Source of the DNA: Clostridia bacterium
Lineage (GTDB): Bacteria; Bacillota; Clostridia; Oscillospirales; Acutalibacteraceae
Direction: 5' to 3'
NCBI GenBank assembly: GCA_900767025.1
Contig: CAAFXS010000014.1
Location: forward strand, 1,238-65,237
Length of the DNA stretch: 64,000 nucleotides
How positions within the stretch are numbered: position 1 is the stretch's first letter; every line of letters starts with the position of its first letter. Shown here piece after piece: positions 1 through 64,000 of this stretch. The position numbers and the translations under genes were made by a program. Below the pieces are notes generated by a model that was given only the letters and a program-made list of their open reading frames with translations, did no database searches and was not told the origin of the DNA.

Positions 1-1404
1 ATTTGAATACTGGTCATCATAGGGCTTGGGTGCTTTTGGACTTAAATAGCCGTGTGGACGGTGAGTATCAGCAGTTTCCATAGTAAAGTTAAAGGGCTTG
101 CCGGTATTGTAAAGCCTTGTAATTTCATCCTTTGCAAATTCGTAGAGCTTATCGTCCTCATATCCCCACCAAACATTATAATCAGGTGTAACAAGTCCGT
201 TTTCCCTGGCATATACAGCATCCATCAGCTTGATATCGCCGTGAGTTTCATACAAATATCTGAGGCCGCCGAAGCTTGCGTCAGCACCGTACATAGCAGT
301 CTGCTCATAGCCTTGATCCTTAAGCATATCATAAATAGTATACGCACCCGGAAGGAAATTACCCTTGGTTCCGTAGCGGTTTGCCTGGTCCGGAGTTTTC
401 ATTGGAAGACCCGTTGACTGATTAACCACAGATGCAATTGACCACTGTGTACCCGTTGCCTGAAGAGGTCCGCCGAACTTGGTATCGTTATTTGAAAATA
501 CAAAGCCCTCATAGGAAAGCTCTGTCAGCTCCGGCATAAGATTATCCTCCATATAGCCGCCTAAATCCTTGGAAAGATAGCTGTTTTCCATAGACTCAAG
601 ATAAATGTGAATAAGATTTCTCTTTTTCTCCGGGAAAACGACCTCGGTTTCACGGGGGTCAACATAAACATCTTCAATCAAATCGGATTTCAAAATATAT
701 GAATAGTAAACATTCTTAAGCTTAAGTCCGTCAATAATATAGTATGTACCGTAGCCTAAAACAAGCAAGGAAAGCAACAAGCAGATAATACGCTTTGAAA
801 AATCGGTAATCACTGCCTTGGCCTTGCCGTTTCGCTTAACATAAGCAACAAAATCGGAAAAGACAACAAGGCAGAAGATTGCAGTAATCAAGGCTGTTTT
901 AAAGACAGGTCCTTCAAGACATTCCTCATAAACCGAAACATCAGTACCCGATGTGGGCGAAATAAGGTTAATCAAAAGCTGGTCTCCGCTTATTTCACCA
1001 AAGGCAGAAGTTGACCAATCGGTTGCAAAATAGAATGCACATCCAAAGAACACAAAAACGGCTGAAAGAATTTTCACAAAGGTTGCTCCCTTGGATTTTT
1101 TAGTGTTGTCCTTTTCTAATGTGATTGCTCCGTTAAATATTTGGCAAATCAGCACAAAGGCAACGCCCACTGCCAAAGCAAGACAAAAATACTTAATAAA
1201 GGATGACATACCGTAGCCGTCTGTGACAAATATGTGCTTATACTTGAACACCTTAGTCAGCAGCTCCAGGGACACCAGATTGATAATAAATTCATTTTTA
1301 AGGAAAATATGAATATACTCTCCTACCGGTTTCTTCTCTTTGAAAATACACAGCTGCAACACAGTAATGATAATTGCAGCGGCTGTACCGAATAATACAA
1401 ACAT
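1..1404 (-). CDS. LTA-synthase (LtaS)-family sulfatase-domain membrane protein. The N-terminal ~468 codons lie in the window; the gene continues past the window start
   Basis: Read by hand from the minus strand (not in the ORF track because its stop is outside the window). Start ATG is rc of 1402-1404, with a GGAGA RBS upstream. The N-terminus has five hydrophobic segments, followed by a sulfatase-type domain containing ...NLIHIYLESMEN... and ...TMETADTHRPHGY... Confidence 0.75.
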   Translation of the reverse strand, partial: MFVLFGTAAAIIITVLQLCIFKEKKPVGEYIHIFLKNEFIINLVSLELLTKVFKYKHIFVTDGYGMSSFIKYFCLALAVGVAFVLICQIFNGAITLEKDNTKKSKGATFVKILSAVFVFFGCAFYFATDWSTSAFGEISGDQLLINLISPTSGTDVSVYEECLEGPVFKTALITAIFCLVVFSDFVAYVKRNGKAKAVITDFSKRIICLLLSLLVLGYGTYYIIDGLKLKNVYYSYILKSDLIEDVYVDPRETEVVFPEKKRNLIHIYLESMENSYLSKDLGGYMEDNLMPELTELSYEGFVFSNNDTKFGGPLQATGTQWSIASVVNQSTGLPMKTPDQANRYGTKGNFLPGAYTIYDMLKDQGYEQTAMYGADASFGGLRYLYETHGDIKLMDAVYARENGLVTPDYNVWWGYEDDKLYEFAKDEITRLYNTGKPFNFTMETADTHRPHGYLSPKAPKPYDDQYSN

Positions 1405-1438
1405 TTTTTAATTCTCCTCTTCTCTTCATCTGTGAAAG

Positions 1439-3754
1439 CTAATTGATTTTCACTTTAACCTCTGTATCTGCCGAAAGGGTCAGCTTTTTGATAACCGTAT
1501 CGGCATTAAAAACCATTGCGTTAGCGAGCTTATCCTCAACCTGACGCCTTACCGCGTCACGAAGTCCCCTGGCGTTTTTCTTTGAGCCGAAGGCTTCACC
1601 TGCAAGGAACACAGGCACGCTATCGTCATAAACAAGCTCAATTGCTTTATCCTTAAGGCTTTCCTTAAGCTCATCAAGCATAAGCCTTGCTATTTTTTCA
1701 AAATTATCGTGAGTAAGCTGATTAAATAAAACAATCTCATCAACCCTGCCCAAAAATTCAGGTCTTAAAAATCTTTCAAGAGCCTTCATTGTAACCTCTT
1801 TATTGATATCACCTGCGGATTTGTTAAAGCCAAGAGCAGCTGAATCCGTTGAGCCTGCGTTGGAGGTCATAATAATAACGGTGTTTTCAAAATTAACGGT
1901 TCTGCCCTGAGCGTCGGTAATTCTTCCCTCGTCAAGAATTTGAAGAAGGATATTAAGAACATCCTTATGTGCCTTTTCGATTTCATCAAAAAGGATAACG
2001 CTGTAAGGCTTTCTCCTAACCTTTTCCGTCAGCTGACCTGCATCGTCATAGCCAACATATCCCGGAGGCGAGCCGATAATTCTTGATACGCTGAATTTTT
2101 CCATAAACTCACTCATATCAAGCCTGATAAGGTTGTCGGGACTGTCAAAGAGAGCGTCTGCAAGGCGTTTAACAAGCTCGGTTTTACCAACGCCTGTGGG
2201 ACCTACAAAGATAAATGACTGGGGTCTCTTTTGCGGACTGATTTGAATTCTGCCCCGTCTTACTGCGGCGGCAACCTTTTCAACAGCCTCATCCTGACCG
2301 ATAATATGAGCCTTAAGCTCATCCTCGAGTGCCGCAAGCTTTTTGATATCGTTCTGCTCAATTTTTGATGCAGGGATACCCGTCCACAAAGAGATTACTG
2401 CAGCCAAATCCGACTCAAGCACCTGATTGTCCTTTGCCTTTTCCTCAAGCTCCGGCAAGGTTGAATCAATCTGCATTATCTCGCTTTTAATTTTAGTAAT
2501 CAGCTCGTAATCAATAGTATCATTTTCGCCCGGGTCGGAAAGCTTTTCAACATTTGCCTCAAGCATTTCCTTTTTATCCTTTGCCATCTGATACTGACTG
2601 ATAGCAGGATTGCGGAGGTTTGCACTGGTACAGCTTTCATCAAGCAGGTCTATCGCCTTATCGGGAAGATACCTGTCGGTAACAAAGCGCTCGGACATTG
2701 TAACCGCCCTGTAAACCAGGCTGTCGCTAATCTGCACCTTATGATAATCCTCATAATAGCCCTTAATTCCCAAAAGCATTCTGTAAGCATCGTCAATTGA
2801 CGGCTCCTCGATTTTTACAGGCTGAAATCTTCTTTCAAGTGCGGCATCCTTTTCGATATATTTACGGTACTCGTTAAAGGTTGTTGCACCGATAACCTGA
2901 ATTTCACCTCTTGAAAGAGCAGGCTTAAGGATATTTGCGGCATTCATAGTACCCTCGGAATCACCTGTGCCTACAAGGTTATGAACCTCGTCAATGAACA
3001 GGATAATATTGCCCTCGTGCTTAACCTCGTCAACAAGGCCTTTTATTCTGCCCTCAAACTGACCTCTGAACTGTGTTCCGGCAACAAGAGCCGTTAAGTC
3101 AAGAAGATAAATTTCCTTATCCGCAAGCCTTGCAGGCACCTGACCCTTGGCAATTCGGATAGCAAGTCCCTCGGCAACGGCAGTTTTACCTACGCCGGGC
3201 TCACCGATTAAGCAGGGATTATTTTTTGTTCTGCGGCAAAGAATTTGAATTGTCCTCTGAATTTCGCTTTCTCTGCCGATAATGCTGTCAAGCTTGCCGT
3301 CCTTTGCCCTTTGGGTAAGGTTATTACAATAGGTATTAAGGAACTTTCTTGACTCGTCCTGCGAATTTTTCTTTGGTCGCTTTGAACGCTTTTTTGCACC
3401 TGTGTTACCGTCATTGTCGGTATTCTCCTGTGGAGCCAAAGCACCTCCGCCGAAAAGCTCGCTGAAGGGCATTGTCTGTGCTCCGTCCATATTATCGGGG
3501 TTAAACATTTCCCCAAGGCTTTCAAAATTGAAATCGCCCATATTCTGCATAAAATCAGCCATCTGCTGTGAAGCCATTTCAAGCTCCTCATCGGAGATAC
3601 CCATTTTATCAATCATCTGATTAATTGAGCCGATATTGAGCTCCCTTGCACATTTGATGCAAAGTCCCTCGGGGGTAACATTGTCTCCCTCCATTTTTTG
3701 AATAAACACAACTGCCGGGCGCTCACCGCACCTTGAACACATTTGTTGTTTCAT
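1439..3754 (-). CDS. clpE: ATP-dependent Clp protease ATP-binding subunit ClpE. Domain order: N-terminal zinc ribbon, long linker, then two AAA+ modules
   Basis: N-terminal CSRCG...CIKC zinc finger. Walker A of D1 is [15 protein letters not shown] and of D2 is [19 protein letters not shown]-like middle region is present. The ClpC-type double N-domain is absent, which fits ClpE. Confidence 0.85.
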
Positions 3755-3797
3755 TAAATCACCTCTTGGTTAATGATTGTTTGTAATAACAGTTAAA

Positions 3798-4415
3798 TTA
3801 TTTTTTATTCTTCTTTTCTTTAATCTGTCGGATAAATCCCGGGGCATAGCCTAAAAGGGAAATCAAAGTGCAGACTGCCGCAATTGCCACCAAAATCCAG
3901 GTAACAACATCAGGCAGAGTAAAGCCTGTAATTTCGCAAAGTGCACCGTTTCTGCCGAAAGCAAGAATAAATATCATACCGATATAAAATACATTTGTGG
4001 CAACCTTGCCCCAAATTTCTGCGGCAGTGGGACGCATTCCCATTGAAAGCAGAACTACTCCGCCGATAATCATTATCAGCTCCTTGGCAATAAAGAACAT
4101 AAAAAGATATTTTATGGCGTTATCCCAATATGTAACAATGAGAACAATAACAATTGCCATCTGGGACAGCTTGTCGGCAATGGGGTCAAGAATTTTGCCT
4201 AAATTTGAAACCTGATTGAATTTTCTTGCAATTTTGCCGTCAAACAAATCGGTCAAAGCGGCAAGACCCATAATGATGACTGCGGTCAAAATATGACCCT
4301 TGAGAAACAGAACAATAAAGAAAGGTATTGCCCCTATTCTGATAAATGAAAGCCAGTTTGGAATAGTGTTCCAGCCTTCAAAAAGGTCTTTTACATTCTT
4401 TTTTAATTCGCTCAT
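3798..4415 (-). CDS. pgsA: CDP-diacylglycerol--glycerol-3-phosphate 3-phosphatidyltransferase
   Basis: CDP-alcohol phosphatidyltransferase motif DLFDGKIARKF...GKILDPIADKL, in a multi-TM protein. Confidence 0.85.
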   Translation of the reverse strand: MSELKKNVKDLFEGWNTIPNWLSFIRIGAIPFFIVLFLKGHILTAVIIMGLAALTDLFDGKIARKFNQVSNLGKILDPIADKLSQMAIVIVLIVTYWDNAIKYLFMFFIAKELIMIIGGVVLLSMGMRPTAAEIWGKVATNVFYIGMIFILAFGRNGALCEITGFTLPDVVTWILVAIAAVCTLISLLGYAPGFIRQIKEKKNKK

Positions 4416-4418
4416 TTT

Positions 4419-4913
4419 TTAACCTCCTATAAGGGAAAATGGATTGTATGTACTTATATATTCAACAGCATAGCTGTTATTGACTATTTCATAAAACTGA
4501 TTATCCTTTGGTATTATTTCAAGGGCACAGGCTAAAACTGCCGAAAGTGTAATAATTATTACACCTGCTTTGATAAGTCCGAAAACACCACCCAAAAAGG
4601 CGTTTGTGTGCCTAAGGGGCATACCCTTTTTCTTTTGCAGCTTAACAAGGATATTAAGGAGTATGCCGGTTAAAGCCGCAAGAATAACAAAGCAGGCAAA
4701 AAAGGCAACTGCCTTTTGAAGCTGCGGCGAAAGACACGAAAGCCATTCATCAGGAACATAAGGCAAAACATAGCCTGCGGCAAAATACGAACAGGGAATA
4801 ATCAGTATTACCCTTGCCATACTCAAAAGAGAAACAAGGAGTCCTCTGCAGGCACCTGCAATAACAAGGATTACCGCAAGCACCAAAAATGCAATATCAA
4901 TATAACTAATCAT
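4419..4913 (-). CDS. CvpA-family (colicin V production) membrane protein
   Basis: Hydrophobic 4-TM protein starting MISYIDIAFLVLAVIL. The internal ATG at 4913 is preferred over the ORF-track start because it overlaps the upstream gene's stop by 8 nt (ATGATTAG), implying translational coupling. Confidence 0.6.
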   Translation of the reverse strand: MISYIDIAFLVLAVILVIAGACRGLLVSLLSMARVILIIPCSYFAAGYVLPYVPDEWLSCLSPQLQKAVAFFACFVILAALTGILLNILVKLQKKKGMPLRHTNAFLGGVFGLIKAGVIIITLSAVLACALEIIPKDNQFYEIVNNSYAVEYISTYNPFSLIGG

Positions 4914-6090
4914 TTGACGCAACACCCTTATCAACAACCGATTGCCTGTGAATAAACACCGAGGAGCCAAGACGGCAAATGGATTTAACCGAATCGGGAA
5001 CGGCAATTTTTTCCTTTTCCTCGCCGTTTTTGATATTATAGCTGACGATTTCATCAGCAGTTAAGACGGAAACAAGGCTGTCCGTTGCACAAATATCCTT
5101 GGTACCGCCGTCTGTTTTAAACTCATTTTTGATTTTACCGCTTGATTTTACACAGGCTATGGTGTGCTCGGCAGAATTACTGTAGCCGCCGTAGGCGATT
5201 ATCAAATCACCCGAGCCGCTGAAATCAAAGCACTCAGTATTAATTGTGCCCTGTTCATACACCGGGTTATACTTATTATTTTTTATAACTCCGAGATATG
5301 TATCCCCCACTGCCCAAATATTATTTCCGTCATATCTTAAACCTGCAAGGGAGCCTTGGGGCAATGCAACGGAAAGCTCCTCACCGCTGTTAACATCGTA
5401 AATATAAACAGTTGTAGCAAGAGCGGCGTTAACACTGCTAACCGTTGCAACGGCAACCTGCTTTCCGCCGGAGTTAAGGGCAATATCAACTGCATAGCCG
5501 TAGGAAATACTTTTTTCAAGCTTCTTTTCCAGCGAAGTTGAAATGACGTTGATATCGCATAGCTTTTCCTTTGAAGAGGTGGCAACTGCAACAGTGCCGT
5601 TTTTAGCCACATCTGCACAGAATATTGACTTGTCAAGCTCCTCCTCATACACTGCCTCGGAGGTTGTATCAAGCCTGTAGCTGTTGTCCCCCTGGTCGTA
5701 AACAAGAGAATACACACCTGCGGTTTTCAGCACAGGATTTGAATAGCCGTGCTCAAATAAATAGTCAGCCGTTGCCTCCTTGCCGTCAAGCACCGTAAAG
5801 CTGTTTGGCGTAAGCACGCCGATTTTATTGTTAATATTAACAAGCTTAACATTCTGTGACGCGTCAATGCTATACGGGAAATTACTGCTTTCCACACCAT
5901 CTGTTAAAGTAAAATTACCGTTTTCGTCGGTAAAGCGGTCCTTAACATCGTTTACATTTATTTCAAAAATCTTCATCACCGCAAGAATTACAACTATAAC
6001 GGCAATTATTGACCATACTATTGCTTTATTTCGTCTGTCTTTTTTTTCACGCTTTTCACGGCGTTCCATTTCACGCTGATTGCCTGCCAC
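4906..6090 (-). CDS. Membrane-anchored hypothetical protein: basic cytoplasmic tail, single TM helix, large beta-rich extracytoplasmic domain
   Basis: N-terminus MAGNQREMERREKREKKDRRNK followed by one TM (AIVWSIIAVIVVILAV). The remainder is S/T/G/N-rich with repeated ...AV(A/G)... strand-like segments. No recognizable catalytic motif. Confidence 0.5.
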   Translation of the reverse strand: MAGNQREMERREKREKKDRRNKAIVWSIIAVIVVILAVMKIFEINVNDVKDRFTDENGNFTLTDGVESSNFPYSIDASQNVKLVNINNKIGVLTPNSFTVLDGKEATADYLFEHGYSNPVLKTAGVYSLVYDQGDNSYRLDTTSEAVYEEELDKSIFCADVAKNGTVAVATSSKEKLCDINVISTSLEKKLEKSISYGYAVDIALNSGGKQVAVATVSSVNAALATTVYIYDVNSGEELSVALPQGSLAGLRYDGNNIWAVGDTYLGVIKNNKYNPVYEQGTINTECFDFSGSGDLIIAYGGYSNSAEHTIACVKSSGKIKNEFKTDGGTKDICATDSLVSVLTADEIVSYNIKNGEEKEKIAVPDSVKSICRLGSSVFIHRQSVVDKGVASND

Positions 6091-6101
6091 TTTTTCACCG
6101 C

Positions 6102-6836
6102 CTAATAATTAACCTTATTAAGATACAAGCCCTGAGGCGGAGCGGTTTTGCCCGCCCTTTTCCTGTCCTTCGACTTAATTATATCCAAAAGTTCACCCTC
6201 ACCGATTTTGCCCTGAGCAATAAAAAGCAGGGTGCCAACCATAATTCTGACCATATTATAGAGGAAGCCGTCTGCCTCCACCTTAAAGTAAACCATATCC
6301 CCTTCACGCCAAACGGAAAAGGAATACACTGTTCTCACCGTGTCCTCAACATCACTGCCAGCACTGCAAAAGCCACTGTAATCATAGGTGCCCACAAAAG
6401 CCTGTGCCTCACGGTTAAGGTAATCTGTATCAATATTATACCTGTAATGATAGGCATATTTTGAATAAAAAGGATTTCTTATCTCGCCGTTATAGAGCTT
6501 ATACACATACTCCTTTGATTTGCAGGAATACCGCGGGTGAAAATCCTCCGCAACCTGTTGGCAGGAGATAACCGCTATATCGTCGGGCAGATGAGTGTTA
6601 AGCGCCATAACCACTCCCCTGTCGGATATATCCATATCCGTCATAAAGGTAAGGCAGTACATATTGGCGTGAACGCCCGAATCTGTCCTGCTGCAGCCCT
6701 TGACATCAAGGCGTTTTTTGAAAACCTTTTGGACAGCATCCTGAAAAACCTGCTGAACGGTAAGTGCATTTTTCTGCACCTGCCAGCCGTGGTAATCAGA
6801 GCCGTCATATTTAACTGTTACGAGTAAATTTTTCAT
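6102..6836 (-). CDS. truA: tRNA pseudouridine(38-40) synthase
   Basis: TruA family; N-terminal KYDGSDYHGWQ(V)Q motif; approximately 244 aa. Confidence 0.9.
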   Translation of the reverse strand: MKNLLVTVKYDGSDYHGWQVQKNALTVQQVFQDAVQKVFKKRLDVKGCSRTDSGVHANMYCLTFMTDMDISDRGVVMALNTHLPDDIAVISCQQVAEDFHPRYSCKSKEYVYKLYNGEIRNPFYSKYAYHYRYNIDTDYLNREAQAFVGTYDYSGFCSAGSDVEDTVRTVYSFSVWREGDMVYFKVEADGFLYNMVRIMVGTLLFIAQGKIGEGELLDIIKSKDRKRAGKTAPPQGLYLNKVNY

Positions 6837-6853
6837 ATTATTCTTCTGCGGTA

Positions 6854-7666
6854 CTATATGATACCTGCGGCAAAATGATTAACTGCAATTACCCCTGCCA
6901 TAAACAGAGCTACGGCAATAAGGGAAACAAAATCCCTTGTATGCAGCTTCATAACCTTCATTTTTGTTCTGCCATCTCCGCCTCGGTAGCAACGGCACTC
7001 CATTGCGTAGGCAAGCTCGTTTGCTCTTCTAAACGATGACACGAAAAGCGGAATAAGCACCGGCACAAGCGCCTTTGCCCTGTGGACAAGTCCGCCTGAG
7101 TCCATATCGGCGCCCCTTGATTTCTGCGCCGCCATAATTTTTTCAATTTCCTCTACAAGAGTTGGGATAAACCGCAGTGCAATAGTCATTGTCATTGCAA
7201 TTGAATGAACATCTATTTTGATTAGTTTAAGAGGCTTTAACAATCTTTCAAGGGCATCGGTAAGCTCCGTAGGTGATGTGGTATAGGTAAGCAGAGAGCT
7301 GATTACCACAAGCGTTATTATCCTAATTGCCATAAACACTGCCGTTTCAATGCCCGAGGCAGTTATTTTAAGCCTGCCAAGCTGAACAAGGGGCTCGCCC
7401 TTGCCGTAAAACAGATTAAGCACCGCAGTTATTGCTATGATAACCGCAAGTGGTTTAATGCTTTTCAAAATAGTATTAGCCGGTATTTTTGAAAGCACCA
7501 CAAGCAAAATGCAGGCAACAATAACAAGCAACAGTGAAAACACATTTTTGCACAAAAAGATTGAAACAATCAGAAAAAGAATAAGTATAATTTTCATCCT
7601 TGCATCAAGCTTATGCAGTAATGAATTACCCGGGAAATACTGGCCGATTGTGATATCCGAAATCAT
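6854..7666 (-). CDS. ecfT: Energy-coupling-factor transporter transmembrane component EcfT
   Basis: Multi-TM protein following two ABC ATPase genes. It overlaps ecfA2 by 4 nt. The gene order ecfA1-ecfA2-ecfT-truA is typical of Firmicutes. Confidence 0.85.
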   Translation of the reverse strand: MISDITIGQYFPGNSLLHKLDARMKIILILFLIVSIFLCKNVFSLLLVIVACILLVVLSKIPANTILKSIKPLAVIIAITAVLNLFYGKGEPLVQLGRLKITASGIETAVFMAIRIITLVVISSLLTYTTSPTELTDALERLLKPLKLIKIDVHSIAMTMTIALRFIPTLVEEIEKIMAAQKSRGADMDSGGLVHRAKALVPVLIPLFVSSFRRANELAYAMECRCYRGGDGRTKMKVMKLHTRDFVSLIAVALFMAGVIAVNHFAAGII

Positions 7667-8529
7667 ACCTGCACCTCCCTCATAAGACGCTGAAACTCTG
7701 CAACGCCCTGTTCAACGGTATAAATATTTGTTTTACAGGGTACTCCGCTTTCCTTAAGCTTAAGAAAAACATCTGTTATTTCAGGAACATTAAGGCCCAT
7801 TTTCTTAAGCTCGGCACCATGGGAATAAACCTCATCAACGGTGCCGTACATTGCAAGAGAGCCTTTATTCATAACAACTACCTTACTGCAAATTCGGGCA
7901 ACATCCTCCATTGAATGAGAAACGAGAATTACGGTATTACCCATTTTCCGCTGATAGTCACGGACAAGGGAAAGAATAACCTCCCTGCCCTTGGGGTCAA
8001 GACCTGCGCAGGGCTCGTCAAGAACAAGCACCTTTGGCTCCATAGCAATTATTGATGCTATTGCCACACGGCGTTTCTGACCGCCTGAAAGGTCAAAGGG
8101 TGATTTGTCAAGGATTTCAGATGAAATACCCACAAATTCAATGCTCTGCCTTATACGCCTGTCAATTTCATCATCCTCAAGACCCATTTGCTTTGGACCG
8201 AAGGCAATTTCCTTGTATACCGTTTCCTCAAAAATCTGATATTCGGGATACTGAAAGCAAAGACCCACCGCAAAGCGCACCTGACGGATATTCTTTTTAT
8301 TTTCCTTTGACCAAATATCCTTTCCGTCAACAAAGACCTTACCGCCATGAGGCTGTAAAAGACCGTTGAAATGCTGAATAAGGGTTGATTTGCCGGAACC
8401 GGTATGACCGATAATTCCGATTAGCTCCCCCTCTTCAACAGAAAGGCTTATATCACTGACAGCGGCGGTTTCAAATGGTGTGCCAACGCTGTAAAGATAT
8501 TCTAAATTTTCGCAGACGAGAAATGCCAT
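7663..8529 (-). CDS. ecfA2: ECF transporter ATPase EcfA2
   Basis: Walker A GHTGSGKST, ABC signature LSGGQKRRVA, Walker B LVLDEP. Confidence 0.9.
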   Translation of the reverse strand: MAFLVCENLEYLYSVGTPFETAAVSDISLSVEEGELIGIIGHTGSGKSTLIQHFNGLLQPHGGKVFVDGKDIWSKENKKNIRQVRFAVGLCFQYPEYQIFEETVYKEIAFGPKQMGLEDDEIDRRIRQSIEFVGISSEILDKSPFDLSGGQKRRVAIASIIAMEPKVLVLDEPCAGLDPKGREVILSLVRDYQRKMGNTVILVSHSMEDVARICSKVVVMNKGSLAMYGTVDEVYSHGAELKKMGLNVPEITDVFLKLKESGVPCKTNIYTVEQGVAEFQRLMREVQV

Positions 8530-9377
8530 TACTTTACTCCTAACCTGTTTTTTAAAACTTCTGCACAGGCATCGGCATTTAAAACTGTTTCGCCTGTTTC
8601 TATACCTAATCTGTAAATCATTTCCGTGGACTGAGGAACATCAAGACCCAGTGCCTTAACCTCCTCCACACGGCTGAACACACCTTCAGGTGTGCCGTCC
8701 ATTTTAATCTGACCGTTGTCAACCACAATAACCCTGTCAGCCTGAACCGCCTCGTCCATATAGTGAGTGATGAGAACAATAGTTATGCCCTCTTCGCGAT
8801 TAAGCTTTTTAACGGTTTCAATAACCTCTTTCCTGCCGCTGGGGTCAAGCATTGCGGTAGGCTCGTCAAGAACGATACACTGTGGCTTCATAGCAATAAT
8901 TCCTGCAACGGCAATCCTTTGCTTTTGACCGCCGGAAAGCTTTGACGGAGCTTTCTCACGGTACTCGTACATACCAACGGTTTTAAGAGCCTCGTCAACT
9001 CTGCGTCTGCACTCCGAGGGCTCGATGCCCAAATTCTCGACACCGAAGGCAACATCCTCCTCAACGATTGATGACACAATCTGATTGTCGGGATTTTGGA
9101 AAACCATACCAACCTTTTTTCTTATGTCAAAAATCGAGTCATCCTCCTTTGCCACCTGACCGTCAACGACAACCTGACCCTTTTGGGCAAAGAGTATGCC
9201 GTTAGTCAGCTTGGCAATTGTTGACTTGCCTGAGCCGTTATGGCCCAGCACCGCAACAAAGGAGCCTTTTTCTATTGAAAGATTAAGGTTTTCAAGAACC
9301 TTAACCTCTTTTGCCTCTGCGTCATCCTCATCGGAAATATAGGAGAAATCAACATTTTTAAATTCAATTAAATTCAT
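8529..9377 (-). CDS. ecfA1: ECF transporter ATPase EcfA1
   Basis: Walker A GHNGSGKST, signature LSGGQKQRIA, Walker B IVLDEPT. Its stop overlaps the ecfA2 start. Confidence 0.9.
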   Translation of the reverse strand: MNLIEFKNVDFSYISDEDDAEAKEVKVLENLNLSIEKGSFVAVLGHNGSGKSTIAKLTNGILFAQKGQVVVDGQVAKEDDSIFDIRKKVGMVFQNPDNQIVSSIVEEDVAFGVENLGIEPSECRRRVDEALKTVGMYEYREKAPSKLSGGQKQRIAVAGIIAMKPQCIVLDEPTAMLDPSGRKEVIETVKKLNREEGITIVLITHYMDEAVQADRVIVVDNGQIKMDGTPEGVFSRVEEVKALGLDVPQSTEMIYRLGIETGETVLNADACAEVLKNRLGVK

Positions 9378-9391
9378 ATTTATACCTTGGT

Positions 9392-10261
9392 TTATTTTTT
9401 AGTCCATATTGCGGAGGAGCCGCAGGGAAGCACCTGATTTTTTGACAAAACAGGGAGTCCTATTTCGTCAGCCTCCACCTTGCCTCCTCTTTCGGAGGTA
9501 ATTATATCGTCAAGTATATATTTCATAACCGACGCTGAAAGACCCGTGGTGTAGGAATTAAGCAGAACCATTATGGGATCATCGCTTAAAACCTGTGAAA
9601 CAAGCTTAACAAAATCGTAAATACTGTCCTCAAGATGCCATATTTCACCCTTTGGACCTCTGCCGTAGCTTGGAGGGTCAAGAATAATAATATCGTACTT
9701 ACTGCCACGGCGAATTTCACGGGATACAAATTTCATACAATCGTCAACTATCCAGCGAACATCCTCCTCGGCAACGCCTGAAAGCTTGGCATTTTCCTTT
9801 GCCCAGGAAACCATACCCTTTGACGCGTCAACATGAACAACGCTTGCGCCCTCTTTAAGACAGGCAACGGTTGCACCGCCTGTATAGGCAAAAAGGTTAA
9901 GCACCTTAACATCTTCACGACCGCTTTCGCGGATAAGCTGTCTTGTGTAATCCCAGTTAACTGCCTGCTCGGGAAACAAGCCCGTGTGCTTAAAGCCCAT
10001 GGTTTTGATATTAAAGGTTAAATCCTTGTAGCAAATCTGCCAGGAATCGGGAATTCTTTTAAAGGTCTGCCACTTGCCTCCGCCTGTTCTTGAACGGACA
10101 TATCTTGCGCTTGGCTGAAACCAAAGCCTGTGCTTTTTTTCACTTTTCCATATGACCTGTGGGTCCGGGCGAATCAGAACCTCTCTGCGCCAGCGCTCCA
10201 GCTTTTCTCCGCAGGAGCAGTCAATAAGCTCATAATCCTGCCAATCTGTTGTATATCTCAT
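9392..10261 (-). CDS. Class I SAM-dependent (rRNA) methyltransferase, RlmI/YwbD-like, without a PUA domain
   Basis: SAM-binding motif VLNLFAYTGGATV, and DIIILDPPSYGRG (DPP motif of RNA m5C/m6A-type methyltransferases). Confidence 0.7.
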   Translation of the reverse strand: MRYTTDWQDYELIDCSCGEKLERWRREVLIRPDPQVIWKSEKKHRLWFQPSARYVRSRTGGGKWQTFKRIPDSWQICYKDLTFNIKTMGFKHTGLFPEQAVNWDYTRQLIRESGREDVKVLNLFAYTGGATVACLKEGASVVHVDASKGMVSWAKENAKLSGVAEEDVRWIVDDCMKFVSREIRRGSKYDIIILDPPSYGRGPKGEIWHLEDSIYDFVKLVSQVLSDDPIMVLLNSYTTGLSASVMKYILDDIITSERGGKVEADEIGLPVLSKNQVLPCGSSAIWTKK

Positions 10262-10265
10262 AAAT

Positions 10266-11618
10266 TTATCCTAACCGTTCTTTTACTACCTCTGCTATTG
10301 CGTTGCCGAGCCTTGTAATCTGTTCGATATCGGCACCCTCAAGCATTACGCGGACAAGAGGCTCTGTTCCGCTGACTCTTACAAGCACTCTGCCCTCGCC
10401 GGAAAGCTCCATTTCAGCCTCCTGCACGGCAGAAATTATATATTCGTCGTTATTATATTTCTGCTTGCCCTCAGGTGTAACCTTAACATTGATAAGCACC
10501 TGGGGATAAACCTTCATTATGCCTGCAAGCTCGCTGAGCTTTTTGCCGGATTTTACCACTGTTTCCACAAGCTGAACACCCGAAAGCTCGCCGTCGCCTG
10601 TTGTGGCAAGGTCAAGGAAAATTATATGACCGCTTTGCTCGCCGCCGATGTTGTAGCCCTCCTTAAGCATACGCTCAAGAACATATCTGTCGCCTACGGC
10701 TGTTTTTGCACAGTCAATACCGTTTTCCTTGCAGAATTTGAAAAATCCCATATTGCTCATAACGGTAACTACTGCGGTGTTTTTGGCAAGTCTGCCCTCG
10801 TCCTTCATTCGCTTTGAGCAAATGGCAATTACCTTGTCACCGTCGATAAGCACGCCGTTTTCGTCAACCGCCAACATTCTGTCAGCGTCGCCGTCAAAGG
10901 CAAGACCCAAGTCAATGCCTGCGCTTTTTACAAAATGCATAAGCTCCTCAGGATGAGTTGAACCGCAGTTAAGGTTAATATTTTCACCGTCGGGGGTGTC
11001 GGAAAGCATTATGCACTTTGCACCAAGACCTGTAAAAATATCCTTTGCGCAAACCGAGGCACTGCCGTTGGCACAGTCAAGAGCAATAGTAAGGCCCTTA
11101 AAGCTAACCTCTGCGGTAGAAATTACATAGTCAACATAATCCTTAACCGCTGTTTTGCAGTAAAGCCTGTTGCCGACCTCTCCCCCAAGCTTAACGGGAA
11201 TCTCCTCTGAATTATTGAGTATTATATCTTCGATTTCATCCTCGATTGCATCATCAAGCTTATAGCCTGTTTTTTGGAATATTTTGATGCCGTTATACTC
11301 GCAGGGATTGTGTGACGCAGAAATCATAACGCCTGCCTCACAGCCGTACTGCACTGTTAGGTAAGCCACTGCAGGAGTAGGAACAACGCCCACCGAAAGA
11401 ACATTACATCCAACTGATGTTAACCCTGCGGTCAGCGCCGCCTCAAGCATATCACCTGACGCACGGGTATCCCTGCCGATAAGCACCGTAGGCTTTGCGG
11501 ATTTGCACTCTTTGATGAGAACCAAAGCAGCGGCTCTGCCAAGCTTAAGGGCAAGCTCCGAGGTTAAATCCTTATTTGCAATTCCTCTTACACCGTCTGT
11601 TCCGAAAAGTCTTCCCAT
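10266..11618 (-). CDS. glmM: Phosphoglucosamine mutase
   Basis: N-terminal GTDGVRGIAN, active-site SASHNP motif, 450 aa. Confidence 0.92.
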   Translation of the reverse strand: MGRLFGTDGVRGIANKDLTSELALKLGRAAALVLIKECKSAKPTVLIGRDTRASGDMLEAALTAGLTSVGCNVLSVGVVPTPAVAYLTVQYGCEAGVMISASHNPCEYNGIKIFQKTGYKLDDAIEDEIEDIILNNSEEIPVKLGGEVGNRLYCKTAVKDYVDYVISTAEVSFKGLTIALDCANGSASVCAKDIFTGLGAKCIMLSDTPDGENINLNCGSTHPEELMHFVKSAGIDLGLAFDGDADRMLAVDENGVLIDGDKVIAICSKRMKDEGRLAKNTAVVTVMSNMGFFKFCKENGIDCAKTAVGDRYVLERMLKEGYNIGGEQSGHIIFLDLATTGDGELSGVQLVETVVKSGKKLSELAGIMKVYPQVLINVKVTPEGKQKYNNDEYIISAVQEAEMELSGEGRVLVRVSGTEPLVRVMLEGADIEQITRLGNAIAEVVKERLG

Positions 11619-11652
11619 TGTGTTAACAACACCTTTCTGTCAGTTATATCAA

Positions 11653-12687
11653 TTACAGCAGTGACTGCTGACCATCCTGCTCAAAGCCCAGATGCCTGTA
11701 AGCAAGAGCGGTTGCACACCTGCCTCGGGGCGTCCTTGAAAGAAAACCGATTTGCATTAAATACGGCTCATAAACATCCTCAATGGTTACGGCCTCCTCG
11801 CCGATGGATGCGGCTATGGTTTCAAGCCCCACAGGACCGCCGTTATAATTTTTTATCATTGCAGTGAGCAGAACTCTGTCAATATTATCAAGTCCAAGCT
11901 CATCAATTTCCATTCTGCCTAAAGCGTCCGTTGCCGCCTCGTAGCTGATAACGCCGTCATACTTAACCTGTGCAAAATCACGGCTCCTTTTAAGCAGACG
12001 GTTGGCAATACGGGGTGTTCCCCTTGAACGGGAGGCAATTTCCATAGCACCCTTTTCGTCAACAGGAATTTCAAGTATTCCCGCACTTCTTTTAACTATT
12101 GTTGCAAGCTGTTCGGGGGTATACATTTCAAGCCTGAAGATAACGCCGAATCTGTCACGCAAGGGAGCGGAAAGCTGACCCGAACGGGTGGTTGCACCGA
12201 TAAGTGTGAAATGAGGAAGGTCAAGCCTGATTGACCTTGCAGACGGGCCCTTGCCGATAATAATATCAAGAGCGCCGTCCTCCATTGCAGGATACAAAAC
12301 CTCCTCAACCTGACGGTTAAGCCTGTGAATTTCGTCGATGAAAAGCACATCGCCCTCCTGCAAATTAGTAAGCAGTGCCGCCAAATCCCCCTGCTTTTCG
12401 ATTGCAGGACCCGATGTAACACGAATGTTAACACCCATTTCGTTGGCAATAATTCCTGCAAGAGTTGTTTTGCCCAGACCCGGAGGGCCGTAAAGAAGCA
12501 CATGATCAAGCGCCTCTCCTCTTCCTCTTGCCGCCTCAATATATATTTTAAGGTTTTCCTTGATTTTATCCTGCCCGATATATTCTTCAAGAGTTTTAGG
12601 TCTTAAAGAATTTTCAATATCGTTATCCTCCGGGGTAAAATCGGAGGTAATTATTCTGTTTTCAAAATCCATTTCGGTTTCCTGCAT
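11653..12687 (-). CDS. ruvB: Holliday junction branch-migration ATPase RuvB
   Basis: [14 protein letters not shown] Walker A, RuvB-family arrangement, 344 aa. Confidence 0.92.
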
Positions 12688-12699
12688 CGGTTATACCTC

Positions 12700-13305
12700 C
12701 TAAAGATTTTTTGAAAGCTGTTTCAAGCCCAGCCTAATCATTTCATCAACGGAAAGTGATTTATCCATAGCACCAACTGCAACTGACGCATCACTGCGTG
12801 AAAATCCAAGTACCACAAGTGCATCCACCGCCTCGGCGGAATTTGAGCTTTCTGCCACAGAGGAAACGGCGGTTACAATTTCGGAATTATCACCGGTTGC
12901 AATAGCACCCATTTTGTCTTTAAGCTCAAGGACAACTCTTTCAGCGGTCTTTTTGCCAACGCCCTGTGCACGGGTAATTGACTTGGCATCCCCCGATGCA
13001 ATACAAAGTGCAAGCTTATCGGGTGTCAGCTCCGAAAGAATGGCAACAGCCGCCTTGGGACCTATGCCTGAAACGGTGATAAGGAGTTTAAATGCATCAA
13101 GCTCTGCAAGAGTGGCAAAGCCGTACAAATCCATAGCGTCCTCACGAACGGCAAGGTGGGTATAAACATTAACCTCACTGCCTGTTTTGCCTATATTCTT
13201 AACGGTATTAAGAGTGGTAAAGCACTTAAAGCCTACGCCGCCGCACTCAACTACTATGTAATTAACATCGGAAACGGTTAATGTTCCTTTAAGGTTATAA
13301 AGCAT
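12700..13305 (-). CDS. ruvA: Holliday junction DNA helicase subunit RuvA
   Basis: RuvA length and position between ruvC and ruvB. Helix-hairpin-helix GIGPKAA and GVGKKTAERV motifs. Confidence 0.88.
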   Translation of the reverse strand: MLYNLKGTLTVSDVNYIVVECGGVGFKCFTTLNTVKNIGKTGSEVNVYTHLAVREDAMDLYGFATLAELDAFKLLITVSGIGPKAAVAILSELTPDKLALCIASGDAKSITRAQGVGKKTAERVVLELKDKMGAIATGDNSEIVTAVSSVAESSNSAEAVDALVVLGFSRSDASVAVGAMDKSLSVDEMIRLGLKQLSKNL

Positions 13306-13803
13306 TTACCTAAGTCCTCCCATCAGTGAGCCTGTGCAGTGAGCATGGCATATTGCCATTGCCAGCGCGTCCGCCGTGTCGTCAGGCTTTGGAATTTCCG
13401 CAAGGCCAAGCATAACTCTTGTCATTTCCTGCACCTGCTTTTTCTCCGCCCTGCCGTAGCCTACAACCGACTGCTTGACCTGCAGTGGCGTGTATTCAAA
13501 AATATCAACACCGTAATTCTGTGCCGAAAGGGTGATAACACCCCTTGCCTGTGCAACATCAATAACGGTTTTAGCGTTGTTGTTATAGAAAAGCTTTTCC
13601 ATACTCATAACCTGCGGCTTATACTTTTCAAAAATATAGCACATATCGTTATATATGGTTTGGAGCCTTAAAGGAAAAGGAGTATGGGCATCTGTGGTAA
13701 TGGCGCCGTAGCCCATAACCCTGAATTTATTTGCCTTGTATTCAAGCACACCCCAGCCCACAATGGCGTAACCGGGGTCAATTCCCAGAACAATCATACG
13801 CAC
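13306..13803 (-). CDS. ruvC: Crossover junction endodeoxyribonuclease RuvC
   Basis: MRMIVLGIDPGYAIVGWGVL N-terminus (RNase H-like fold), 165 aa, directly adjacent to ruvA. Confidence 0.88.
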   Translation of the reverse strand: MRMIVLGIDPGYAIVGWGVLEYKANKFRVMGYGAITTDAHTPFPLRLQTIYNDMCYIFEKYKPQVMSMEKLFYNNNAKTVIDVAQARGVITLSAQNYGVDIFEYTPLQVKQSVVGYGRAEKKQVQEMTRVMLGLAEIPKPDDTADALAMAICHAHCTGSLMGGLR

Positions 13804-13824
13804 TTCTCCATAGTATAGTCAAGA

Positions 13825-13853
13825 TATTATATCACAAAGTATCTGAATATTCA
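13825..13853 (-). promoter_or_regulatory. Putative sigma-A promoter of the ruvCAB operon
   Basis: On the minus strand: TTGAAT, 17 nt, TATAAT, ending about 20 nt upstream of the ruvC ATG. The plus-strand sequence attata sits at 13825-13830 and attcaa at 13848-13853. Confidence 0.5.
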
Positions 13854-13884
13854 ATATATAATATATAAATTAAAAATAAAAAAG

Positions 13885-13913
13885 CTTTCCGTTGGGAAAG
13901 CTTTTTGCGGGCA
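13885..13913. terminator. Bidirectional Rho-independent terminator
   Basis: Perfect hairpin AAAAAGCTTTCC-gttg-GGAAAGCTTTTT, flanked by A/T runs, immediately after the flavodoxin-like gene (minus strand). Confidence 0.7.
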
Positions 13914-13915
13914 TA

Positions 13916-14464
13916 CTATCCTTTTAGAAAATGGACGAATTTTTCAAGCTCGGTTAGGTTGAAGGTATAATTATTTTTGTCCGTATCGGGAATATAGTAA
14001 CGGGCGCAGACCTCACCGTTCAGGACGGTAAACGCCTGCTTGAGAGTTGAGGTCATATAATCGGCACACTGCCTTGCATTTGAGCCGCTGCAAATTACCA
14101 CCCCTACCCTTTTAGGCTTTTTTATTGGTGGCTTGGCACCTCTTTTAAACCTTGCACTGTAATAACGCTGAAAGCGGTCGATAACTGCTTTAAGGGGCGC
14201 AGGGAAAAAGTTATTATAAACAGGGCTGAAAAAAGCGATATAGTCCGCATTTTCAAAATCCTCAAAGAAAATATCCAAATCCTTTTTGGAGCAGCCGTTA
14301 TGATACTCGCAATATTTGCAGTCGGTACAGGGCGCAGGAGCCATTTTGTAGGTATCGTACTGCTTTATACTGCAATCGGCAAAATATGTTTTAACCTGAT
14401 TAATAAGCTCGGCGGAAACTCCGTTGTCACGGGGCGAGCCGTTAATAATAAGAAAGCTTTTCAT
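13916..14464 (-). CDS. Flavodoxin-like fold NAD(P)H-dependent oxidoreductase / iron-sulfur flavoprotein-like
   Basis: MKSFLIINGSPR N-terminus (FMN-reductase/flavodoxin-like) plus a Cys cluster CTDCKYCEYHNGCS. Confidence 0.6.
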   Translation of the reverse strand: MKSFLIINGSPRDNGVSAELINQVKTYFADCSIKQYDTYKMAPAPCTDCKYCEYHNGCSKKDLDIFFEDFENADYIAFFSPVYNNFFPAPLKAVIDRFQRYYSARFKRGAKPPIKKPKRVGVVICSGSNARQCADYMTSTLKQAFTVLNGEVCARYYIPDTDKNNYTFNLTELEKFVHFLKG

Positions 14465-14551
14465 TTCATCACCAAATTTATTTTATCACAAATTAATATT
14501 GTTTTAAAGCAGAAAATATGATATAACAAAAATAAATTCATTTAAGAGGTT

Positions 14552-15712
14552 ATGCTTATGGCAAAATTACTTATTAGGCTGGCGGTTAAAAACAGCAATG
14601 ACCGCAGAAAAAGTCTCGGTACATTAAGCGGTGTATTCGGTATCACCTGCAACATTTTGCTGTGTATTTTTAAATTTATAGTGGGAAGTGTCAGCGGCTC
14701 CGTTTCAATTACGGCGGACGCGGTGAACAACCTGTCAGATGCAGGCTCGGGAATTGTTACCATTGCAGGAGCAAGGCTTTCAAGCAAGCCTGTGGACAAG
14801 GAGCATCCCTTCGGCCACGGCAGAGCCGAATACATTTCCGCCCTTATTGTATCGTTCCTCATTTTCATAATGGGCTTTGAGCTTGCAAAAAGCTCTGTTG
14901 AAAAAATTATAAACCCCGAGGATATTAAATTCAGTGTTCTTTACATAATTGTTCTTGCGGCAGCGATACTTATTAAGCTCTATATGGCGTATTTTAACAA
15001 CATTCTTTACAGGGAAACGGAAAATATAAATCTCAAAGCGGTTAGGCAGGACAGTCTTAACGACTGCATTGCAACGGCTGCAACAATAATTGCTTTACTT
15101 GTTTCCTCACTGACCTCCTTTAAAAGAGCAGACGGTATAATCGGTCTTTTTGTGGCAGTGGTAATTTTTCTATCCGGCATTGATATTGTTAAGGACATTA
15201 CCGACAGGCTTATGGGCAAGGCTCCCGACAAGCAGCTTGTTGACGATATCGAAAGGCTGATGCTTGAGGAAGAGCTGATTGTGGGAGTTCACGACCTTAT
15301 TATCCACGATTACGGCCCGGGAAGAACAATTGCATCTGCTCACGCAGAGGTGCCGTCAACGGTTGATATTACCGAAATTCACGATGTTATTGACAATGTT
15401 GAAAGGAAAATTTCGAAAGAGCTTAACATTGTTATTTGCATTCATATGGACCCCATTGTTATGAACGATGAGGAAATTGAGAAATACAAGCAGATAACAA
15501 AGAATATTCTTGACAGTATGGAGGGCAGTTACAGCTTTCACGATTTCAAAATGGTTAAGGGTCCAACACATACAAATCTTATTTTTGATTTGGTGGCACC
15601 TTATGATAAAAGAAAAACCAGCTCCGATGTACTCAATGAGCTGATAGGAAAATTCAAAGAATATGACAGCTCAATTAATCTTGTGGTAACGGTTGAACAC
15701 TCATATGTATAG
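14552..15712 (+). CDS. Cation diffusion facilitator (CDF) family divalent-metal efflux transporter
   Basis: TM domain with CDF signature ...SITADAVNNLSD... and HPFGHGRAEY, plus a C-terminal cytoplasmic domain. AAGAGG RBS. Start may be 14552 or 14558. Confidence 0.85.
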   Translation: MLMAKLLIRLAVKNSNDRRKSLGTLSGVFGITCNILLCIFKFIVGSVSGSVSITADAVNNLSDAGSGIVTIAGARLSSKPVDKEHPFGHGRAEYISALIVSFLIFIMGFELAKSSVEKIINPEDIKFSVLYIIVLAAAILIKLYMAYFNNILYRETENINLKAVRQDSLNDCIATAATIIALLVSSLTSFKRADGIIGLFVAVVIFLSGIDIVKDITDRLMGKAPDKQLVDDIERLMLEEELIVGVHDLIIHDYGPGRTIASAHAEVPSTVDITEIHDVIDNVERKISKELNIVICIHMDPIVMNDEEIEKYKQITKNILDSMEGSYSFHDFKMVKGPTHTNLIFDLVAPYDKRKTSSDVLNELIGKFKEYDSSINLVVTVEHSYV

Positions 15713-15745
15713 CAAAAAGGCTTGGATTGCATCCAAGCCTTTTAT

Positions 15746-16129
15746 TTATTGTTTGTATTCTACGGCATTTTCATTGCACCATTCAATAACCTTTTCGGTG
15801 AGATATTTTTTCTCAAAATCATTAAAGCCTGTTGAAATATCCTTATAAGCATTAAAATATTTCCAAAAGGTTTCAACACACTCTTCGCCGTTAACACTGT
15901 CAAAAACTGCCGAAAGCTTTTTGTTGTTGAGAGATTTAATATATGCCCTGATTACCTCCTCGTTGCTGACAGTAACAAAGGGTACATAGCCGAGATTTAT
16001 CAAATCACCGCAATCCTCATCGGGAATATCGCTTAACTTATGAATACGGTAATCGGTGCGTGAAAACCAATATTCTGCCGATGAGCCCCAAGTAAATCTT
16101 AAATTCTCCTCAGATAAAACTAATTGCAT
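15746..16129 (-). CDS. Hypothetical cytoplasmic protein
   Basis: Complete 127-aa ORF with no recognizable motif. It sits between the CDF transporter gene and leuD. Confidence 0.4.
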   Translation of the reverse strand: MQLVLSEENLRFTWGSSAEYWFSRTDYRIHKLSDIPDEDCGDLINLGYVPFVTVSNEEVIRAYIKSLNNKKLSAVFDSVNGEECVETFWKYFNAYKDISTGFNDFEKKYLTEKVIEWCNENAVEYKQ

Positions 16130-16150
16130 TGTATTTCCTCGTAGCGCTGA

Positions 16151-16633
16151 TTATTTGTTAATGGATTTCATCAATCCGCCGTCTTTTATAATATTTTGGA
16201 TAAAAGGCGGGAAGGGCTGTGCCTGATAGCATTTGCCGGTTGTGCAGTTTGTAATCAAACCGCTGTCAAAATCCACCTCAACCTCATCCCCTGCTTTAAT
16301 ATCCCTTGCAGCCTCGTCACATTCAAGGATTGCAAGACCGATATTAATTGCATTTCTGTAAAAGATACGGGCAAAGGTAGATGCGATAACGCAGGAAATA
16401 CCTGACGCTTTAATGGCAATAGGTGCGTGTTCACGGGAGGAACCGCAACCGAAATTTGCCACGGCAACCATTATATCTCCGGGCTTAACCTTATTTACGA
16501 AATCCGCGTCGATATCCTCCATACAGTGAGAGGCAAGCCACGCCTCGTCGCTTTTGTTAAGATAACGCGCAGGGATAATTACATCGGTATCAACATTATC
16601 ACCGAATTTATGTACTAAACCTTTTGCTTTCAT
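16151..16633 (-). CDS. leuD: 3-isopropylmalate dehydratase small subunit
   Basis: LeuD/aconitase swivel-domain family, 160 aa, immediately downstream of leuC. Confidence 0.88.
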
Positions 16634-16636
16634 GGC

Positions 16637-17899
16637 TTATTCCTCCTCTCTGGGGTCGGCAATATAGCCTTTGACAGCCGAAGCCGCCGCTACTGCCGGT
16701 GACGCAAGATAAATCTCGCTCTTGGTATGACCCATTCTGCCTACAAAGTTTCTGTTAGAGGTTGAAACAGCTTTTTCACCTGCTGCAAGGATACCCATAT
16801 GACCGCCTAAGCAGGGACCGCAGGTAGGTGTTGAAACAATAGCGCCTGCCTCAACAAAAATTTCTGCAAGACCCTCTTTAACACAGTTAAGATAAATCTG
16901 CTGTGTGGCAGGAATTACGATACAGCGAACGCCCTTGGCAACCTTTTTGCCCTTGAGGATTTCTGCGGCAATACGCATATCCTCCATTCTGCCGTTGGTA
17001 CAGGAGCCTATAACAACCTGGTCAATATCAATTCTGCCAAGCTCATCAACGGTCTTTGTATTTTCCGGAAGATGAGGACAGGCAACAGTTGGCTTAAGAG
17101 TGCTCAAGTCAATCTCCACAACGCTGTCATATTCAGCATCGGGGTCAGCCTCGTAAACCTTATATTCCCTGATGCTTCTGCCGTTCACATAGTCAAGTGT
17201 GATTTGGTCAACAGGGAAAATTCCGTTTTTGGCACCGCATTCAATAGCCATATTTGAAATGCAAAGCCTGTCGTCCATTGAAAGCTCCTTAATGCCGTCG
17301 CCTGTAAATTCAAGAGACTTGTAAAGAGCACCATCAACGCCGATTTTGCCGATAAGGTGAAGAATAACATCCTTACCGGAAATGCATTTTGCTTTTTTGC
17401 CTGTAATTACAACCTTAATGGCTGAGGGCACCTTAAACCAAGCCTTGCCGGTAATCATACCTGCCGCCATATCAGTTGAGCCTACGCCTGTGGAAAATGC
17501 ACCCAAAGCACCGTAGGTGCAGGTGTGAGAGTCCGCACCGATGATACAGTCACCGCAGGTAACAATACCCTTTTCGGGCAAAAGCGCATGCTCAATGCCC
17601 ATATTACCCACATCGTAGTAATGAAGAATATCGTGCTTTTTTGCAAATTCACGAACCTGCTTGCAGTTTTCGGCAGACTGAATATCCTTGTTAGGAGTAA
17701 AATGGTCCATAACAAGTGAAATTCTTGTTTTGTCAAAAACACTGTCAACACCGAACTTAACCATTTCGTTGATAGCAACAGGAGAGGTTACATCGTTACC
17801 AAGCACCATATCCAGCTTTGCTTCGATAAGCTGACCTGCTTCAACGCTGTCAAGCCCTGCGTGGTCCGCCAAAATTTTCTGCGTCATTGTCATTGCCAT
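16637..17899 (-). CDS. leuC: 3-isopropylmalate dehydratase large subunit
   Basis: Aconitase-family large subunit with Cys ligands (…GSCTNGR…, …CGPCLG…), 420 aa. Confidence 0.9.
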
Positions 17900-17932
17900 A
17901 TATATTCACCTGATTTCATAGTTATTATAGTT

Positions 17933-18448
17933 TTAGATATTTTCGGTAAAGGAGCCCTCTCCTCTTTCAAGTGAGGTAATACCCGTACGGGCAAGCTCAA
18001 CAATACTGAAATCCTTTTCAATTTCTTCAACGAACTCATCAATAGCCGCACCTACGCCTGTGAACTCAAGGGTTACGGTTTCAAGCGAAACATCAAGCAC
18101 CCTTGCGCCGTAGCGTGTATTAAGAGCAAGCAGAGCATTTTTCTGGGGAATACCCTGTGCATGCACTTTTATAAGCAAAAGCTCGGATGAAACGGAGTTT
18201 TCAGGTGTAAGCTCCGATACCTTTTTGACAATTTCAAGCTTTAAAAGCTGACGCTTAATCTGTCTGAAATTTTCAGGCTCGGTGTTGGTTTCAATTGTCA
18301 TTCTTGAAAAATTCGGGTCCTCGGTTTCACTTACGGTAAGGGACGAAATGTTGTATGCCCTTCTTGAAAAAAGGCTGGCAACTCTTTGAAGTACACCGCT
18401 TTCGTTATCAACAAGAACCGATAAAACCAGCTTTTCTTTCATATTCAA
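17933..18448 (-). CDS. ilvN: Acetolactate synthase small (regulatory) subunit
   Basis: ACT-domain N-terminus (LVLSVLVDNESGVLQRVASLFSRRAYNI), 171 aa, directly downstream of ilvB. Confidence 0.88.
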   Translation of the reverse strand: MNMKEKLVLSVLVDNESGVLQRVASLFSRRAYNISSLTVSETEDPNFSRMTIETNTEPENFRQIKRQLLKLEIVKKVSELTPENSVSSELLLIKVHAQGIPQKNALLALNTRYGARVLDVSLETVTLEFTGVGAAIDEFVEEIEKDFSIVELARTGITSLERGEGSFTENI

Positions 18449-18457
18449 TCCGCCTCC

Positions 18458-20122
18458 TTAATTAAATTTTTCAATAATATCCGTATGAGCGCCCCCCGGC
18501 GGAATCATAGGAAGAACATTTGAATCCGGTGAAATTCTGCAGTCGATAAGTACAGGACCCTGATAAGCAAAGGCCTCGTCAAGCACTTCATCAATTTCAT
18601 CATTTGTATTAATTCTCATACCCTTAACGCCGAAGGCTTCTGCAACGGCAACAAAATCTGTTTTTCTGTGAGGGTCGGTATCTGAAAAACGGTTGTCATA
18701 AAACAGCTTCTGCCACTGACGAACCATACCTAAAACCTTATTGTTCATAATAAACATCTTAACAGGAATGTTGTAGGATGCCATTGTAGCAAGCTCGGAC
18801 AAATTCATATGGAAGCCGCCGTCGCCTGCGAACATAACAACCTGCTTATCGGGACAGCCGTAGGCTGCGCCCATTGCCGCACCCATGGAATAGCCCATGG
18901 TACCGAGACCGCCTGAGGTCAAAAGAGTTCTTGGCAGCTTGTACTTGTAGAACTGAGCAGCCCAAAGCTGATGCTGACCTACATCGGTAACAACAATTGC
19001 ATCGTCGGCAGTTTTGTTATCAACAGCCTCAATAAGAGTCTGGGGATTAACATAATCAGCAAGCTGTAACTGCTTAAAGGGACGCCTGAAGCTGTTAATT
19101 TCCTTTTTCCACTCACTGTGGTCAAGCTGTTCAACAAGTCTTGTAAGGAGCGGAATTATCTCTGCCAAATCGCCTCTTAAATGGTAGTTTGAAACAATAT
19201 TCTTATCCATTTCAGCGGCGTCGATATCAATATGTAAAATCTCTGCATTAGGAGCAAACTTCTTTCTGTTTCCTGCAACACGGTCGGAAAATCTTGCACC
19301 GCAGGTGATAAGAACATCGCAGTCGTGAGCCGCCTTGTTTGCCTCAAAATGACCGTGCATACCGATAAGTCCGATATGAAGCGGATGACCGTTGGGAAAT
19401 GCACCGAGACCCATAAGGCTTGAAACAACAGGTGCGTCAATCTTTTCCGCAAAGGTGATAAGGTCCTCACCAACCTCGGACAGAATTGCACCGCCGCCAA
19501 CATAAATAAGGGGCTTTTTAGCGGATTTAAGCAGTTCAACCGCTCTGTCAACGCATTTATCCGAAGGCATTTTGAAAGGCTCAATTACAACCTTTGGTTC
19601 AGGTGTGTACTCACACTCTGCCGATGTAATATCCTTGGGAATATCAACAAGAACAGGTCCTTTTCTGCCGCTTTGCGCAATCATAAATGCTCTGCGGATT
19701 GTGGGAGCAAGCTCTTCAATGGATTTAACCTGGAAATTATGCTTTGTTATGGGCATTGTGATACCGCAGATGTCAACCTCCTGAAAGCTGTCTCTTCCAA
19801 GACCCGAGGTAGCATAGTTGCAGGTAATTGCAACAACGGGAACCGAATCCATATATGCAGTGGCAATACCTGTGACAAGGTTAGTAGAACCCGGACCTGA
19901 TGTTGCAAAGCAAACACCCACCTTGCCGGTAGCCCTTGCATAACCGTCTGCCGCATGGGAAGCACCCTGCTCGTGAGCAGTCAGAATATGCTTAAAAGTA
20001 TCTCCGTACTTGTAAAGCTCGTCAAAAATGTTCAGAATTGTTCCGCCCGGATAGCCGAAAACAGTATCAACCTCCTGTTCTTTAAGAACCTCCAGAACAA
20101 TCTGTGCACCGTTGAGTTTCAT
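18458..20122 (-). CDS. ilvB: Acetolactate synthase large (catalytic) subunit
   Basis: TPP-enzyme family, GDGGFHMN thiamine-diphosphate-binding motif, 554 aa. Confidence 0.9.
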   Translation of the reverse strand: MKLNGAQIVLEVLKEQEVDTVFGYPGGTILNIFDELYKYGDTFKHILTAHEQGASHAADGYARATGKVGVCFATSGPGSTNLVTGIATAYMDSVPVVAITCNYATSGLGRDSFQEVDICGITMPITKHNFQVKSIEELAPTIRRAFMIAQSGRKGPVLVDIPKDITSAECEYTPEPKVVIEPFKMPSDKCVDRAVELLKSAKKPLIYVGGGAILSEVGEDLITFAEKIDAPVVSSLMGLGAFPNGHPLHIGLIGMHGHFEANKAAHDCDVLITCGARFSDRVAGNRKKFAPNAEILHIDIDAAEMDKNIVSNYHLRGDLAEIIPLLTRLVEQLDHSEWKKEINSFRRPFKQLQLADYVNPQTLIEAVDNKTADDAIVVTDVGQHQLWAAQFYKYKLPRTLLTSGGLGTMGYSMGAAMGAAYGCPDKQVVMFAGDGGFHMNLSELATMASYNIPVKMFIMNNKVLGMVRQWQKLFYDNRFSDTDPHRKTDFVAVAEAFGVKGMRINTNDEIDEVLDEAFAYQGPVLIDCRISPDSNVLPMIPPGGAHTDIIEKFN

Positions 20123-20288
20123 TTTATCACTCCTCTTACATTTGGTAAAAAATGATTAATAGTTATGATATATTATTTAACTTATAAAGTCAAGAGCATT
20201 TGGCACTTGTAAAAAGTATTTTTTTGATATATAATGATTTGTTGAACTGTAAGCATTCTTTAAGTATGTATTTTAAGGAGATTAAGAT

Positions 20289-21383
20289 ATGAAGCTTGGT
20301 ATTGTAGGCTTGCCCAATGTGGGAAAAAGCACACTTTTTAATGCAATCACAAACGCAGGAGCGCAAAGTGCAAACTATCCTTTCTGCACCATTGAGCCGA
20401 ATGTGGGTATGGTAAGCGTTCCCGATGAAAGACTTGACAGGCTTGCAGAGATGTATCAGCCGGACAAATTTACACCTGCAACCATTGAATTTGTTGACAT
20501 TGCGGGACTTGTTAAGGGTGCATCACAGGGCGAAGGACTTGGCAACAAATTCCTTTCACACATCCGTGAGGTTGACGCAATAATCCATGTTGTACGCTGC
20601 TTTGAAAACGACGACATAACCCATGTTGACGGCAGCATTGACCCTGCAAGGGATATTGAAACAATTAACCTTGAGCTTATCCTGTCCGACCTTGATATTC
20701 TTTCAAGAAGAATTGACAACAGGAAAAAGGCTATGAAGGGTGACAAAACTCTTGCCGCCGAGGTTGAATTTTTGGAAAGGCTCCAGGCTGAAATGGAACA
20801 GGGCAAAACCGCCAGAAGTGTTGATATCAGCGAGGATGAGGCTGAATATCTCAAGGAGGTTTCACTGCTGACAATTAAGCCTGTAATTTACGCCTGCAAT
20901 ATGGGTGAAAACGATTTCACCGACGGTATTGAAAACAATCCTTACTTTAAAAAGGTTGAGGATATAGCCGCTGCCGAGGGTGCAGAAACACTGCCAATCT
21001 GTGCTGAAATGGAGGCTGAAATTGCCGAGCTTGACCCTGAAGAGAAGGAAATGTTCCTTGCAGATATGGGTCTTGAAAAAAGCGGTCTTGACAGGCTTAT
21101 CAAAAAAAGCTATGCCCTTTTGGGATTAATTTCTTACCTCACCGCCGGCAAGCCGGAGGTAAGAGCCTGGACAATTAAGGAGGGCACCAAGGCTCCTCAG
21201 GCGGCAGGTAAAATCCACACCGATTTTGAAAGAGGCTTTATCAGAGCCGAGGTGGTTTCCTTTGACGATTTAATGAGCTGCGGAAGTATGGCAGCGGCTA
21301 AGGAAAAGGGTCTTGTTCGCTCCGAGGGCAAGGAATATGTTATGAAGGACGGCGACATTGTACTGTTCCGTTTTAATGTATAA
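20289..21383 (+). CDS. ychF: Ribosome-binding ATPase YchF / Ola1
   Basis: MKLGIVGLPNVGKSTLFNAIT G1 motif. C-terminal TGS-like domain. 364 aa. Confidence 0.92.
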   Translation: MKLGIVGLPNVGKSTLFNAITNAGAQSANYPFCTIEPNVGMVSVPDERLDRLAEMYQPDKFTPATIEFVDIAGLVKGASQGEGLGNKFLSHIREVDAIIHVVRCFENDDITHVDGSIDPARDIETINLELILSDLDILSRRIDNRKKAMKGDKTLAAEVEFLERLQAEMEQGKTARSVDISEDEAEYLKEVSLLTIKPVIYACNMGENDFTDGIENNPYFKKVEDIAAAEGAETLPICAEMEAEIAELDPEEKEMFLADMGLEKSGLDRLIKKSYALLGLISYLTAGKPEVRAWTIKEGTKAPQAAGKIHTDFERGFIRAEVVSFDDLMSCGSMAAAKEKGLVRSEGKEYVMKDGDIVLFRFNV

Positions 21384-21486
21384 CGCAAAAATCGGCAATT
21401 TATATAAAAATATTCGATTTTTCCATATATTTTTGTTGACTATTTTCTAATATTCTGTTATTATTAATCTAAGGTGGGAGAGGATT

Positions 21487-22065
21487 ATGTCAGCAGATAA
21501 AAATAAATCAGATGACCTGATTCTTTCAAATGCGCAATCCGGCAATGACGCCGACGCGGAGGCGCTGATTCACAGATACAGGCAGGTTGTTGAGCTTGCG
21601 GCGGCAAGGTACAAGGACTCCCCTATGGAGAGAGAGGATTTAATCCAGGAGGGTATGATCGGTCTTTTAGCCGCCATTAAATCCTATGATGCAAAAAAGG
21701 GTGCCAGCTTTAAAACCTATTCCAAAATCTGTATTGACAACGCTATGCAGACGGCACTGCGGAAATTCAACAGGCTCAAGGACATTCCGGTACAAAATGT
21801 TATTGAGTATCAGGAGGAGGAAATCCCTCTTGAAAGCGGCTTTGCCAGTGCCGAGGATATAGTTATTGCCCAAGAAAGCGTTTCACTGTTAACTAAAGTT
21901 CTTCAGCAAAATCTCTCGGATTTTGAAAATGAAGTCCTGCGGCTTCACATTGTCGGATGCAGTTACAATGAAATTGCAAAGCGGTTATGCAAAACACCTA
22001 AGGCAATTGATAATGCTTTACAAAGAGTCCGTAGGAAAATTACAAACATTTCCCTACAAGGATAA
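21487..22065 (+). CDS. sigH: Sigma-70-family RNA polymerase sigma factor, SigH-like
   Basis: Region 2 DLIQEGMIGLLAAIKSYD and region 4 ...NEIAKRLCKTPKAIDNALQRVRRKI closely parallel Bacillus SigH (KSIDNALQRVKRKL). 192 aa. A TTGACT-17 nt-TATTAT promoter and a GGTGGGAGAGG RBS lie upstream. Confidence 0.6.
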   Translation: MSADKNKSDDLILSNAQSGNDADAEALIHRYRQVVELAAARYKDSPMEREDLIQEGMIGLLAAIKSYDAKKGASFKTYSKICIDNAMQTALRKFNRLKDIPVQNVIEYQEEEIPLESGFASAEDIVIAQESVSLLTKVLQQNLSDFENEVLRLHIVGCSYNEIAKRLCKTPKAIDNALQRVRRKITNISLQG

Positions 22066-22086
22066 CAGAATTGAGAGGTAAAAATT

Positions 22087-22365
22087 ATGTTTGAAGACAA
22101 AACATTAACCTGTAAGGAATGCGGAAACGAGTTCGTTTTCACAGCAGGCGAACAGGAATTCTATGCAGAGAAGGGCTTTGTTAACGAGCCACAGAGATGT
22201 AAGGAATGCCGTGACAAGAGAAAAGCAGCTGCAAGAGCACCGAGAGAGCTTCACGATGCAGTTTGCGCAGAGTGCGGAGCAGAATGCAAGGTGCCATTCG
22301 TACCAAATGGCGAGCGTCCCGTTTACTGCAGCGAATGCTTTGCAAAAATGAAGGAAGAGGCATAA
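22087..22365 (+). CDS. Small double zinc-ribbon protein (four CxxC pairs)
   Basis: CKECGNEF...CKECRDK...CAECGAEC...CSECFAK. 92 aa. Located 22 nt downstream of the sigma factor gene. Confidence 0.6.
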   Translation: MFEDKTLTCKECGNEFVFTAGEQEFYAEKGFVNEPQRCKECRDKRKAAARAPRELHDAVCAECGAECKVPFVPNGERPVYCSECFAKMKEEA

Positions 22366-22466
22366 GTATTCAGTCAAGGGCTGTGCAGGAATGCATGGCC
22401 CTGTTATTTTTTCAAAAAAGTTCTTGACATATTATCTTTCTTGTGTTAATATTATCAAGCACAAAC

Positions 22467-22555
22467 GCAGAGGTATCGAAGTGGTCATAACGAGGCGGTC
22501 TTGAAAACCGTTTGTCCGAAAGGGCGCGTGGGTTCGAATCCCACCCTCTGCGCCA
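22467..22555 (+). tRNA. tRNA-Ser (anticodon TGA), class II with long variable arm and encoded CCA
   Basis: Acceptor GCAGAGG/CCTCTGC; anticodon stem-loop GCGGT-cTTGAaa-ACCGT; long variable arm; T-arm GTGGG-TTCGAAT-CCCAC; G73-CCA. A TTGACA-17 nt-TAATAT promoter lies at 22425-22453. Confidence 0.85.
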
Positions 22556-22596
22556 AAACGAAATCCGTTCTCATATGAGAACGGATTTCGTTTTGT
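22556..22596 (+). terminator. Rho-independent terminator of tRNA-Ser(TGA)
   Basis: Perfect inverted repeat AAACGAAATCCGTTCTC-atat-GAGAACGGATTTCGTTTTG. Confidence 0.75.
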
Positions 22597-22667
22597 ATTA
22601 TTCACTCTTCACTTTTCACTATTAACTAAAAAGATATACTACGATGCACTACGCATATGAAATAATC

Positions 22668-22736
22668 TTTGCGCAGTAAAAAAAGAAATGACACCGCAAG
22701 GGTGTCATTTCTTTTTGGCGCAGAAGGAGAGACTCG
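22668..22736. repeat. Distal copy of a 69-bp direct repeat (tRNA-Ser-GCT 3-prime end plus its terminator hairpin)
   Basis: TTTGCGCAG-TAAAAAAAGAAATGACACCGCAAGGGTGTCATTTCTTTTT-GGCGCAGAAGGAGAGACTCG. It is identical to 22832-22900, which overlaps the real tRNA 3-prime end. Confidence 0.8.
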
Positions 22737-22831
22737 CCCGGGTAAAGATAAATCTTTCCCCGGCACGCACGCAGACAACGAAACAGTCCACCGGACTGTT
22801 TCTTCGCTTCGCGATGTCCTGTTCGAGTCTC

Positions 22832-22900
22832 TTTGCGCAGTAAAAAAAGAAATGACACCGCAAGGGTGTCATTTCTTTTTGGCGCAGAAGGAGAGACTCG
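22832..22900. repeat. Proximal copy of the 69-bp direct repeat (contains the terminator hairpin at 22842-22880 and the tRNA-Ser-GCT 3-prime end)
   Basis: Identical to 22668-22736; period 164 bp. The hairpin GAAATGACACC-gcaag-GGTGTCATTTC with flanking A/T runs acts as a bidirectional terminator. Confidence 0.8.
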
Positions 22901-22970
22901 AACTCTCGCGCCGGTTGCCCGACCTACGCCCTTAGCAGGGGCGCCTCGTCACCAACTTGAGTACTTCTGC
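22880..22970 (-). tRNA. tRNA-Ser (anticodon GCT), class II with encoded CCA
   Basis: Reverse complement reads GCAGAAG-TA-...-CGCCC-cTGCTaa-GGGCG-long variable arm-GAGAG-TTCGAGT-CTCTC-CTTCTGC-G-CCA. Confidence 0.85.
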
Positions 22971-23096
22971 AAGCTGACGGGTTTTACCTGTCAAGTATTT
23001 TGCACTTTCCGTGCGTGATTTACTTTATCATAACTTTTAAAAAAAGTCAAGAGAGAAATATAAATTATTTAAACAAATTAGGATTTGCAGTGGTGT

Positions 23097-23175
23097 TATC
23101 GTAGTGGGCGGATATTATCCGCCCGAATTGGCGGGCGACTGATAGTCGCCCCTACGGTTGTTCATAACAACCATT
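23097..23175 (-). repeat. REP/MITE-like structured repeat, copy 1 (inverted relative to copies 2 and 3)
   Basis: Its reverse complement differs from 49122-49197 by only 1-2 substitutions. Nested hairpins: GGCGACtatcaGTCGCC and GGGCGGATaatATCCGCCC, closed by CGTAGGGG...CCCCTACG. A flanking GGTTGTT-cat-AACAACC hairpin is also present. Confidence 0.75.
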
Positions 23176-23237
23176 TAAACCGGAATTTTTCAATAATCAA
23201 ATGTGCTTACAAAGCATATAATATTATCGGTGATTTT

Positions 23238-23759
23238 ATGAAAAACAATTTGCTTAAAAGAACCGTTGTGGGTTTTGTTTTTGTAAGTATTGCAGGGAGC
23301 CTGTTTCATTTTATATTCCAGTGGAGCGGATACAACCGCCTTGCAGGTATATTTTTTCCTGTTAATGAAAGCATATGGGAGCACCTTAAGCTGATTTATC
23401 TTCCGTTTCTTATTTGGACCATAATTGAATATTATATCCTAAAGAAAGACAAAAGCAACATATTTCCCAAAGCCATAGGCACCCTTTGCGGTATGGCAAC
23501 GATAGTGATTTTTTACTACACCTACACCGGCATCAGCGGAAAAAACATTGAATTTTTAAACATTTTTTCATTTTTCGTAGGTGCGGCGGCAGGATTTGCA
23601 GTTGATTACCTGATGATAAAATCGGAAAAATTCAAAAGCAACAGCACCGCAGGTATAATAATATTTATCATTACAGGAGCAATTTTTGTTGTATTCACCT
23701 TTGCTCCTCCGCTTATTCCCCTATTCAGAGACCCTCAAAGCCTCACCTACGGTTTATAA
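23238..23759 (+). CDS. Small polytopic membrane protein (DUF-type; about 5 TM helices)
   Basis: The internal ATG at 23238 (MKNNLLKRTVVGF...) is preferred over the ORF-track start at 23085, which would read through the REP element. The protein is hydrophobic throughout. Confidence 0.5.
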   Translation: MKNNLLKRTVVGFVFVSIAGSLFHFIFQWSGYNRLAGIFFPVNESIWEHLKLIYLPFLIWTIIEYYILKKDKSNIFPKAIGTLCGMATIVIFYYTYTGISGKNIEFLNIFSFFVGAAAGFAVDYLMIKSEKFKSNSTAGIIIFIITGAIFVVFTFAPPLIPLFRDPQSLTYGL

Positions 23760-24504
23760 GCTCGGTGACAGCCTTAATATTTCTGCCCACATCCTGAACA
23801 CAGTGGGCATCGGAGCCGGTGGAAAATTCAACACCGGCTTTTTTTGCACACTGAAAAAATACGTTATTAACCCCAAGGGATTTTGATGTGTTCATTTCAA
23901 GCTTAACGCCATTATCCTTAAGATTTCTGCAAAGATTTTCATATGTTTCCATCAGGTCATAATCAGGATAAATACCGTGACAGGTAATTAAATCAGGATG
24001 AGCGATAATGTCAAACACACCGCACTGTGCAAGTGTATTTTCCATTTCAAAATACCGCTGATAGATTTTGTTAACATCCCTGCCAAGCCACTGATATTTA
24101 CGCTGATTAAAGGTCCAGTTATCAATCCAGTGAACAGAGCCCAGGATATAATCAAAAAAGCCGTCGGAGGTAATATCCCTAATGAAATCAATATGCTGTT
24201 CAAAATAACAGATTTCAAGCCCGAAGGACACCTTAACAGGATAGGTACGGCTGCGGATATCCTGTGCAAGCCTTTTAAACTCGTCAAGGGTATGGGCAGT
24301 CTTTGCCTTTTCGTCAAACCATCTTCGCTGATAGAGGTTATATTCCCTTGCCTCCTTAAAGGTAGGGTGAAAATCCTTAAATCGAATACTGTGTTCAAGG
24401 AGGCAGATTTCATCAAGGTTTTCCTGCACCGCTTTTTCAATAAACTGTTCAATCCAAGAGACCGTATAGGGTCCCCTTTCAATGTGAATATGTAAATCCT
24501 TCAT
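23743..24504 (-). CDS. PHP-domain metal-dependent phosphoesterase (histidinol-phosphatase HisJ/HisK-like family)
   Basis: MKDLHIHIERGPY... (HxH metal site), ...LLEHS..., ...GSDAH... PHP motifs. 253 aa. Confidence 0.65.
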   Translation of the reverse strand: MKDLHIHIERGPYTVSWIEQFIEKAVQENLDEICLLEHSIRFKDFHPTFKEAREYNLYQRRWFDEKAKTAHTLDEFKRLAQDIRSRTYPVKVSFGLEICYFEQHIDFIRDITSDGFFDYILGSVHWIDNWTFNQRKYQWLGRDVNKIYQRYFEMENTLAQCGVFDIIAHPDLITCHGIYPDYDLMETYENLCRNLKDNGVKLEMNTSKSLGVNNVFFQCAKKAGVEFSTGSDAHCVQDVGRNIKAVTELINRR

Positions 24505-24507
24505 TTT

Positions 24508-26790
24508 TTATATACTGCGATAGGATATGCCGTAAATTTTTGCATTTACGCTGTTGGTTTTTGAGCCGATACGCATACAGGGTATAAGCAGGGTGGAATT
24601 TTTAATGCCATCTTTTTTAACCATATTATTATGGACAAATTTACCCTTTGCCTTTTTAGAGAAAAACCTGCCTGTTTTAACAGCGGTTTTAAGAGCTTCG
24701 GCAGTAATTATCAGATGAATTCTTTTGCCTGCCTGTGGAGTATAGTCAAACTCATACTCGTAGCCCTCGCGGGTAAAGCCGAGCTTGCCGTTATCGGTTA
24801 TACGCAAATCGTAGGGACTGCTGAAAAGTCCGTCGGACTCCATAATAATCTGACCCGGCTTAACCTCGTTAAACATAATATCAACAGTAAGCTCTGTGTT
24901 AAGCGGAAGATTATTTTGACCTGTAACAGCATAGCTGCTGCCGCCGTTAAGTGTAAGGACATTTGAAGAACAGGAGGCATTTTCTGTCTCAAGGGCAGAA
25001 AAATCAAATTTACCTGTTGAAGAAATTTTCTTTTCAAAGGGTGCACCGATTACTGCAGCGGCGTTGTCAACAGCCGCCGCACTATGCTTGCAGGTCATAC
25101 TGCCCCAGGTTTTTTCCGCCATTAAGGGTGCACTGTCCAAAAATCTGTCAAAGGTATCGCCTTCCGTAAGACCGCTTGCACGCTTGTCAATATTATCGTG
25201 CCAAATTGCATACACACCGCCGAGGACTCTTTTCTCACCGGCAGGAAGGTTTGAGTATCTTCCTCCCTTAAGCCTTACACGGCTTGGCTGAAATCCCTTG
25301 AAAACCTTGTTTTTATTGAGATAATCGGTATACATTCCACGCATGCGTGTGCCGTTAGGAACCATATAAAGATAATGGTCAATGGTATTGATAAGCTCAT
25401 AGCCCATATCATACATTTCCCTGCCGTCTGCCCACTGGCTTGACCACAGGTTAATCTGAACATTCTTAATCGCCTCGGGCACAATGGGAGTTGCCGGCTT
25501 ATCCTTAATCCAGGTAAGTCCGCCCCACATTCTGACCTTATTTGTTTTCTTGATATGAGGCACTATTTCATTGATAAACCTACGGTATGCACCGTAGTCA
25601 GTTAGGAATTCGTCTGCACCGATATGCACTGTTACATCACTGCCGAACACAGGATTTTCACCGCCGGTATAGTCATCATAAATTCTTTTGATGAAATCCA
25701 CTGCCTCCGGCTTGCTGACATCAATGTGGTCTGTCAAGGGTCTTTTGGGCATAAGAGGAGATGTTTTGTTTCTCACCATATATTCGGGGAAAACCTTTGT
25801 GAGTGAAAGGGCGTGTGCAGGCACATCAAGCTCCGGAACAATACGCACTCCCCTGTCCGATGCCCAGGCAATAAACTGACGGAATTCATCCTTTGTGTAG
25901 CTGTGGTCCTTGGCAGTTGCCGTTTCGCCCTTTTCATTTTTAACAGAGGATTCAAGACGGAATGCCTCGTAAGCGTCAAAGGTTGAGGCGTCGCCGTTAT
26001 GAGAATAGTTTTCAAGGAAAATATGGTTGTCGCTGAGATGAATCTGAAAATCGTTCATCTTGTACCAGGACATATATTCAACAATGCGCCTGAGCATATT
26101 AAGCGACATAGGCCTCCTGCCCACATCAAGCATAAAGCCCCTGACAGGATAACGGGGATAATCCCTCATTTCACCGAAAGGAAAGCCCTTTTGTGACAAA
26201 AGCTGTAAAATTGTTTTGCCAGCCCAAATAGCTCCCGCTTCAGCCGACACGGTTACACAGATTCCGTTGCTGTCGGCTTTTACGGCGTAGCCCTCGTCGC
26301 CAAGATACGCAACATCACTATTCAGTTCAAAGAATATATCGCCCTGCTGAACACTGTCTCTTTGCTCTACATTAAAGGTACGGCTAAGCACTGTTTCAGC
26401 CTCACTGGAAAAACGGGACACACAGCCCTCAAGCTCATTTGAGGAAAAGGCGATATTTTTAATATCCGATGATTTTACACTGCCTTTGCCCACAGGATAC
26501 CACTGTGCAGGCTCGGGAATGACCTGTGGCTTTGAGGAACAGGCCTTGTGTTCACCTTTAATATTCAAAGGCACATCTGACTCCGTCCTATTGCCGTTAC
26601 CGTCAGTACAGATAAATGACAGAGTTACAGTCATATCCGTAAGCGGTGTATGCACACAAAAATCATCATCAACTATCTGCGGAAAATCCGCACCTAAAAG
26701 CTCAACATTATATCCTTTTAATTCAGAAACAACTACTCTGCCGTTGCTGACTGTCAGCACAGGGGCAATTTTGTTAGCTTTGCCGGACAT
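24508..26790 (-). CDS. GH20 beta-N-acetylhexosaminidase, large multidomain, no signal peptide
   Basis: Catalytic region ...VRIVPELDVPAH... and ...VHIGADEF... (GH20 H-x-G-G-D-E-type motif). Additional N- and C-terminal beta-domains. Confidence 0.75.
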   Translation of the reverse strand: MSGKANKIAPVLTVSNGRVVVSELKGYNVELLGADFPQIVDDDFCVHTPLTDMTVTLSFICTDGNGNRTESDVPLNIKGEHKACSSKPQVIPEPAQWYPVGKGSVKSSDIKNIAFSSNELEGCVSRFSSEAETVLSRTFNVEQRDSVQQGDIFFELNSDVAYLGDEGYAVKADSNGICVTVSAEAGAIWAGKTILQLLSQKGFPFGEMRDYPRYPVRGFMLDVGRRPMSLNMLRRIVEYMSWYKMNDFQIHLSDNHIFLENYSHNGDASTFDAYEAFRLESSVKNEKGETATAKDHSYTKDEFRQFIAWASDRGVRIVPELDVPAHALSLTKVFPEYMVRNKTSPLMPKRPLTDHIDVSKPEAVDFIKRIYDDYTGGENPVFGSDVTVHIGADEFLTDYGAYRRFINEIVPHIKKTNKVRMWGGLTWIKDKPATPIVPEAIKNVQINLWSSQWADGREMYDMGYELINTIDHYLYMVPNGTRMRGMYTDYLNKNKVFKGFQPSRVRLKGGRYSNLPAGEKRVLGGVYAIWHDNIDKRASGLTEGDTFDRFLDSAPLMAEKTWGSMTCKHSAAAVDNAAAVIGAPFEKKISSTGKFDFSALETENASCSSNVLTLNGGSSYAVTGQNNLPLNTELTVDIMFNEVKPGQIIMESDGLFSSPYDLRITDNGKLGFTREGYEYEFDYTPQAGKRIHLIITAEALKTAVKTGRFFSKKAKGKFVHNNMVKKDGIKNSTLLIPCMRIGSKTNSVNAKIYGISYRSI

Positions 26791-26867
26791 ATTAATTCTC
26801 CTTAATTAAATATTTCGACAAAAAGAGGGTGGCAAATGCCATCCTCTTTTATCTATGGAAAATGAAA

Positions 26868-28166
26868 TTATTTATTGTAGCCCTTTTTGAAGCGTTTTTT
26901 ACCCTCTTCACGGAAGGCTTCAATACCGCCCTTTTGGTCGTAAAGCTCAGCAGCCTCAAGACAAATATCAAGTGAAAGGTTAATACATTCCTCGCTGATG
27001 TTGTCGGGTGTATCAAGCCTTGTGTGATAGTAGGTTTTCGGGTCATGGTTAACACCGCAGAAGCCAACTGCCTCGATACCGTAGCGTGAAAAGCCTTCGG
27101 CGTCAACAGCACCCGGGTAAACATCGGTTTCCTTCATCTCAATACCGCAGTTAACACCTGCCTCGTAAACAAGCTCGCCTACTGCGTTTGAATTCTTCTG
27201 TGTGCCTGTGCAGCCCTGAGTATAAATCTGGAGCTGTTCAATCTCACGCATTGTATCCATTGCGATAACAACGGTTTCGATTTCCTGAAGCTCCTTTTGG
27301 TGACGCTTTGCATATGCAACGGCACCTCTTAAGCCTGCCTCCTCCGAACCGGAAAGCAGACAGCAAACCTCTGTATTTTCATATCTCTTGTTATTCTCTG
27401 CCATTTCCTTGAGAACGCCCATTGAAATATAATCAGCAGTAAGGTTGTCATTTGCACCGTCAACAATTACCTTCCAGTTAATGAAGAACATAATTGCAAT
27501 GAAGAAAGGAATTAAAATAAGCTGAATAATGCCTGCAACAAGCCAAATTTTTGAAAGATACATTCCGCCTGCAAGGTCATAAATCGTCCAGATTACATTA
27601 AAAATTGTAATAACAATAAGACCGCCGATTGAACCTGCCATTACAGGTGCAAGGGATTTAATTCCTCCGTGGAGAGAATATGTCCACTCATTAGCGGCAT
27701 CGGTATGACCGCAGAATACAATTCTTCTTTTAACATCACCTGTTGGCTTTCTGCGTGCCATAACATTGCGTGATACTTTTTTCGGGAAAAGGAAATCAAC
27801 AAATTCCCTGTACATCAAAAATTCAATAACAAGGCAGCATACTGCAAATATTGTCAGCAATGTTGCAATAATTGCAAGTGCTGAATTGTGAACAACTCCC
27901 TTGTATGTAAGCCAGTAGAAAACAACAGAAAGAATTCCGATAACTGCTGCAGGCGGAATCCATCCCATAAATGCCGCAGGATGTAGGTCAAAATCCTCCA
28001 TTTCAACCTCGTCAGCCCACTGCTCAAGCTCGCCCTTCAGGAACTTTTGAGCCTTTCGCTCACTGTGTGTTCCCGGGGCTCTGTCCTTAAAATTTTCACA
28101 AATATAACGGATACCGTCTACCATATATTTGTGTGTGCTCTCTGAAGCACCGCCGGTTAATCGCAT
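26868..28166 (-). CDS. M28-family Zn metallopeptidase with membrane-spanning insertions
   Basis: M28 ligand motifs GHTDAANEW (H, D), SGSEEAGLRG (EE) and HTRLDTPDN (H), interrupted by about five hydrophobic helices. Confidence 0.65.
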   Translation of the reverse strand: MRLTGGASESTHKYMVDGIRYICENFKDRAPGTHSERKAQKFLKGELEQWADEVEMEDFDLHPAAFMGWIPPAAVIGILSVVFYWLTYKGVVHNSALAIIATLLTIFAVCCLVIEFLMYREFVDFLFPKKVSRNVMARRKPTGDVKRRIVFCGHTDAANEWTYSLHGGIKSLAPVMAGSIGGLIVITIFNVIWTIYDLAGGMYLSKIWLVAGIIQLILIPFFIAIMFFINWKVIVDGANDNLTADYISMGVLKEMAENNKRYENTEVCCLLSGSEEAGLRGAVAYAKRHQKELQEIETVVIAMDTMREIEQLQIYTQGCTGTQKNSNAVGELVYEAGVNCGIEMKETDVYPGAVDAEGFSRYGIEAVGFCGVNHDPKTYYHTRLDTPDNISEECINLSLDICLEAAELYDQKGGIEAFREEGKKRFKKGYNK

Positions 28167-28252
28167 AATACTCCTCCAATACTATAAGTTAATACCTATT
28201 ATACAACAAACACATCTCAGTTGCAAGAATAAATTAAATATAAGAAATTGCT

Positions 28253-28281
28253 TGACAATCGATGAAAGTTAATATATAATA
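28253..28281 (+). promoter_or_regulatory. Sigma-A promoter of the tRNA-Asp/tRNA-Thr pair
   Basis: TTGACA-17 nt-TATAAT, ending 13 nt before the tRNA-Asp 5-prime end. Confidence 0.65.
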
Positions 28282-28294
28282 CATTCGCAGATGT

Positions 28295-28371
28295 GGCCCG
28301 GTAGTTCAGCTGGTTAGAACGCTAGCCTGTCACGCTAGAGGTCGACGGTTCGAGCCCGTTCCGGGTCGCCA
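28295..28371 (+). tRNA. tRNA-Asp (anticodon GTC)
   Basis: Acceptor GGCCCGG/CCGGGTC (one G.U pair); anticodon arm CTAGC-cTGTCac-GCTAG; T-arm GACGG-TTCGAGC-CCGTT; G-CCA. Confidence 0.85.
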
Positions 28372-28375
28372 CTTT

Positions 28376-28451
28376 GCTGATATGGCTCAGGTGGTAGAGC
28401 ACATCCTTGGTAAGGATGAGGTCACCGGTTCAAGTCCGGTTATCAGCTCCA
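28376..28451 (+). tRNA. tRNA-Thr (anticodon GGT)
   Basis: Acceptor GCTGATA/TATCAGC; anticodon arm CATCC-tTGGTaa-GGATG; T-arm ACCGG-TTCAAGT-CCGGT; T-CCA. Begins 4 nt after tRNA-Asp. Confidence 0.85.
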
Positions 28452-28520
28452 AAAAAAGCATTGAAGTTATGTGCGAGTCCTTTGAGACAACGACGCCGTC
28501 TTCAATGCTTTTTTCTTTTG
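28452..28520 (+). terminator. Terminator after the tRNA pair (long-loop hairpin)
   Basis: AAAAAAGCATTGAAG...(33-nt loop)...CTTCAATGCTTTTTTCTTTTG. Confidence 0.55.
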
Positions 28521-28727
28521 CCAAAGCACCTACAAGAGAGAATTTAAAATTTCAGCGTTCAAAAAGATACATAAATGTTCTTTCGGGATTGTCAAGAAAG
28601 CTTTTGGTAATTTGATAATGCTCTGCTTCCTGGTAATTAACCGATGCTATATATTTTCAATCATCAAAAAATAACTCTTTTAATATGACTGAAAATGCAG
28701 TATAATCAAATACAGAGGGTGATATTT

Positions 28728-30215
28728 ATGGAAGAAAACAAAACATACATAGGTAAAAAAGAAAAAAGAAACTATATTTTCGGCTTATGCGGTCAGAATA
28801 TGGTTTACTCGCTTATCGGCGGTTCATTTTTCACATACTTTATGACAGATATTGCACTGTTCCCTGCTATTGTTGTTTCAGTGCTTTTAATTGTTATGAA
28901 GGTTTGGGACGGAATCAACGACCCTATTGTCGGCTCATTTATCGACAGGCACAGCTTCAAAAACGGTGAAAAAATGCGTCCGTTTTTGAAATATACTCCA
29001 CTGCCCGTTGGCATTTTTACAGTTCTTCTTTTTCTTGTTTTTTCAACAAAGGAGGATTTGCTTTGGCTTAGGGTCGCGTATTTTATAATAATGTATATTT
29101 GCTGGGACCTTGCCTACACGGTTCAGGATGTTTCGGTTTGGGGTATAACTGCAATGATTTCCCCTAATTCTTCGGAACGTGACAAATTAGTTCAATGGGC
29201 AAGGACCTTCGGCAGCTGTGTTTACAGTGCATTAAGCACGGTTATACCTATGGTGCTTGAAATGATTGCAAACGCTAAGGGCGTAAGTATGGCTTTGATC
29301 ACCTTGGTATTTGCCGTAATTTTCGGCTTAGGCGGTGCAATGATCAGTTACAGATGCTCATATGCACAGGAAAGAATACACGTAGAAAAAGAGAACCGAC
29401 AGGAATCAATGAAGGAAAGCTTTCTTTTGCTTTTCAAAAACAAAATGATGCTGCTTGTTACTTTGGCAAATCTTTTCGGTGCGTTAGGATTTGGTATGAA
29501 TCTTGTAACATATTTCTTCAAGTATGAAATCCCCGACAGCTTCCTCGGCAGCAGTATTATCGGTGCTTTAGGCCTTACAACTATTTATTTCATAATTACG
29601 GGACTTCCCGGCTTTATAGGTATGATTTTTGCCGATAAGTTAAAAAAGCTTTTAGGTAACTATGTCAATGTTCTGATTATGATTCAGGTTGTTAATATCA
29701 TTGCAAGAATTTTTGCTTTCGCAGTAGGATTTGAGGGCAAAAAGCTGTGGATATCAATGATTATAATGGGTATCGGCAGTATACCAAGCGGTGCCGCATC
29801 TATTGCGCAAACCTCTATTTTCTGCGACAGTATTGACTATATGGAATGGAAAACAGGCAAGCGTACCGAGGGAATTACATTTTCAATACAGACCTCCTTT
29901 ACTAAAGTCTCAAGCGGTATTACCTCGGGACTTGCAACAATGACTTTGGCTGTTTTGGGCTACAAGGCTATTGACAACGCATCGGTTTATGTAGGCACAC
30001 AGACCGCAGCCTTTGACAAATGGATATGGCCACTGGTTGTTCTCACCCCTGCCATTGCAAGTGTGCTTTACATTATCCCTCTCCTTTTCATCAGATACAC
30101 AAAGGAAAAGAGAGCAATCGTTGAGGGTGATTTAAAGGCAAGAAGAGAGGGCAAGAAGGAATCCGGCTTGTCGCCGTATTGCCTTGATAAATCAAAGAAT
30201 AACAGCGAAGATTGA
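28728..30215 (+). CDS. GPH-family (glycoside-pentoside-hexuronide:cation symporter / MelB-like MFS) transporter
   Basis: 12-TM protein. GPH-type N-terminal loop ...KVWDGINDPIVGSFIDR... GAGGGTGA RBS before the ATG at 28728 (MEENKTYIGK...). Confidence 0.75.
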   Translation: MEENKTYIGKKEKRNYIFGLCGQNMVYSLIGGSFFTYFMTDIALFPAIVVSVLLIVMKVWDGINDPIVGSFIDRHSFKNGEKMRPFLKYTPLPVGIFTVLLFLVFSTKEDLLWLRVAYFIIMYICWDLAYTVQDVSVWGITAMISPNSSERDKLVQWARTFGSCVYSALSTVIPMVLEMIANAKGVSMALITLVFAVIFGLGGAMISYRCSYAQERIHVEKENRQESMKESFLLLFKNKMMLLVTLANLFGALGFGMNLVTYFFKYEIPDSFLGSSIIGALGLTTIYFIITGLPGFIGMIFADKLKKLLGNYVNVLIMIQVVNIIARIFAFAVGFEGKKLWISMIIMGIGSIPSGAASIAQTSIFCDSIDYMEWKTGKRTEGITFSIQTSFTKVSSGITSGLATMTLAVLGYKAIDNASVYVGTQTAAFDKWIWPLVVLTPAIASVLYIIPLLFIRYTKEKRAIVEGDLKARREGKKESGLSPYCLDKSKNNSED

Positions 30216-30253
30216 TGAAAGTATTATTGTTCTTTTTATAATAGAAACATAAT

Positions 30254-30287
30254 TCATCCCCCTCACTCTGATGAATGAGGGGGATAA
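30254..30287. terminator. Bidirectional terminator between the convergent transporter and lysin genes
   Basis: Perfect 10-bp stem ATCCCCCTCA / TGAGGGGGAT with a 10-nt loop and AT-rich flanks. Confidence 0.5.
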
Positions 30288-30288
30288 A

Positions 30289-31404
30289 TTATTTATTATA
30301 CCAAACGGCGCGTTTGTTGCCTTTGTAGTATACAGGAATGTAGCCTGAAGGGATTTCAAGCCAGATATTGCCTGCGGTGTCGGTTGACACGCTTAAAGCT
30401 GAAACAACCGTTCCGGGTGTCAGGATTGCATATGCATCAAGATTTTTGCTTGATGCATGGGCTCTGCCGTCGACGGTAAGGTCTTTGACTTTTTTAATTT
30501 TTGAGCTTGTTGTGGGCTTCGTCCACACATTGATATATGCCGTCAGCTTGTATTTACTGCCTGCATCGTATCTCACAACCTCAATGCCAAGCTTCTTTTG
30601 GTCCTTTGGTCGTAAGACGCCGTTGATATAATCACCGGTATACGGCTTTTCTCGGAGGGTCATTTTGTCGCCGTTGCCGGTGGCATTTTGGTCGTAATAT
30701 TTGAATTCGCCGTCCTTGTTTACCTCCGCAACAATGAAAATATGGCCGTACTTTCCCGATGTTCTTATGCCTATATCACCGGGCTTAAGCTCACCGTTTT
30801 TGTACTTTGGTGTAATCAATTCAAAATTGCTTTTAAGCCATTTATTAGGCTTGGTCCACCATTCCTTTGCGTTGCCCCAAAAGCCTTTTTCAATATCCAG
30901 CACCTTGTCTATAAACGCATCTATAAGGTCCACGCACTGCACGCCGTAGACACCGTCCCGGTCCGTTCGCTTACCTAAATACCTGCCTACAAATGCACTG
31001 AAGGTCATATTATCTCCGCCTTTCTGCTCTTTGTCATTAAAGAATTTATCCTTTATGTAGCTAATTGCAGTAGTAATGATAGGCGGAATATTTATGCCAA
31101 GAGCTCTTGCATTTTCAACGATTGAGGAAATCTCTATCAGGCAAAAGCAAACACAGCTGATTAAGCCGATGGGTGAAAATTCGATATCCGTTGAGCTGAG
31201 TATCAGTGTATCAAGCATCAGGCACATAAGAATCATTCCGAAATAGCCTACGAATTTAGGCACGGACATTCTTAATTTCGAGCTGCTGACACCCTCGACA
31301 AATATACCCTTGCAAAGTCCAAAGATAAAGTCGATAACGAACAGCACCAAAAAGATGATTATTGCTATTAAGCACTTTTTAAAATCTGTTATAAAATATT
31401 CCAT
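30289..31404 (-). CDS. Holin-endolysin in-frame fusion: N-terminal class-I (3-TM) phage holin, then CHAP-domain peptidoglycan hydrolase, then a C-terminal SH3b-like cell-wall-binding region
   Basis: Residues 1-~130 have three TM helices and ...SSK... / ...ENARALG... holin-like motifs. Residues ~133-371 contain CHAP Cys/His (YGVQCVDL ... KYGHIFIV). An internal AAAGGCGGAGA RBS and ATG lie at 31006-31008 in the same frame. Confidence 0.7.
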   Translation of the reverse strand: MEYFITDFKKCLIAIIIFLVLFVIDFIFGLCKGIFVEGVSSSKLRMSVPKFVGYFGMILMCLMLDTLILSSTDIEFSPIGLISCVCFCLIEISSIVENARALGINIPPIITTAISYIKDKFFNDKEQKGGDNMTFSAFVGRYLGKRTDRDGVYGVQCVDLIDAFIDKVLDIEKGFWGNAKEWWTKPNKWLKSNFELITPKYKNGELKPGDIGIRTSGKYGHIFIVAEVNKDGEFKYYDQNATGNGDKMTLREKPYTGDYINGVLRPKDQKKLGIEVVRYDAGSKYKLTAYINVWTKPTTSSKIKKVKDLTVDGRAHASSKNLDAYAILTPGTVVSALSVSTDTAGNIWLEIPSGYIPVYYKGNKRAVWYNK

Positions 31405-31405
31405 T

Positions 31406-33358
31406 TTATTCTCCTTTATTATAATTTCTGTAAGAAAGTCTTGCCGAAAAGCTTACAGTAGCAGTAACCGACTGCATTGCGTAAAGCTCAAACAAGCCGC
31501 CGTTTACTCCCGACGCACCGCCCATTCTTACAGCACATACATCCGTGTTATTACGAGGTTTGCTGAAATTATCACAAAGATAAAGCTTGCTGCTGCCGCC
31601 TGTTGAATCAGGCAGGGTAACACCGCTTTCATATTTTGCAGAGCTGATGAAGCCATTAGCTGACGGATAATCGAAAGATAGTTCGGTATAATTCGTTATG
31701 CTGTTTGAATAGGCATCAGGATTGCTTTCAAGATAATATTTTGAATTATGAAGCAGTATTCCGTCCAGCCAGGTATATCTTTCACCGTAAAGGTTTTCAA
31801 TACCTCTGTATTTTGACTGAGCGGTAACTCCGCCGTAAATAAGCTGTCCCGAAGATGAAGAGATTTGATTTGTCATACCGTTTCTTTTGGTGTTTAACTT
31901 TACACTGAAGGATGAATCAGTAATGATTTCTCCGCCGCTGATAAAGTAACGGTAATATCCTTTATCCATAAGCTCATCAATATCATTTATCAGTTCTATA
32001 CCGGTTACGGTTCTGACTGCCGTACCGTCGTAATCCAAAGGCTCCGGAGACAGATTTTCAGTTATCGGAAAAGCGATTTCCTGACCCACATCAAAAATAC
32101 TGTCAGAATTTGAAACAATGTAGCCGTAGGAAAGTGTATCGGTATTTTCCGTATCAAAAACAGCCCATTCATTAGGATAAAATGTATAAGACTGACTTTT
32201 CTGCTCGTTACCGTATAAAACAGACTGACTGTCAAGGGTTGCAAATTCCACAATAAACAGTGCTTTAATAACCTCATATTCCCAAACATCAAAGCAGTGC
32301 CAGTTTGCTCCCCTTGCAGTTGCAAAGGACCTTGCCTGCGAATAATTGTAATCACCGTAATAAACATTTCCGCTTTTGCTTTCGCCCTTGGTTTTTTCAG
32401 CATCACTGCTCATCATAAATGCAGAAACATAAATTTTGTCAAGCTCTTTGCCATCCTTGTCGATAAACGCTTTTGGAACCTCGTAATACTCGTTAAGCCT
32501 TTCACGGCTGATATACCAGTATTCCCTGCCCAAAGCCTCGTCAAGATAATGCATTAAATAGAACTTGGGGATTTCAACCATAACCTGACCTGCCGAGCCA
32601 TCCTCTGTATATTCGGGATCATCCTCATATGCGGTAACAGAGCCGTCATCTGCAAGAGTGCATTTTTTCATCTGTGACCATGGGTAAATGCGGTCAAAAT
32701 CATTTTGCTCCAGCTCCGTGCCGTTTGAGGCTTTTGCCTTGAGATACCTTGCGTCTGAAAGCCTTGTTAAAGTGGGGTTTTTGGTTTTAAGGTCATAGCA
32801 CACTCCGTATTTTGAGGGGTCAAAATAAAGGCTGTATACCTGTGACGCAATTTCCCTTCTGTCATCTGCGGTAACCACATAGTTGTCACCTTTATCGCCT
32901 TTTTCTCCCTTTTCACCCGGTTCGCCTTTGTCGCCCTTATCTCCCTTGTCACCCTTGAGCCTTCCGCTTTCAACAAGGTTGTTGATAAGGTTGTAATAGT
33001 TTTCAAGAACATCCGGCTGAGGTATCTCCGCCTCGCGGACAATATCACTGTATGAGCCTTTTCTGACGGAAATCATTGTAGGCTCCGGCGAAATTATTCT
33101 GGTATACCTATCTGCCTCAAGGCTATATCCGATAACACCGATAACACAGGTATCACTGTCAAAAGGCGGTGCAATACACTCACCGTTAACCAAAGGCACA
33201 CGCACTCCGTTAAACACCGCCTCTGTTGTTAAATCACCGTATTCCCCGCTGAGATTGAAAACGCATTTTATTTGGTTAATATTGCCCCGGGTTGCTTTTT
33301 CACTGTTATCAACAAGGCGTACACGGCTTTGGGTTACATCAAATTTATATAAAATCAT
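31406..33358 (-). CDS. Phage tail-fibre-like protein with a collagen-like Gly-X-Y repeat (likely trimeric receptor-binding protein)
   Basis: (GDK/GEK)x8 triple-helix segment LKGDKGDKGDKGEPGEKGEKGDKGDN between an N-terminal ~140-aa domain and a ~470-aa C-terminal beta-rich domain. AAGGAAAGG RBS. Its stop lies 1 nt before the holin-lysin start. Confidence 0.6.
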   Translation of the reverse strand: MILYKFDVTQSRVRLVDNSEKATRGNINQIKCVFNLSGEYGDLTTEAVFNGVRVPLVNGECIAPPFDSDTCVIGVIGYSLEADRYTRIISPEPTMISVRKGSYSDIVREAEIPQPDVLENYYNLINNLVESGRLKGDKGDKGDKGEPGEKGEKGDKGDNYVVTADDRREIASQVYSLYFDPSKYGVCYDLKTKNPTLTRLSDARYLKAKASNGTELEQNDFDRIYPWSQMKKCTLADDGSVTAYEDDPEYTEDGSAGQVMVEIPKFYLMHYLDEALGREYWYISRERLNEYYEVPKAFIDKDGKELDKIYVSAFMMSSDAEKTKGESKSGNVYYGDYNYSQARSFATARGANWHCFDVWEYEVIKALFIVEFATLDSQSVLYGNEQKSQSYTFYPNEWAVFDTENTDTLSYGYIVSNSDSIFDVGQEIAFPITENLSPEPLDYDGTAVRTVTGIELINDIDELMDKGYYRYFISGGEIITDSSFSVKLNTKRNGMTNQISSSSGQLIYGGVTAQSKYRGIENLYGERYTWLDGILLHNSKYYLESNPDAYSNSITNYTELSFDYPSANGFISSAKYESGVTLPDSTGGSSKLYLCDNFSKPRNNTDVCAVRMGGASGVNGGLFELYAMQSVTATVSFSARLSYRNYNKGE

Positions 33359-33487
33359 ATTTACATCCTTTCCTTATAACTGTCTTTGAAGAGCTGAGAC
33401 CCTCTTCATTTTCATATTATGAATTTAAACAGAATTGTGCAAGCTGAGGTACAGAGAAAGGGTCTTTATATATTGCCTGTATAGCCT

Positions 33488-33541
33488 AATTTATGCATAA
33501 ATTTATGTGTATATTTATTCAGTTTTATGTATATTTATAAC
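33488..33541 (+). promoter_or_regulatory. AT-rich tandem imperfect palindromes, candidate ArgR (ARG-box) operator of the arg operon
   Basis: TTTATGCATAAATTTATG ... TGTATATTTATTCAG ... TTTTATGTATATTTATAA: repeated TATG-n-ATAAAT-type half-sites immediately upstream of the -35 box. Confidence 0.35.
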
Positions 33542-33558
33542 TATTTTCTCAAATAGTA

Positions 33559-33586
33559 TTGACAATAATATTAGAATGTATATAAT
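33559..33586 (+). promoter_or_regulatory. Sigma-A promoter of argC
   Basis: TTGACA (33559-33564), 16 nt, TATAAT (33581-33586), 38 nt upstream of the argC ATG. Confidence 0.6.
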
Positions 33587-33624
33587 AGATAAGAAATTAG
33601 AAAGATTGCGGAGAATGTATAAAA

Positions 33625-34566
33625 ATGACCAAGGTTTTTATTGACGGAAAGGACGGCACAACCGGCTTAAAAATATACAACAGGTTTGACGGCAGAGATG
33701 ACATCGAGCTTTTGCTCATTGACCCTGAAAAAAGGAAGGATGCCAAGGAGAGGGCAAGGCTTATACACGAAAGCGACATAACCTTTCTCTGTCTGCCGGA
33801 TGCGGCTTCAATTGAGGCGGTTGCACTTGCAGGTGACTGTGACACAAAAATAATTGACACCTCAACGGCACACAGAACTCTTGAGGGCTGGGCATACGGC
33901 TTTGCGGAATTAAGCACTGACCACCGACGAAAAATTGAAAGCAGTAGCAGAATTGCCGTACCCGGCTGTTATGCAACGGGATTTAACTCAATAGTTTATC
34001 CCCTAATAAAAAACGGATTTATCGGCAGTGACTATGACATTGTGTGCCATGCTTTAAGCGGTTACACCGGTGCAGGCAAAAAAGGTATTGCTCAATACGA
34101 GGACGAAAGCAGGGACAGGGAGCTTGACTCGCCAAGGCTTTACGCATTAACACAGGAGCATAAGCACCTTAAGGAAATGAAGGCTGTCAGCGGTCTTGAC
34201 AAATTCCCGATTTTTTCACCTATCATCTGCGATTATCCGAGAGGTATGGTTGTTACCGTTCCCCTTTACACAGACAGGATGAATAAAAAATATTCCAAAG
34301 AGGATATACAAAAAATGTTCAGCGAGCATTATGCAGGCAGTGACATAATCAAGGTCAGAGAGCTTGGATACACTGAAGGTATGATAGGCTGTAACAATTT
34401 TGAAGGCCGTGACGATTTGGAAATTGAAATCAACGGCAATGATGACAGAATACTCATTACCGCCCGCTTTGACAATCTGGGCAAGGGTGCCTCGGGTGCT
34501 GCTATACAGTGTATGAACATTGCTATGGGTATTGACGAAAAAACAGGACTTAATATAGGAGAATGA
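33625..34566 (+). CDS. argC: N-acetyl-gamma-glutamyl-phosphate reductase
   Basis: Short-form ArgC, 313 aa. Catalytic ...AVPGCYATG... Cys motif. Confidence 0.88.
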   Translation: MTKVFIDGKDGTTGLKIYNRFDGRDDIELLLIDPEKRKDAKERARLIHESDITFLCLPDAASIEAVALAGDCDTKIIDTSTAHRTLEGWAYGFAELSTDHRRKIESSSRIAVPGCYATGFNSIVYPLIKNGFIGSDYDIVCHALSGYTGAGKKGIAQYEDESRDRELDSPRLYALTQEHKHLKEMKAVSGLDKFPIFSPIICDYPRGMVVTVPLYTDRMNKKYSKEDIQKMFSEHYAGSDIIKVRELGYTEGMIGCNNFEGRDDLEIEINGNDDRILITARFDNLGKGASGAAIQCMNIAMGIDEKTGLNIGE

Positions 34567-34570
34567 AAAT

Positions 34571-35812
34571 ATGAAAAAAATTGACGGAGGAATTTGTGCG
34601 GCAAAGGGATTTAAGGCAAGCGGCACATATTGCGGAATTAAAAGGCCGGCCAACGATACACCTGATGCAAAGCACAAAAACGATATTTGCCTGTATGTAA
34701 GCGACAGGGCTTGCAACACTGCGGCGGTATACACTCAAAACAAGGTTAAGGGTGCGCCGATTGTTGTTACAAAGGCGAACCTTGAAAAAAGCGGCGGAAA
34801 AGCAATTGCAGTAATTGCAAATTCCAAAAACGCCAACACCTGCAATGCAGACGGCATTGAAAAGGCAAACAAAATGTGTGAGCTTGTGGCAAAGGAGCTT
34901 GGTATTCCGCAGGAGCAGGTTGTTGTGGCAAGCACCGGTGTTATCGGTCAGGTACTACCTATTGAGCCTATTGAAAAGGCTGTTCCCGTTCTTGCAAAGG
35001 AGCTTGATTACGGCAAAAACGAAGATGCCGCAACGGCTATTATGACCACCGACACGGTAAAAAAGGAATATGCCGTTGAATTTGAAATCAGCGGCAAGGT
35101 TTGTCATCTTGGCGGAATGGCAAAGGGCTCGGGTATGATTCACCCGAATATGGCAACAACACTTAATTTCATCACAACAGACTGTGCCATTAGCCAAAGC
35201 CTTTTGCAGAAGGCGCTGAGCGATATTGTTAAGGTTACATACAACTGCCTGTCAATCGACGGTGACACCTCAACAAATGATATGGTTTGTCTTATGGCTA
35301 ACGGCTTGGCAGGAAATGACGAAATAACCGCAGAAAACGATGAATACATAACATTTAAAAATGCACTTTATGAGGTTATGGCTAACCTTACCCGTATGCT
35401 TGCCAAGGACGGCGAGGGTGCAAGCAAGCTCCTTGAATGCATCTGCACAGGTGCAAAGGATTTGGACACCGCAATCACTGTTGCCAAAAGCGTTATCTGC
35501 TCTTCTCTTTTCAAGGCGGCTATGTTCGGCGAGGATGCTAACTGGGGCAGAGTTCTGTGCGCAATCGGCTATGCCGACGCTGATTTTGACATTAACAGGG
35601 TTAATGTTGATTTAAGGAGCGAAAACGGCGTTGTAGCTGTATGCAGAAACGGTGCAGGCGTTGAATTCAGCGAGGAAAAGGCAGGCAAGATTCTTTCTGC
35701 TGATGAAATTTACATTGACATTAACTTAAATGACGGCTCTGTTGAAGCAACCGCATGGGGTTGTGATTTGACCTATGATTATGTAAAAATTAACGGAGAT
35801 TACAGAACCTGA
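34571..35812 (+). CDS. argJ: Bifunctional glutamate N-acetyltransferase / amino-acid acetyltransferase
   Basis: ArgJ family, 413 aa. Self-cleavage region ...HPNMATTLNFITTD.... Confidence 0.88.
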   Translation: MKKIDGGICAAKGFKASGTYCGIKRPANDTPDAKHKNDICLYVSDRACNTAAVYTQNKVKGAPIVVTKANLEKSGGKAIAVIANSKNANTCNADGIEKANKMCELVAKELGIPQEQVVVASTGVIGQVLPIEPIEKAVPVLAKELDYGKNEDAATAIMTTDTVKKEYAVEFEISGKVCHLGGMAKGSGMIHPNMATTLNFITTDCAISQSLLQKALSDIVKVTYNCLSIDGDTSTNDMVCLMANGLAGNDEITAENDEYITFKNALYEVMANLTRMLAKDGEGASKLLECICTGAKDLDTAITVAKSVICSSLFKAAMFGEDANWGRVLCAIGYADADFDINRVNVDLRSENGVVAVCRNGAGVEFSEEKAGKILSADEIYIDINLNDGSVEATAWGCDLTYDYVKINGDYRT

Positions 35813-35839
35813 TTAATCAGGGTTTGTATAGGCGAAATA

Positions 35840-35898
35840 CCGTAGGGGCGACCATTGGTCGCCCGAATATAATCGGGCTTGCAGTGCAAGCCCCTACG
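35840..35898 (+). repeat. REP/MITE-like structured repeat, copy 2 (variant second hairpin), intergenic between argJ and argB
   Basis: CCGTAGGGGCGACcattgGTCGCCCG-aatataat-CGGGCTTGCAgTGCAAGCCC-CTACG. Same outer stem and first hairpin as copies 1 and 3. The second hairpin differs in sequence but remains palindromic. Confidence 0.7.
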
Positions 35899-35959
35899 AA
35901 AGTTTGTTACATTAACACACAAAAAAATACCAATTAATATAAAGCTTCGGAGAAATGCT

Positions 35960-36817
35960 ATGGATATTAACAATGCACAAAAGGCGGAGATAATTGCTCA
36001 CGCTCTGCCACACATACAGAAATACAGGAAGAAAATTGTTGTTGTAAAATACGGCGGAAACGCAATGATTAACCAGGAGCTTAAGGAAGCCGTTATGCGT
36101 GACTTGGTGCTTTTAACAACAGTAGGCATCAAGGTGGTTCTTGTTCACGGCGGAGGCCCCGACATCAGCAGAGTTCTGAGCAAAATGAACATTGAAAGCA
36201 GGTTTGAAAGCGGTCTGCGTGTTACCGACAGGGACACTGTTGAGGTTGTTCAGATGGTGCTTGCAGGCAAGGTTAACAAGGATTTGGTTTGCCAGATAGG
36301 TAATTTGGGCGGTCACGCCATCGGTCTTTCGGGTATGGACGGAAATATGATTGAGTGCGTGCCACTTGATGATACCCACGGCTATGTGGGCAGAATTACA
36401 AATGTTAACACCGATGTTATTGAGGAGGCGCTGGAGCACAGCTTTATCCCTGTTGTTTCAACCATCGGATACGATAAGGAAAGCAACTGCTACAACATTA
36501 ATGCCGACACGGTTGCCGCCGCAATAGCAGGTGCGCTCAACGCAGAGGCTCTTGTTTCAATGACTGACATTGTGGGACTTTTAAGAGACAAGGACGATGA
36601 GTCAACGCTTATTCACAAGGTTTATATTAGTGACACACCTGCCCTTATTTCCGAGGGAATAATCACCGGTGGTATGATACCTAAAATTGATTCAATGACA
36701 CAGGCAATCCGTGAGGGTGTTAAAAAAGCATTTATTATTGACGGACGGGTACCCCACTCTATTCTTATGGAGCTTCTTACCGATGAAGGTATGGGTACAA
36801 TGTTCAGAAGCAGGTGA
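35960..36817 (+). CDS. argB: Acetylglutamate kinase
   Basis: ATG at 35960 with GGAGAAA RBS (the ORF-track start at 35879 would span the REP element). Amino-acid kinase family ...VVVKYGGNAM... 285 aa. Confidence 0.88.
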   Translation: MDINNAQKAEIIAHALPHIQKYRKKIVVVKYGGNAMINQELKEAVMRDLVLLTTVGIKVVLVHGGGPDISRVLSKMNIESRFESGLRVTDRDTVEVVQMVLAGKVNKDLVCQIGNLGGHAIGLSGMDGNMIECVPLDDTHGYVGRITNVNTDVIEEALEHSFIPVVSTIGYDKESNCYNINADTVAAAIAGALNAEALVSMTDIVGLLRDKDDESTLIHKVYISDTPALISEGIITGGMIPKIDSMTQAIREGVKKAFIIDGRVPHSILMELLTDEGMGTMFRSR

Positions 36818-36821
36818 TAAA

Positions 36822-37982
36822 ATGAACACAAAAGAACTTGACATTCAATACATTGCCCATTCCTACGGCAGATTTGATGTGGCGCTTGCAAAGGGCAAGG
36901 GCTCAACGCTCATTGATGAGGAGGGCAAGGAATACATAGATTTCGGCTCCGGAATCGGCGTTACCGCCTTCGGCATTTGTGACGAGGAATGGAAAAAGGC
37001 GGTGAAGGCTCAGCTTGATTTGGTACAACACACAAGCAACCTTTACTACACCTCCCCCTGTGCAAGACTGGCTGAAATGCTTTGCGAAAAATCGGGAATG
37101 AAAAAGGTTTTCTTTGCAAACAGCGGTGCAGAGGCAAACGAGGGTGCTATTAAATTTGCAAGGAAATACAGCTTTGACAAATACGGCGAGGGCAGGAGCA
37201 CAATAATAACACTCGTTAACTCCTTTCACGGCAGGACGATAACTACCCTTTCCGCCACGGGTCAGGACAGCTTTCACACCGTATTCGGACCTTTTACAGA
37301 GGGCTTTAAATACTGCCCTGCTAATGACATTGATACACTTAACAAAATGGCAACTGACGATGTTTGCGCAATTATGTTTGAGTGTGTTCAGGGTGAAGGC
37401 GGAGTTAACAACCTTGATTATGACTTTGTAAAGGCAATCGAAAGGCTTGCAAAGGAAAAGGACATACTGATGATTGTTGACGAGGTGCAGACAGGAAACG
37501 GCAGAACAGGCAAATATTTTGCCTACGAGCATTTTGATATTAAGCCGGACATTGTTTCCACCGCAAAGGGACTTGCAGGCGGTTTACCAATGGGTGCAGT
37601 GTTTTTCGGTGAAAAGCTCAAGGACACGGTGACCCCGGGCTCCCACGGTTCAACCTTCGGCGGAAATCCAATCTGTGCGGCAGGTGCGGTTTCAATAGTA
37701 TCAAGAATTGATGATAAATTTCTTGATGCAGTTAATGAAAAAAGCAAATACATAAAGGATTTTCTGAACAATGTCAGCGGTGTTAAATCCATATCGGGTA
37801 TGGGACTGATGCTTGGCATTGAAACTGAAAAGGACGCAAAGGAAATTGCAGGCGAATGCTTAAAAAACGGCTTGCTTGTACTTACGGCAAAAACAAAAAT
37901 TAGGCTCCTTCCGGCACTTAACATAAGCTACGAGGAGCTTGAAAAGGGACTTAATATCTTAAAGGAGGCAATTGAAAAATGA
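36822..37982 (+). CDS. argD: Acetylornithine aminotransferase
   Basis: ATG at 36822, 5 nt after the argB stop. Class-III PLP aminotransferase; ...DEVQTGNGRTGK... and ...STAKGLAGG... (PLP lysine). Confidence 0.88.
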   Translation: MNTKELDIQYIAHSYGRFDVALAKGKGSTLIDEEGKEYIDFGSGIGVTAFGICDEEWKKAVKAQLDLVQHTSNLYYTSPCARLAEMLCEKSGMKKVFFANSGAEANEGAIKFARKYSFDKYGEGRSTIITLVNSFHGRTITTLSATGQDSFHTVFGPFTEGFKYCPANDIDTLNKMATDDVCAIMFECVQGEGGVNNLDYDFVKAIERLAKEKDILMIVDEVQTGNGRTGKYFAYEHFDIKPDIVSTAKGLAGGLPMGAVFFGEKLKDTVTPGSHGSTFGGNPICAAGAVSIVSRIDDKFLDAVNEKSKYIKDFLNNVSGVKSISGMGLMLGIETEKDAKEIAGECLKNGLLVLTAKTKIRLLPALNISYEELEKGLNILKEAIEK

Positions 37983-38881
37983 AGCATTTACTTAAATTAC
38001 AGGATTTGGATAAGGCTGACATACTCGACATTCTCAACCTTGCGGACCAGCTTAAATACGAAACAAAGCACGGTATTGAGCATCATCACCTTAAGGGCAA
38101 AACCCTTGGTATGATTTTTCAAAAAAGCTCAACAAGAACAAGGGTAAGCTTTGAAACAGGAATGTATCAGCTTGGCGGCCAGGCTCTTTTCCTTTCAAAC
38201 AGGGATTTGCAGATTGGCAGAGGCGAGCCTGTTCAGGACACCGCAAGGGTGCTTTCACGCTATCTTGACGGTATTATGATTAGAACCTTTGAGCAAAAAG
38301 AGGTTGAGGATTTGGCTGAATACGGCTCAATTCCCATTATCAACGGTCTTACCGACTACTGTCATCCTTGCCAGGTGCTTGCAGATTTAATGACAATTAA
38401 GGAATACAAAAAAAGCTTTGACGGACTTAAGCTCTGCTTTATCGGTGACGGCAACAATATGGCAAACAGCCTTATTGTTGGTGCAATTAAAATGGGTATG
38501 AGCTGTGCAATCGCCTGTCCCGACGGCTACAAGCCCGATGCGGAAATTATGAAATGGGCAGAGGAAAACGGCAACTTTATGTGCAGTGACAACATTCTTG
38601 AATGTGCAAAGGACGCTGATGTTCTTTATACAGACGTTTGGGCATCAATGGGTCAGGAAGAGGAAAAGGCTGAAAGAGAAAAGATTTTCAAAGACTATCA
38701 GATTAACGATGAGGTTATGGCTGTGGCTAAAGCAGACGCTATGGTGCTTCACTGCCTGCCTGCTCACAGAGAAGAGGAAATCACCGCAAAGGTATTTGAA
38801 GAACACGCAGACGAAATTTTTGACGAGGCTGAAAACAGACTCCATGCACAGAAGGCAGTCCTTGTTAAGCTGTTAGGATAA
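37979..38881 (+). CDS. argF: Ornithine carbamoyltransferase
   Basis: STRTRVSFE carbamoyl-phosphate-binding motif, HCLP motif, 300 aa. Overlaps argD by 4 nt. Confidence 0.9.
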   Translation: MKHLLKLQDLDKADILDILNLADQLKYETKHGIEHHHLKGKTLGMIFQKSSTRTRVSFETGMYQLGGQALFLSNRDLQIGRGEPVQDTARVLSRYLDGIMIRTFEQKEVEDLAEYGSIPIINGLTDYCHPCQVLADLMTIKEYKKSFDGLKLCFIGDGNNMANSLIVGAIKMGMSCAIACPDGYKPDAEIMKWAEENGNFMCSDNILECAKDADVLYTDVWASMGQEEEKAEREKIFKDYQINDEVMAVAKADAMVLHCLPAHREEEITAKVFEEHADEIFDEAENRLHAQKAVLVKLLG

Positions 38882-38886
38882 TTATT

Positions 38887-39972
38887 ATGAGCGATAACAA
38901 AATTTACATTTGCCTTGCCGACGGCAGTGTGTTTGAGGGCAAAGCCTTCGGTGCAAAGGGCGAGGTTTTAGGCGAGCTTGTGTTCACAACGGGTATGGGC
39001 GGTTATATCGAAACCCTTACCGACCCAAGCTATTTCGGTCAAATAGTAATGCAGACCTTTCCCCTTATCGGCAACTACGGCTTTATTGATGATGATAAGG
39101 AATGTGAAAAAAGCGCCGTTTCGGCTTACATTGTCCGTGAATACTGCGGTGAGCCGTCAAATTTCAGGTGTGACAGAACTCTTGAAGCATACCTGAAGGC
39201 CAACGGAATTGTAGGCGTTTATGATGTTGACACAAGGGAAATCACAAAAATAATCCGTGAATACGGTGTTATGAATGCGCTTATCACCGATAATCCCGAT
39301 AATGCGGATTTAGAAAAAATCAAGGCTTATCAGGTTAAGGATGCGGTTAAATCCGTTTCCGCCGTTAAGCCGTCATTAAGTGCATCCGATGAGCACAGGT
39401 TCAACGTTGTTCTTATTGACTACGGCACAAAGAAAAATATTGTAAGAGAGCTTAACAAAAGGGGCTGTAATGTTGCCGTTGTGCCCTACAACACAAAGGC
39501 AGAGGATATTTTATCCCTTAATCCCGACGGTATTATGCTTTCAAACGGACCCGGCGACCCCCAGGAAAACACAAATGAAATTGAAGAACTGAAAAAGCTT
39601 GCAGGCAAAAAGCCCATATTTGCAATTTGCCTGGGTCATCAGCTTTTGGCACTTTCCCAAGGAGCGGAAACCGCAAAACTGAAATACGGCCACAGAGGTG
39701 TTAACCAGCCTGTTAAAAATCTTGAAAACGGCAGAACCTTTATTTCATCGCAAAATCACGGCTATGCAGTTGTTAACGAAAGCGTTGAAGACACAGGCGG
39801 TAAAATCAGCTTTGTTAATGCAAACGACGGTACCTGTGAGGGAATTGACTATCCCCTGCTAAATGCATTTTCCGTTCAGTTTCACCCGGAGGCTTGCTCA
39901 GGTCCCAAGGACACTAATTTTATTTTTGACAAATTCATTGATATGATGGGAGGTAAAAGCAATGCCTCTTGA
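38887..39972 (+). CDS. carA: Carbamoyl-phosphate synthase small (glutaminase) subunit
   Basis: CarA N-domain plus class-I GATase (...ICLGHQLL..., catalytic Cys). 361 aa. Overlaps the carB start by 11 nt. Confidence 0.9.
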   Translation: MSDNKIYICLADGSVFEGKAFGAKGEVLGELVFTTGMGGYIETLTDPSYFGQIVMQTFPLIGNYGFIDDDKECEKSAVSAYIVREYCGEPSNFRCDRTLEAYLKANGIVGVYDVDTREITKIIREYGVMNALITDNPDNADLEKIKAYQVKDAVKSVSAVKPSLSASDEHRFNVVLIDYGTKKNIVRELNKRGCNVAVVPYNTKAEDILSLNPDGIMLSNGPGDPQENTNEIEELKKLAGKKPIFAICLGHQLLALSQGAETAKLKYGHRGVNQPVKNLENGRTFISSQNHGYAVVNESVEDTGGKISFVNANDGTCEGIDYPLLNAFSVQFHPEACSGPKDTNFIFDKFIDMMGGKSNAS

Positions 39973-42900
39973 TAAAAGCATAAAAAAGGTTCTTGTTATC
40001 GGTTCGGGTCCCATCGTTATCGGTCAGGCGGCGGAATTTGACTACGCAGGCGCACAGGCCTGCCGTGTGCTTAAGGATGAGGGCATCGAGGTTGTTCTCG
40101 TTAACTCCAACCCTGCCACAATAATGACGGACAAGGCTCTTGCCGACCATATTTATCTTGAACCGCTGACGGAAGAAACGGTTAAAAGAATTATTGAAAA
40201 AGAAAGACCCGATTCCATTCTCTGCGGTCTCGGAGGACAGACAGGTCTTACCATAGGTATGCAGCTTGCAAAGGACGGTTATCTTGAACAGATGGGCGTT
40301 CGTTTGCTTGGTACAAACGCCGAAGCCATTGACAAGGCAGAGGACAGGCAGATGTTTAGGGACACCATGGTTAAAATCAATCAGCCTGTTGTTCCAAGCG
40401 ACATTGCGCAGACCGTTGAACACGCAAAGGAAATTGCCAAGGAAATCGGCTACCCTGTTATCATCCGTCCCGCCTTTACATTAGGCGGAGCAGGCGGCGG
40501 TGTTGCAAATGATGAAAAGAAGCTTGAAATAATAGCCAAGAACGGCTTAATGCTCTCCCCTATTACTCAGGTGCTTGTTGAGCGTTACATTGCAGGCTGG
40601 AAGGAAATTGAATTTGAGGTAATGCGTGACGGTGCAGGCAATGTTATTGCCGTATGCTCAATGGAAAACTTTGACCCTGTTGGAGTTCACACCGGTGACA
40701 GCATTGTTATTGCTCCTGCCGTTACTCTTGCGGACAGGGAATATCAAATGCTCCGTTCCGCCTCACTTGACATTATCACCGAGCTTGGTATTGAGGGTGG
40801 CTGCAACTGCCAGTTTGCCCTTAATCCCGAAAGCTTTGAATACTCGGTTATTGAGGTTAATCCAAGAGTTTCAAGGTCGTCTGCTCTGGCGTCAAAGGCA
40901 ACGGGTTACCCCATTGCAAAGGTTACTACAAAAATCGCACTTGGATACACTCTTGATGAAATCAAAAATGATATTACGGGCAAAACCTGTGCCTGCTTTG
41001 AGCCTGCACTTGACTATGTTGTTGTTAAGCTGCCAAAATGGCCCTTTGACAAATTTGTCAATGCCTCAAGAAAATTAGGCACACAGATGAAGGCAACAGG
41101 CGAGGTTATGAGCATTGCACCGAGCTTTGAAATGGCGGTTATGAAAGCGGTTAGAGGTGCTGAAATCGGACTTGACACCCTTAACTGCCCTGTCCTTGAG
41201 GGCACAGAACCGTTGGAAAGGCTTTCACATCAGGACGATTTAAGGATGTTTGCCGTGTTCAGAGCCCTAAAAAACGGCATTTCTATTGACGAAATCCACC
41301 GCATTACAATGATTGACGAGTGGTTTTTGGCAAAGCTGAAAAACCTTGCGGATTACGAAAAGGAAATTGATGGCAAGCCTTTAAGTGAGGAAATGTACCT
41401 TAAAGGCAAAAAGCTTGGCTACACCGACAAAGCACTTGAAAAAATCAGCGGCGGCTCCCTTTTGTATCACAGGGATTGCGTTTACAAAATGGTTGACACC
41501 TGCGGTGCTGAATTCAAGGCGGAAACACCTTATTTTTACTCCACCTATGACAATCACTGCGAGTCAAGAGAGCTTGAAAAAAGCGGTAAGGAAAAAATTA
41601 TCGTGTTAGGCTCAGGTCCTATCCGCATCGGTCAGGGTATTGAATTTGACTACTCCTGCGTTCACTGTGTATGGACCTTAAAGGAGCTTGGCTACGAGGT
41701 TATACTCATTAACAACAACCCCGAAACCGTTTCCACCGATTTTGACACAGGCGACAGGCTTTATTTTGAGCCACTTACCGAAGAAGATGTTATGAACATT
41801 ATCAAGGCGGAAAATCCCCTTGGCGTTGTGGTTGCCTTCGGCGGACAGACGGCTATTAAGCTGACAAAATTCCTTGATGACAACGGCATAACAATCTTCG
41901 GCACAAGTGCAAAATCCATTGACCTTGCGGAAGACAGGGAAAAGTTTGACGCACTCCTTGAAAAATTCAATATTTTCAGGCCAAAGGGCGAAAGCGTTAT
42001 GACCCTTAACGGTGCTTTAGCATCTGCCGAAAGGCTTGGCTATCCTGTTCTTCTTCGCCCCTCCTATGTTATCGGCGGTCAGAATATGACTATTGCTTAC
42101 ACCGACGACGATGTTAAGCAGTATATGGAAATTATTCTTTCCCAGGGCATTACTAATCCCGTGCTTGTGGACAAGTATATGATGGGCACGGAGCTTGAGG
42201 TTGACTGCATCAGCGACGGTGAGGATGTGCTTATCCCGGGTATAATGGAGCATATCGAAAGAGCAGGCGTTCACTCCGGCGACTCCATTGCAGTATATCC
42301 GCCCTATAACCTTAACGATATGATGCTTGACAAGGTTTGCAGGGTTTCCGAAAATCTTGCTTTATCCCTTGGCACAAAGGGACTTGTTAACATTCAGTAT
42401 CTTATCTACCAAAACGAGCTGTTTGTTATTGAGGTTAATCCCAGAGCATCAAGGACCATACCTTACATAAGCAAGGTTACAGGGGTTCCCATGGTTGAGC
42501 TTGCGTCAAAGATAATGGTGGGTGCGTCCCTTAAAGACCTTGGCTACGGAACAGGACTTTATTCAACTCCCCCATACTACGCCGTTAAGGTGCCTGTGTT
42601 CAGCTTTGAAAAGCTAAATGATGTTAACTCCAAGCTTGGTCCCGAAATGAAATCCACAGGCGAGGTTTTGGGCGTAGGCAAAAATCTTGTTGAGGCTTTA
42701 TACAAGGGCCTTGTGTCCGCAGGCTTTAAAACCGATTTTCACCGAAAGGACAACCACGGCGTACTTATCACCGTTACCAAGCAGGACAGATTTGAAATAG
42801 TTAATCTTGCCAAAAAGCTTGATGATTTGGGTGCAAGGATATGGGCAACTCCCGAAACGGCAAAGGCTATTGAAAGCCTTGGAATTGAGGTATCGGTGGT

Positions 42901-43993
42901 TAACAAGCTTCGTGAGGACAATTCAATTATGGATTTGGTTGAAAGCGGTGTGCTTGATTACATTGTATACACAGGCAAAAGCGACAAAAAATCAATTGCC
43001 GACTATATCAAGCTCCACAACAGAGCAAATCAGCTTGGCATTGCAGTTATAACATCCCTTGACACAGCAAATGCCGTGGCGGACATAATTGCATCTCGCT
43101 ACAAGCAGACCAACACAGAGCTTGTGGATATTAACAATATGAGAAAAGAAAAGGGTATCCTTAAATTCTCAAAAATGCAGGGCACCGGCGACGATTATAT
43201 TTTCTTTAACAATCAGTGCGGAATTATTACCTGCCCCGAAAGCTTTGCCATTGAATTTACCGACAGGCACAGAGGTATCGGCGGTGACGGTATTATTCTC
43301 ATTGAAGAAAGCGAAGCTGCCGACGCTAAAATGCGTATATTTAACATTGACGGCTCCGAGGGTAAAATGGCAGGCAACTCCATTAGATGCGTGGGCAAAT
43401 ACCTTTATGACAACGGTATGGTTAACTCAAAGGAAATGGATATTGAAACCGCATCGGGCATCAGGCATCTGTCACTGTTTACAAGAAACGGCAAGGTATC
43501 CTCCGTTACCGTTGATATGGGCAAGGCACAGCTGAAGCCAAGCCGTATTCCCGTTATTGCACAGGGTGAAAGGGTTATTGACTACCCTGTTCAAATCGGT
43601 GGCATTGAATACAAAATCAATTCCTGCAGTATCGGTAATCCCCACTGTGTTGTTTTTGTTGACAATGTTGACAAAATTAACCTTGGGGAAATAGGTCCTC
43701 AATTTGAAACCGCAGACATTTTCCCTGAAAGAATTAACACGGAATTTGTGAGAGTAGTTAATTCAAACACCCTTAAAATGAGGGTTTGGGAAAGAGGTAA
43801 CGGCGAAACACCTGCCTGCGGAACAGGCGCCTGCGCCGCAGTTATCTGTGCAGTTGAAAAAGGACTTTGCCCCAAGGGCGAAAGCATCACCGTAAAGGTA
43901 AAAGGCGGAGATTTAATTGTAAATTACTCCGACGACGGTGTTAAGCTCACAGGCGACTGCAATCTTGTTTACAAAGGCGAAATTGAATATTAA
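39962..43993 (+). CDS. carB: Carbamoyl-phosphate synthase large subunit (residues ~1-1065) fused in frame to a diaminopimelate-epimerase (DapF)-like domain (residues ~1069-1343)
   Basis: Two ATP-grasp halves and an MGS-like domain ending ...ASRYKQTNTELVDINN. This continues without a stop into MRKEKGILKFSKMQGTGDDYIFF...GNSIRC...SIGNPHCVVFV...ACGTGACAA (DapF fold motifs). There is no RBS before the junction Met. Confidence 0.8.
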   Translation: MPLDKSIKKVLVIGSGPIVIGQAAEFDYAGAQACRVLKDEGIEVVLVNSNPATIMTDKALADHIYLEPLTEETVKRIIEKERPDSILCGLGGQTGLTIGMQLAKDGYLEQMGVRLLGTNAEAIDKAEDRQMFRDTMVKINQPVVPSDIAQTVEHAKEIAKEIGYPVIIRPAFTLGGAGGGVANDEKKLEIIAKNGLMLSPITQVLVERYIAGWKEIEFEVMRDGAGNVIAVCSMENFDPVGVHTGDSIVIAPAVTLADREYQMLRSASLDIITELGIEGGCNCQFALNPESFEYSVIEVNPRVSRSSALASKATGYPIAKVTTKIALGYTLDEIKNDITGKTCACFEPALDYVVVKLPKWPFDKFVNASRKLGTQMKATGEVMSIAPSFEMAVMKAVRGAEIGLDTLNCPVLEGTEPLERLSHQDDLRMFAVFRALKNGISIDEIHRITMIDEWFLAKLKNLADYEKEIDGKPLSEEMYLKGKKLGYTDKALEKISGGSLLYHRDCVYKMVDTCGAEFKAETPYFYSTYDNHCESRELEKSGKEKIIVLGSGPIRIGQGIEFDYSCVHCVWTLKELGYEVILINNNPETVSTDFDTGDRLYFEPLTEEDVMNIIKAENPLGVVVAFGGQTAIKLTKFLDDNGITIFGTSAKSIDLAEDREKFDALLEKFNIFRPKGESVMTLNGALASAERLGYPVLLRPSYVIGGQNMTIAYTDDDVKQYMEIILSQGITNPVLVDKYMMGTELEVDCISDGEDVLIPGIMEHIERAGVHSGDSIAVYPPYNLNDMMLDKVCRVSENLALSLGTKGLVNIQYLIYQNELFVIEVNPRASRTIPYISKVTGVPMVELASKIMVGASLKDLGYGTGLYSTPPYYAVKVPVFSFEKLNDVNSKLGPEMKSTGEVLGVGKNLVEALYKGLVSAGFKTDFHRKDNHGVLITVTKQDRFEIVNLAKKLDDLGARIWATPETAKAIESLGIEVSVVNKLREDNSIMDLVESGVLDYIVYTGKSDKKSIADYIKLHNRANQLGIAVITSLDTANAVADIIASRYKQTNTELVDINNMRKEKGILKFSKMQGTGDDYIFFNNQCGIITCPESFAIEFTDRHRGIGGDGIILIEESEAADAKMRIFNIDGSEGKMAGNSIRCVGKYLYDNGMVNSKEMDIETASGIRHLSLFTRNGKVSSVTVDMGKAQLKPSRIPVIAQGERVIDYPVQIGGIEYKINSCSIGNPHCVVFVDNVDKINLGEIGPQFETADIFPERINTEFVRVVNSNTLKMRVWERGNGETPACGTGACAAVICAVEKGLCPKGESITVKVKGGDLIVNYSDDGVKLTGDCNLVYKGEIEY

Positions 43994-44036
43994 AAAACAG
44001 GACTTGAGTTTGTTTGAACTCAAGTCCTGTTATATT
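43992..44036. terminator. Bidirectional Rho-independent terminator
   Basis: ACAGGACTTGAGTT-tgttt-GAACTCAAGTCCTGT (15-bp stem) flanked by A-run and T-run. Lies between convergent carB-dapF and BMP genes. Confidence 0.75.
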
Positions 44037-44049
44037 TACATTAAGTATT

Positions 44050-45900
44050 TTATTTTAATGAAATGCCTTCCACAAACCAGCCGTTAAGGGTCAGGCATTT
44101 AGATGCCTTCTGCTCATTAAAGAGCTTGCAGAAATCATATCCTGCTCCGTTTTGAACAGGAGCAAGGCTGATACTGCCGTCGGCAAGAGCCTTATAAACC
44201 TGGTCATATTTTGCCTGAATTTCCTCATCATCGGAAACGAAGGTTGCATAAATTCCGTCTGTTGCACAGTTAGCGGCAACCACACTGCCGCCCTTGAAAT
44301 CTGCAAGGCAATCCTTAACAGCCTCGCCGTAGTTCTTAACAATTGTTGTATATGCGTTGTCGTTGTTTGCGCCTGCGGAATAAACATCAAGCGGGAAATC
44401 ATAATTCCACTTTGCAGTATAAGCGGAGTCTAATGAGCTGCCGCCGTCGAAAATTGCCGTAACGCCCTTGTCGTACATTGTTTCGCAAATTGCGGCATAG
44501 CGGTCAACCATTTCAAAGCTTGTGCTCCAGTAATACTCATTCTCCATTGCAATGCCTGTGGACTCGCCGTAGGTATCACTGTTTTCCCAGTGAGAGAACA
44601 TATAGCCGTCCATAGGTACGGCGGCTGAAACCTCAACCTTATCACCTGCAACATAGGAGCCTGAGCCTGATGACTCACCGTCACCGCCCTGGCCTGTAAC
44701 AACTGTCACATTAAATGTAGGTGTTTCACCGGGCTTATAGGTAGGAACAAGAGTAACATCTCCGTTATCAACAGGCACCCAAATTTCCTTTGAGGTTAAA
44801 TCGGTATCACCTAAATCAGCAGTGGTCTCCCACTTGTCAAAAACCATATATTCGGGAGCAACAGGTGCTTTAACGGAAACGCCGTCGCCGATAGCCGCAT
44901 TATACTGAGCATAAACTGTTTTGCCGTCGGTATCCATAACAGTAACCTCTGCATAGTCGCCCTCAATATCCTTATATGTAGCGGTAATTGTGCAGTCGCA
45001 CTTTTCAACAAGGAGATTCATCTGTGAATCCTTTTCAGAGGAAATGTTAACCTTTTTATCCTTAACGCCCTCGGTATCGCTTTTAACAACCCACTTGTCA
45101 AAAACCTTGCCCTCGGGAGCAGGATTTGCAGTAATTGTTACATTACTGCCCAAAGTATATGTACCTGAGCCTGTACCGTCAACAACATTGACCTCAAAGG
45201 TTTCCTCCTGAGAATCCTCAATTTTTTCATAACAGGCGGTTACTGTGAAATTGTAATTGTAATCAGCAAGCGGTGAATCGTAATCAGCCCAGTCAACGCT
45301 TACGGGAATGCCCATAGAGTCAGCCGCATAGGCCGCACCCTGAACAAAGCCTACGCCGTATCCTGCTGAATCCCTGCTCTTTGCCTCGCCGAAAAATCCA
45401 AGCTCGTTATTACCGCTGATAACGGCTATATAGCCTGCAAGAAATCCGCTTTGCACTGCATCAAAGCTAACGCACATAACATTGCCGAGAAAGCTATTGA
45501 TATTACTTCCGGCGGAATGAGGAAACGCATCAAGAAGAATAAAGTTTACATCAGGATAGCTGCCTGCAATTTCGTAAGCACTGACAGCAAAATCCTCACC
45601 GGGAAAAACAATGAACTGCGCACCGTTCTGTGCCGCAAGGTCAACATATTTCTCAACACTTTCCGTTGTAAGCTCGCCTTTATCATCAAGGGCAGGCTGA
45701 TAGTAACGGCAGGTCATTGAGTTTTCCTCGGCAAAGGAGGAAATGCCCTCCCATGCACTTTGGTTATATCCGCCGTCATTAACGGCGGCGCCGTCGGTAA
45801 TAAGAACAATATCACTCTTAAGCTCTGCCTGCTTGGTACAGCCTGCAAAAACACAGCACACCATAGCAAAACACATCAATAGTGAAACAAGCTTTTTCAT
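44050..45900 (-). CDS. BMP-family (PnrA/Med-like) ABC-transporter substrate-binding lipoprotein with three inserted Flg_new-type repeats
   Basis: Start at 45900 (MKKLVSLLMCFAMVCCVFAGC; lipobox FAGC; GGAGGAAAGCT RBS). BMP fold motifs ...IVLITDGAAVNDGGYNQSAWEG.... Three ~80-aa repeats ending KVFDKWVV / YMVFDKWET / GYMFSHWEN (G-Y-x-F-x-x-W signature of Listeria-Bacteroides repeats). Confidence 0.7.
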   Translation of the reverse strand: MKKLVSLLMCFAMVCCVFAGCTKQAELKSDIVLITDGAAVNDGGYNQSAWEGISSFAEENSMTCRYYQPALDDKGELTTESVEKYVDLAAQNGAQFIVFPGEDFAVSAYEIAGSYPDVNFILLDAFPHSAGSNINSFLGNVMCVSFDAVQSGFLAGYIAVISGNNELGFFGEAKSRDSAGYGVGFVQGAAYAADSMGIPVSVDWADYDSPLADYNYNFTVTACYEKIEDSQEETFEVNVVDGTGSGTYTLGSNVTITANPAPEGKVFDKWVVKSDTEGVKDKKVNISSEKDSQMNLLVEKCDCTITATYKDIEGDYAEVTVMDTDGKTVYAQYNAAIGDGVSVKAPVAPEYMVFDKWETTADLGDTDLTSKEIWVPVDNGDVTLVPTYKPGETPTFNVTVVTGQGGDGESSGSGSYVAGDKVEVSAAVPMDGYMFSHWENSDTYGESTGIAMENEYYWSTSFEMVDRYAAICETMYDKGVTAIFDGGSSLDSAYTAKWNYDFPLDVYSAGANNDNAYTTIVKNYGEAVKDCLADFKGGSVVAANCATDGIYATFVSDDEEIQAKYDQVYKALADGSISLAPVQNGAGYDFCKLFNEQKASKCLTLNGWFVEGISLK

Positions 45901-46020
45901 AGCTTTCCTCCAAAAAGAAATTATCACTAATTAATAATATCAAAAAACCGCAAATAATGCAACACTAATTTGTTGATTTATATATGAAAAGTAATTATAA
46001 TAGTAGCTGAGGTGAGCATT

Positions 46021-46824
46021 ATGCTTGAAAAGGAAATTGAATTTATAAGGTCAAAAACAGACTTTATTCCCGATATTTCACTAGTTTTGGGCAGTGGCCT
46101 CGGCGGCTTTTCCCGGGAAATAAATGAAGCATTTTCAGTTGAATACAGGGAAATACCCGATTTTCCCGTATCCACCGCACCGGGTCATAACGGACGGTTT
46201 ATCTTCGGCACTATCGGTAATAAAAGGGTTGTGGCAATGGACGGAAGAGTTCATCTTTACGAGGGATATTCACCCAAAGAGGTTGTTAAGCCCATAAGGC
46301 TAATGAGGCTTTTGGGGGCGAAAACACTATTGCTGACAAACGCCGCAGGCGGTATCAACAGCAGCTTTAAGCCCGGGGATTTTATGATAATTAACGACCA
46401 TATTTCAAGCTTTGTGCCAAGCCCTCTTATCGGGAAAAATGATGACAGTCTGGGCTTACGCTTTCCCGATATGAGTGAGGTCTATTCAAAAAGGCTTGGA
46501 GATATAATCAAAGCCACTGCCGAAAAACAGGGCACTGATATAAAAAACGGAGTTTACATTCAGTTTACCGGGCCGAATTTCGAAACCCCGGCGGAAATCC
46601 AAATGGCAAAAGCTTTAGGTGCAGACGCCGTGGGTATGAGCACGGTTATTGAGGCTATGGCAGGAAAGCACTGCGGCTTTGAGGTATGCGCCGTTAGCGT
46701 TATCTCTAACCTTGCCTGCGGCATCAGTGAAGCACCCATAACAAGCGAGGAGGTTTGCGAAACCGCCGACAGAGTTGCTCCCCTGTTCAGAAATTTAATT
46801 AAGGAATCAATAGGTAATTTCTAA
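46021..46824 (+). CDS. Purine nucleoside phosphorylase (PNP-I / PunA / MtnP-like family)
   Basis: ATG at 46021 with GAGGTGA RBS. PNP-UDP_1 fold; ...[10 protein letters not shown]... and ...NAAGGIN... motifs. Confidence 0.8.
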
Positions 46825-47801
46825 TGGAAAATTTAAGATTTAAAAACAACAGACTTTTTATACTCGACCAAACTCTTTTGCCGAATGAAGAAAAATGGGT
46901 TGAGATAAAAAATAAAGAGGATGCGTACACCGCAATAAAAGAGCTTATGGTTCGCGGTGCTCCTGCAATCGGTATTTTTGCTGGCTACTGCTGTGCTCTT
47001 TTTGCAAAGGACAATGACATTTACGAGCTGAAAAAATATCTTGACTCATCAAGACCCACTGCAGTTAATCTCAGCTGGGCAACCGCTGAAATCGTAAAGG
47101 CATACGAAAAGGGCAAAAGCCTGATTGACCGTGCGAAAGAAATTCACCGTGAGGACATTGAAATGTGCCGAAAAATAAGTGAGTACGGTCTATCTCTGCT
47201 TAAAGACGGCGACGGCATACTGACCCATTGCAACGCAGGCGAGCTTGCGGCAAGCAGATACGGAACAGGCTTGGGTCCTTTAATTCTCGGTAAGGAAAAG
47301 GGATATAATTTCAAGGTATACTGTGATGAAACAAGACCCCTTCTGCAAGGGGCAAGGCTAACCTCCTATGAGCTTGAAAAGGCTGGAATTGATGTAACCC
47401 TCATATGCGACAATATGGCAAGCCTTGTTATGAAGGAGGGCAAAATCAACGCCGTGCTTGCAGGCTGTGACAGAGTTGCGGCTAACGGCGACACGGCCAA
47501 TAAAATTGGTACAAGCGGTGCGGCAATTCTTGCAAAATACTACAATATTCCCTTTTATATTTTAGGTCCTTATTCCACCGTTGATTTTAACTGCAAAACA
47601 GGTGATGATATTAAAATCGAGGTCAGAGAGCCTGACGAAATTAAGGAAAAGTATTTTGAAAAGCCAACTGCGCTTAAAGAAACAAAATGCTACAATCCTG
47701 CCTTTGATGTGACGGATAATTCACTGATTACCGCTATTATCACCGACAAGGGCATAGCCTATCCCCCCTTAGAAAAAAGCCTTAAGGAGATACTGAAATG
47801 A
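46824..47801 (+). CDS. mtnA: S-methyl-5-thioribose-1-phosphate isomerase (eIF-2B-like)
   Basis: MtnA/eIF2B alpha-beta-delta family. ...RGAPAIG... and ...[16 protein letters not shown]... motifs. Confidence 0.75.
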
Positions 47802-49063
47802 TTAGATTTTTTAACGGCAAAACACTGACAATGAAAGACGGCTTTGATATCACCGACCAAGAGGTTTGGGTTGACGGCAACAAAATATGCTATGTGGGTG
47901 AGAAAAAAGAAAACTGCAATCAGGCTTTTGAAAGAGAAATTGACCTTAACGGAAATCTGCTGATGCCAAGCTTTAAAAACGCACACACTCACTCGGCAAT
48001 GACCTTTTGCAGAAGCTTCAGTGACGATATGCCCCTGCAGGAGTGGCTTTATGACAGGATTTTTCCTATGGAGGCAAGGCTCACAGGTGAGGACATTTAC
48101 AAGTTTTCCAAAATTGCATTTCTCGAATACCTGACAAGCGGAATTACCGCCTGCTTTGATATGTACTATTTCCCGGAGGATATGGCAAGGGCAAGCGTTG
48201 AAACAGGCTTTCGCACTGTAATGTGCGGTGCGGTTAACAATTTTAAGGAGTCTGTTTCACTGCTGGAGGAATATTATAACAGGTACAACAGCTATAATGA
48301 GCTAATCGGTTACAGGCTTGGATTTCATGCAGAATACACCACCGACAAAGCAATAATGAAGGGCATTGCCAAGCTTGCTGACAAATACGAAGCTCCGGTA
48401 TTTACCCATTCAAGCGAAACCATGGAGGAAACGCAAAACTGCATTAATGCATACAACAAAACACCCACACAGCTTTTTGAAAGGCTTGGGCTTTTTGATT
48501 ACGGCGGAGGCGCTTTCCACAGTGTTTGGGTGGACGAAAAGGATTTGGATATTTACAAGAAGCACGGCGTTTATGCGGTTATTAATTCCGGCTCCAACTG
48601 CAAGCTTGCATCAGGGGTTGCACCCGTTCAAAAAATGCTTGACAATGGCGTTAATATTGCAATAGGCACCGACGGTGCAGGCTCCAACAACGGACTTGAT
48701 GTGTTCCGTGAAATGTATTTAACCTGCGTTTTGCAGAAAATTAAAAACAGAGATGCATCCTCAACCGACGCAAACAAAATTCTTCGCTCGGCAACCGTTG
48801 GCTCTGCAAGATGTATGGGACTTGATGACTGCGACTGTATTGACACAGGCAAAAAGGCAGATTTGATTGTTATTGATTTAAACAGACCGAGTATGCAGCC
48901 GATACACAATATTACCAAAAATCTTGTTTACAGCGGCTCAAAGGACTGTGTTAAGCTGACTATGGTTAACGGAAAAATCCTTTACGAAAACGGAGAATTC
49001 CCAACACTTGATATTGAAAAAATATATACCGAGGCAAATAATGCTGTTGAGAGAATAAAATAA
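47798..49063 (+). CDS. Amidohydrolase-family 5-methylthioadenosine/S-adenosylhomocysteine (or adenosine) deaminase, MtaD-like
   Basis: Metal ligands ...[10 protein letters not shown]... (HxH), ...FTHSSE..., ...[11 protein letters not shown].... 421 aa. Overlaps mtnA by 4 nt. Confidence 0.75.
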
Positions 49064-49065
49064 CG

Positions 49066-49100
49066 CAAAAAAATCCCTGCAATAAAATGCAGGGATTTTT
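49066..49100 (+). terminator. Rho-independent terminator
   Basis: ATCCCTGC-aataaaa-TGCAGGGAT followed by TTTTT. Confidence 0.7.
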
Positions 49101-49121
49101 GAATTAAATCGCGGTTTGAGT

Positions 49122-49197
49122 GGTCGTTATGAACAACCGTAGGGGCGACTATCAGTCGCCCGCCAATTCGGGCGGATAATATCCGCCCCTACGATAA
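49122..49197 (+). repeat. REP/MITE-like structured repeat, copy 3
   Basis: GGTCGTTATGAACAACC-GTAGGGGCGACtatcaGTCGCCCG-ccaatt-CGGGCGGATaatATCCGCCC-CTACG. Near-identical to the reverse complement of 23097-23175. Confidence 0.75.
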
Positions 49198-49217
49198 CAC
49201 CGCAACAAGCCCTAATT

Positions 49218-49751
49218 TTACAGCTGAAAGCTATCTATGTAGCTATCTATACAGGTTTGAATAATTTCCTCTGCCACATCTCTTGGTCTAACCTCCGTAA
49301 CAGAGGTATTTTTGTTATGCTCAAGAGTTTTATACACCTCAAAGAAATGCTTGATTTCATCAAACCTATGCTGCGGTATCTGGTCAATATCGGTATAGCA
49401 GTTATAGTTAGGGTCGTTAACGGGAACGGCAATAATTTTTTCATCGCGGTCACCGTTATCCTCCATAATCAGCACACCGATGGGATAACAATCAACAATT
49501 GTCATAGGCTGAATTTTTTCACTGCAAAGCACAAGCACATCAAGAGGGTCGTTATCGCTGGCATAGGTTCTGGGAATAAAGCCGTAATTTGCAGGATAAT
49601 GAGTTGATGTGAAAAGCACGCGGTCAAGCTTCAGCATACCTGTTGCCTTGTCAAGCTCGTATTTGTTCTTACCGCCCTTGGAAATTTCAATAACAGCGTA
49701 AAACCTGTCCTTTTTAATTCTTTTGGGTGAGATGTCATGCCATATATTCAT
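49218..49751 (-). CDS. ppa: Inorganic pyrophosphatase (family I)
   Basis: Start at 49751 (MNIWHDI...; GGAGGCG RBS). ...DNDPLDVLV... and ...MEDNGDRDEKIIAV... active-site motifs. Confidence 0.88.
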   Translation of the reverse strand: MNIWHDISPKRIKKDRFYAVIEISKGGKNKYELDKATGMLKLDRVLFTSTHYPANYGFIPRTYASDNDPLDVLVLCSEKIQPMTIVDCYPIGVLIMEDNGDRDEKIIAVPVNDPNYNCYTDIDQIPQHRFDEIKHFFEVYKTLEHNKNTSVTEVRPRDVAEEIIQTCIDSYIDSFQL

Positions 49752-49923
49752 AATAAAACGCCTCCGCATTAAAAATTCACTGAATTTAAGTATATTATAC
49801 ATATTCTCAAGCAAATTTGCAACAAATATATACAACGCACTGTTAATATAACTATTGCTTTTTTAATGGAAAAATAATATAATGTTAATTAACACTTCAG
49901 AAAATTGAAAAACAGGAGGAATT

Positions 49924-51315
49924 ATGAGCGAGAAAAAAAGAAGCAGCTTCGGCGGTTCACTTGGATTTGTTCTTGCAGCGGCGGGCAGTGCCGTTGGACT
50001 TGGCAATATCTGGCGTTTTCCGTATCTGGCTGCAAAGGACAACGGAGGATTATTTATCCTCATTTACATTATCCTTGTGGTTACTTTCGGCTTTGCACTT
50101 TTGACAACAGAGGTTGCAATCGGAAGAAAAACCAAACAAAGCCCACTGACGGCTTACGGTAAAATCAATAAAAAATTCAAGGGCATCGGTACTCTTGCCA
50201 CTCTCGTACCCACAATTATTTTGCCTTATTACTGCGCTATCGGCGGCTGGGTGCTGAAATACCTGGCTGATTTCACAACAGGCAAGGGCTTTGACTCAGC
50301 GCAGGACGGATATTTCACCGGCTTTATTACCCAAAACATTTCACCTATTGTTACGATGCTTATTTTCCTTGGAATTACTGCTGCAGTAATTTTCGGCGGT
50401 GTTAACAAGGGTATTGAAAAATTAAGCCGCGTGCTTATGCCGATTTTGCTTATTCTTGTTATAGGAATATCCATATATTCCCTAACCTTGAGCTGCACTG
50501 ATGCTGACGGTGTTACAAGGACAGGCCTTGACGGTCTTAAGATTTATCTTATCCCTAACTTTGAGGGACTTACCTTTAAAACCTTCTTTGTAACTCTTAT
50601 GGACGCTATGGGTCAGCTGTTCTTCTCAATCAGCGTTGCTATGGGTATTATGATTACCTACGGCTCTTATGTTAGTGATGATACCAACCTTGTTAAATCC
50701 ATTAACAGAATTGAGTTTTTTGACACAATCGTTGCACTGCTTGCAGGTTTAATGATTGTACCTGCAGTTTATGTATTTATGGGCAAGGACGGTATGTCTG
50801 CAGGACCCTCGCTGATGTTTATTTCTCTGCCAAAGGTATTCGGAAATATGGGCACCATCGGCAATGTTATCGGATTTTTATTTTTCCTTATGGTTGCCTT
50901 TGCGGCTATTACTTCCTCCGTTTCGGTTATGGAGGCAATCGTTTCAAGTATTATGGACAGGTTCGGCTTTTCAAGGAAAAAGAGTGCTGTTATTGTTTTG
51001 ATTTATGCTGTTGTTGTGGGCACAATTGTTTGCCTTGGCTACAACAAGCTCTACTTTGAGCTTACACTTCCAAACGGTGCTGTTGCACAGATACTTGATA
51101 TACTTGACTATATCAGCAACAACATTCTTATGCCTCTTGTTGCTCTTCTCACCTGTATTCTTATCGGTTGGGTTGCAAAGCCGAAAACCATTATTGAAGA
51201 GGTTACCAAAAACGGCGAAAGATTTTCACGCAAGACTCTTTATGTTGTTATGATTAAATTTGTTGTTCCTATTCTTATTGCATTTTTGCTTGTTCAGGCT
51301 TTGGGAATATTTTAA
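49924..51315 (+). CDS. Neurotransmitter:sodium symporter (NSS/SNF) family transporter
   Basis: GLGNIWRFPYLAAKDNGG NSS signature in TM1. 12 TM. AGGAGGA RBS. Confidence 0.88.
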   Translation: MSEKKRSSFGGSLGFVLAAAGSAVGLGNIWRFPYLAAKDNGGLFILIYIILVVTFGFALLTTEVAIGRKTKQSPLTAYGKINKKFKGIGTLATLVPTIILPYYCAIGGWVLKYLADFTTGKGFDSAQDGYFTGFITQNISPIVTMLIFLGITAAVIFGGVNKGIEKLSRVLMPILLILVIGISIYSLTLSCTDADGVTRTGLDGLKIYLIPNFEGLTFKTFFVTLMDAMGQLFFSISVAMGIMITYGSYVSDDTNLVKSINRIEFFDTIVALLAGLMIVPAVYVFMGKDGMSAGPSLMFISLPKVFGNMGTIGNVIGFLFFLMVAFAAITSSVSVMEAIVSSIMDRFGFSRKKSAVIVLIYAVVVGTIVCLGYNKLYFELTLPNGAVAQILDILDYISNNILMPLVALLTCILIGWVAKPKTIIEEVTKNGERFSRKTLYVVMIKFVVPILIAFLLVQALGIF

Positions 51316-51321
51316 CTATAC

Positions 51322-51352
51322 GAGGGAGGGTGTAAAAGCCCTCCCCTGTAAA
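51322..51352 (+). terminator. Possible terminator hairpin after the NSS gene
   Basis: GAGGGAGGG-tgtaaaag-CCCTCCCC stem with a weak T tract. Confidence 0.4.
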
Positions 51353-51395
51353 AATTATAAACAATATTATTTGTTATAAAGAAAGGACTATAACT

Positions 51396-52802
51396 ATGGG
51401 AGGATTTTTTGCGGCAGCGTCCAAAGAGGACTGTGTTTTTGACCTGTTTTTCGGAGTAGACTACCACTCACACCTGGGAACAAGGCGTGCCGGTATGGCA
51501 GTTTGGAGCAAGGAAAACGGCTTTGACAAAGCAATCCACAACATTGAAAACGCACCCTTCAGGACAAAGTTCACCAAGGAATCAAATGAAATGAAAGGAA
51601 CTCTGGGAATAGGCTGTATTTCCGATTTTGAGGCTCAGCCAATCCTTGTGCGTTCACATCACGGCACCTTTGCCATTACCACCGTCGGTAAAATCAATAA
51701 TGCGGATGAGATTGTTGACGGTATTATAAAATCAAACACCCATTTCTTTGAAATGCAAAACGGTGACATCAACCCTACGGAGCTTGTTGCCGCTATCATT
51801 AATCAAAAGGAAAATTTCATTGAGGGTATCAAATATGCCCAGGAAATTGTTGACGGCTCACTGAGTATGCTTATTCTCACGCCAAAGGGCATTTACTGCG
51901 CAAGAGATAAGATGGGCAGAACTCCTATTGTTATCGGACAAAAGGAGGACGGCTTCTGTGCCAGCTTTGAAAGCTTTGCCTATCTTAACTTGGGTTACAG
52001 TGATTACAAGGAGCTTGGCCCCGGTGAAATCGTTGTTATGACCGACAGTGAGGTTAAAACCCTTGTTGCACCGGGAAAGGATATGAAAATATGCACCTTC
52101 CTGTGGATTTACTACGGCTATCCGTCATCCTCATACGAAGGCATCAGCGTTGAGAAAATGCGTTACAACTGCGGAACAGCCCTTGCAAAAAGGGATAATG
52201 TTAAGCCCGATATTGTTGCAGGCGTTCCGGATTCAGGCGTTGCCCACGCAATCGGATATTCAAATGAGTCGGGTATCCCCTTCTCCCGTCCCTTTGTTAA
52301 ATACACTCCAACCTGGCCACGTTCATTTATGCCAACCCATCAGAGCAAGAGAAATCTTATTGCGAAGATGAAGCTGATTCCCGTTCGTGATTTAATTGAG
52401 GGCAAAAGCCTGCTTTTAATTGACGATTCAATCGTAAGGGGCACTCAGCTTAGAGAAACGACAGAGTTCCTTTACAACAGCGGAGCTAAGGAGGTACATA
52501 TAAGACCTGCCTGTCCGCCACTGTTCTTTGGTTGTAAATACCTTAATTTCTCACGCTCAACCTCTGAAATGGAGCTGATAACACGCCGTGTTATTAAGGA
52601 GCTTGAGGGCGGTGAGCCTGATGAAAAAACACTTAAAGAGTACATTGACCCGGACAGCGAAAAGTATCAGCGGATGATTGATAAAATCTGTGAAAAGCTG
52701 CATTTTACATCATTAAGATACCACCGACTTGACGATATGATTGATTCGGTAGGCATCGGTGCAGATAAGCTTTGTACTTATTGCTGGAACGGCGAGGAAT
52801 AA
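51396..52802 (+). CDS. Amidophosphoribosyltransferase-family (PurF-like) protein with a 12-residue propeptide-like N-terminus
   Basis: ...KEDCVFDLFFG... resembles the B. subtilis PurF EEC-GVFGIWGH propeptide junction. PRTase motifs ...VPDSGVAHAIGY... and ...LLLIDDSIVRGTQ.... C-terminal CTYCWNG Cys pair. Confidence 0.65.
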   Translation: MGGFFAAASKEDCVFDLFFGVDYHSHLGTRRAGMAVWSKENGFDKAIHNIENAPFRTKFTKESNEMKGTLGIGCISDFEAQPILVRSHHGTFAITTVGKINNADEIVDGIIKSNTHFFEMQNGDINPTELVAAIINQKENFIEGIKYAQEIVDGSLSMLILTPKGIYCARDKMGRTPIVIGQKEDGFCASFESFAYLNLGYSDYKELGPGEIVVMTDSEVKTLVAPGKDMKICTFLWIYYGYPSSSYEGISVEKMRYNCGTALAKRDNVKPDIVAGVPDSGVAHAIGYSNESGIPFSRPFVKYTPTWPRSFMPTHQSKRNLIAKMKLIPVRDLIEGKSLLLIDDSIVRGTQLRETTEFLYNSGAKEVHIRPACPPLFFGCKYLNFSRSTSEMELITRRVIKELEGGEPDEKTLKEYIDPDSEKYQRMIDKICEKLHFTSLRYHRLDDMIDSVGIGADKLCTYCWNGEE

Positions 52803-52810
52803 TGAATAAC

Positions 52811-52847
52811 AAAAAGGTGTTGACCGCTTGGTCAACACCTTTTTTTG
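52811..52847. terminator. Bidirectional Rho-independent terminator
   Basis: AGGTGTTGACC-gctt-GGTCAACACCT flanked by AAAAA and TTTTTTT. Confidence 0.75.
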
Positions 52848-55496
52848 TTAGAAATTTACTGTTTTTGTTTCGCCGGGGTTAAAGGAAAGAGTTTGCTCTG
52901 AACCGTTATAGGTCACTTTTATTTCCTGCTTAATCTTTGAGGTTATAGTTGCCTGAACAGTGCCCTGTGACATATCCCATTTAAGACTGTCAACAGTTGC
53001 TCGTGTTCTGGCGTTAATGCCTGTAATCTCACCCTTTTCAAGTCCCTTTGGCAGAGCCGGAAGGAGTCCGATTTCACCCTCATTTGAATACACAAGAGCC
53101 TCGTTGATAATTCCGAGATAGCCGATTGCAAAGTCGGTACAATAGCCGCTTCCCCTGTCGTAATCGTGGTTTGTCATAAGTGAATTATAGTAAATCCTAT
53201 GATTCATCAGATTTGCCAAAGCGTCGGTAAGGCTTTCGCTATCCTTAAGCCTTGCGGCAATAAGTGAACGGTGAACAAGTGCGTGTGACGCCTCGTTTTC
53301 GCTTTCACGGTTGGCTATTGCCTGAAGGCAGGCATTTTTCAGCTCCTCATTATTCTGTGTTTCAAACAGGGGCCAAACGCCGTAAAGGTGGCTTAAGTGC
53401 CTGTGCTCGTTATTTTCCTCAAAGGCAGTAGTTGCCCACTCCTTCAGTGCGCCTGTTTCGTCATAGAGATAAGGTGGAAGCTTATCCATAAGTGCCTGCC
53501 ACTGTGATGTGTCGGCACTGCTGTCAAGCTCCTTCATAACTGAAATCAGCATTTCAAGATTATTTCTGCAGGCAGAAATATCAATAGCGCAGTTGGCATC
53601 CGACGGGCTTGGGTAATTTGACGGATTATTCTCCGGCGAATAGCTTGGCAAAATACAATAGGTTTCATCCTCTGCTAATTCTGCTTTGCCCTGCTCGTAA
53701 TGAATACCGCCATTAGCGTCGGTATAATATTCGGGTGTAAGAAGCTGATTCCAATAATTTGCAGACTTTGTCAAAAGCGGAAGAAGTACATTTTCAAGGA
53801 GCTTGAGCTTGCCTTGACCTTCAATTTGTTTGACATCGGCATCTGTCAAATCAAGGATATCCTTAACTGCCTGTAGGTCGAATTCGTCACTGAGAGGAAT
53901 ATCAATATTTCCGTAGGTTTGATATGTTTCATAAAGGGGCTGAAGCATCCAGGAGGTGCCTGCGTTCCAATACCTAAAGGGATAAGGATAGCAGGTTTCG
54001 GTAATTACCGCTTTATCGCCGTCGGTATTAACAGGTGCCTGAATGGCATTTGTAAAGCCGTGGGTTGCATATGCATTTTCCTGCCAGTCGGGAAGCTGAC
54101 GGAGTATAAAATAAGTATAGCCTATGGGGCTTGAGCTGATATTACCTGTGTTCATTGAAGATGTTTGCAGGTTAACATTTGCATCCATAGTATACTTACT
54201 GCCCCATTTTGTATTCCACTCGCCTGTCCACATACCGTAAAGACGGCTTGTTGAATAACCCGAACAGCAAAGATAAGCATATCTGCCTGAATAGTAGGCT
54301 CTTTGTGCAAGAGCAGGATTGATTTCGTCCTTGCCTTTCTGCTCCTTCAGGAGAGCTTCGTTTGACTTTTCACTGTTTTCAAAGCTAACCGTAACTGCAT
54401 CAAACTGTGGCTGATATATTGCAAGATGTGAATTAAGGGCAGAGTTGTAATCAAAATCTCCGTTAATCGTGTACTTATCCGCCACTGCCTTTGCGTCACT
54501 GTAAAGACCGGTTACAAGGTCATAGTCAGTTTGACCTTCAAAATCGGCAAAGGCGCTCATATCATATGTTCTGCCGCTGATTGTTATGAGATAAACCGCA
54601 TCGGCGTCGGTAATTTTAACACCGCCGTTTTCACCGCAGAAAATATTTTCCTCCGTATTTTTATCGAGGATTGCTTTTTCCCTGCTTCCGCCAACATTAA
54701 CTACATATGTAACGGTTGCGTAGCCTCCGTTTTTCAGCTCACTGTTTTCGTAGTCGGGGTAATGAGCCGTAAGTGCAAGCATATCGCCGTTTTCGGAAAC
54801 AAGCTTTTTATACTTAATATTAACCTCGTCACTGCTGCCGAAATTAGCAAGAGTTGAAAGGTCATCATATGAAAGTGTTACATTTACCTTAGCACCCTCG
54901 GATGAAGATGCAAGCTGTGTAATAACTGCTCCGTCTGACATTGAGGTAAAGGATTTCCTTTCCCAAGTGCCGTTTTTATCGGTAAAGCGTACACCCACCT
55001 GTGAGGTTTCGTAATCGGTATACCTTACATAGTCCTTTGCGTTATTCTTTTCAAAATCAAGCCTGAGCTGACCGCCCGGATGAAAACGGTAAACATCATC
55101 ATAGCTGGCATTGTCAACAATATCCTCACCCTTGACGATATTCTGTTTAACCGTTTCAAGCTCGTCAAAGGTTTCGGGGCAATAACGCACATTTGGGTTA
55201 GGCATAATAAAATGCATATACTGATAGATAAATGTGTCACTGTAGGGAGAACCGCTTTCAACAAAGCCCTGAAGACCGTTGCCGGAAACCATACCCTGAC
55301 GCCATTTTTTAGTGCTGTTGGTTTTATTATTTTTTAGCTCCGTATACTTTGTGCTGTAAGAAACCTTTGACTCATCGGCAAAGAGTCCGTCTATTTTTGC
55401 ACTGTCGGTTTTAATTGCAGTGCAGGAGGCCATTGACCACACCGACACCGCACAAAGCACAAGGCACAAGCCTTTCTTAATCTTATTTTTAATCAT
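52848..55496 (-). CDS. Secreted lipoprotein glycoside hydrolase, GH95-like (alpha-L-fucosidase-type six-hairpin enzyme). Family assignment tentative
   Basis: Lipoprotein signal MIKNKIKKGLCLVLCAVSVWSMASC. The N-terminal ...GMVSGNGLQGFVESG... resembles the GH95 N-domain GNGRLGAMVFG motif. ...DANVNLQTSSMNTG... resembles GH95 catalytic-region motifs. 882 aa. Confidence 0.5.
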   Translation of the reverse strand: MIKNKIKKGLCLVLCAVSVWSMASCTAIKTDSAKIDGLFADESKVSYSTKYTELKNNKTNSTKKWRQGMVSGNGLQGFVESGSPYSDTFIYQYMHFIMPNPNVRYCPETFDELETVKQNIVKGEDIVDNASYDDVYRFHPGGQLRLDFEKNNAKDYVRYTDYETSQVGVRFTDKNGTWERKSFTSMSDGAVITQLASSSEGAKVNVTLSYDDLSTLANFGSSDEVNIKYKKLVSENGDMLALTAHYPDYENSELKNGGYATVTYVVNVGGSREKAILDKNTEENIFCGENGGVKITDADAVYLITISGRTYDMSAFADFEGQTDYDLVTGLYSDAKAVADKYTINGDFDYNSALNSHLAIYQPQFDAVTVSFENSEKSNEALLKEQKGKDEINPALAQRAYYSGRYAYLCCSGYSTSRLYGMWTGEWNTKWGSKYTMDANVNLQTSSMNTGNISSSPIGYTYFILRQLPDWQENAYATHGFTNAIQAPVNTDGDKAVITETCYPYPFRYWNAGTSWMLQPLYETYQTYGNIDIPLSDEFDLQAVKDILDLTDADVKQIEGQGKLKLLENVLLPLLTKSANYWNQLLTPEYYTDANGGIHYEQGKAELAEDETYCILPSYSPENNPSNYPSPSDANCAIDISACRNNLEMLISVMKELDSSADTSQWQALMDKLPPYLYDETGALKEWATTAFEENNEHRHLSHLYGVWPLFETQNNEELKNACLQAIANRESENEASHALVHRSLIAARLKDSESLTDALANLMNHRIYYNSLMTNHDYDRGSGYCTDFAIGYLGIINEALVYSNEGEIGLLPALPKGLEKGEITGINARTRATVDSLKWDMSQGTVQATITSKIKQEIKVTYNGSEQTLSFNPGETKTVNF

Positions 55497-55660
55497 ATAA
55501 ATTTCACCTCAATGATATTCATTTACTGATAGTCCTAAACTTTTTAATAAGTGTTTTCATAACAGGTAATATACCCGTCAAAGGTGCCGGCAAAGAGCCT
55601 GCCCTCTGCAAGAGCAATTTCCCCCAATAGATAACAGACATATTGTATTAGTTTAATAAT

Positions 55661-57016
55661 TTACGGTCTGTAAGCGCCGGTACGGCAGACCTCTATTTTG
55701 TCAATATACGGCTCTTTTCTGCATTCCTCAATAACCAGCTTAAGACTGTCGGTAACAACCGGCTTATTGAAAATTGCAATTTTTGAAAAGCCCACAACCG
55801 TGCCGTTATAAACACAGATGTCATTTGCATAAATTTTGAATTTTTCAATTCTCTGTGATTTTGTGGTATCCTCGGAAATACGGATACGGTCAACGGACTG
55901 CTTGTTAAAATTAATATTAATCACCTTTTTATCCGGTGACATTTCATATGTACTGTCAATAACGCAATCGTCCTCTTTTTTCAGCCACTGACCCATTTGA
56001 TTAAGTCGGCGGACATCTCTTTTTGAGAACTGACCCTTCCTGTTAGGCGGAATATTTAAAATCAAAAGGCTGTTACCACCCACAGAGCCGTAGTAAATGC
56101 TCATAAGCCTGTGCAATGATTTAAGGGTTAAGGTCTGCATCGGGTGATGGAACCAGCCAAGCCTTATGGAAACATCAACCTCTGCCGGATACCACATAAA
56201 TGAATTGTAGTTGGCAAGAAATTCTCTTGAGCCCATATCCTTAATCATAATATCCTGGCACTGTTTTTGGAATTTTTTAAGGTTGTCATCGGTTTGGCAT
56301 CCCTCTGCAATATTCTGCTTCTCGTACTGAAATTTGGGAACAACATTCCATTCGCTTTCCCTTGCTTTACCGCTTTCGTTACCCACCCAGCGAACATCGG
56401 GAGCACAGCCTGACATAACAATATTAGGCTGAAGCTTAAGGGCGGTTGACCAAATTCGCTCAAAATCATACTGCTGTTTAGGCTTGCCGTCTGCGTCGGA
56501 ACCGCAGGCACCGTCAAGCCACAGCATAAAGATTTCACCGTAATTTGTTAAAAGCTCGGTTAACTGTTCAATGTAAAAATTATTGTATGCTGGTGTTCCG
56601 TAAAGCTCACTGTTTCTGTCCCAAGGGGAAAGGTAAACACCGAACTTTAATCCGTATTTTCTGCAGGAGTCGGAAAGCTCACGCACCACATCGCCTTTTC
56701 CGTTTTTATAAGGACTGTTCCTTATGCAGTGCTCGGTGGTTTTTGTCTGCCACAGGCAAAAGCCGTCGTGATGCTTACAGGTTAACACAACACCCTTCAT
56801 ACCTGCTGATTTTATTGCCCTGCACCACTGGTCTGTATCCTGATTAGAAGGATTGAACACAGAGGTTGATTCCTTACCGCTGCCCCATTCCTTGCCCGTA
56901 AATGTGTTAACTGTGTAATGCACAAAGGCGTAAAACTTCATATCCTGAACTATCAGCTGACGCTCATTGGGCACTATTGAGGTGTAAAGGTCAATTCTGT
57001 CCTGACTTGTTTCCAT
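55661..57016 (-). CDS. GH29 alpha-L-fucosidase
   Basis: ...VVLTCKHHDGFCLWQT... (GH29 HHDGF motif) and ...LWLDGA.... 451 aa. AAGGAGAAAGCT RBS. Confidence 0.82.
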   Translation of the reverse strand: METSQDRIDLYTSIVPNERQLIVQDMKFYAFVHYTVNTFTGKEWGSGKESTSVFNPSNQDTDQWCRAIKSAGMKGVVLTCKHHDGFCLWQTKTTEHCIRNSPYKNGKGDVVRELSDSCRKYGLKFGVYLSPWDRNSELYGTPAYNNFYIEQLTELLTNYGEIFMLWLDGACGSDADGKPKQQYDFERIWSTALKLQPNIVMSGCAPDVRWVGNESGKARESEWNVVPKFQYEKQNIAEGCQTDDNLKKFQKQCQDIMIKDMGSREFLANYNSFMWYPAEVDVSIRLGWFHHPMQTLTLKSLHRLMSIYYGSVGGNSLLILNIPPNRKGQFSKRDVRRLNQMGQWLKKEDDCVIDSTYEMSPDKKVININFNKQSVDRIRISEDTTKSQRIEKFKIYANDICVYNGTVVGFSKIAIFNKPVVTDSLKLVIEECRKEPYIDKIEVCRTGAYRP

Positions 57017-57058
57017 AGCTTTCTCCTTGTTACATATATTTTTACTACATAACCATTC

Positions 57059-57215
57059 GACTTTAGTTTATCATAAGGCTTTAAGAAAGTAAAGTAATGA
57101 ATAACCATAATGTACTAAAGTCACACATCGCGTCGCAAAAACATCTTTAGTTGAGTACAGAGCCAGAAAAGGCAGTACAATAACTGTGTTACCTACCTGT
57201 TACCAACGAGTTACC
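57059..57215. promoter_or_regulatory. Upstream region of the GH29 gene with two sets of repeats (candidate transcription-factor sites)
   Basis: GACTTTAGT (57059-57067), its inverted copy ACTAAAGTC (57114-57122) and TCTTTAGTT (57145-57153). Three direct repeats GTTACC(t/a)AC at 57188, 57199 and 57210, with exact 11-bp phasing. Confidence 0.35.
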
Positions 57216-57242
57216 AACTAAGCAGAAATATTTATAATTTAT

Positions 57243-57356
57243 ATCTAACAACTGCGGGGGCAGGACCGAGGGAAAGGCAGTAGCTACGAAACAGTCCACA
57301 GGACTGTTTCTCCCAAATTGCAAAGCAATTTGGAGCCTCCTGTCGCAGATTCGTGT
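57243..57356. repeat. Structured non-coding element in the 3-prime flank of tRNA-fMet
   Basis: A 14-nt direct repeat of the tRNA 3-prime end, TGCGGGGGCAGGAC (57243-57256; the tRNA copy is at 57408-57421). Hairpin GAAACAGTCC-aca-GGACTGTTTC (57278-57300). Hairpin CCAAATTGC-aaa-GCAATTTGG. A degenerate inverted copy of the tRNA variable-loop/T-arm, GTCGCAGaTTCGtGTCCTGC (57332-57351). Confidence 0.6.
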
Positions 57357-57370
57357 CCTGCAATTATATG

Positions 57371-57400
57371 AAAAAAAGCACACCGAATGGTGTGCTTTTC
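57371..57400 (-). terminator. Rho-independent terminator of tRNA-fMet (bidirectional)
   Basis: AAAAGCACACC-gaat-GGTGTGCTTTT. Confidence 0.75.
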
Positions 57401-57402
57401 AA

Positions 57403-57478
57403 TGGTTGCGGGGGCAGGACTCGAACCTGCGACCTCCGGGTTATGAGCCCGACGAGCTTCCAACTGCTCTACCCCGCG
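57403..57478 (-). tRNA. Initiator tRNA-fMet (anticodon CAT)
   Basis: Reverse complement reads CGCGGGG-TA-GAGC...-TCGGG-cTCATaa-CCCGG-AGGTC-GCAGG-TTCGAGT-CCTGC-CCCCGCA-A-CCA. It has the C1.A72 mismatch and three G-C pairs in the anticodon stem, both diagnostic of the bacterial initiator. Confidence 0.88.
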
Positions 57479-57497
57479 ATTTCTGTTTGTGCTATAT

Positions 57498-57525
57498 ATT
57501 ATAACAGGAATTTTTTAATTGTCAA
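57498..57525 (-). promoter_or_regulatory. Sigma-A promoter of tRNA-fMet
   Basis: On the minus strand: TTGACA, 16 nt, TATAAT, about 20 nt upstream of the tRNA 5-prime end. Confidence 0.6.
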
Positions 57526-57565
57526 TAGTTTATTTAAAAAAGCAAATAATATTTACGGTGATTTT

Positions 57566-58276
57566 ATGAAAGACAAGGAAATTTTCAGCCTTTCCCTTGA
57601 CATCGGCAGAGAAATTATCAAATGCGGCGGCGAAATCAGCAGAGCCGAGGACACGGTCAAAAGGATTAACAAAGCCTACGGCAACAAGTGTGAGGTATTT
57701 GCTCTGCCGTCTATTATTATTGCACAGTGCGGCGGGCATATGCAGATAAGAAAAATTGACGCCGAGGAAACCGACCTTTCCGAGCTGTCAAGGCTCAACG
57801 CACTTTCACGGAGGCTTTGCAGTGACAAAAACGATGAAATCTCCGTTACAAAAAAAGCAGGCTATTCCTCGGTTAAAAATATTACGGCTATCTGCTTTGC
57901 AATCTCATCCTTTTGTCTGTTTTTCGGCGGAACGGTTATCGATGCGATAATTTCTGCCTTAATCGGCGTAATCATAAGCTATTCGGGTATTCAGCGTTTC
58001 GGCTTTCCCCTATTCACCGACAATCTCATTAGTGCCTTTTTGTCGGCAGTTATTGCAAATCTACCGCTGAAGCTGGGTATTTCCGTTAACCCGAATATGA
58101 TAATAATAGGAACAATAATGCTGTTAGTACCGGGGCTTACCGTGGTCAACTCCATAAGAGATTTAATGAAGGGTGATTTGATAGCGGGAATGTTTGAGCT
58201 TTTCAATTCAATTATGTCCGCCCTGGCAATTGCTCTCGGAACGGCAGGAGGAATAGGAGTGATGAAATGGATTTAG
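57566..58276 (+). CDS. Threonine/serine exporter family protein (ThrE/YjjP-like, N-terminal module)
   Basis: ATG at 57566 (MKDKEIFSLSLDIGREIIKCGGEISRAEDTV...). The ORF-track extension to 57353 would read through the tRNA. C-terminal half is multi-TM. Confidence 0.75.
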   Translation: MKDKEIFSLSLDIGREIIKCGGEISRAEDTVKRINKAYGNKCEVFALPSIIIAQCGGHMQIRKIDAEETDLSELSRLNALSRRLCSDKNDEISVTKKAGYSSVKNITAICFAISSFCLFFGGTVIDAIISALIGVIISYSGIQRFGFPLFTDNLISAFLSAVIANLPLKLGISVNPNMIIIGTIMLLVPGLTVVNSIRDLMKGDLIAGMFELFNSIMSALAIALGTAGGIGVMKWI

Positions 58277-58713
58277 CAATGCAGACAATCTTTTGTGTTA
58301 CAGGCACTGTTGCCTTTGCGGTTACCATGAACGCACCGTCACACACATTAATATATATCGGTATAGGTGCCCTTATCTCTGCAGGGATTGAAAGGACCGT
58401 GTCTGCATTCACAAATGATTTCTCCGCCTGTCTGTCGGCAATGGTTGCCCTGAGCCTTTACTGCGAGGCGGTGGCAAGAATAATTAAAGAGCCTGTGACG
58501 GTTACTCTTATGCCGTCAACAATACCTCTGCTTCCGGGAAGCTCCATATACTATACTATGTTTTATGCCATTAACAGTGACAGGGAGCTGATGGTTAAAT
58601 ACGCAACTGCTACACTTTTGTCGGGCTTGGGCATAGCTTTAGGGGCGGTTATCAGCTCGGCATTTGTTAAAATTATCCACACGGCAGGAAAGCACGGAAA
58701 AGATAAATTTTAA
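58267..58713 (+). CDS. Threonine/serine exporter family protein, second module (YjjB/DUF3815-like)
   Basis: 148-aa 4-TM protein overlapping the upstream gene by 10 nt. This two-gene ThrE arrangement is common. Confidence 0.7.
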   Translation: MDLAMQTIFCVTGTVAFAVTMNAPSHTLIYIGIGALISAGIERTVSAFTNDFSACLSAMVALSLYCEAVARIIKEPVTVTLMPSTIPLLPGSSIYYTMFYAINSDRELMVKYATATLLSGLGIALGAVISSAFVKIIHTAGKHGKDKF

Positions 58714-58780
58714 AAAGATATTGCATTAAATTTGTATTAAATATATAATATATTAAACTATATTTTTAGGAGATTATATT

Positions 58781-58999
58781 ATGAAAGTAAGAATTCCAAA
58801 GCACAGAGAATTTTTAATTCGATTTGAAGACGGCTATGCTCAGGAGGCTGAGGCATGGGAAGCTCTTAACCAAATTGTTAAGGACTACTCCGTTGACGGC
58901 AAGAGCGTTTATACTCCCACCTTCATTGAGGATAATGAGGACAAGGTTAAGGCACTTCAGGAGAAATACGAATTCACATACGAAATCATTGAGAAATGA
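58781..58999 (+). CDS. Small acidic hypothetical protein (72 aa), translationally coupled to the GH38 gene
   Basis: AGGAG RBS 7 nt upstream. Its stop TGA overlaps the first candidate start of the GH38 gene (ATGA). Confidence 0.5.
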   Translation: MKVRIPKHREFLIRFEDGYAQEAEAWEALNQIVKDYSVDGKSVYTPTFIEDNEDKVKALQEKYEFTYEIIEK

Positions 59000-61900
59000 G
59001 GACCGATATGGAAAAGAAAAAGGCTTATGCAGTGTCCACTGCTCATCTTGACACGGTTTGGCGATGGGATATTGCAAAAACAGTTAAGGAATACATACCC
59101 GATACCCTTTCCAAAAACTTTGATTTAATTGAAAAATATCCGGGCTACCGCTTTAACTTTGAGGGCGCATACAGATATGAGCTTATTGAAAAGCTATATC
59201 CGAAAGCCTTTGAAATATTGAAGAATTATGCGGATAAGGACAGGTGGTGTGTTTCCGGCACTGCTTATGAAAACGGTGATGTTAACATTCCGTCACCTGA
59301 GGCAATTATCAGAAATCTGCTTTTGGGCAACGAGTATTTCAAGGAAAAGCTTGGCAAAGCCTCCAAGGATATGTTTTTGCCTGACTGCTTTGGATTTGGC
59401 TGGGCTATGCCATCAATCGCAAGCCACTGCGGTCTTTTGGGCTTTACGACTCAAAAGCTCAGCTGGGGCAGTGCCTACGGCTTGCCCTTTGACCTGGGCA
59501 GATGGGCAGGACCTGACGGAAAGGAAATTTTCGTTTCCCTTAACGCAGGCTCATACAGGTATAAATTTTCAGGTGATTTGAGAGCAGATTTAGGCATTAT
59601 TAATCAGGTTGCAGACAATAATGAAAAAGGTAATCTGCCTTGGTCAAACCACCTTTACGGCACAGGTGACTGGGGCGGCTCGCCCACTGACGAAAGTGTT
59701 GCATCCGTTGAATACAGCGTTAACAACAATAAAAACAGTGACTTTGAGGTTATTTCCGCTCACAGTGACGATGTCTTTAAGGATATGGCAAAGCTCAGCA
59801 AGGCTGAAAAAGAGGCTCTGCCCTTATGGAACACCGAGCTGCTTATGACAAGCCACGGCGCAGGCTGCTACACCTCCCGTTGTATGAGCAAAAGGCTTAA
59901 CAGGCAAAACGAACAGCTTGCCGATACTACTGAAAAAACCTGTGTTCTTGCACAGGCTCTTGGCAGCTATGACTATCCCTTTTCAGTACTTAATCAGGCT
60001 TGGAAAAGGGTTATCAAGCATCAGTTCCATGATGACTTAACAGGCACATCAATCATGGAGGTTTATAACGACAGCTGGAACGATTATTACCTTTCCCTTT
60101 CGCAGTTTAAAAATGAGCTTTTAGGTGCAGGCAAAGCAATAATCGACGAGCTTGACACCTCCTGGGTTGACCCGAAAAGCTCTGCAATTATGGTGGGTAA
60201 TCCCACCCAGTTCAAAAGAAAAAGCGTTACCGAGGCAATTATCCGTTCAACTGTTAATTGCAGTAATGTGAGAATTTTTGACAGGGACGGCAAGGAGTTC
60301 CCCTGCCAGCTTGTTAACAAAAACGGAAAAGAGCTGACTATTGTTTTCCAAACAGAGCTTGATGCGTTTTCATACAAGATTTATGAAATCAGACCGTCGG
60401 CTGAGCCCTGTACTCTTAAAACCGATGTTAAGGCAACAAACCATTCTCTTGAAAACAGTAAATACAAGCTGATATTCAACAAGAACGGCGATATAGCTTA
60501 TCTTTACGACAAGCGTCTCGGCAGGCAGGTTCTTGATAGTCCCGTAAAAATGGCACTTATGCACGACATCGGTTCTCTTGCTTATCCGAGCTGGGAAATG
60601 CGTAAGGAGGATATTGACAAGGAGCCTTACTGCTATGCCAACACTCCGGAATTTACGGTGGTTGAAAACGGTCCTGCAAGGGTTGCAATTAAAATTGTGA
60701 GAGAAGCCGAATACTCCACTGTAACACAGATTATTTCCCTTGATACCGAGGGTGAATATGTTAATGTAAACAACCACATTGACTGGAAAACAAGGCGTAC
60801 AATGCTCAAGGCAGTGTTCCCCACCTCCGCATATAACGATAAGGCAACCTATGATTTAGGCTTGGGTGTTATTGAAAGAGGTAACAACACCGACAAGCTA
60901 TACGAGGTGCCTGCTCAAAAATGGGCGGATATTACCGACCGCAGCGGCGCTTTCGGTGTTTCAGTATTTTCCGACTGCAAATACGGTTGGGACAAGCCCT
61001 GTGACAACACACTGAGGCTTACCTGTATTCACACTCCGTCAGGTGCCTTTACAAAGGAAACCCGTCAGGACTTGCAGGATTTGGGAAGAAATATTTTTTC
61101 CTTTGCAATATACAGCCACGAAAACGGCTTTGAAAACGGAACACAGATGCAAAGCGAGCTTTATGCAAACCCTGTTTTTGTTATTCAAACCGATGACAAA
61201 AACAAGCGTTCACTTAAGGACAGCGTTTCACTTGCCTCTATAAGCAGTGACCGGGTTCTTGTAAGAGCAATAAAAATGGCAGAGGACAAAAGCGGAGCAG
61301 TTATTGTCCGTGTTAACGAGGCTAACGGAAAGGCACACAGAAATGTTTCCCTTAAGCTATTTAAGGAAATCGGTGCCGCCTACGAGGTTAACGGTCTTGA
61401 GGAGGAAATCAAGGAGCTTAAGACAAACAAAAACGGTATTGTGTTTAACATTAAGCCCTTTGAAATTAAAACCTTTAAGCTGATTTACAAGGAAGAGCCT
61501 GCAAGAATTGCAAGAGAGCGTTTTTCACTAATCAAGCTCCCCTTTAATGCAAAAGGCTTTTCACAAAGAAATGACGAGATGCGCCACACAATTTTACAGG
61601 GTGCAGGCTTCTCATTACCCTATGACGCTCTGCCTGAGGATAATATGCTGTTCTGCGGCGGAATTTGTTTTAAATTCCTTCACAGTCCGGGTGCAAGATA
61701 TGATGTTCTTGTGTGCAGAGGACAGGAAATCAAGCTAAAAAAGCAGAACACATCAAGAGTTTATTTCATTGCAGGCTCCACAATGGGCAGACAGGATATT
61801 AAAATCCGTGTGGGCGACAACAAGGAAATTCCACTGACAATCAAGCCTATAAACGAGCCTGTCAGCAGATGGGATATGGCAGGTCTTAATCAGGTGGCAA

Positions 61901-62301
61901 ATGTTAATCAAAACGAAAAGCTTGCCTTTGAATTTGACCGTGTTCACCATCCCGAAGGAATTATTTTTGAAAAAGCGCGTTTTTATCTTTACAGTATCAA
62001 TGTAAAGAATTACCATTCAATTGTTTTGCCTGAAAACAACAAGGTTGTAATTCTTGCGGCAACGGAAATTAAGGAATACGCAAAAAGCAATCTTGTAAGC
62101 AAATTTGAGGATACTGCCGGAAAGGATTATTCCTTTGACAGTGAAATTCCGCCTATCGACAAAATTATCGACAAGTCGGAATTTTTGACAATCAGGGCAG
62201 GAAAAATTCAGGATCAAAGAAATTCCGGAAAAGGCAAAGGCATCAAGCGTGATAACATTATCACAAATATCATCCGTTCATATACAAAAAGTGAATGGTA
62301 A
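58996..62301 (+). CDS. GH38 alpha-mannosidase (cytoplasmic, ~1100 aa)
   Basis: N-terminal ...VSTAHLDTVWRWD... (GH38 H-x-D-x-x-W motif), ...LPDCFGFGW... (DxFG), plus central and C-terminal GH38 beta-domains. Start may be 58996 or 59008; the latter has a GAGGA RBS. Confidence 0.8.
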   Translation: MRTDMEKKKAYAVSTAHLDTVWRWDIAKTVKEYIPDTLSKNFDLIEKYPGYRFNFEGAYRYELIEKLYPKAFEILKNYADKDRWCVSGTAYENGDVNIPSPEAIIRNLLLGNEYFKEKLGKASKDMFLPDCFGFGWAMPSIASHCGLLGFTTQKLSWGSAYGLPFDLGRWAGPDGKEIFVSLNAGSYRYKFSGDLRADLGIINQVADNNEKGNLPWSNHLYGTGDWGGSPTDESVASVEYSVNNNKNSDFEVISAHSDDVFKDMAKLSKAEKEALPLWNTELLMTSHGAGCYTSRCMSKRLNRQNEQLADTTEKTCVLAQALGSYDYPFSVLNQAWKRVIKHQFHDDLTGTSIMEVYNDSWNDYYLSLSQFKNELLGAGKAIIDELDTSWVDPKSSAIMVGNPTQFKRKSVTEAIIRSTVNCSNVRIFDRDGKEFPCQLVNKNGKELTIVFQTELDAFSYKIYEIRPSAEPCTLKTDVKATNHSLENSKYKLIFNKNGDIAYLYDKRLGRQVLDSPVKMALMHDIGSLAYPSWEMRKEDIDKEPYCYANTPEFTVVENGPARVAIKIVREAEYSTVTQIISLDTEGEYVNVNNHIDWKTRRTMLKAVFPTSAYNDKATYDLGLGVIERGNNTDKLYEVPAQKWADITDRSGAFGVSVFSDCKYGWDKPCDNTLRLTCIHTPSGAFTKETRQDLQDLGRNIFSFAIYSHENGFENGTQMQSELYANPVFVIQTDDKNKRSLKDSVSLASISSDRVLVRAIKMAEDKSGAVIVRVNEANGKAHRNVSLKLFKEIGAAYEVNGLEEEIKELKTNKNGIVFNIKPFEIKTFKLIYKEEPARIARERFSLIKLPFNAKGFSQRNDEMRHTILQGAGFSLPYDALPEDNMLFCGGICFKFLHSPGARYDVLVCRGQEIKLKKQNTSRVYFIAGSTMGRQDIKIRVGDNKEIPLTIKPINEPVSRWDMAGLNQVANVNQNEKLAFEFDRVHHPEGIIFEKARFYLYSINVKNYHSIVLPENNKVVILAATEIKEYAKSNLVSKFEDTAGKDYSFDSEIPPIDKIIDKSEFLTIRAGKIQDQRNSGKGKGIKRDNIITNIIRSYTKSEW

Positions 62302-62318
62302 TACATCAATATACACAG

Positions 62319-62358
62319 CTCCCGTATGTATAAAATGCATACGGGAGTTTCATTTTTT
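62319..62358 (+). terminator. Rho-independent terminator after the GH38 gene
   Basis: CTCCCGTATG-tataaaat-GCATACGGGAG followed by TTTCATTTTTT. Confidence 0.7.
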
Positions 62359-62565
62359 GTAATGGTATTATACTTTACACTTGTTGCTTTTGTTAAAGCA
62401 TTGCGGAAAACTATGTTAAAAATGTTGAAAACTCAAATTTTGTGAATTATAATTGCTGAAAAGTATGTTGAAAATGTTGAAATTGTAAAGCAATTAACTT
62501 GTCTTTAACAGATTTTTCCACAATCCAGGCTTTGAATATACAAATTGACAAAATAATCATCAACT

Positions 62566-62608
62566 GTATAAAAAAACACTCCCTGCCGTTAATGACAGGG
62601 AGTGTTTT
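62566..62608 (-). terminator. Rho-independent terminator after ftsZ
   Basis: On the minus strand: AACACTCCCTG-tcattaacgg-CAGGGAGTGTT followed by TTTTTTATAC. Confidence 0.7.
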
Positions 62609-62639
62609 GTATGGAAGAATTTTTATGAAATTCGAATTC

Positions 62640-63743
62640 TTATTTCTTAAAGAAATTAACGATATCTGAAAAAGCATCGTCATCGTTATCATTAAAGCTT
62701 GAAGGAGCTGCTGCCGGTGCAATAGGAGCAGGAGGAGCAACCTCGTTATTAGCAGTAATTGACTTAATCTGACCGTTTGGTCCGTCCTCGCCGAAACGAG
62801 TTGCAATTACTGTAATAATCATTTCATCCTCAAGGTTCTCGTCAAAGTTAGCACCCCAGATGATTTCACAGTCAGGATGAACTGCAGCTGTTACGATTGA
62901 AGAAGCAGCGTCAATTTCCTCAAGACCGATATCTGTTGAAGCTGTGATGTTAAGAAGAATACCGTGAGCACCGTCGATAGAGGTGTTAAGAAGCGGAGAG
63001 GAAATAGCTGCACGAGCGGCAACCTCTGCCTTATCCTTGCCCTTTGCACGGCCAACGCCCATATGAGCAAAGCCTGCATCCTTCATAATCTCGGTAACAT
63101 CGGCAAAGTCGGAGTTAACAAGACCTGTTGCGTTTACAAGGTCGGAAATGGACTGAACGCCCTGACGAAGAACATCGTTTGCAATCTCAAAAGCGTTGAG
63201 AAGAGTAATCTTTTCAGTTGCAACCTCTTTAAGTCTTTCATTAGGAATAACCATAAGAGAGTCAACATTCTTAGCAAGTTCGTCAATACCCTTTGTAGCC
63301 TGGTCCATACGGCGCTTACCCTCGAATGCGAAAGGAGTTGTAACAACACCTACAGTGAGGATACCCATATCCTTGGCAATTTTAGCAACATAAGGAGCTG
63401 CACCGGTACCTGTACCGCCGCCCATACCGGCAGTAATGAACACCATATCTGCACCGGTAAGAACATCGGTAAGAGCTTCCTTGCTCTCCTCTGCTGCACG
63501 GGCACCAACCTCAGGCTTAGCACCTGCGCCCATACCCTTTGTTACCTTTTCACCGATAAGAATTTTATGTGTAGCTGTTGATTTTGCAAGAGCAGGCTTA
63601 TCTGAGTTAACTGCTACAAATTCAACATCCTGGATATTACAATGAACCATACGGTTAACGGCATTTCCACCGCCGCCGCCAACGCCGACAACTTTAATCT
63701 GTACTACCTTTGAATCTTCTGTATCAATTTCATAACGACCCAT
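62640..63743 (-). CDS. ftsZ: Cell division GTPase FtsZ
   Basis: GGGTGTG tubulin signature, ...NTDAQ.../...GLVN... equivalents. 367 aa. Confidence 0.92.
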   Translation of the reverse strand: MGRYEIDTEDSKVVQIKVVGVGGGGGNAVNRMVHCNIQDVEFVAVNSDKPALAKSTATHKILIGEKVTKGMGAGAKPEVGARAAEESKEALTDVLTGADMVFITAGMGGGTGTGAAPYVAKIAKDMGILTVGVVTTPFAFEGKRRMDQATKGIDELAKNVDSLMVIPNERLKEVATEKITLLNAFEIANDVLRQGVQSISDLVNATGLVNSDFADVTEIMKDAGFAHMGVGRAKGKDKAEVAARAAISSPLLNTSIDGAHGILLNITASTDIGLEEIDAASSIVTAAVHPDCEIIWGANFDENLEDEMIITVIATRFGEDGPNGQIKSITANNEVAPPAPIAPAAAPSSFNDNDDDAFSDIVNFFKK

Positions 63744-64000
63744 ATTTTAATTCTCCTTATGTATTTTACTAAATCGTGTCCGATTCGTTACATAAACCAT
63801 TGTAACAGTTTTGTAATTGTTTTGCAATACTTTTTTAGAATAATTCTCAAATATTTTGACAAAGTTAAAATAAATTTTTCTTTGCTTATTTGTACAAGTT
63901 GCACAATTAGTGAATTTTGCGACTTTTGTGACAAGTTAATTACTTTACACTTATTTCTCTGTAAAGTAAACCTGCTTGCCACCGCTCAAGGTCATTGTTC

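Follow-up and report, generated by a model that had tools for sequence, protein, structure and literature searches.

A CarB-DapF fusion without the first catalytic cysteine of DapF in the arginine operon of a Clostridia bacterium

Mitochondrial CPS1 and yeast Ura2 each contain a catalytically dead domain fused to a carbamoyl-phosphate synthetase (CPSase), glutaminase-like in CPS1 and DHOase-like in Ura2. In the proline racemase superfamily the trans-3-hydroxy-L-proline dehydratases have one Cys of the thiol pair replaced by Thr. The N-domain Cys of DapF (Cys73, H. influenzae numbering) is the base that deprotonates LL-DAP, and less than 0.1% of activity remains after Cys-to-Ser changes in DapF homologues and DapF-type racemases (residue roles cited through PMC8225329 and PMC9854792). 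In E. coli, DapF is a binding partner that activates RppH independently of its own catalysis (PDB 6d13; PMC6061791). Nothing relevant describing a CarB-DapF fusion or a DapF pseudoenzyme was found in the searchable literature. The original remark that no description was known holds to that extent, but proteins of this architecture abound in public sequence data, and the genome analysed here is only one of those that carry it. Public annotation names the fusion proteins inconsistently, as either 'diaminopimelate epimerase' or 'CarB'.

The window, which is the whole 64-kb stretch of DNA analysed, encodes a carB::dapF ORF at 39962..43993. This and all genes and protein features below are on the plus strand. 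The ORF starts with ATG and comprises 1343 codons without an internal stop. The in-frame fusion that had been predicted was borne out by the ORF, Pfam and NCBIfam, and the four motifs quoted for it were all found. Pfam identified two CPSase_L_D1/D2 pairs, CPSase_L_D3, an MGS domain (aa 945-1031; 42794-43054) and two DAP_epimerase repeats in the 1343-aa protein. The CarB body (aa 1-1047; 39962..43102) has two ATP-grasp synthetase units, an oligomerisation domain and the MGS-like allosteric domain. It is complete, with 1439 bits to the NCBIfam equivalog NF003671 over aa 1-1047 (cut-off 599) and 1403 bits to TIGR01369 (cut-off 1027). The equivalog score, the full set of domains and the adjoining carA identify it as CarB. 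It aligned to E. coli CarB (PDB 1bxr/1jdb; E = 2.8e-302 to 1bxr) collinearly over aa 1-1039. The allosteric phosphate pocket is largely conserved in the alignment (T974, T977 and K993 kept, S948 replaced by T and K954 by R). The fusion differs from E. coli CarB in having about 280 extra C-terminal residues, in lying within an arg operon, and at the nucleotide site, where N1015 and T1017 are Tyr and Gly.

An identical 1343-aa protein is encoded on a second, independent ENA contig (L001). Pfam calls on this contig confirmed the expected gene order, argC (33625-34566; Semialdhyde_dh), argJ (34571-35812; ArgJ), argB (35960-36817; AA_kinase), argD (36783-37982; Aminotran_3), argF (37979-38881; OTCace), carA and carB::dapF. 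The gene carA (38887..39972) encodes the small, glutaminase subunit of CPSase (CPSase_sm_chain and GATase) and, as in E. coli, lies upstream of carB and overlaps it, here by 11 nt at the carB start. A putative promoter (TTGACA-17-TATAAT; 33561..33589, plus strand), read from the sequence, is located 5' of argC and is preceded by AT-rich imperfect repeats. A terminator scan found a hairpin with a perfect 15-bp stem at 43996..44031, directly 3' of the stop codon and between convergent genes. This is probably a bidirectional terminator ending the operon. No riboswitch or T-box that could reveal a controlling metabolite was found in the window.

In the comparison with relatives, each of the 80 species-level reference genomes returned had one open frame of about 1340 aa running across the junction (at least 80 gut Clostridia species). 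None of the 80 had carB and dapF separated by a stop codon and RBS, contrary to the suggestion that a carB stop had been lost by error. The fusion was present in Oscillospiraceae, Ruminococcaceae and Christensenellaceae, including cultured isolates, and the fused orthologues reached down to 47% identity. The CarB-DapF fusion is real and not an artefact. These comparisons make it an old fusion that has become fixed in Oscillospirales-type Clostridia.

The conserved C-terminal tail of CarB (aa 1048-1064; 43103..43153), ending in YKQTNTELVDINNMRKEK, forms the junction, with the sequence GATATTAACAATATGAGAAAAG at 43127-43148. The T-E-L and R of this tail were invariant in an alignment of 44 sequences. 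Junction length was identical in 81 of 81 fusions, the CarB tail passing into the DapF fold without a linker, and the junction ranks among the best-conserved segments. The junction codon was ATG at 56 loci, TTG at three and a non-initiating Leu codon (CTG, CTC, CTT, CTA or TTA) at 22. No SD motif was found upstream of it. The idea that DapF is translated separately, starting at the junction ATG, was rejected on these grounds. The junction Met was also rejected as a DapF start because its column matches a residue of the CarB tail. P0125, a candidate standalone Cys-less DapF, was rejected as a 5'-truncated call that starts within the CarB tail ('MDINALR...'). The Leu codons, the lack of an SD motif and the invariant linker length show carB::dapF, as read from its codons, to be an obligate single chain with no possible internal restart. 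In AF2 models the junction had a pLDDT below 50 in the isolated fragment and of approximately 82-87 when the CarB body was included (pTM 0.79). The larger model suggests that the DapF domain is held rigidly against the CarB body and its allosteric domain, docking being suggested and not more as the AF2 output was without PAE.

The DapF-derived domain (aa 1065-1343; 43154..43990) has the full two-lobe fold. It scored 268.6 bits to the DapF equivalog TIGR00652 over aa 1068-1342 of the protein and 273.7 bits alone (cut-off 114.65), and matched B. anthracis DapF 2otn with E = 2.5e-66. Foldseek aligned the AF2 model to the solved DapF 9mro with a target-normalised TM of 0.92 and an rmsd of 1.9 A. 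The two PF01678 repeats, the equivalog score and the fold match place the domain in the DapF family. The score to the bifunctional DapF/glutamate racemase model NF038284 was 106.6-111.5 bits, below the cut-off of 350. Compared with solved DapFs (PDB 2otn, 9mro, 2gke) identity was 39-40%, and Cys217, His159, Glu208 and the dimer-interface Tyr/Phe (E. coli Tyr268 equivalent) are shared. The fused domain differs in lacking the Cys73 base, in failing the PROSITE signature and in occurring only as a covalently attached part of CarB, never alone. The prediction of a full-length DapF was thus correct for the fold but not for a complete canonical epimerase.

Alignment to three solved DapFs placed Ala1137 (GCA; 43370..43372) at the position of Cys73. 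The GNSIRC motif noted previously lies within MAGNSIRC, where canonical DapF has xCGNGxRC, and the Cys before GN is Ala. The GCA codon is at least two substitutions from the TGY codons of Cys. The PROSITE DapF signature, N-x-[DN]-[GS]-[SENGFT]-x(4)-C-[GI]-N-[GA]-x-R, was not matched, the window sequence NIDGSEGKM-A-GN-S-IR failing at C and at [GA]. The second catalytic Cys, equivalent to Cys217, is retained as Cys1286 (TGC; 43817..43819) in ACGTG. Cys73 was missing from 58 of 81 fusions compared to one of 81 for Cys217. Conservation across the fusions is 97-100% at the DAP contacts N64, G74, N75, N157, N190, E208, R209 and G218, and the window has all of these and S/T219. The contact N11 is Asp in the window and Asn in 64 of the 81 fusions.

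The window belongs to Clade II, in which Cys73 was present in none of 52 species. Free DapFs have 55 columns with a conservation of 95% or more. Of these, Cys73 alone was lost in this clade (0% kept), and three others were mildly relaxed (67-77%). The DapF/CarB divergence ratio was 1.39 in the Cys-less clade and 1.47 in the Cys-retaining fusions. A decaying pseudo-domain was rejected based on this unchanged ratio and the conserved pocket. The only fixed changes specific to Clade II were R1061, N1084, S1094, E1115 and A1137. A replacement catalytic residue fixed in the clade was rejected, as no obvious base is among these five and the residue at position 76 varies. Several independent losses of Cys73 were placed in the sister clade by both the DapF and the CarB tree, which are neighbour-joining trees without support values. 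These losses suggest that epimerase activity is dispensable in fusions. Both Cys residues are kept in 128 of the 150 nearest representatives, which indicates that the loss is specific to the fusion. The alignments and trees show a loss that is selective and recurrent, under undiminished purifying selection on the domain. With a catalytic residue lost and the fold under purifying selection, the domain has the sequence features expected of a pseudoenzyme. An arg-operon setting was observed at 26 of 36 loci of the Cys-less clade versus 0 of 23, and the Cys-less fusion is associated with arg operons.

Coupling of arginine/pyrimidine and meso-DAP synthesis by two active enzymes, as originally proposed, is unsupported here since the Cys73 base is missing across the clade. 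Rather than a working epimerase, the DapF part is probably an addition to carbamoyl-phosphate synthetase with a regulatory or structural role. The explanation we prefer, to which we give somewhat less than an even chance, is a DapF-derived, non-epimerase module that bears a DAP pocket, sits on the allosteric domain of CarB and modulates the activity or assembly of CPSase. One polypeptide joins an intact arginine-operon CarB, through its native C-terminal tail, directly to the DapF-derived domain. The Clade II module retains the fold, the dimerisation residue, the second catalytic Cys and the DAP pocket. Loss of the Cys73 thiolate, which abstracts the alpha-proton from LL-DAP, would make canonical two-thiol epimerisation impossible. 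The module would then be a ligand-binding pseudoenzyme set rigidly against the allosteric domain. CPSase could be modulated by the binding of DAP, or of a molecule very like it, with the open-to-closed motion typical of DapF, by DapF-type dimerisation, or by both. We infer ligand binding, the loss of epimerase activity and the regulatory effect from the sequences. Cys217, His159 and Glu208 are near-absolutely retained in the fusions, more than pure binding would need, which hints at residual or altered chemistry. Why an arginine-pathway CPSase should be controlled by DAP is not physiologically obvious.

The described systems offer partial parallels. In E. coli DapF-RppH a DapF fold acts as a partner that alters the activity of another enzyme, as is proposed here by analogy. 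There a free and catalytically competent DapF acts on a Nudix hydrolase, whereas in the present protein a DapF domain with a broken catalytic dyad is linked covalently to its partner, CarB. CPS1 and Ura2 likewise keep an enzyme-derived domain minus a catalytic residue in a CPSase polypeptide, where its role is structural or regulatory. Those domains are eukaryotic, differ in fold and position, and none is of lysine- or peptidoglycan-pathway origin.

The fused domain may instead still be the cell's diaminopimelate epimerase, making the protein truly bifunctional, with a non-canonical proton donor/acceptor on the L-face. One candidate is a water molecule occupying the Ala cavity, with His159/Glu208 as the relay, and another is a Ser, Cys or Asn at position 76, one helical turn away. 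The score above the DapF equivalog cut-off, the undiminished constraint and the conservation of the DAP pocket, Cys217, His159 and Glu208 would fit such an enzyme. So would position 76, which is Gly or Ala in canonical DapF and Ser, Cys or Asn in approximately 70% of close relatives. In the whole window, and at distances of up to 10 kb from the fusion in 52 Clade II loci, no other dapF or ddh was found, and the fused domain might be the sole DapF homologue of the Cys-less genomes. A free canonical dapF occurs together with the fusion in Acutalibacter muris, an Acutalibacter MAG and N. caecimuris. With the free DapF of N. caecimuris as query, matches of at least 70% identity were to Acutalibacter and Neglectibacter-type proteins only. 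We consider the bifunctional enzyme unlikely. Cys73 is missing from the entire clade, and position 76 provides no universal substitute base, about a quarter of close relatives having Ala, Val or Gly there. The very low activity left in Cys-to-Ser mutants of DapF-type racemases also argues against it, as does the repeated and independent loss of the same Cys, once to Phe (L064), which points to a dispensable activity.

A neofunctionalised one-base enzyme is improbable. Cys217 alone would carry out elimination, dehydration or isomerisation of a DAP-like substrate with a D-configured centre, on the model of the proline racemase family members that became trans-3-hydroxy-L-proline dehydratases after loss of one Cys. 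These dehydratases (PDB 6r76, 4k7g) have the same superfold, one Cys lost and the pocket retained, and they and the single-base PhzF are among the structural neighbours. The asymmetry between the two Cys residues and the fully conserved pocket are consistent with this chemistry. The dehydratases carry Cys to Thr and act on a defined new substrate, whereas the fusions carry Ala or Gly and no new substrate is evident. Ala brings no new functional group, and the operon holds only arg and car genes, with no candidate substrate or pathway evident. Altered substrate specificity was rejected because the distal-carboxylate residues that specify DAP, replaced in new-substrate homologues of the PddB type, are all kept here.

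A purely structural module, in which the DapF fold is a ligand-free dimerisation or scaffold domain stabilising CPSase oligomers, is also improbable. It would account for the conserved dimer-interface residue and for a linker with zero length variation that is ordered in the larger AF2 model. The CPSase family is also generally known to have further fused domains that are catalytically dead. A scaffold, though, would not need eight ligand contacts at 97-100% conservation and a Cys217 buried between the lobes. A sequencing or assembly artefact, with spurious read-through of a lost carB stop and prior plausibility alone in its favour, is rejected as vanishingly improbable given the identical protein on two independent contigs, the continuous frame at 80 orthologous loci in other species, the conserved junction and the presence of the fusion in the closed genome of Acutalibacter muris.

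A bolder form of the preferred explanation, tentative and somewhat unlikely, makes the Cys73-less module a small-molecule sensor, the first to be derived from DapF. Meso- or LL-diaminopimelate would be bound but not turned over, and the module, via lobe closure and/or dimerisation beside the allosteric domain of CarB, would tune the carbamoyl-phosphate supply for arginine to the cell-wall/lysine precursor pool. The covalent union of CPSase, a textbook example of allosteric control, with DapF, an antibiotic target, has apparently not been discussed in print. Given the inconsistent annotation names, metabolic reconstructions of Oscillospirales may wrongly credit or miss the DapF step, with consequences for the lysine/DAP auxotrophies predicted in gut communities. 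If the module is a sensor, a textbook enzyme would have a new allosteric input. It would be a natural case of an enzyme becoming a regulatory domain, first by fusion and then by repeated, selective loss of one catalytic base of the dyad. It would also reveal an unrecognised link from arginine and carbamoyl-phosphate to peptidoglycan and lysine precursors in abundant gut Clostridia.

The carB::dapF gene occupied positions 39962..43993 (+) as a single ORF with an ATG start, 1343 codons and no internal stop. Both domain sets were present, confirming the in-frame CarB-DapF ORF of the original prediction, and the junction sequence quoted there was found at 43127-43148. Pfam showed a complete CarB architecture of two preATP-grasp/ATP-grasp pairs, an oligomerisation domain and an MGS-like allosteric domain (aa 945-1031), with two DAP_epimerase repeats C-terminal to it. 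In NCBIfam the CarB equivalog NF003671 scored 1439 bits (aa 1-1047) and the DapF equivalog TIGR00652 scored 268.6 bits against a cut-off of 114.65 (aa 1068-1342). E. coli CarB was collinear with the CarB part (E = 2.8e-302). The CarB allosteric phosphate pocket was largely intact, with T974, T977 and K993 conserved and S948 and K954 replaced by T and R, respectively.

The predicted arg-car operon context was borne out as argC-argJ-argB-argD-argF-carA-carB::dapF, and an independent ENA contig matched this order and encoded an identical 1343-aa protein. The carB start was overlapped by carA by 11 nt. A perfect 15-bp hairpin was located 3' of the carB::dapF stop codon, facing a convergent lipoprotein gene. 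argC was preceded by a putative promoter of consensus type (TTGACA-17-TATAAT). AT-rich imperfect repeats (TATGCATAAATTTATG..., TTTTATGTATATTTATAA) at 33470-33560, 5' of this promoter, resemble ARG boxes and are candidate elements of that kind. No riboswitch or T-box was found upstream of the operon. Genes for hydrolases of host glycans (GH20, GH95, GH29 fucosidase and GH38 mannosidase) were clustered at 24508-26790, 52848-57016 and 58996-62301, which suggests that the source organism is a mucin- or N-glycan-foraging gut Clostridium.

The MGS-junction-DapF segment was used as a query against 5.8 billion proteins, and the best 120 matches all crossed the junction, at identities from 87% down to 56%. 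When one genome per GTDB species was scanned, the junction was spanned in all of the loci kept (at least 80), showing that relatives share the fusion and that it is old. Wherever contig extent allowed, these had an open frame of approximately 1340 aa with carA upstream. Among the matches listed the hosts were Oscillospiraceae, Ruminococcaceae, Christensenellaceae and Acutalibacter. Cultured hosts included Ruminococcus sp. FC2018, Neglectibacter caecimuris, Ruminococcaceae bacterium AM07-15 and an Oscillospiraceae isolate. Three Oscillospirales-type fusions, L065 (CAYSDV010000007.1), L067 (WQUW01000014.1) and L041 (CAVBUH010000041.1), were carried by contigs whose bins are labelled Treponema sp. 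(one of termite-gut origin) or Selenomonadaceae, reflecting either horizontal transfer or mis-binning. The catalytic Cys73 (H. influenzae numbering) was also absent in L065 and L067.

The junction (...SLDTANALADIIASRYxQxNTELVDInxMRxE...) was among the best-conserved segments and its length was invariant in 81/81 fusions. The junction Met was not borne out as an old dapF start. It aligned with a native CarB-tail residue, using as a ruler what we take to be the E. coli tail sequence, and free DapF N-termini aligned 4-5 residues beyond it. The junction codon was ATG in 56 loci and TTG in three; the other 22 had a Leu codon that cannot initiate. No Shine-Dalgarno motif was found upstream of it in the 81 loci. 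Separate translation of DapF from the junction was thereby excluded, and the DapF part is made solely as part of CarB.

The full DapF fold with GNSIRC that had been noted was present, but the preceding catalytic residue had been overlooked. HMMER alignment to three solved DapFs placed the window SEGKM-A-GNSIRC against SEGKS-C-GNGLRC (2otn) and SEPEM-C-GNGIRC (9mro). Cys73 is Ala1137 in the window, encoded by GCA, which would need two or more base changes to become a Cys codon; the Cys217 equivalent was kept as Cys1286. The PROSITE DapF signature demands Cys73 followed by [GI]-N-[GA] (PMC8225329); the window matches neither the C nor the [GA] position. In two-base catalysis, LL-DAP loses its alpha-proton to the N-domain thiolate and is re-protonated from the opposite face by the C-domain thiol (PMC9854792). 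Cys-to-Ser changes in DapF-type racemases leave <0.1% activity (PMC8225329). None of 121 close fused sequences had Cys at position 73: 112 had Ala, seven Gly and one Ser, and one had a gap.

Three residues past the lost Cys, Ser1140 (43379-43381) is the equivalent of Gly76, which is Gly/Ala in canonical DapF. Cys-less relatives had Ser (54), Cys (26), Ala (25), Asn (5), Val (4) or Gly (3) here. Position 76 and the lost Cys share a helix, and 76 falls within its first turn, so a relocated thiol is conceivable in the 'AGNC' variants. [quoted passage not shown] Asp was also found in the nearest relatives (15/81 species and 68/121 close database matches), and would be predicted to pair with the substrate ammonium in a salt bridge.

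Cys73 was absent in 58/81 fusions and Cys217 in only one, L035 (10379-11230, Oscillibacter sp. UMGS638). L035 lacks both catalytic cysteines (TAGNA, ASGTG) and may represent a further step to a purely non-catalytic domain. In the best 150 50%-identity representatives drawn from 1.84 billion proteins, 128 had both Cys. The Cys73-less ones mostly exceeded free-DapF size or were fragments, which fits pieces of fusions; one, P0125, starts inside the CarB tail. A neighbor-joining (NJ) tree of DapF domains grouped every fused domain, together with two neighboring free copies, into a single clade of two branches. Clade II, which comprises 52 species and contains the window, had no Cys73, and Clade I (29 species) mostly kept MCGNG with scattered changes to Gly or Phe. 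The CarB-only tree recovered this split and placed other Cys-less sequences at several separate positions within the Cys-retaining clade. Cys73 was clearly lost more than once; the count of separate losses is uncertain, as both are NJ trees without support values.

Constraint was examined over the 55 alignment columns in which free DapFs were at least 95% conserved. Clade II had lost a single one of them, Cys73 (kept in 0%). The others were kept at 85-100%, except for mild relaxation at Asn11 (67%), Ser1223 (71%) and Asp1109 (77%). According to PMC8225329 citing Pillai 2006, H. influenzae DapF contacts the distal carboxylate of DAP through Asn64, Asn157, Asn190 and Arg209, the distal amine through Glu208, and the reactive carboxylate through Gly74, Asn75, Gly218 and Ser219. 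These residues were 97-100% conserved in fusions. In PddB, a DapF homologue with a changed substrate, precisely the distal-site residues are replaced, whereas the fused domains keep them, so their pocket is predicted to be still DAP-shaped. The Tyr268 equivalent, a dimer-interface aromatic in E. coli (PMC6061791), was Tyr or Phe in all fusions. The DapF-to-CarB divergence ratio was 1.39 in Clade II, 1.47 in Cys-retaining Clade I pairs and 1.45 in Clade I losers. Constraint on the fused domain is not relaxed, and column conservation together with this ratio ruled out a decaying domain.

An AF2 model of aa 934-1343 gave confident domains (mean pLDDT 87.4) with a linker below 50, and its DapF part matched ligand-bound DapF (target-normalised TM 0.92, rmsd 1.9 A). 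With a larger CarB body (aa 640-1343, pTM 0.79) the linker rose to approximately 82-87. This rise hints at packing of the conserved tail against the CarB body and at a defined placement of the DapF module.

The arg genes were directly upstream in 26/36 evaluable Clade II loci compared to 0/23 Clade I loci (Fisher p ~9e-9, uncorrected for phylogeny). Five Clade II loci (L009, L028, L040, L044 and L054) had carB::dapF directly after argD or argF without carA between, which leaves the glutaminase subunit either missing or encoded at another site. In the closed genome of the cultured Acutalibacter muris, carA and a Cys-retaining carB::dapF (1360 aa) were followed by two small genes, then by a free canonical dapF and pyrG, a pyrimidine rather than arginine context. 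The interval between fusion and free dapF (CP021422.1 locus, 8085-9948) held two genes, one lipoprotein-like (459 aa, without a Pfam match) and the other of the LOR family. In an Acutalibacter MAG and N. caecimuris, too, a free canonical dapF followed the fusion, at a distance of 30 bp to 1.8 kb, so a fusion and a working free dapF can coexist in one genome. The 64-kb window contained no second DapF homologue, and none lay within 10 kb of the fusion at any Clade II locus; a protein search for further free DapFs returned those of Clade I type only. P0182 (687 aa) and P0207 (742 aa) belong to a separate fusion family, with approximately 400 aa without Pfam match N-terminal to a canonical DapF with both Cys.

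The architecture was abundant in public data under inconsistent names. Fusion fragments were labelled 'diaminopimelate epimerase, partial' by NCBI and the fusion 'carbamoyl-phosphate synthase large subunit' by JGI, a label also given to the free 280-aa A. muris DapF (P0370). The fusion is thus causing annotation errors to spread. No published account of a carB-dapF fusion or DapF pseudoenzyme was found in the open-access full-text literature.

The best-supported, still tentative reading of the fused domain is a pseudoenzyme, a DAP-pocket-bearing, non-epimerase regulatory or structural module, because the pocket, Cys217 and fold are fully constrained and the attachment, probably rigid, is beside the CarB allosteric domain. 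E. coli DapF activates RppH as a protein partner (PMC6061791), so the DapF fold is able to act as a protein activator, as proposed for the fused module. A non-canonical but active epimerase is unlikely, and would be favored if Clade II genomes lacked ddh and any further dapF. An enzyme of new, one-base chemistry, to which the asymmetry of Cys73 and Cys217 loss points, is quite improbable, and a ligand-independent scaffold is doubtful to much the same degree. A sequencing or assembly artefact, in which the carB stop was lost, was effectively ruled out by the identical ENA protein and the continuous frame across species. A history of three steps is consistent with the data: carB and dapF would have been joined end to end, the fused copy would have gained or retained a role independent of epimerisation, and Cys73 would then have been lost repeatedly, completely so in the arg-operon clade. 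The fusion is rated as an enzyme-derived, catalytically crippled domain attached to a CPSase.

What the first reader, a model, noticed from the sequence alone, without database searches (positions are those of the whole stretch)
43331..43400. DapF-like domain of the fusion lacks the first catalytic cysteine (Cys to Ala)
In the motif equivalent to B. subtilis ...SDGSEGKNCGNGLRC... and E. coli ...SEVAQCGNGARC..., this protein reads ...DGSEGKMAGNSIRC. The GCA Ala codon sits at 43370-43372 where the catalytic thiol (E. coli Cys73) is expected. The second catalytic Cys (ACGTGACAA, Cys217 equivalent) is present. DapF is a two-base (Cys/Cys) PLP-independent racemase. A single-Cys variant would be inactive as an epimerase or would have altered chemistry, as seen with Cys-to-Thr/Ser variants of the related proline-racemase family that act as dehydratases.
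Basis: partly seen in the sequence, partly recalled or inferred. Interest (0 to 1): 0.6.

Follow-up and report, generated by a model that had tools for sequence, protein, structure and literature searches.

The report
CarB-fused DapF domain lacking one thiol
The last gene of an arginine-biosynthesis operon encodes carbamoyl-phosphate synthetase fused to a diaminopimelate-epimerase-like domain whose first catalytic cysteine is alanine. This state is conserved under strong selection in many uncultured gut Clostridia, so the domain is probably no longer a normal epimerase, although annotation pipelines would call it one.

Summary
ORF 39962-43993 (+) encodes a 1343-aa CarB fused in frame to a full DapF-like domain. 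The GCA codon at 43370-43372 (Ala1137) aligns without gaps to the catalytic Cys73 of solved DapFs, and the Cys217 equivalent (TGC 43817-43819) is present.

This is not a sequencing error. All 80 best species genomes carry Ala there, using all four Ala codons. In an outgroup-rooted tree built without that column, 112 non-Cys homologs (Ala, a few Gly or Ser) form one exclusive clade. Its sister group consists mostly of CarB-DapF fusions that keep Cys.

Every other DAP-pocket and catalytic residue is nearly invariant in the clade. The domain evolves at dN/dS about 0.05, against about 0.024 for CarB. An AlphaFold model superposes on ligand-bound DapF at 1.6 Å rmsd. The argC-J-B-D-F-carA-carB::dapF* arrangement is conserved.

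No residue consistently replaces the lost thiol. The best reading is a DapF-derived domain that still binds DAP but does not perform two-base epimerisation, acting as a ligand-binding or regulatory module of CarB. A one-base enzyme comes second, and residual epimerase activity third.

I could not test whether the same genomes hold a canonical dapF or ddh. I found no literature on this fusion. I rate it a new variant of a known kind.

The parts
33625..39972 (+). Upstream genes of the operon: argC, argJ, argB, argD, argF, carA.
   Evidence: NCBIfam equivalog hits. The same order lies upstream of the fusion in at least 54 of 80 related genomes.
39962..43993 (+). Single ORF of 1343 aa plus stop: the carB::dapF-like fusion.
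   Evidence: The exact protein is also found on an independent ENA metagenome contig. A continuous ORF of about 1345 aa is seen in related genomes wherever the contig allows.
39962..43102 (+). CarB portion (aa 1-1047), including the MGS-like allosteric domain.
   Evidence: NF003671 scores 1439 bits and TIGR01369 scores 1403 bits. Alignment to E. coli CarB residues 787-1051. dN/dS about 0.024.
43103..43162 (+). Linker KQTNTELVDINNMRKEKGIL, with a conserved NTELVDIN-x-MR motif.
   Evidence: The motif is conserved in both Ala-type and Cys-type fusions. No Shine-Dalgarno-like sequence precedes the junction Met.
43163..43990 (+). DapF-like domain (aa 1068-1343).
   Evidence: TIGR00652 scores 269-274 bits against a cut-off of 114.65. 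PF01678. AF2 model has pLDDT 90.8, and its best PDB match is ligand-bound DapF 9mro_A at TM 0.93 and rmsd 1.6 Å. dN/dS about 0.05.
43349..43390 (+). Motif DGSEGKMAGNSIRC, equivalent to the canonical DGSE..xCGNGxRC.
43370..43372 (+). GCA = Ala1137 at the position of catalytic Cys73. It is the N-cap of the central helix of the N-terminal half-domain.
43379..43381 (+). TCC = Ser at the position of Gly76 (helix position +3). In the Ala clade this is S/C/A/N; in Cys-type enzymes it is G/A.
43190..43192 (+). GAC = Asp at the position of Asn11 (GTGDDY instead of GxGNDF/Y). About half of the Ala clade has Asp and half has Asn.
43232..43243 (+). Clade-specific CPES motif. Its Cys is conserved in 93 Ala-type sequences and replaced by D/N/S in Cys-type sequences. 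It lies at the N-terminus of the outer helix.
43817..43819 (+). TGC = retained second catalytic Cys (Cys217 equivalent), the N-cap of the second central helix.
43343..43345 (+). Asn64 equivalent (distal-carboxylate site).
43637..43645 (+). GNPH motif: Asn157 and His159 equivalents.
43736..43738 (+). Asn190 equivalent.
43790..43795 (+). Glu208-Arg209 equivalents.

Best explanation
The C-terminal 276 residues of this CarB are a DapF-derived domain. It keeps the complete diaminopimelate (DAP) binding pocket and the Cys217/His159/Glu208 half of the catalytic machinery, but it has lost the Cys73 thiol. It arose once, by Cys-to-Ala substitution, within an older lineage of CarB-DapF fusion proteins, and it has been kept under strong purifying selection in a large clade of uncultured gut and rumen Clostridia. 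Two-base epimerisation needs a thiol on each face of C-alpha, and no other residue consistently replaces Cys73. The domain therefore most likely no longer acts as the cell's LL-/meso-DAP epimerase. Instead it probably binds DAP or a close analogue and closes around it, as DapF does, acting as a non-epimerising ligand-binding (regulatory or structural) module attached to the allosteric domain of the arginine-pathway carbamoyl-phosphate synthetase. What is shown: the fusion, the loss, its conservation, the pocket conservation, the selection, the fold and the operon context. What is inferred: loss of epimerase activity, the identity of the ligand, and any effect on CarB.
For: The register and the loss are established. 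Ala is present in 80 of 80 species genomes with all four Ala codons. The 112 non-Cys sequences form one exclusive clade whose sister group consists mostly of CarB-fused Cys-types.

In the Ala clade the other key residues are essentially invariant: N64 112/112, G74 109, N75 111, N157 111, H159 112, N190 109, E208 110, R209 109, C217 110, G218 111.

dN/dS is 0.05 for the domain and 0.024 for CarB. The modelled domain superposes on aziDAP-bound DapF at 1.6 Å, and the two-domain model has pTM 0.77.

No universal substitute for the thiol exists. Position 76 is S/C/A/N. Position 11 is N or D. The CPES Cys is absent from the stand-alone Ala-type proteins P0023 and P0092. The Dysosmobacter sp. member reads MAGNALRC, with neither thiol nor hydroxyl at position 73 or 76.

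Double-mutant E. coli DapF is inactive. E. coli DapF has a documented non-catalytic partner-binding role with RppH.

The gene is the last cistron of an argC-J-B-D-F-carA operon in at least 54 of 80 genomes. This is an odd location for a housekeeping cell-wall enzyme.
Against: No activity, ligand or CarB regulation was measured. Strict retention of Cys217, which is not needed for binding alone, fits a catalytic role better than pure sensing. I could not determine whether these genomes hold another DapF or a Ddh. If they hold neither, this domain would have to make meso-DAP. No biochemical reason is known for a CPSase to sense DAP. The sister fusions keep both cysteines, so the fusion itself does not require loss of catalysis.
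Confidence: 0.4

Rival explanations
1. Neofunctionalised one-base enzyme. With only Cys217 (assisted by His159 and Glu208) the domain abstracts the alpha-proton at a D-configured centre of a DAP-like substrate. It then catalyses a reaction that needs one base only: beta-elimination or dehydration of a 3-substituted or thia-analogue such as lanthionine, an allylic or imine-enamine isomerisation, or stereospecific proton exchange. Single-base members of the wider fold superfamily work this way.
For: Cys217, His159 and Glu208 are as conserved in the Ala clade as in true epimerases. Several near-pocket changes coincide with the Cys loss, which suggests a remodelled site rather than a dead one: G/A76 to S/C/N, residue 211 Ser to Asn, residue 195 to Arg. 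The same fold hosts PhzF and 3-hydroxyproline dehydratases, and proline-racemase-family members with one Cys replaced act as dehydratases (PMC3958920 and PMC4364671, listed). From my own knowledge, H. influenzae C73A still eliminates HF from 3-fluoro-DAP.
Against: No candidate substrate or pathway partner appears in the operon or within 10 kb on either side in 80 genomes. The distal L-amino-acid site is unchanged, so the substrate would still be DAP-like, and DAP has no beta leaving group. The Pfam Pro_racemase and PhzF models score below their cut-offs.
Confidence: 0.22
2. The domain is still the organism's DAP epimerase, using a non-canonical second acid/base. Candidates are a water or hydrosulfide in the cavity left by Cys-to-Ala/Gly, the Ser/Cys at position 76 one helical turn along, or Asp at position 11.
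For: The pocket and the other catalytic residues are intact, and purifying selection is strong. It scores as an equivalog DapF. The ancestral fused domain had both cysteines and may have been the only DapF. At least one genus bearing the Ala-type, Dysosmobacter, has meso-DAP in its cell wall. The two deepest branches of the Ala clade carry Cys at position 76.
Against: Position 76 is Ala, Asn, Val or Pro in about a quarter of the clade, and position 11 is Asn in half of it. Dysosmobacter sp. has Ala at both 73 and 76. Engineered Cys-to-Ala DapFs are inactive (Koo et al. 2000, from my own knowledge). Being encoded as the last cistron of an arg operon and fused to CarB is poorly suited to an essential cell-wall enzyme (inference).
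Confidence: 0.15
3. Functionless relic or artefact: a decaying remnant of a formerly fused DapF, a sequencing or assembly error, or a chimeric ORF.
For: Some database entries look like separate or truncated genes.
Against: Those cases are artefacts: an N-gap in L003 and an in-frame TAG in a MAG in L002. The exact 1343-aa protein recurs on an independent contig. All 80 species have the same state, with synonymous variation at the Ala codon. dN/dS is 0.05 and the pocket is invariant.
Confidence: 0.03

Closest known systems
Canonical diaminopimelate epimerase DapF (TIGR00652 / PF01678; e.g. B. anthracis 2otn, H. influenzae 1gqz/2gke, cyanobacterial 9mro)
   Same: The two-half-domain fold is the same (TM 0.93, rmsd 1.6 Å to 9mro). 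Identity to 2otn over the domain is about 50%, estimated by eye from the alignment. All DAP-contacting residues, Cys217, the His159/Glu208 pair and the aromatic dimer-interface residue (Tyr268 equivalent, Y/F) are retained.
   Different: Cys73 is Ala. Gly76 is Ser (S/C/A/N in the clade). Asn11 is Asp. The domain is fused to the C-terminus of CarB and encoded in an arginine operon.
CarB-DapF fusions with both cysteines (e.g. P0124, 1349 aa, NCBI MAG GCA_050950425.1; also P0102, P0119, P0122, P0061/P0123)
   Same: The architecture and the NTELVDIN-x-MR linker are the same. They are the sister group of the Ala clade in the tree.
   Different: They keep Cys73 with G/A at position 76, Ser at 211 and S/N in place of the CPES Cys. 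In P0124 only carA lies upstream, not the full arg operon.
Engineered DapF active-site mutants (E. coli C73A/C217A; H. influenzae C73A, C73S, C217S, PDB 2q9h/2q9j)
   Same: The same position lacks its thiol. The mutants fold normally (solved structures are listed).
   Different: Those are laboratory loss-of-function mutants (no detectable activity, PMC6061791). Here the state is natural, ancient and selected, with accompanying nearby substitutions.
Proline-racemase-like trans-3-hydroxy-L-proline dehydratases (one catalytic Cys replaced by Thr)
   Same: Same fold superfamily. They set the precedent that loss of one of the two Cys converts a racemase scaffold into a one-base enzyme (papers; structural hits 6r76 and 4k7g).
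   Different: Only 13-16% identity. The Pfam Pro_racemase score is below its cut-off. Their replacement residue is Thr, not Ala, and their substrate pocket is different.
DapF as a non-catalytic partner of RppH in E. coli
   Same: It shows that a DapF scaffold can serve a role based on protein-protein interaction (PMC4227774, PMC6061791).
   Different: E. coli DapF remains a fully active epimerase and is not fused. The partner is an RNA pyrophosphohydrolase, not CarB.
DapF homologues with changed substrate (HisR/CntK histidine racemases, DcsC O-ureidoserine racemase 7vdy, chlamydial bifunctional DapF/Glu racemase NF038284)
   Same: DapF fold and annotation as DapF by similarity.
   Different: All of them keep both cysteines and change the pocket. 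Here the pocket is kept and one cysteine is lost. NF038284 scores 107-112 bits against a cut-off of 350.

Membership tests
DapF, diaminopimelate epimerase (TIGR00652 / PF01678) | Sequence-profile score above the curated cut-off. | tested here: met
   TIGR00652 scores 268.6-273.7 bits against a cut-off of 114.65. PF01678 scores 192 bits against 34.7.
DapF, diaminopimelate epimerase (TIGR00652 / PF01678) | Two pseudo-symmetric half-domains, each with a central helix pointing into the cleft. | tested here: met
   AF2 model with pLDDT 90.8. Best PDB matches are DapFs, led by 9mro_A at TM 0.93 and rmsd 1.6 Å.
DapF, diaminopimelate epimerase (TIGR00652 / PF01678) | First catalytic thiol (Cys73), the base for the L-centre. 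| tested here: not met
   Ala1137 (GCA 43370-43372) aligns to Cys73. Ala is present in 80 of 80 related species.
DapF, diaminopimelate epimerase (TIGR00652 / PF01678) | Second catalytic thiol (Cys217) with the His159/Glu208 pair. | tested here: met
   The TGC codon lies at 43817-43819. In the Ala clade C217 is present in 110/112, H159 in 112/112 and E208 in 110/112.
DapF, diaminopimelate epimerase (TIGR00652 / PF01678) | DAP-binding residues: Asn64, Gly74, Asn75, Asn157, Asn190, Arg209, Gly218, Ser/Thr219 (Asn11). | tested here: met
   All are present and nearly invariant in the clade. Only Asn11 varies, being Asp here and N/D about 50:50 in the clade.
DapF, diaminopimelate epimerase (TIGR00652 / PF01678) | Catalyses the interconversion of LL-DAP and meso-DAP. 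| not testable with these tools
   This needs an enzyme assay or complementation. The E. coli C73A/C217A mutant is inactive (PMC6061791).
CarB, carbamoyl-phosphate synthase large subunit (NF003671 / TIGR01369) | Full-length match above the cut-off, with two ATP-grasp halves, an oligomerisation domain and an MGS-like allosteric domain. carA lies adjacent. | tested here: met
   1439 bits against a cut-off of 599. The Pfam domain set is. carA is at 38887-39972.
Proline racemase-like family (PF05544), including one-Cys 3-hydroxyproline dehydratases | Profile score above the cut-off. | tested here: not met
   22.0 bits against a cut-off of 27. Structural matches show only 13-16% identity.
PhzF family (PF02567) | Profile score above the cut-off. 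| tested here: not met
   17.2 bits against a cut-off of 27.
Bifunctional DapF/glutamate racemase (NF038284) | Profile score above the cut-off. | tested here: not met
   106.6-111.5 bits against a cut-off of 350.

The most novel reading that the evidence does not exclude
The one-thiol domain is still the only diaminopimelate epimerase of these bacteria. It inverts the alpha-carbon with Cys217 plus a non-protein or non-canonical second acid/base, such as a water or hydrosulfide held in the Ala/Gly cavity. That would be a natural exception to the textbook two-cysteine mechanism of cofactor-independent racemases.
Probability: 0.12. Interest if true: 0.85.

Novelty: new variant of a known kind. 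Interest (0 to 1): 0.55.

Why it matters
Automated annotation will call this domain a functional DapF, because it passes the TIGR00652 equivalog cut-off. Metabolic reconstructions of many abundant, uncultured gut and rumen Clostridia (Eubacterium sp. CAG:251-like, Ruminococcaceae and Oscillospiraceae MAGs, Dysosmobacter sp.) may therefore wrongly credit them with the epimerase step of lysine and peptidoglycan synthesis.

Biologically, this is a clean natural experiment. Whichever outcome is true would be new for DapF: a racemase-derived ligand sensor on carbamoyl-phosphate synthetase, a new one-base enzyme, or a one-thiol epimerase. It can be tested directly with a recombinant protein.

Tried and rejected
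1. Sequencing error or shifted register. Rejected by the gapless alignments, by 80 of 80 species carrying Ala, and by the use of four synonymous Ala codons.

2. Apparently separate dapF-like genes next to carB (P0084, and the P0030 class of 448-449 aa). These are artefacts of a scaffold N-gap and of an in-frame TAG in a MAG. P0086, called as stand-alone, has the CarB linker in frame upstream.

3. The clade-specific Cys of 'ITCPES' as a relocated catalytic thiol. Rejected because it is absent from the stand-alone Ala-types P0023 and P0092. It also sits at the N-terminus of the outer helix, which by DapF topology lies far from the cleft. That last point is an inference, because model coordinates could not be inspected.

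4. Ser/Cys at position 76, or Asp at position 11, as a universal replacement base. Rejected as universal, because position 76 is A/N/V/P in about 25% of the clade and position 11 is Asn in about 50%.

5. An internal translation start for a separate DapF. No Shine-Dalgarno-like sequence was seen before the junction Met.

6. The single-sequence AlphaFold run was useless (pLDDT 34). It was redone with a 108-sequence alignment.

7. Search for a second dapF or a ddh. There is none in the 64-kb window and none within 10 kb on either side of the fusion in 80 genomes. Whole genomes could not be searched. The single genome scan returned only the fusion loci. Two look-ups with window-end proteins failed, probably because of start-codon mismatch.

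8. Literature searches for CarB-DapF fusions, one-Cys DapF or a DapF pseudoenzyme found nothing relevant.
Full report
**What is there.** The finding lies inside one long ORF, 39962-43993 on the + strand (1343 aa). Residues 1-1047 are a complete carbamoyl-phosphate synthase large subunit: NF003671 scores 1439 bits, and both ATP-grasp halves, the oligomerisation domain and the MGS-like allosteric domain are present. After a 20-residue linker (KQTNTELVDINNMRKEKGIL), residues 1068-1343 match the DapF equivalog model end to end. TIGR00652 scores 269-274 bits against a cut-off of 114.65, and PF01678 also matches. Upstream on the same strand, almost without gaps, lie argC, argJ, argB, argD, argF and carA. 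The fusion is therefore the last cistron of an arginine-biosynthesis operon. The exact 1343-aa protein also occurs on an independent ENA metagenome contig.

**Check of the observation.** The peptide DGSEGKMAGNSIRC is encoded at 43349-43390, and GCA at 43370-43372 is Ala1137. phmmer alignments to solved DapFs have no gaps across this motif. They put the Ala opposite the catalytic Cys73 in B. anthracis 2otn, cyanobacterial 9mro, Arabidopsis 3ejx and P. aeruginosa 8qzy. The Cys in 'IRC' is the ordinary conserved Cys79, which canonical enzymes also carry (135 of 140 Cys-type sequences). The catalytic thiol has therefore not simply moved in the alignment. The second catalytic cysteine is present in GETPACGTGACAA (TGC 43817-43819).

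**Not an error, and not private to this sequence.**
- Among the 120 best database homologs, a motif scan found Ala in 95, Cys in 9, Gly in 2 and Ser in 1.
- In a 270-sequence alignment that adds 150 representatives of 50%-identity clusters, the column reads C 140, A 112, G 9, S 3.
- A scan of one genome per GTDB species returned 80 loci at 71-85% identity. All are MAGs from gut or rumen named Eubacterium sp., Ruminococcaceae, Oscillospiraceae or Clostridia, and they include Eubacterium sp. CAG:251 and Firmicutes bacterium CAG:341.
- All 80 have Ala, and the ORF runs continuously into CarB (about 1345 aa) wherever the contig permits.
- The Ala codon is GCA in 52, GCG in 15, GCC in 9 and GCT in 4. 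The residue has therefore been held while its codon drifted.
- Database entries that looked like a separate dapF gene were artefacts: a run of N in L003 and an in-frame TAG in a MAG in L002.

**Evolutionary origin.** I built a neighbour-joining tree with the Cys73 column masked and rooted it on a distant DapF. In it, 112 non-Cys sequences form one exclusive clade with no Cys-type member. The sister group consists mostly of CarB-DapF fusions that keep both cysteines, such as P0124 (1349 aa), P0102, P0119, P0061, P0123 and P0086. Further fusions (P0129, P0122, P0140) branch next. The fusion therefore came first, and the thiol was lost once inside it. This rests on NJ only, without bootstrap support. 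Three unrelated non-Cys sequences (P0160, P0121, P0195) lie elsewhere in the tree. Stand-alone Ala-type genes exist: P0023 sits after an ANTAR gene, and P0092 appears stand-alone from its N-terminus only.

**What was kept and what changed.** In the Ala clade the residues that contact DAP in solved DapF complexes are essentially invariant. So is the other half of the catalytic machinery.

| Residue | Conserved in Ala clade (of 112) |
|---|---|
| N64 | 112 |
| G74 | 109 |
| N75 | 111 |
| N157 | 111 |
| H159 | 112 |
| N190 | 109 |
| E208 | 110 |
| R209 | 109 |
| C217 | 110 |
| G218 | 111 |
| T219 | 107 |

The aromatic dimer-interface residue (Tyr268 equivalent) is Y/F in both types. Several changes coincide with the Cys loss:
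- Gly/Ala76 becomes S 47, C 34, A 16, N 10.
- Residue 211 changes from Ser to Asn.
- Residue 195 becomes Arg.
- A new Cys appears in an 'ITCPES' motif.
- Asn11 becomes Asp in about half of the clade, including this window.

Pairwise Nei-Gojobori estimates on 65 full-length genes give a median dN/dS of 0.050 for the DapF-like part and 0.024 for CarB. An AlphaFold model of residues 931-1343, built on a 108-sequence alignment, has pLDDT 90.8 and pTM 0.77. In it, Ala1137 and Cys1286 each cap the N-terminus of a central helix. The best PDB matches are ligand-bound, closed DapFs: 9mro_A at TM 0.93 and rmsd 1.6 Å, and 3ejx at rmsd 2.0 Å. This is a well-folded, selected domain with an intact pocket, not a decaying relic.

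**Is there a replacement base?** I found none that holds across the clade.
- Position 76, one helical turn after the Ala, is Ser here and Cys in 30% of the clade. It is Ala, Asn, Val or Pro in about a quarter.
- The member annotated as Dysosmobacter sp. (WP_326204649.1) reads MAGNALRC, with no thiol or hydroxyl at either position.
- Asp at position 11 is present in only half of the clade.
- The CPES Cys is missing from the stand-alone Ala-types. It caps the outer helix, which in the DapF topology lies away from the cleft. This is an inference, since I could not read model coordinates.
- The two deepest branches of the Ala clade do carry Cys76. This leaves a weak hint that the thiol may first have shifted and then been lost.

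**Mechanistic reading.** DapF inverts C-alpha with a thiolate on one face and a thiol on the other (summarised in PMC11602996). The E. coli C73A/C217A enzyme has no detectable activity (PMC6061791). From my own knowledge, the H. influenzae single mutant C73A is inactive as an epimerase but still eliminates HF from 3-fluoro-DAP (Koo et al., JACS 2000).

I therefore consider it most likely (0.4) that the domain binds DAP or a very close analogue but does not epimerise it. In this reading it serves as a ligand-binding, regulatory or structural appendage on the allosteric end of the arginine-pathway CPSase. The location fits this: the gene is the last cistron of argC-J-B-D-F-carA in at least 54 of 80 genomes, which is not where one expects a housekeeping cell-wall enzyme.

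The strongest rival (0.22) is a one-base enzyme, because Cys217, His159 and Glu208 are conserved as strictly as in real epimerases. Residual epimerase activity with an unconventional second base gets 0.15. A functionless relic or artefact is essentially excluded (0.03). These four confidences sum to 0.80; the remaining 0.20 is left for roles I did not consider.

**What I could not settle.** The decisive question is whether the same genomes carry a two-Cys dapF or a meso-DAP dehydrogenase. There is none in the 64-kb window. There is none within 10 kb on either side of the fusion in 80 genomes. D. welbionis, of the genus to which one Ala-type member is assigned, has meso-DAP in its wall (PMC13599835). 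These bacteria therefore need a source of meso-DAP, and the ligand is physiologically present.

**Comparison with what is known, and novelty.** By fold, profile score and pocket the domain is DapF, but it fails one defining feature, the Cys73 thiol. I therefore do not file it as a functional diaminopimelate epimerase. It is not a member of the proline-racemase, PhzF or chlamydial bifunctional families, whose models all score below their cut-offs. Known DapF offshoots (HisR/CntK, DcsC) keep both cysteines and change the pocket, which is the opposite pattern. Full-text searches found nothing on CarB-DapF fusions, natural one-Cys DapFs or DapF pseudoenzymes. I rate it a new variant of a known kind, with interest 0.55.

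Noticed in passing
window 43103-43162; loci L005-L009, L011-L090: The CarB-DapF linker carries a conserved NTELVDIN-x-MR motif in both Cys-type and Ala-type fusions. The Met looks like the fossil start codon of the formerly separate dapF. No Shine-Dalgarno-like sequence precedes it.
   Followed up: partly
window 43232-43243: A clade-specific 'CPES' motif has a Cys conserved in 93 Ala-type sequences, where Cys-type DapFs have D/N/S. It lies at the N-terminus of the outer helix, near where the CarB linker enters. It may be an interface or a redox site.
   Followed up: partly
L002 (GCA_054290425.1, JAZPGL010000014.1) about 9940-10000: In this MAG an in-frame TAG replaces a conserved Lys codon inside carB (YYAV*VPVF). 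The fusion is therefore called as two genes of 878 and 449 aa. This is either a sequencing error or a pseudogene. Many 448-449-aa database entries begin at the same internal Met.
   Followed up: partly
L004 (ENA ERZ773364 NODE_15043) 1395-2228: A stand-alone 277-aa Ala-type DapF-like gene (P0023) lies directly downstream of an ANTAR-domain gene. It nests within the fused clade but lacks the CPES motif. It may have arisen by secondary fission.
   Followed up: no
window 42269-43100 (CarB allosteric region): Relative to E. coli CarB, the phosphate-binding residues of the UMP/IMP site are kept (K954R, T974, T977, K993). N1015 and T1017 are Tyr and Gly, and the ornithine-site Glu892 is Val. The usual effector pattern may therefore differ.
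   Followed up: partly
window 46012-49063: A cluster that looks like methylthioadenosine/SAH salvage: purine-nucleoside phosphorylase, S-methyl-5-thioribose-1-phosphate isomerase (MtnA) and an amidohydrolase of the MTA/SAH-deaminase type.
   Followed up: no
window 24508-26790, 52848-57016, 58996-62301: Host-glycan-degrading enzymes are present (GH20 hexosaminidase, GH95, GH29 alpha-L-fucosidase, GH38 alpha-mannosidase). This fits a mucin- or glycan-foraging gut Clostridium.
   Followed up: no
window 30289-33358 (- strand): A 370-aa protein combines a phage holin family 4 domain with a CHAP peptidase domain. It lies next to a 649-aa ORF with no Pfam match. This may be a prophage remnant or an autolysin module.
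   Followed up: no
window 44050-45927 (-) and 51396-52802 (+): A large ORF convergent with the fusion had no NCBIfam match. The contig look-up reports Bmp and Flg_new_2 domains for it. A separate 468-aa ORF has no Pfam match at E <= 1e-10.
   Followed up: no
record titles (L016, L026, L027, L031, L055, L065, L085): Several MAGs that carry this clostridial operon are labelled Bacteroides sp., Agathobacter rectalis, Bifidobacteriaceae or [Ruminococcus] torques. The taxonomic labels or the binning of these public records look unreliable.
   Followed up: no

Follow-up and report, generated by a model that had tools for sequence, protein, structure and literature searches.

What kind of element separates the initiator tRNA gene of this Clostridia bacterium from a second, partial copy of that gene's own 3' end, and why does a similarly ordered structure stand behind another tRNA gene of the same stretch of 64,000 nt (hereafter, the window)? 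The target is a tRNA-Met(CAT) gene with an encoded CCA, at window positions 57403-57478 of the minus strand (ARAGORN; Rfam tRNA, 63.7 bits), in which direct reading of the C1xA72 mismatch and the GGG/CCC anticodon stem identifies the initiator. It is preceded by a promoter on the same strand (TTGACA, 16 nt, TG-TATAAT; 57498-57525) that matches the consensus at 12/12 positions.

Reading onward in tRNA sense, and thus along the minus strand throughout, the functional tRNA ends in a 14-nt segment that we call R1 (GTCCTGCCCCCGCA, 57407-57420), made up of the 3' strand of the T-stem and the 3' strand of the acceptor stem. Beyond it lies a terminator hairpin with a T run, recognized by direct reading as the inverted repeat AAAAGCACACC-ATTC-GGTGTGCTTTT (57371-57399, the hairpin itself at 57374-57399); it went unscored by a simple terminator scan, and with an A run before it and a T run after it, it could act bidirectionally. 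The following segment, A' (GCAGGACACGAATCTGCGAC in tRNA sense, 57342-57361), is an inverted and slightly degenerate 20-nt copy of the variable loop and T-arm, 90% complementary over these 20 nt to positions 57414-57433 (z = 10.6 as compared with shuffled sequences). A' is succeeded by the 5' strand of a stem, P2 (CAGGAGGCT in tRNA sense, 57334-57342), assigned from predicted folds in which it closes a three-way junction; by H2, an inverted repeat forming a 9-bp hairpin (CCAAATTGC-TTT-GCAATTTGG, loop in tRNA sense; 57313-57333); by PAL, the 10-bp hairpin that defines the family described below (GAAACAGTCC-TGT-GGACTGTTTC, loop in tRNA sense; 57288-57310); and by the 3' strand of P2 (AGCTACTGCC in tRNA sense, 57276-57285), placed by folds and by the family alignment. 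A short linker (TTTCCCTCG in tRNA sense, 57267-57275), whose TCG pairs with a CGA in A' in the predicted folds, leads to R2 (57253-57266), the second copy of the 14-nt repeat and an exact match to R1.

The terminator, inverted T-arm copy, hairpins and 14-nt repeat all lay where the first-pass annotation had placed them, and they go far beyond coincidence: the 14-mer TGCGGGGGCAGGAC occurs at 57253-57266 and 57407-57420 with no other exact copies in the 64 kb, and even when up to two mismatches are allowed only 0.35 chance matches are expected. We interpret R2 as the displaced original tRNA 3' end; analogy with other loci makes the element the probable source of the R1 end of the present gene. 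R2 matches the tRNA as far as A72 but does not retain the discriminator and CCA; in two homologues that also sit on tRNA-fMet ends (L042 and L017), ...CGCAACCA is retained and followed by a terminator, and the linker position reads CTCA/CTCG. The initiator tRNA gene is target and platform of the element, and the terminator occupies the position, which we denote 'X', in which a cassette would carry cargo. The segment 57253-57399 is, at what we judge to be even odds, a minimal, 'empty' PAL element. On the host side, a plus-strand promoter-like site (TTACCA, 16 nt, TATAAT; 10/12 match; 57211-57238) points from the flank into the element and may or may not be part of it; other loci have no equivalent, and there a host terminator abuts R2.

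The second window copy lies on the minus strand at 22666-22900, behind the tRNA-Ser(GCT) gene at 22880-22970. Its R1 and terminator (22830-22900) recur as R2 and terminator copy (22666-22736) in a 71-bp direct repeat that spans the tRNA 3' end, the terminator and 11 more bases, and that bounds a 93-bp insert with an exact PAL match at 22780-22802; the other parts are a further hairpin at about 22737-22763 and an A' segment at about 22821-22840. The 23-nt PAL hairpin motif thus has two exact copies in the 64-kb window as compared with 0.01 expected, and a chance origin of the repeats and of PAL is excluded by the shuffles and by the existence of a family. The annotated resemblance between the two loci holds for the order of parts and for the conserved hairpin; it does not extend to sequence at large, since only about 27 nt, PAL and its immediate flanks, are common to both. 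Judged by their sequences, the two copies therefore represent different subfamilies of one family and not the same element. The Ser element is itself strongly structured (fold z = -6.7), and a covariance model of the subfamily to which the fMet copy belongs, subfamily A, matches it at 37.6 bits.

Exact-match scans for GAAACAGTCC-NNN-GGACTGTTTC, by which the family was collected, found the hairpin in 21 viral contigs and in at least 118 genome stretches, and these 139 or more further loci, together with the recurrence of tRNA 3' end repeats among them, support the proposal that one type of element or event underlies both window loci. Partial duplicates of tRNA 3' ends beside tRNA genes, the other anticipated trait, recur with a repeat-to-repeat spacing of 149-199 bp. 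The hosts among the matches listed are mostly gut and rumen Clostridia (Oscillospiraceae, Ruminococcaceae, 'Eubacterium' metagenome-assembled genomes, Acutalibacter, Faecousia, Christensenella and Agathobacter), with Burkholderiales, Alphaproteobacteria, Adlercreutzia, a Saccharibacteria metagenome-assembled genome and others besides. Again among the matches listed, 34 pairs of a tRNA and a PAL stand no more than 160 nt apart, representing 22 anticodons and 15 amino acids; PAL lies 13-116 nt behind the tRNA, and its loop reads NGN in tRNA sense in 33 of the 34 copies, which share one orientation. The usual order is a tRNA with R1 (T-loop to CCA), a terminator and AT-rich spacer, A', the PAL core, R2, and then, usually, a different terminator. 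Several subfamilies exist, which all differ except in PAL and in topology; the fMet copy of the window belongs to subfamily A, of which L042 and L017 are its clear homologues.

The family is apparently undescribed. Rfam searches of both window loci and of 19 loci covering all subfamilies, at the gathering score and at E values up to 10, gave no match to the element: at the gathering score they returned only tRNAs and a glycine riboswitch, and no sub-threshold match over the element was convincing. An annotated phage collection held one unannotated match of 62 nt and an annotated plasmid collection none, and literature searches by sequence and by concept, incomplete in their coverage, found no relevant description. 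On the most conservative reading PAL is still a new structured repeat family; the anatomy of its members suggests that PAL elements are a widespread family of tiny, seemingly undescribed, non-coding insertion cassettes.

Both strands of the fMet element fold to the same shape, with z scores of -5.1 for DNA, -3.9 for sense RNA and -5.6 for antisense RNA. At its base the 5' part of A' pairs with the start of R2 as stem P1, seen in the predicted folds as GCAGGAC/GTCCTGC plus CGA/TCG, and above it P2 closes a three-way junction with H2 and PAL, the same three parts that form the junction of the PAL core in the family. The inverted T-arm copy thus contributes one of the two strands of the stem at the base of this conserved, branched structure, an observation that goes beyond the first-pass annotation.

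This fold has been under selection, as judged from an alignment of 15 distinct subfamily A cores, trimmed and fitted to the model, in which PAL is invariant by ascertainment. In P2 and H2, 95.3% of the alignment cells pair and 10 pairs change on both sides; slid controls gave 30-50% pairing, and none of 500 shuffles reached the observed value on four of five measures (57/500 did for the count of further pair types). P2 alone has five of seven pairs altered on both sides, and H2 varies in length across the family while its arms covary. The invariance of PAL itself is partly an effect of ascertainment, the exact stems having been the search query, and extra copies within these loci that the search had not selected carry symmetric compensatory changes (for example GAAACGGTCC/GGACCGTTTC and AAAATAGTCC/GGACTATTTT), which argues that PAL is selected as a hairpin. 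Its most constant part is the tip, CAGTCC-NGN-GGACTG. The G-U and A-C pairs are too few to tell which strand folds, or RNA from DNA.

The basal stem differs from target to target, with A' following the gene behind which the element stands. When the target sequence surrounding the start of the repeat was compared with the interior of the element, the highest-scoring inverted match reached z = 3-14 relative to shuffles in the clean tRNA cases. The boundary of the repeat coincides with the inner end of P1 throughout. For subfamilies B and C, A' corresponds in essence to a complement of the opening 9-12 nt of the repeat; that of subfamily A extends over another 10-16 nt left of the junction. The match left of the junction is thus long in subfamily A and only 1-3 nt in B and C, so that a 'guide' role of A' beyond P1 is not general. 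In protein-gene cases the stretch matched by A' is coding sequence situated 3-50 nt to the left of the repeat. Behind gyrB, A' differs between two species in step with their own host sequences (GAACCTCGCCGT in L088 as compared with GAGCCCCGCCG in L116), so that A' is either selected for pairing or regenerated from its target. Two other origins of A' were considered and rejected: snap-back copying of a terminated tRNA transcript, which would account for the Ser copies and those of Burkholderiales yet fails for those at rubrerythrin and gyrB genes, and a retrovirus-like primer-binding site, most A' segments having no complement of the CCA end. An opposite-strand tRNA-like or tmRNA gene was likewise set aside, as ARAGORN finds none and conserved bases are missing from the T-arm copy.

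The repeats at tRNA genes are 14-22 nt long, from T-loop to CCA, and longer if the terminator is also shared, as at several loci where they run through it for 42-87 nt and at the window Ser locus (71 nt); where donor and recipient do not share a terminator, the repeat ends at CCA. Such lengths are what single-crossover integration of a small circle would give. Rubrerythrin-gene ends are targets of subfamily A in four cases (L024, L032, L070 and L109), and further copies of this subfamily stand behind gyrB in L088 and behind a sugar-kinase-like gene in L086, with a copy of related type behind gyrB in L116. Protein-gene repeats comprise the last 19-100 nt of the coding region and close at or just past the stop codon. 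In two mirror cases (L095 and L105) the element lies in the D-loop of a tRNA, and the upstream region and the 5' part of the tRNA are duplicated. Gene-end replacement is thus general, and at every target other than a tRNA 3' end one intact gene copy is left. Protein-gene ends and tRNA 5' parts as targets are traits beyond the first-pass annotation, as are the arrays and the gene cargo described next.

Comparison of related loci indicates what travels with the element. The same tRNA-Pro unit, with the same terminator AAAAAGAGATACC..GGTATCTCTTTTT directly after CCA, occurs before three different host flanks, two with distinct host terminators and one that diverges within the terminator loop. One terminator before three flanks means that the unit includes the first repeat and its own terminator, and that the second repeat is the displaced original end. 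At one tRNA-Pro-linked site, related contigs carry one, two or three units in tandem. A further array, flanked by beta-galactosidase, SnoaL and Rrf2 genes (L027), reads tRNA-Ser, then R-terminator-A'-junction, then R-promoter-306 aa ORF-A'-junction, then R and the host terminator, and its two structured ends are nearly identical. The 306-aa ORF matches PADLOC PDC-S02 (E = 1.8e-30) and is a candidate anti-phage gene; this is the sole clean gene-carrying unit found. At another locus (L063) two units stand on either side of a 5.3-kb block with three ORFs, one of which encodes a Schlafen/AlbA_2-HATPase protein. Terminator-only units, both window copies included, look like empty cassettes.

As to its kind, the PAL element would be an att-site-only integrative cassette: we give a probability of roughly one half to the reading that PAL elements are integrative cassettes, site-specific but non-autonomous, whose folded site resembles attC and which are moved by an enzyme acting in trans. 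A unit consists of a target-end copy, a cargo position, the target-matched inverted A', the three-way junction of P2, H2 and PAL, and a short linker. As a circle or a single strand, it would recombine with a tRNA gene in the T-arm region, providing the gene with a new 3' end and terminator and displacing the original 3' end to the far side, where it would become R2. The recombination site would be a folded strand whose stem P1 joins A' to the initial 7-13 nt of the repeat, and this pairing of A' with R2 puts the junction at the base of the branched hairpin. PAL would offer a constant handle to the trans-acting protein, with A'/P1 determining which target is chosen. The observations themselves comprise the anatomy, the family with its distribution and orientation, the covarying stems, the match of A' to each target, the carriage of the unit's own terminator, the arrays and one unit with a gene; integration of a circle or single strand, the handle role of PAL and the existence of the enzyme are steps that we infer.

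In many respects such a cassette would resemble those of integrons. As with attC, the unit is cargo plus a structured site, an imperfect inverted repeat that folds into a (here branched) hairpin whose outermost stem uses sequence from beyond the junction (R''/R' in attC, A'/R2 in PAL elements), and the crossover would lie near the base of the stem, its position in PAL elements being derived from the repeat boundaries. As in integrons, units stack in arrays at a fixed platform, and empty and gene-carrying units both occur. There are also differences: PAL elements are without the RYYYAAC (R'') and GTTRRRY (R') core and share no common core at their junctions; their stem copies each target (T-arm, gyrB, rubrerythrin) over 7-13 nt or more; they contain a sequence-conserved hairpin, PAL, that is absent from attC; their platform is the end of a tRNA or protein gene and not attI, with no intI nearby; and their hosts are mostly Clostridia.

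A search of the neighbourhood of PAL copies for the enzyme gave no candidate. No recombinase, transposase or reverse transcriptase was linked to the genome copies examined, and clustering of the 1037 ORFs within 2.5 kb of PAL returned only phage integrases, on viral contigs, and housekeeping genes; no integrase adjoins either window locus or the L027 array. The integrase genes close to viral copies are those of prophages inserted at the same tRNA-Pro. These prophages, with tyrosine or serine integrases, sit between tRNA-Pro and the element and have their own core copy and arm sites, which makes them neighbours and not the machinery of the PAL element. Nor did the scans made find a circle junction or an empty site: a search by flanking proteins retrieved only the same contig, a metagenome scan with ThrE found relatives of at most 34% identity (except for a 57-residue fragment at 46%), and two scans of viral sequences for a tRNA-Pro followed immediately by the host terminator met only filled sites. 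It is therefore the comparative anatomy that suggests mobility.

Could the conserved structure act as RNA instead? PAL elements might encode a structured trailer or small RNA, transcribed either from the opposite strand or by polymerases that read past the tRNA terminator, with an RNA-binding protein on the junction and PAL and with A' pairing to the 3' region of the upstream tRNA or mRNA in processing, stability or as a decoy; the repeats would then be by-products of the way in which the gene spreads. The covarying stems and the compensatory PAL variants suit RNA as well as single-stranded DNA, the most stable fold of the fMet element is that of the antisense RNA (z = -5.6), the promoter-like site on the plus strand aims into that element, its terminator is possibly bidirectional, the orientation behind a gene end is constant, and A' tracks the sequence of the upstream gene, as selection for pairing with that transcript would predict. 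However, no subfamily matches Rfam, a terminator separates the tRNA from the element, and host terminators abutting R2 at other loci mean that there is no conserved promoter on either strand. The window T-arm copy, moreover, has on direct reading lost G53 and A58, and hence is not kept as a tRNA-like arm, and an RNA role alone leaves the target-end repeats, the arrays and the gene-carrying unit unexplained. We consider this explanation unlikely.

We regard as improbable the possibility that PAL elements are miniature HUH single-strand transposons of the IS200/IS605 PATE or REP/RAYT sort, with a transposase encoded elsewhere that binds PAL, and equally improbable its corollary that A' pairs with the target strand and sets the cleavage site as an extended form of the guide of IS608, which is 4 nt long. 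Like PATEs and REPs, PAL elements are small, non-coding hairpin elements present in many copies per genome, with target-matching bases beside a hairpin that is probably read while single-stranded; the compensatory changes and the conserved tip of that hairpin, the many dispersed intergenic copies without repeats, the insertions in IS genes and a GTAG following PAL on its 3' side, in subfamily A only, all agree with such an origin. An IS200/IS605 PATE, however, has sub-terminal hairpins at both ends and inserts 3' of a short motif with no target duplication, whereas a PAL element has a single hairpin module, long target-end repeats and no target-adjacent motif. In REP/RAYT systems GTAG stands 5' of the palindrome on the active strand and a RAYT gene is linked; the GTAG of subfamily A is thus on the unexpected side, and within 2.5 kb of PAL copies the ORFs included neither a RAYT gene nor a recurring Y1 transposase gene.

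Least likely, and in our view very improbable, is that the elements are scars, the fused attL/attR sites of a prophage or integrative element whose interior was lost, which would make them decayed cis-mobilizable remnants with no activity of their own. An integrase that inserts DNA into a tRNA gene does usually leave direct repeats running from the T-loop to the tRNA 3' end, prophages occupy the same tRNA-Pro sites, and the window R2 without CCA has the look of decay. Random deletions, however, would not leave the same covarying core of 100-130 nt at more than 20 targets (among the matches listed) in several phyla, the prophages between tRNA and element have their own arm sites and core, which marks the element as separate, and no kilobase-scale version with an integrase between two element ends was found. 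The conserved core at so many targets and the lack of long versions put this explanation last.

On the cassette reading PAL elements share features with tRNA-integrating phages and islands and with CIMEs, in that the junction lies in the T-arm, the 3' end of the tRNA is restored and the displaced end forms a direct repeat; as in CIMEs, no recombinase lies inside the element and mobilisation would be in trans. PAL elements differ in measuring 100-200 bp as compared with kilobases and in having no recognised arm-type sites. A single structured core serves more than 20 targets among the matches listed, its covariation points to selection and not to decay, and derivation from an integrase-bearing element is not supported. 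Nor do the elements fit the description of MITEs, which keep the inverted termini of their parent IS and duplicate a short target stretch of constant length: the inverted repeat of a PAL element (A'/R) is target-derived, and its direct repeats range from 14 to about 100 nt.

A more far-reaching version of the cassette reading, which we put forward tentatively, is that PAL elements are programmable modules, a constant protein-binding scaffold joined to an exchangeable A'/R part that guides a possibly widely conserved enzyme in trans by base pairing with the target. PAL elements parallel the bridge (seek) RNAs of IS110/IS1111, in which a constant scaffold likewise bears variable segments that match the target to either side of the junction, one a direct and one an inverted copy. 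Bridge RNAs are encoded in the non-coding end of an element with a DEDD/Tnp recombinase gene; PAL elements adjoin no such gene, their matched segments are much longer, and their repeats span 14-100 nt and not 2 nt. As a whole, the guided version would describe an integron-like cassette system whose platforms are tRNA and housekeeping gene ends and whose possible freight includes defence genes, a picture that we hold as doubtful.

If the cassette reading is true, many gut Clostridia and some Proteobacteria have a cassette system for which about 100 nt of structured DNA or RNA and a copy of the target suffice. Partial tRNA duplications of one so far puzzling class, found beside intact tRNA genes, would then have an explanation, and small cargo, the candidate anti-phage gene for one, would have a new way of lodging behind essential genes while leaving them undamaged. 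The specificity of the enzyme may then come from base pairing and not from protein-DNA contacts, and an enzyme guided in this manner would be of interest to mobile-element biology and to genome engineering. Annotation pipelines and searches for tRNA-linked islands should in any event recognise the PAL family.

PAL also occurs outside recognisable cassettes. About half of the copies among the matches listed have no detectable flanking repeat, and many copies are dispersed through the intergenic DNA of a genome without repeats. We considered kilobase cassettes between distant PAL pairs and rejected them: the four intervals concerned (L110, L137, L093 and L036) enclose housekeeping genes, which marks their PALs as dispersed copies. 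In Proteobacteria PAL also tips plain hairpins, which stand directly after tRNAs or inside an IS5-family element and an ORF with an IS3-type integrase core (rve); from its presence in simple hairpin tips and in IS genes, PAL may be a module that is not confined to the tRNA-linked cassette.

Tandem arrays of PAL units, each comprising a target-end repeat, a terminator or cargo, an inverted target copy and the three-way junction of stem P2, the H2 hairpin and PAL itself (the family-defining 10-bp hairpin with a 3-nt loop), were found at a tRNA-Pro-linked site. Every array holds two or three units with a unit length of 159 or 175 bp (L002, 10700-11180; L004, 1250-1760; L013, 11270-11750; L007, 10275-10640; L011, 11860-12200). 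Related contigs (L003, L005, L006, L010, L015, L016 and L019) carry only one unit. In the 159-bp arrays, the units repeat at a boundary formed by the terminator’s 3’ half rather than by the end of the tRNA.

Genes lie within a unit or between units behind tRNA-Ser(CGA). In the array at L027 (4539-6060), the second unit contains a 306-aa ORF as well as a promoter, and the ORF matches PDC-S02, a candidate defence family of PADLOC (E = 1.8e-30). Among the PAL units seen, this one is the sole clean gene carrier. At L063 (1298-7137), two units are separated by a 5.3-kb block of three ORFs, one of which encodes a Schlafen/AlbA_2 plus HATPase_c_4 protein, while the other two have no Pfam match. This block could represent a larger cargo, or else an unrelated island.

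Mirror-image insertions occur in the tRNA D-loop, in a tRNA-Thr gene of a Saccharibacteria MAG (L095, 850-1079) and in a tRNA-Gly gene of another genome (L105, 7640-7940). At both loci the duplicated sequence consists of the upstream region and the 5’ part of the tRNA, so that of the two tRNA copies the downstream one is the intact gene. The anticodon-stem region at L095 additionally has an inverted copy upstream.

PAL also appears outside the cassette form, that is, outside the unit proposed to be a small non-autonomous integrative element. Two Rhodobacterales copies of PAL, each with short flanks, lie inside insertion-sequence genes: one interrupts an IS5-family transposase between its DUF4096 and DDE parts, as an insert of ~43 nt with no obvious duplication (L092, 2200-2300), and the other is harboured by an IS3-type integrase-core ORF (L036, 300-340). 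In Novosphingobium (L041, 1494-1545) and at L138 (2126-2190), PAL caps a longer hairpin, GTTTTGCGG...CCGCAAAAC, which begins directly after the tRNA CCA, at the usual position of the terminator; no repeat was found at this hairpin at either locus. Clusters of PAL-like hairpins (L054, 2050-2360; L044, 4860-5040; L099, 5407-5554; L132, 6888-7046) resemble mosaic repeat clusters more closely than cassettes. Their hairpins are spaced 48-174 nt apart, with opposite orientation in some, and those of L044 adjoin a different hairpin type, CCGGAACTTCCC-GAA-GGGGAGTTTC.

Several tRNA-Pro loci neighbor recombinase genes. Paired direct repeats, CGGCGTTGCAGTACT...TTGCAGTAC, flank the tRNA-Pro fragment and PAL unit on either side at L003 (12597-12630 and 12875-12905), and likewise at L002, L005, L006, L010, L015, L016 and L019, with a tyrosine integrase gene adjoining; these repeats look like arm-type integrase sites. 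The tRNA-Pro just upstream of the PAL element is also the integration site of prophages with large serine recombinases (L018, 681-2195 and 2100-2140; L009; L062, around 6700), and the reading frame of the prophage recombinase enters a tRNA-like 3’ fragment. At L062, foreign sequence truncates a second PAL unit within its H2 hairpin.

Within the window, tRNA-Ser(TGA) and tRNA-Ser(GCT) (22467-22555 and 22880-22970) are convergent and 325 bp apart. Their 3’ halves, compared over 42 nt, are 83% complementary, and a PAL unit is present only at tRNA-Ser(GCT). Near tRNA-fMet, the plus strand has a promoter-like site close to the consensus (57211-57238; TTACCA, 16 nt, TATAAT), which sits beyond R2, the second repeat copy, and is directed into the element. 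Combined with the terminator, which might act both ways, this site would produce a ~155-nt transcript running antisense to the element. The site is not conserved at other PAL loci.

Positions 23085-23165 of the window contain two REP-like palindromes, GTAGTGGGCGGATATTATCCGCCC and GGGCGACTGATAGTCGCCCCTAC, whose ends are GTAG/CTAC; they represent a second repeat family, distinct from PAL. Similar GTAGGGGCGACC...GGTCGCC units adjoin the PAL copies in L055, L067, L072 and L078.
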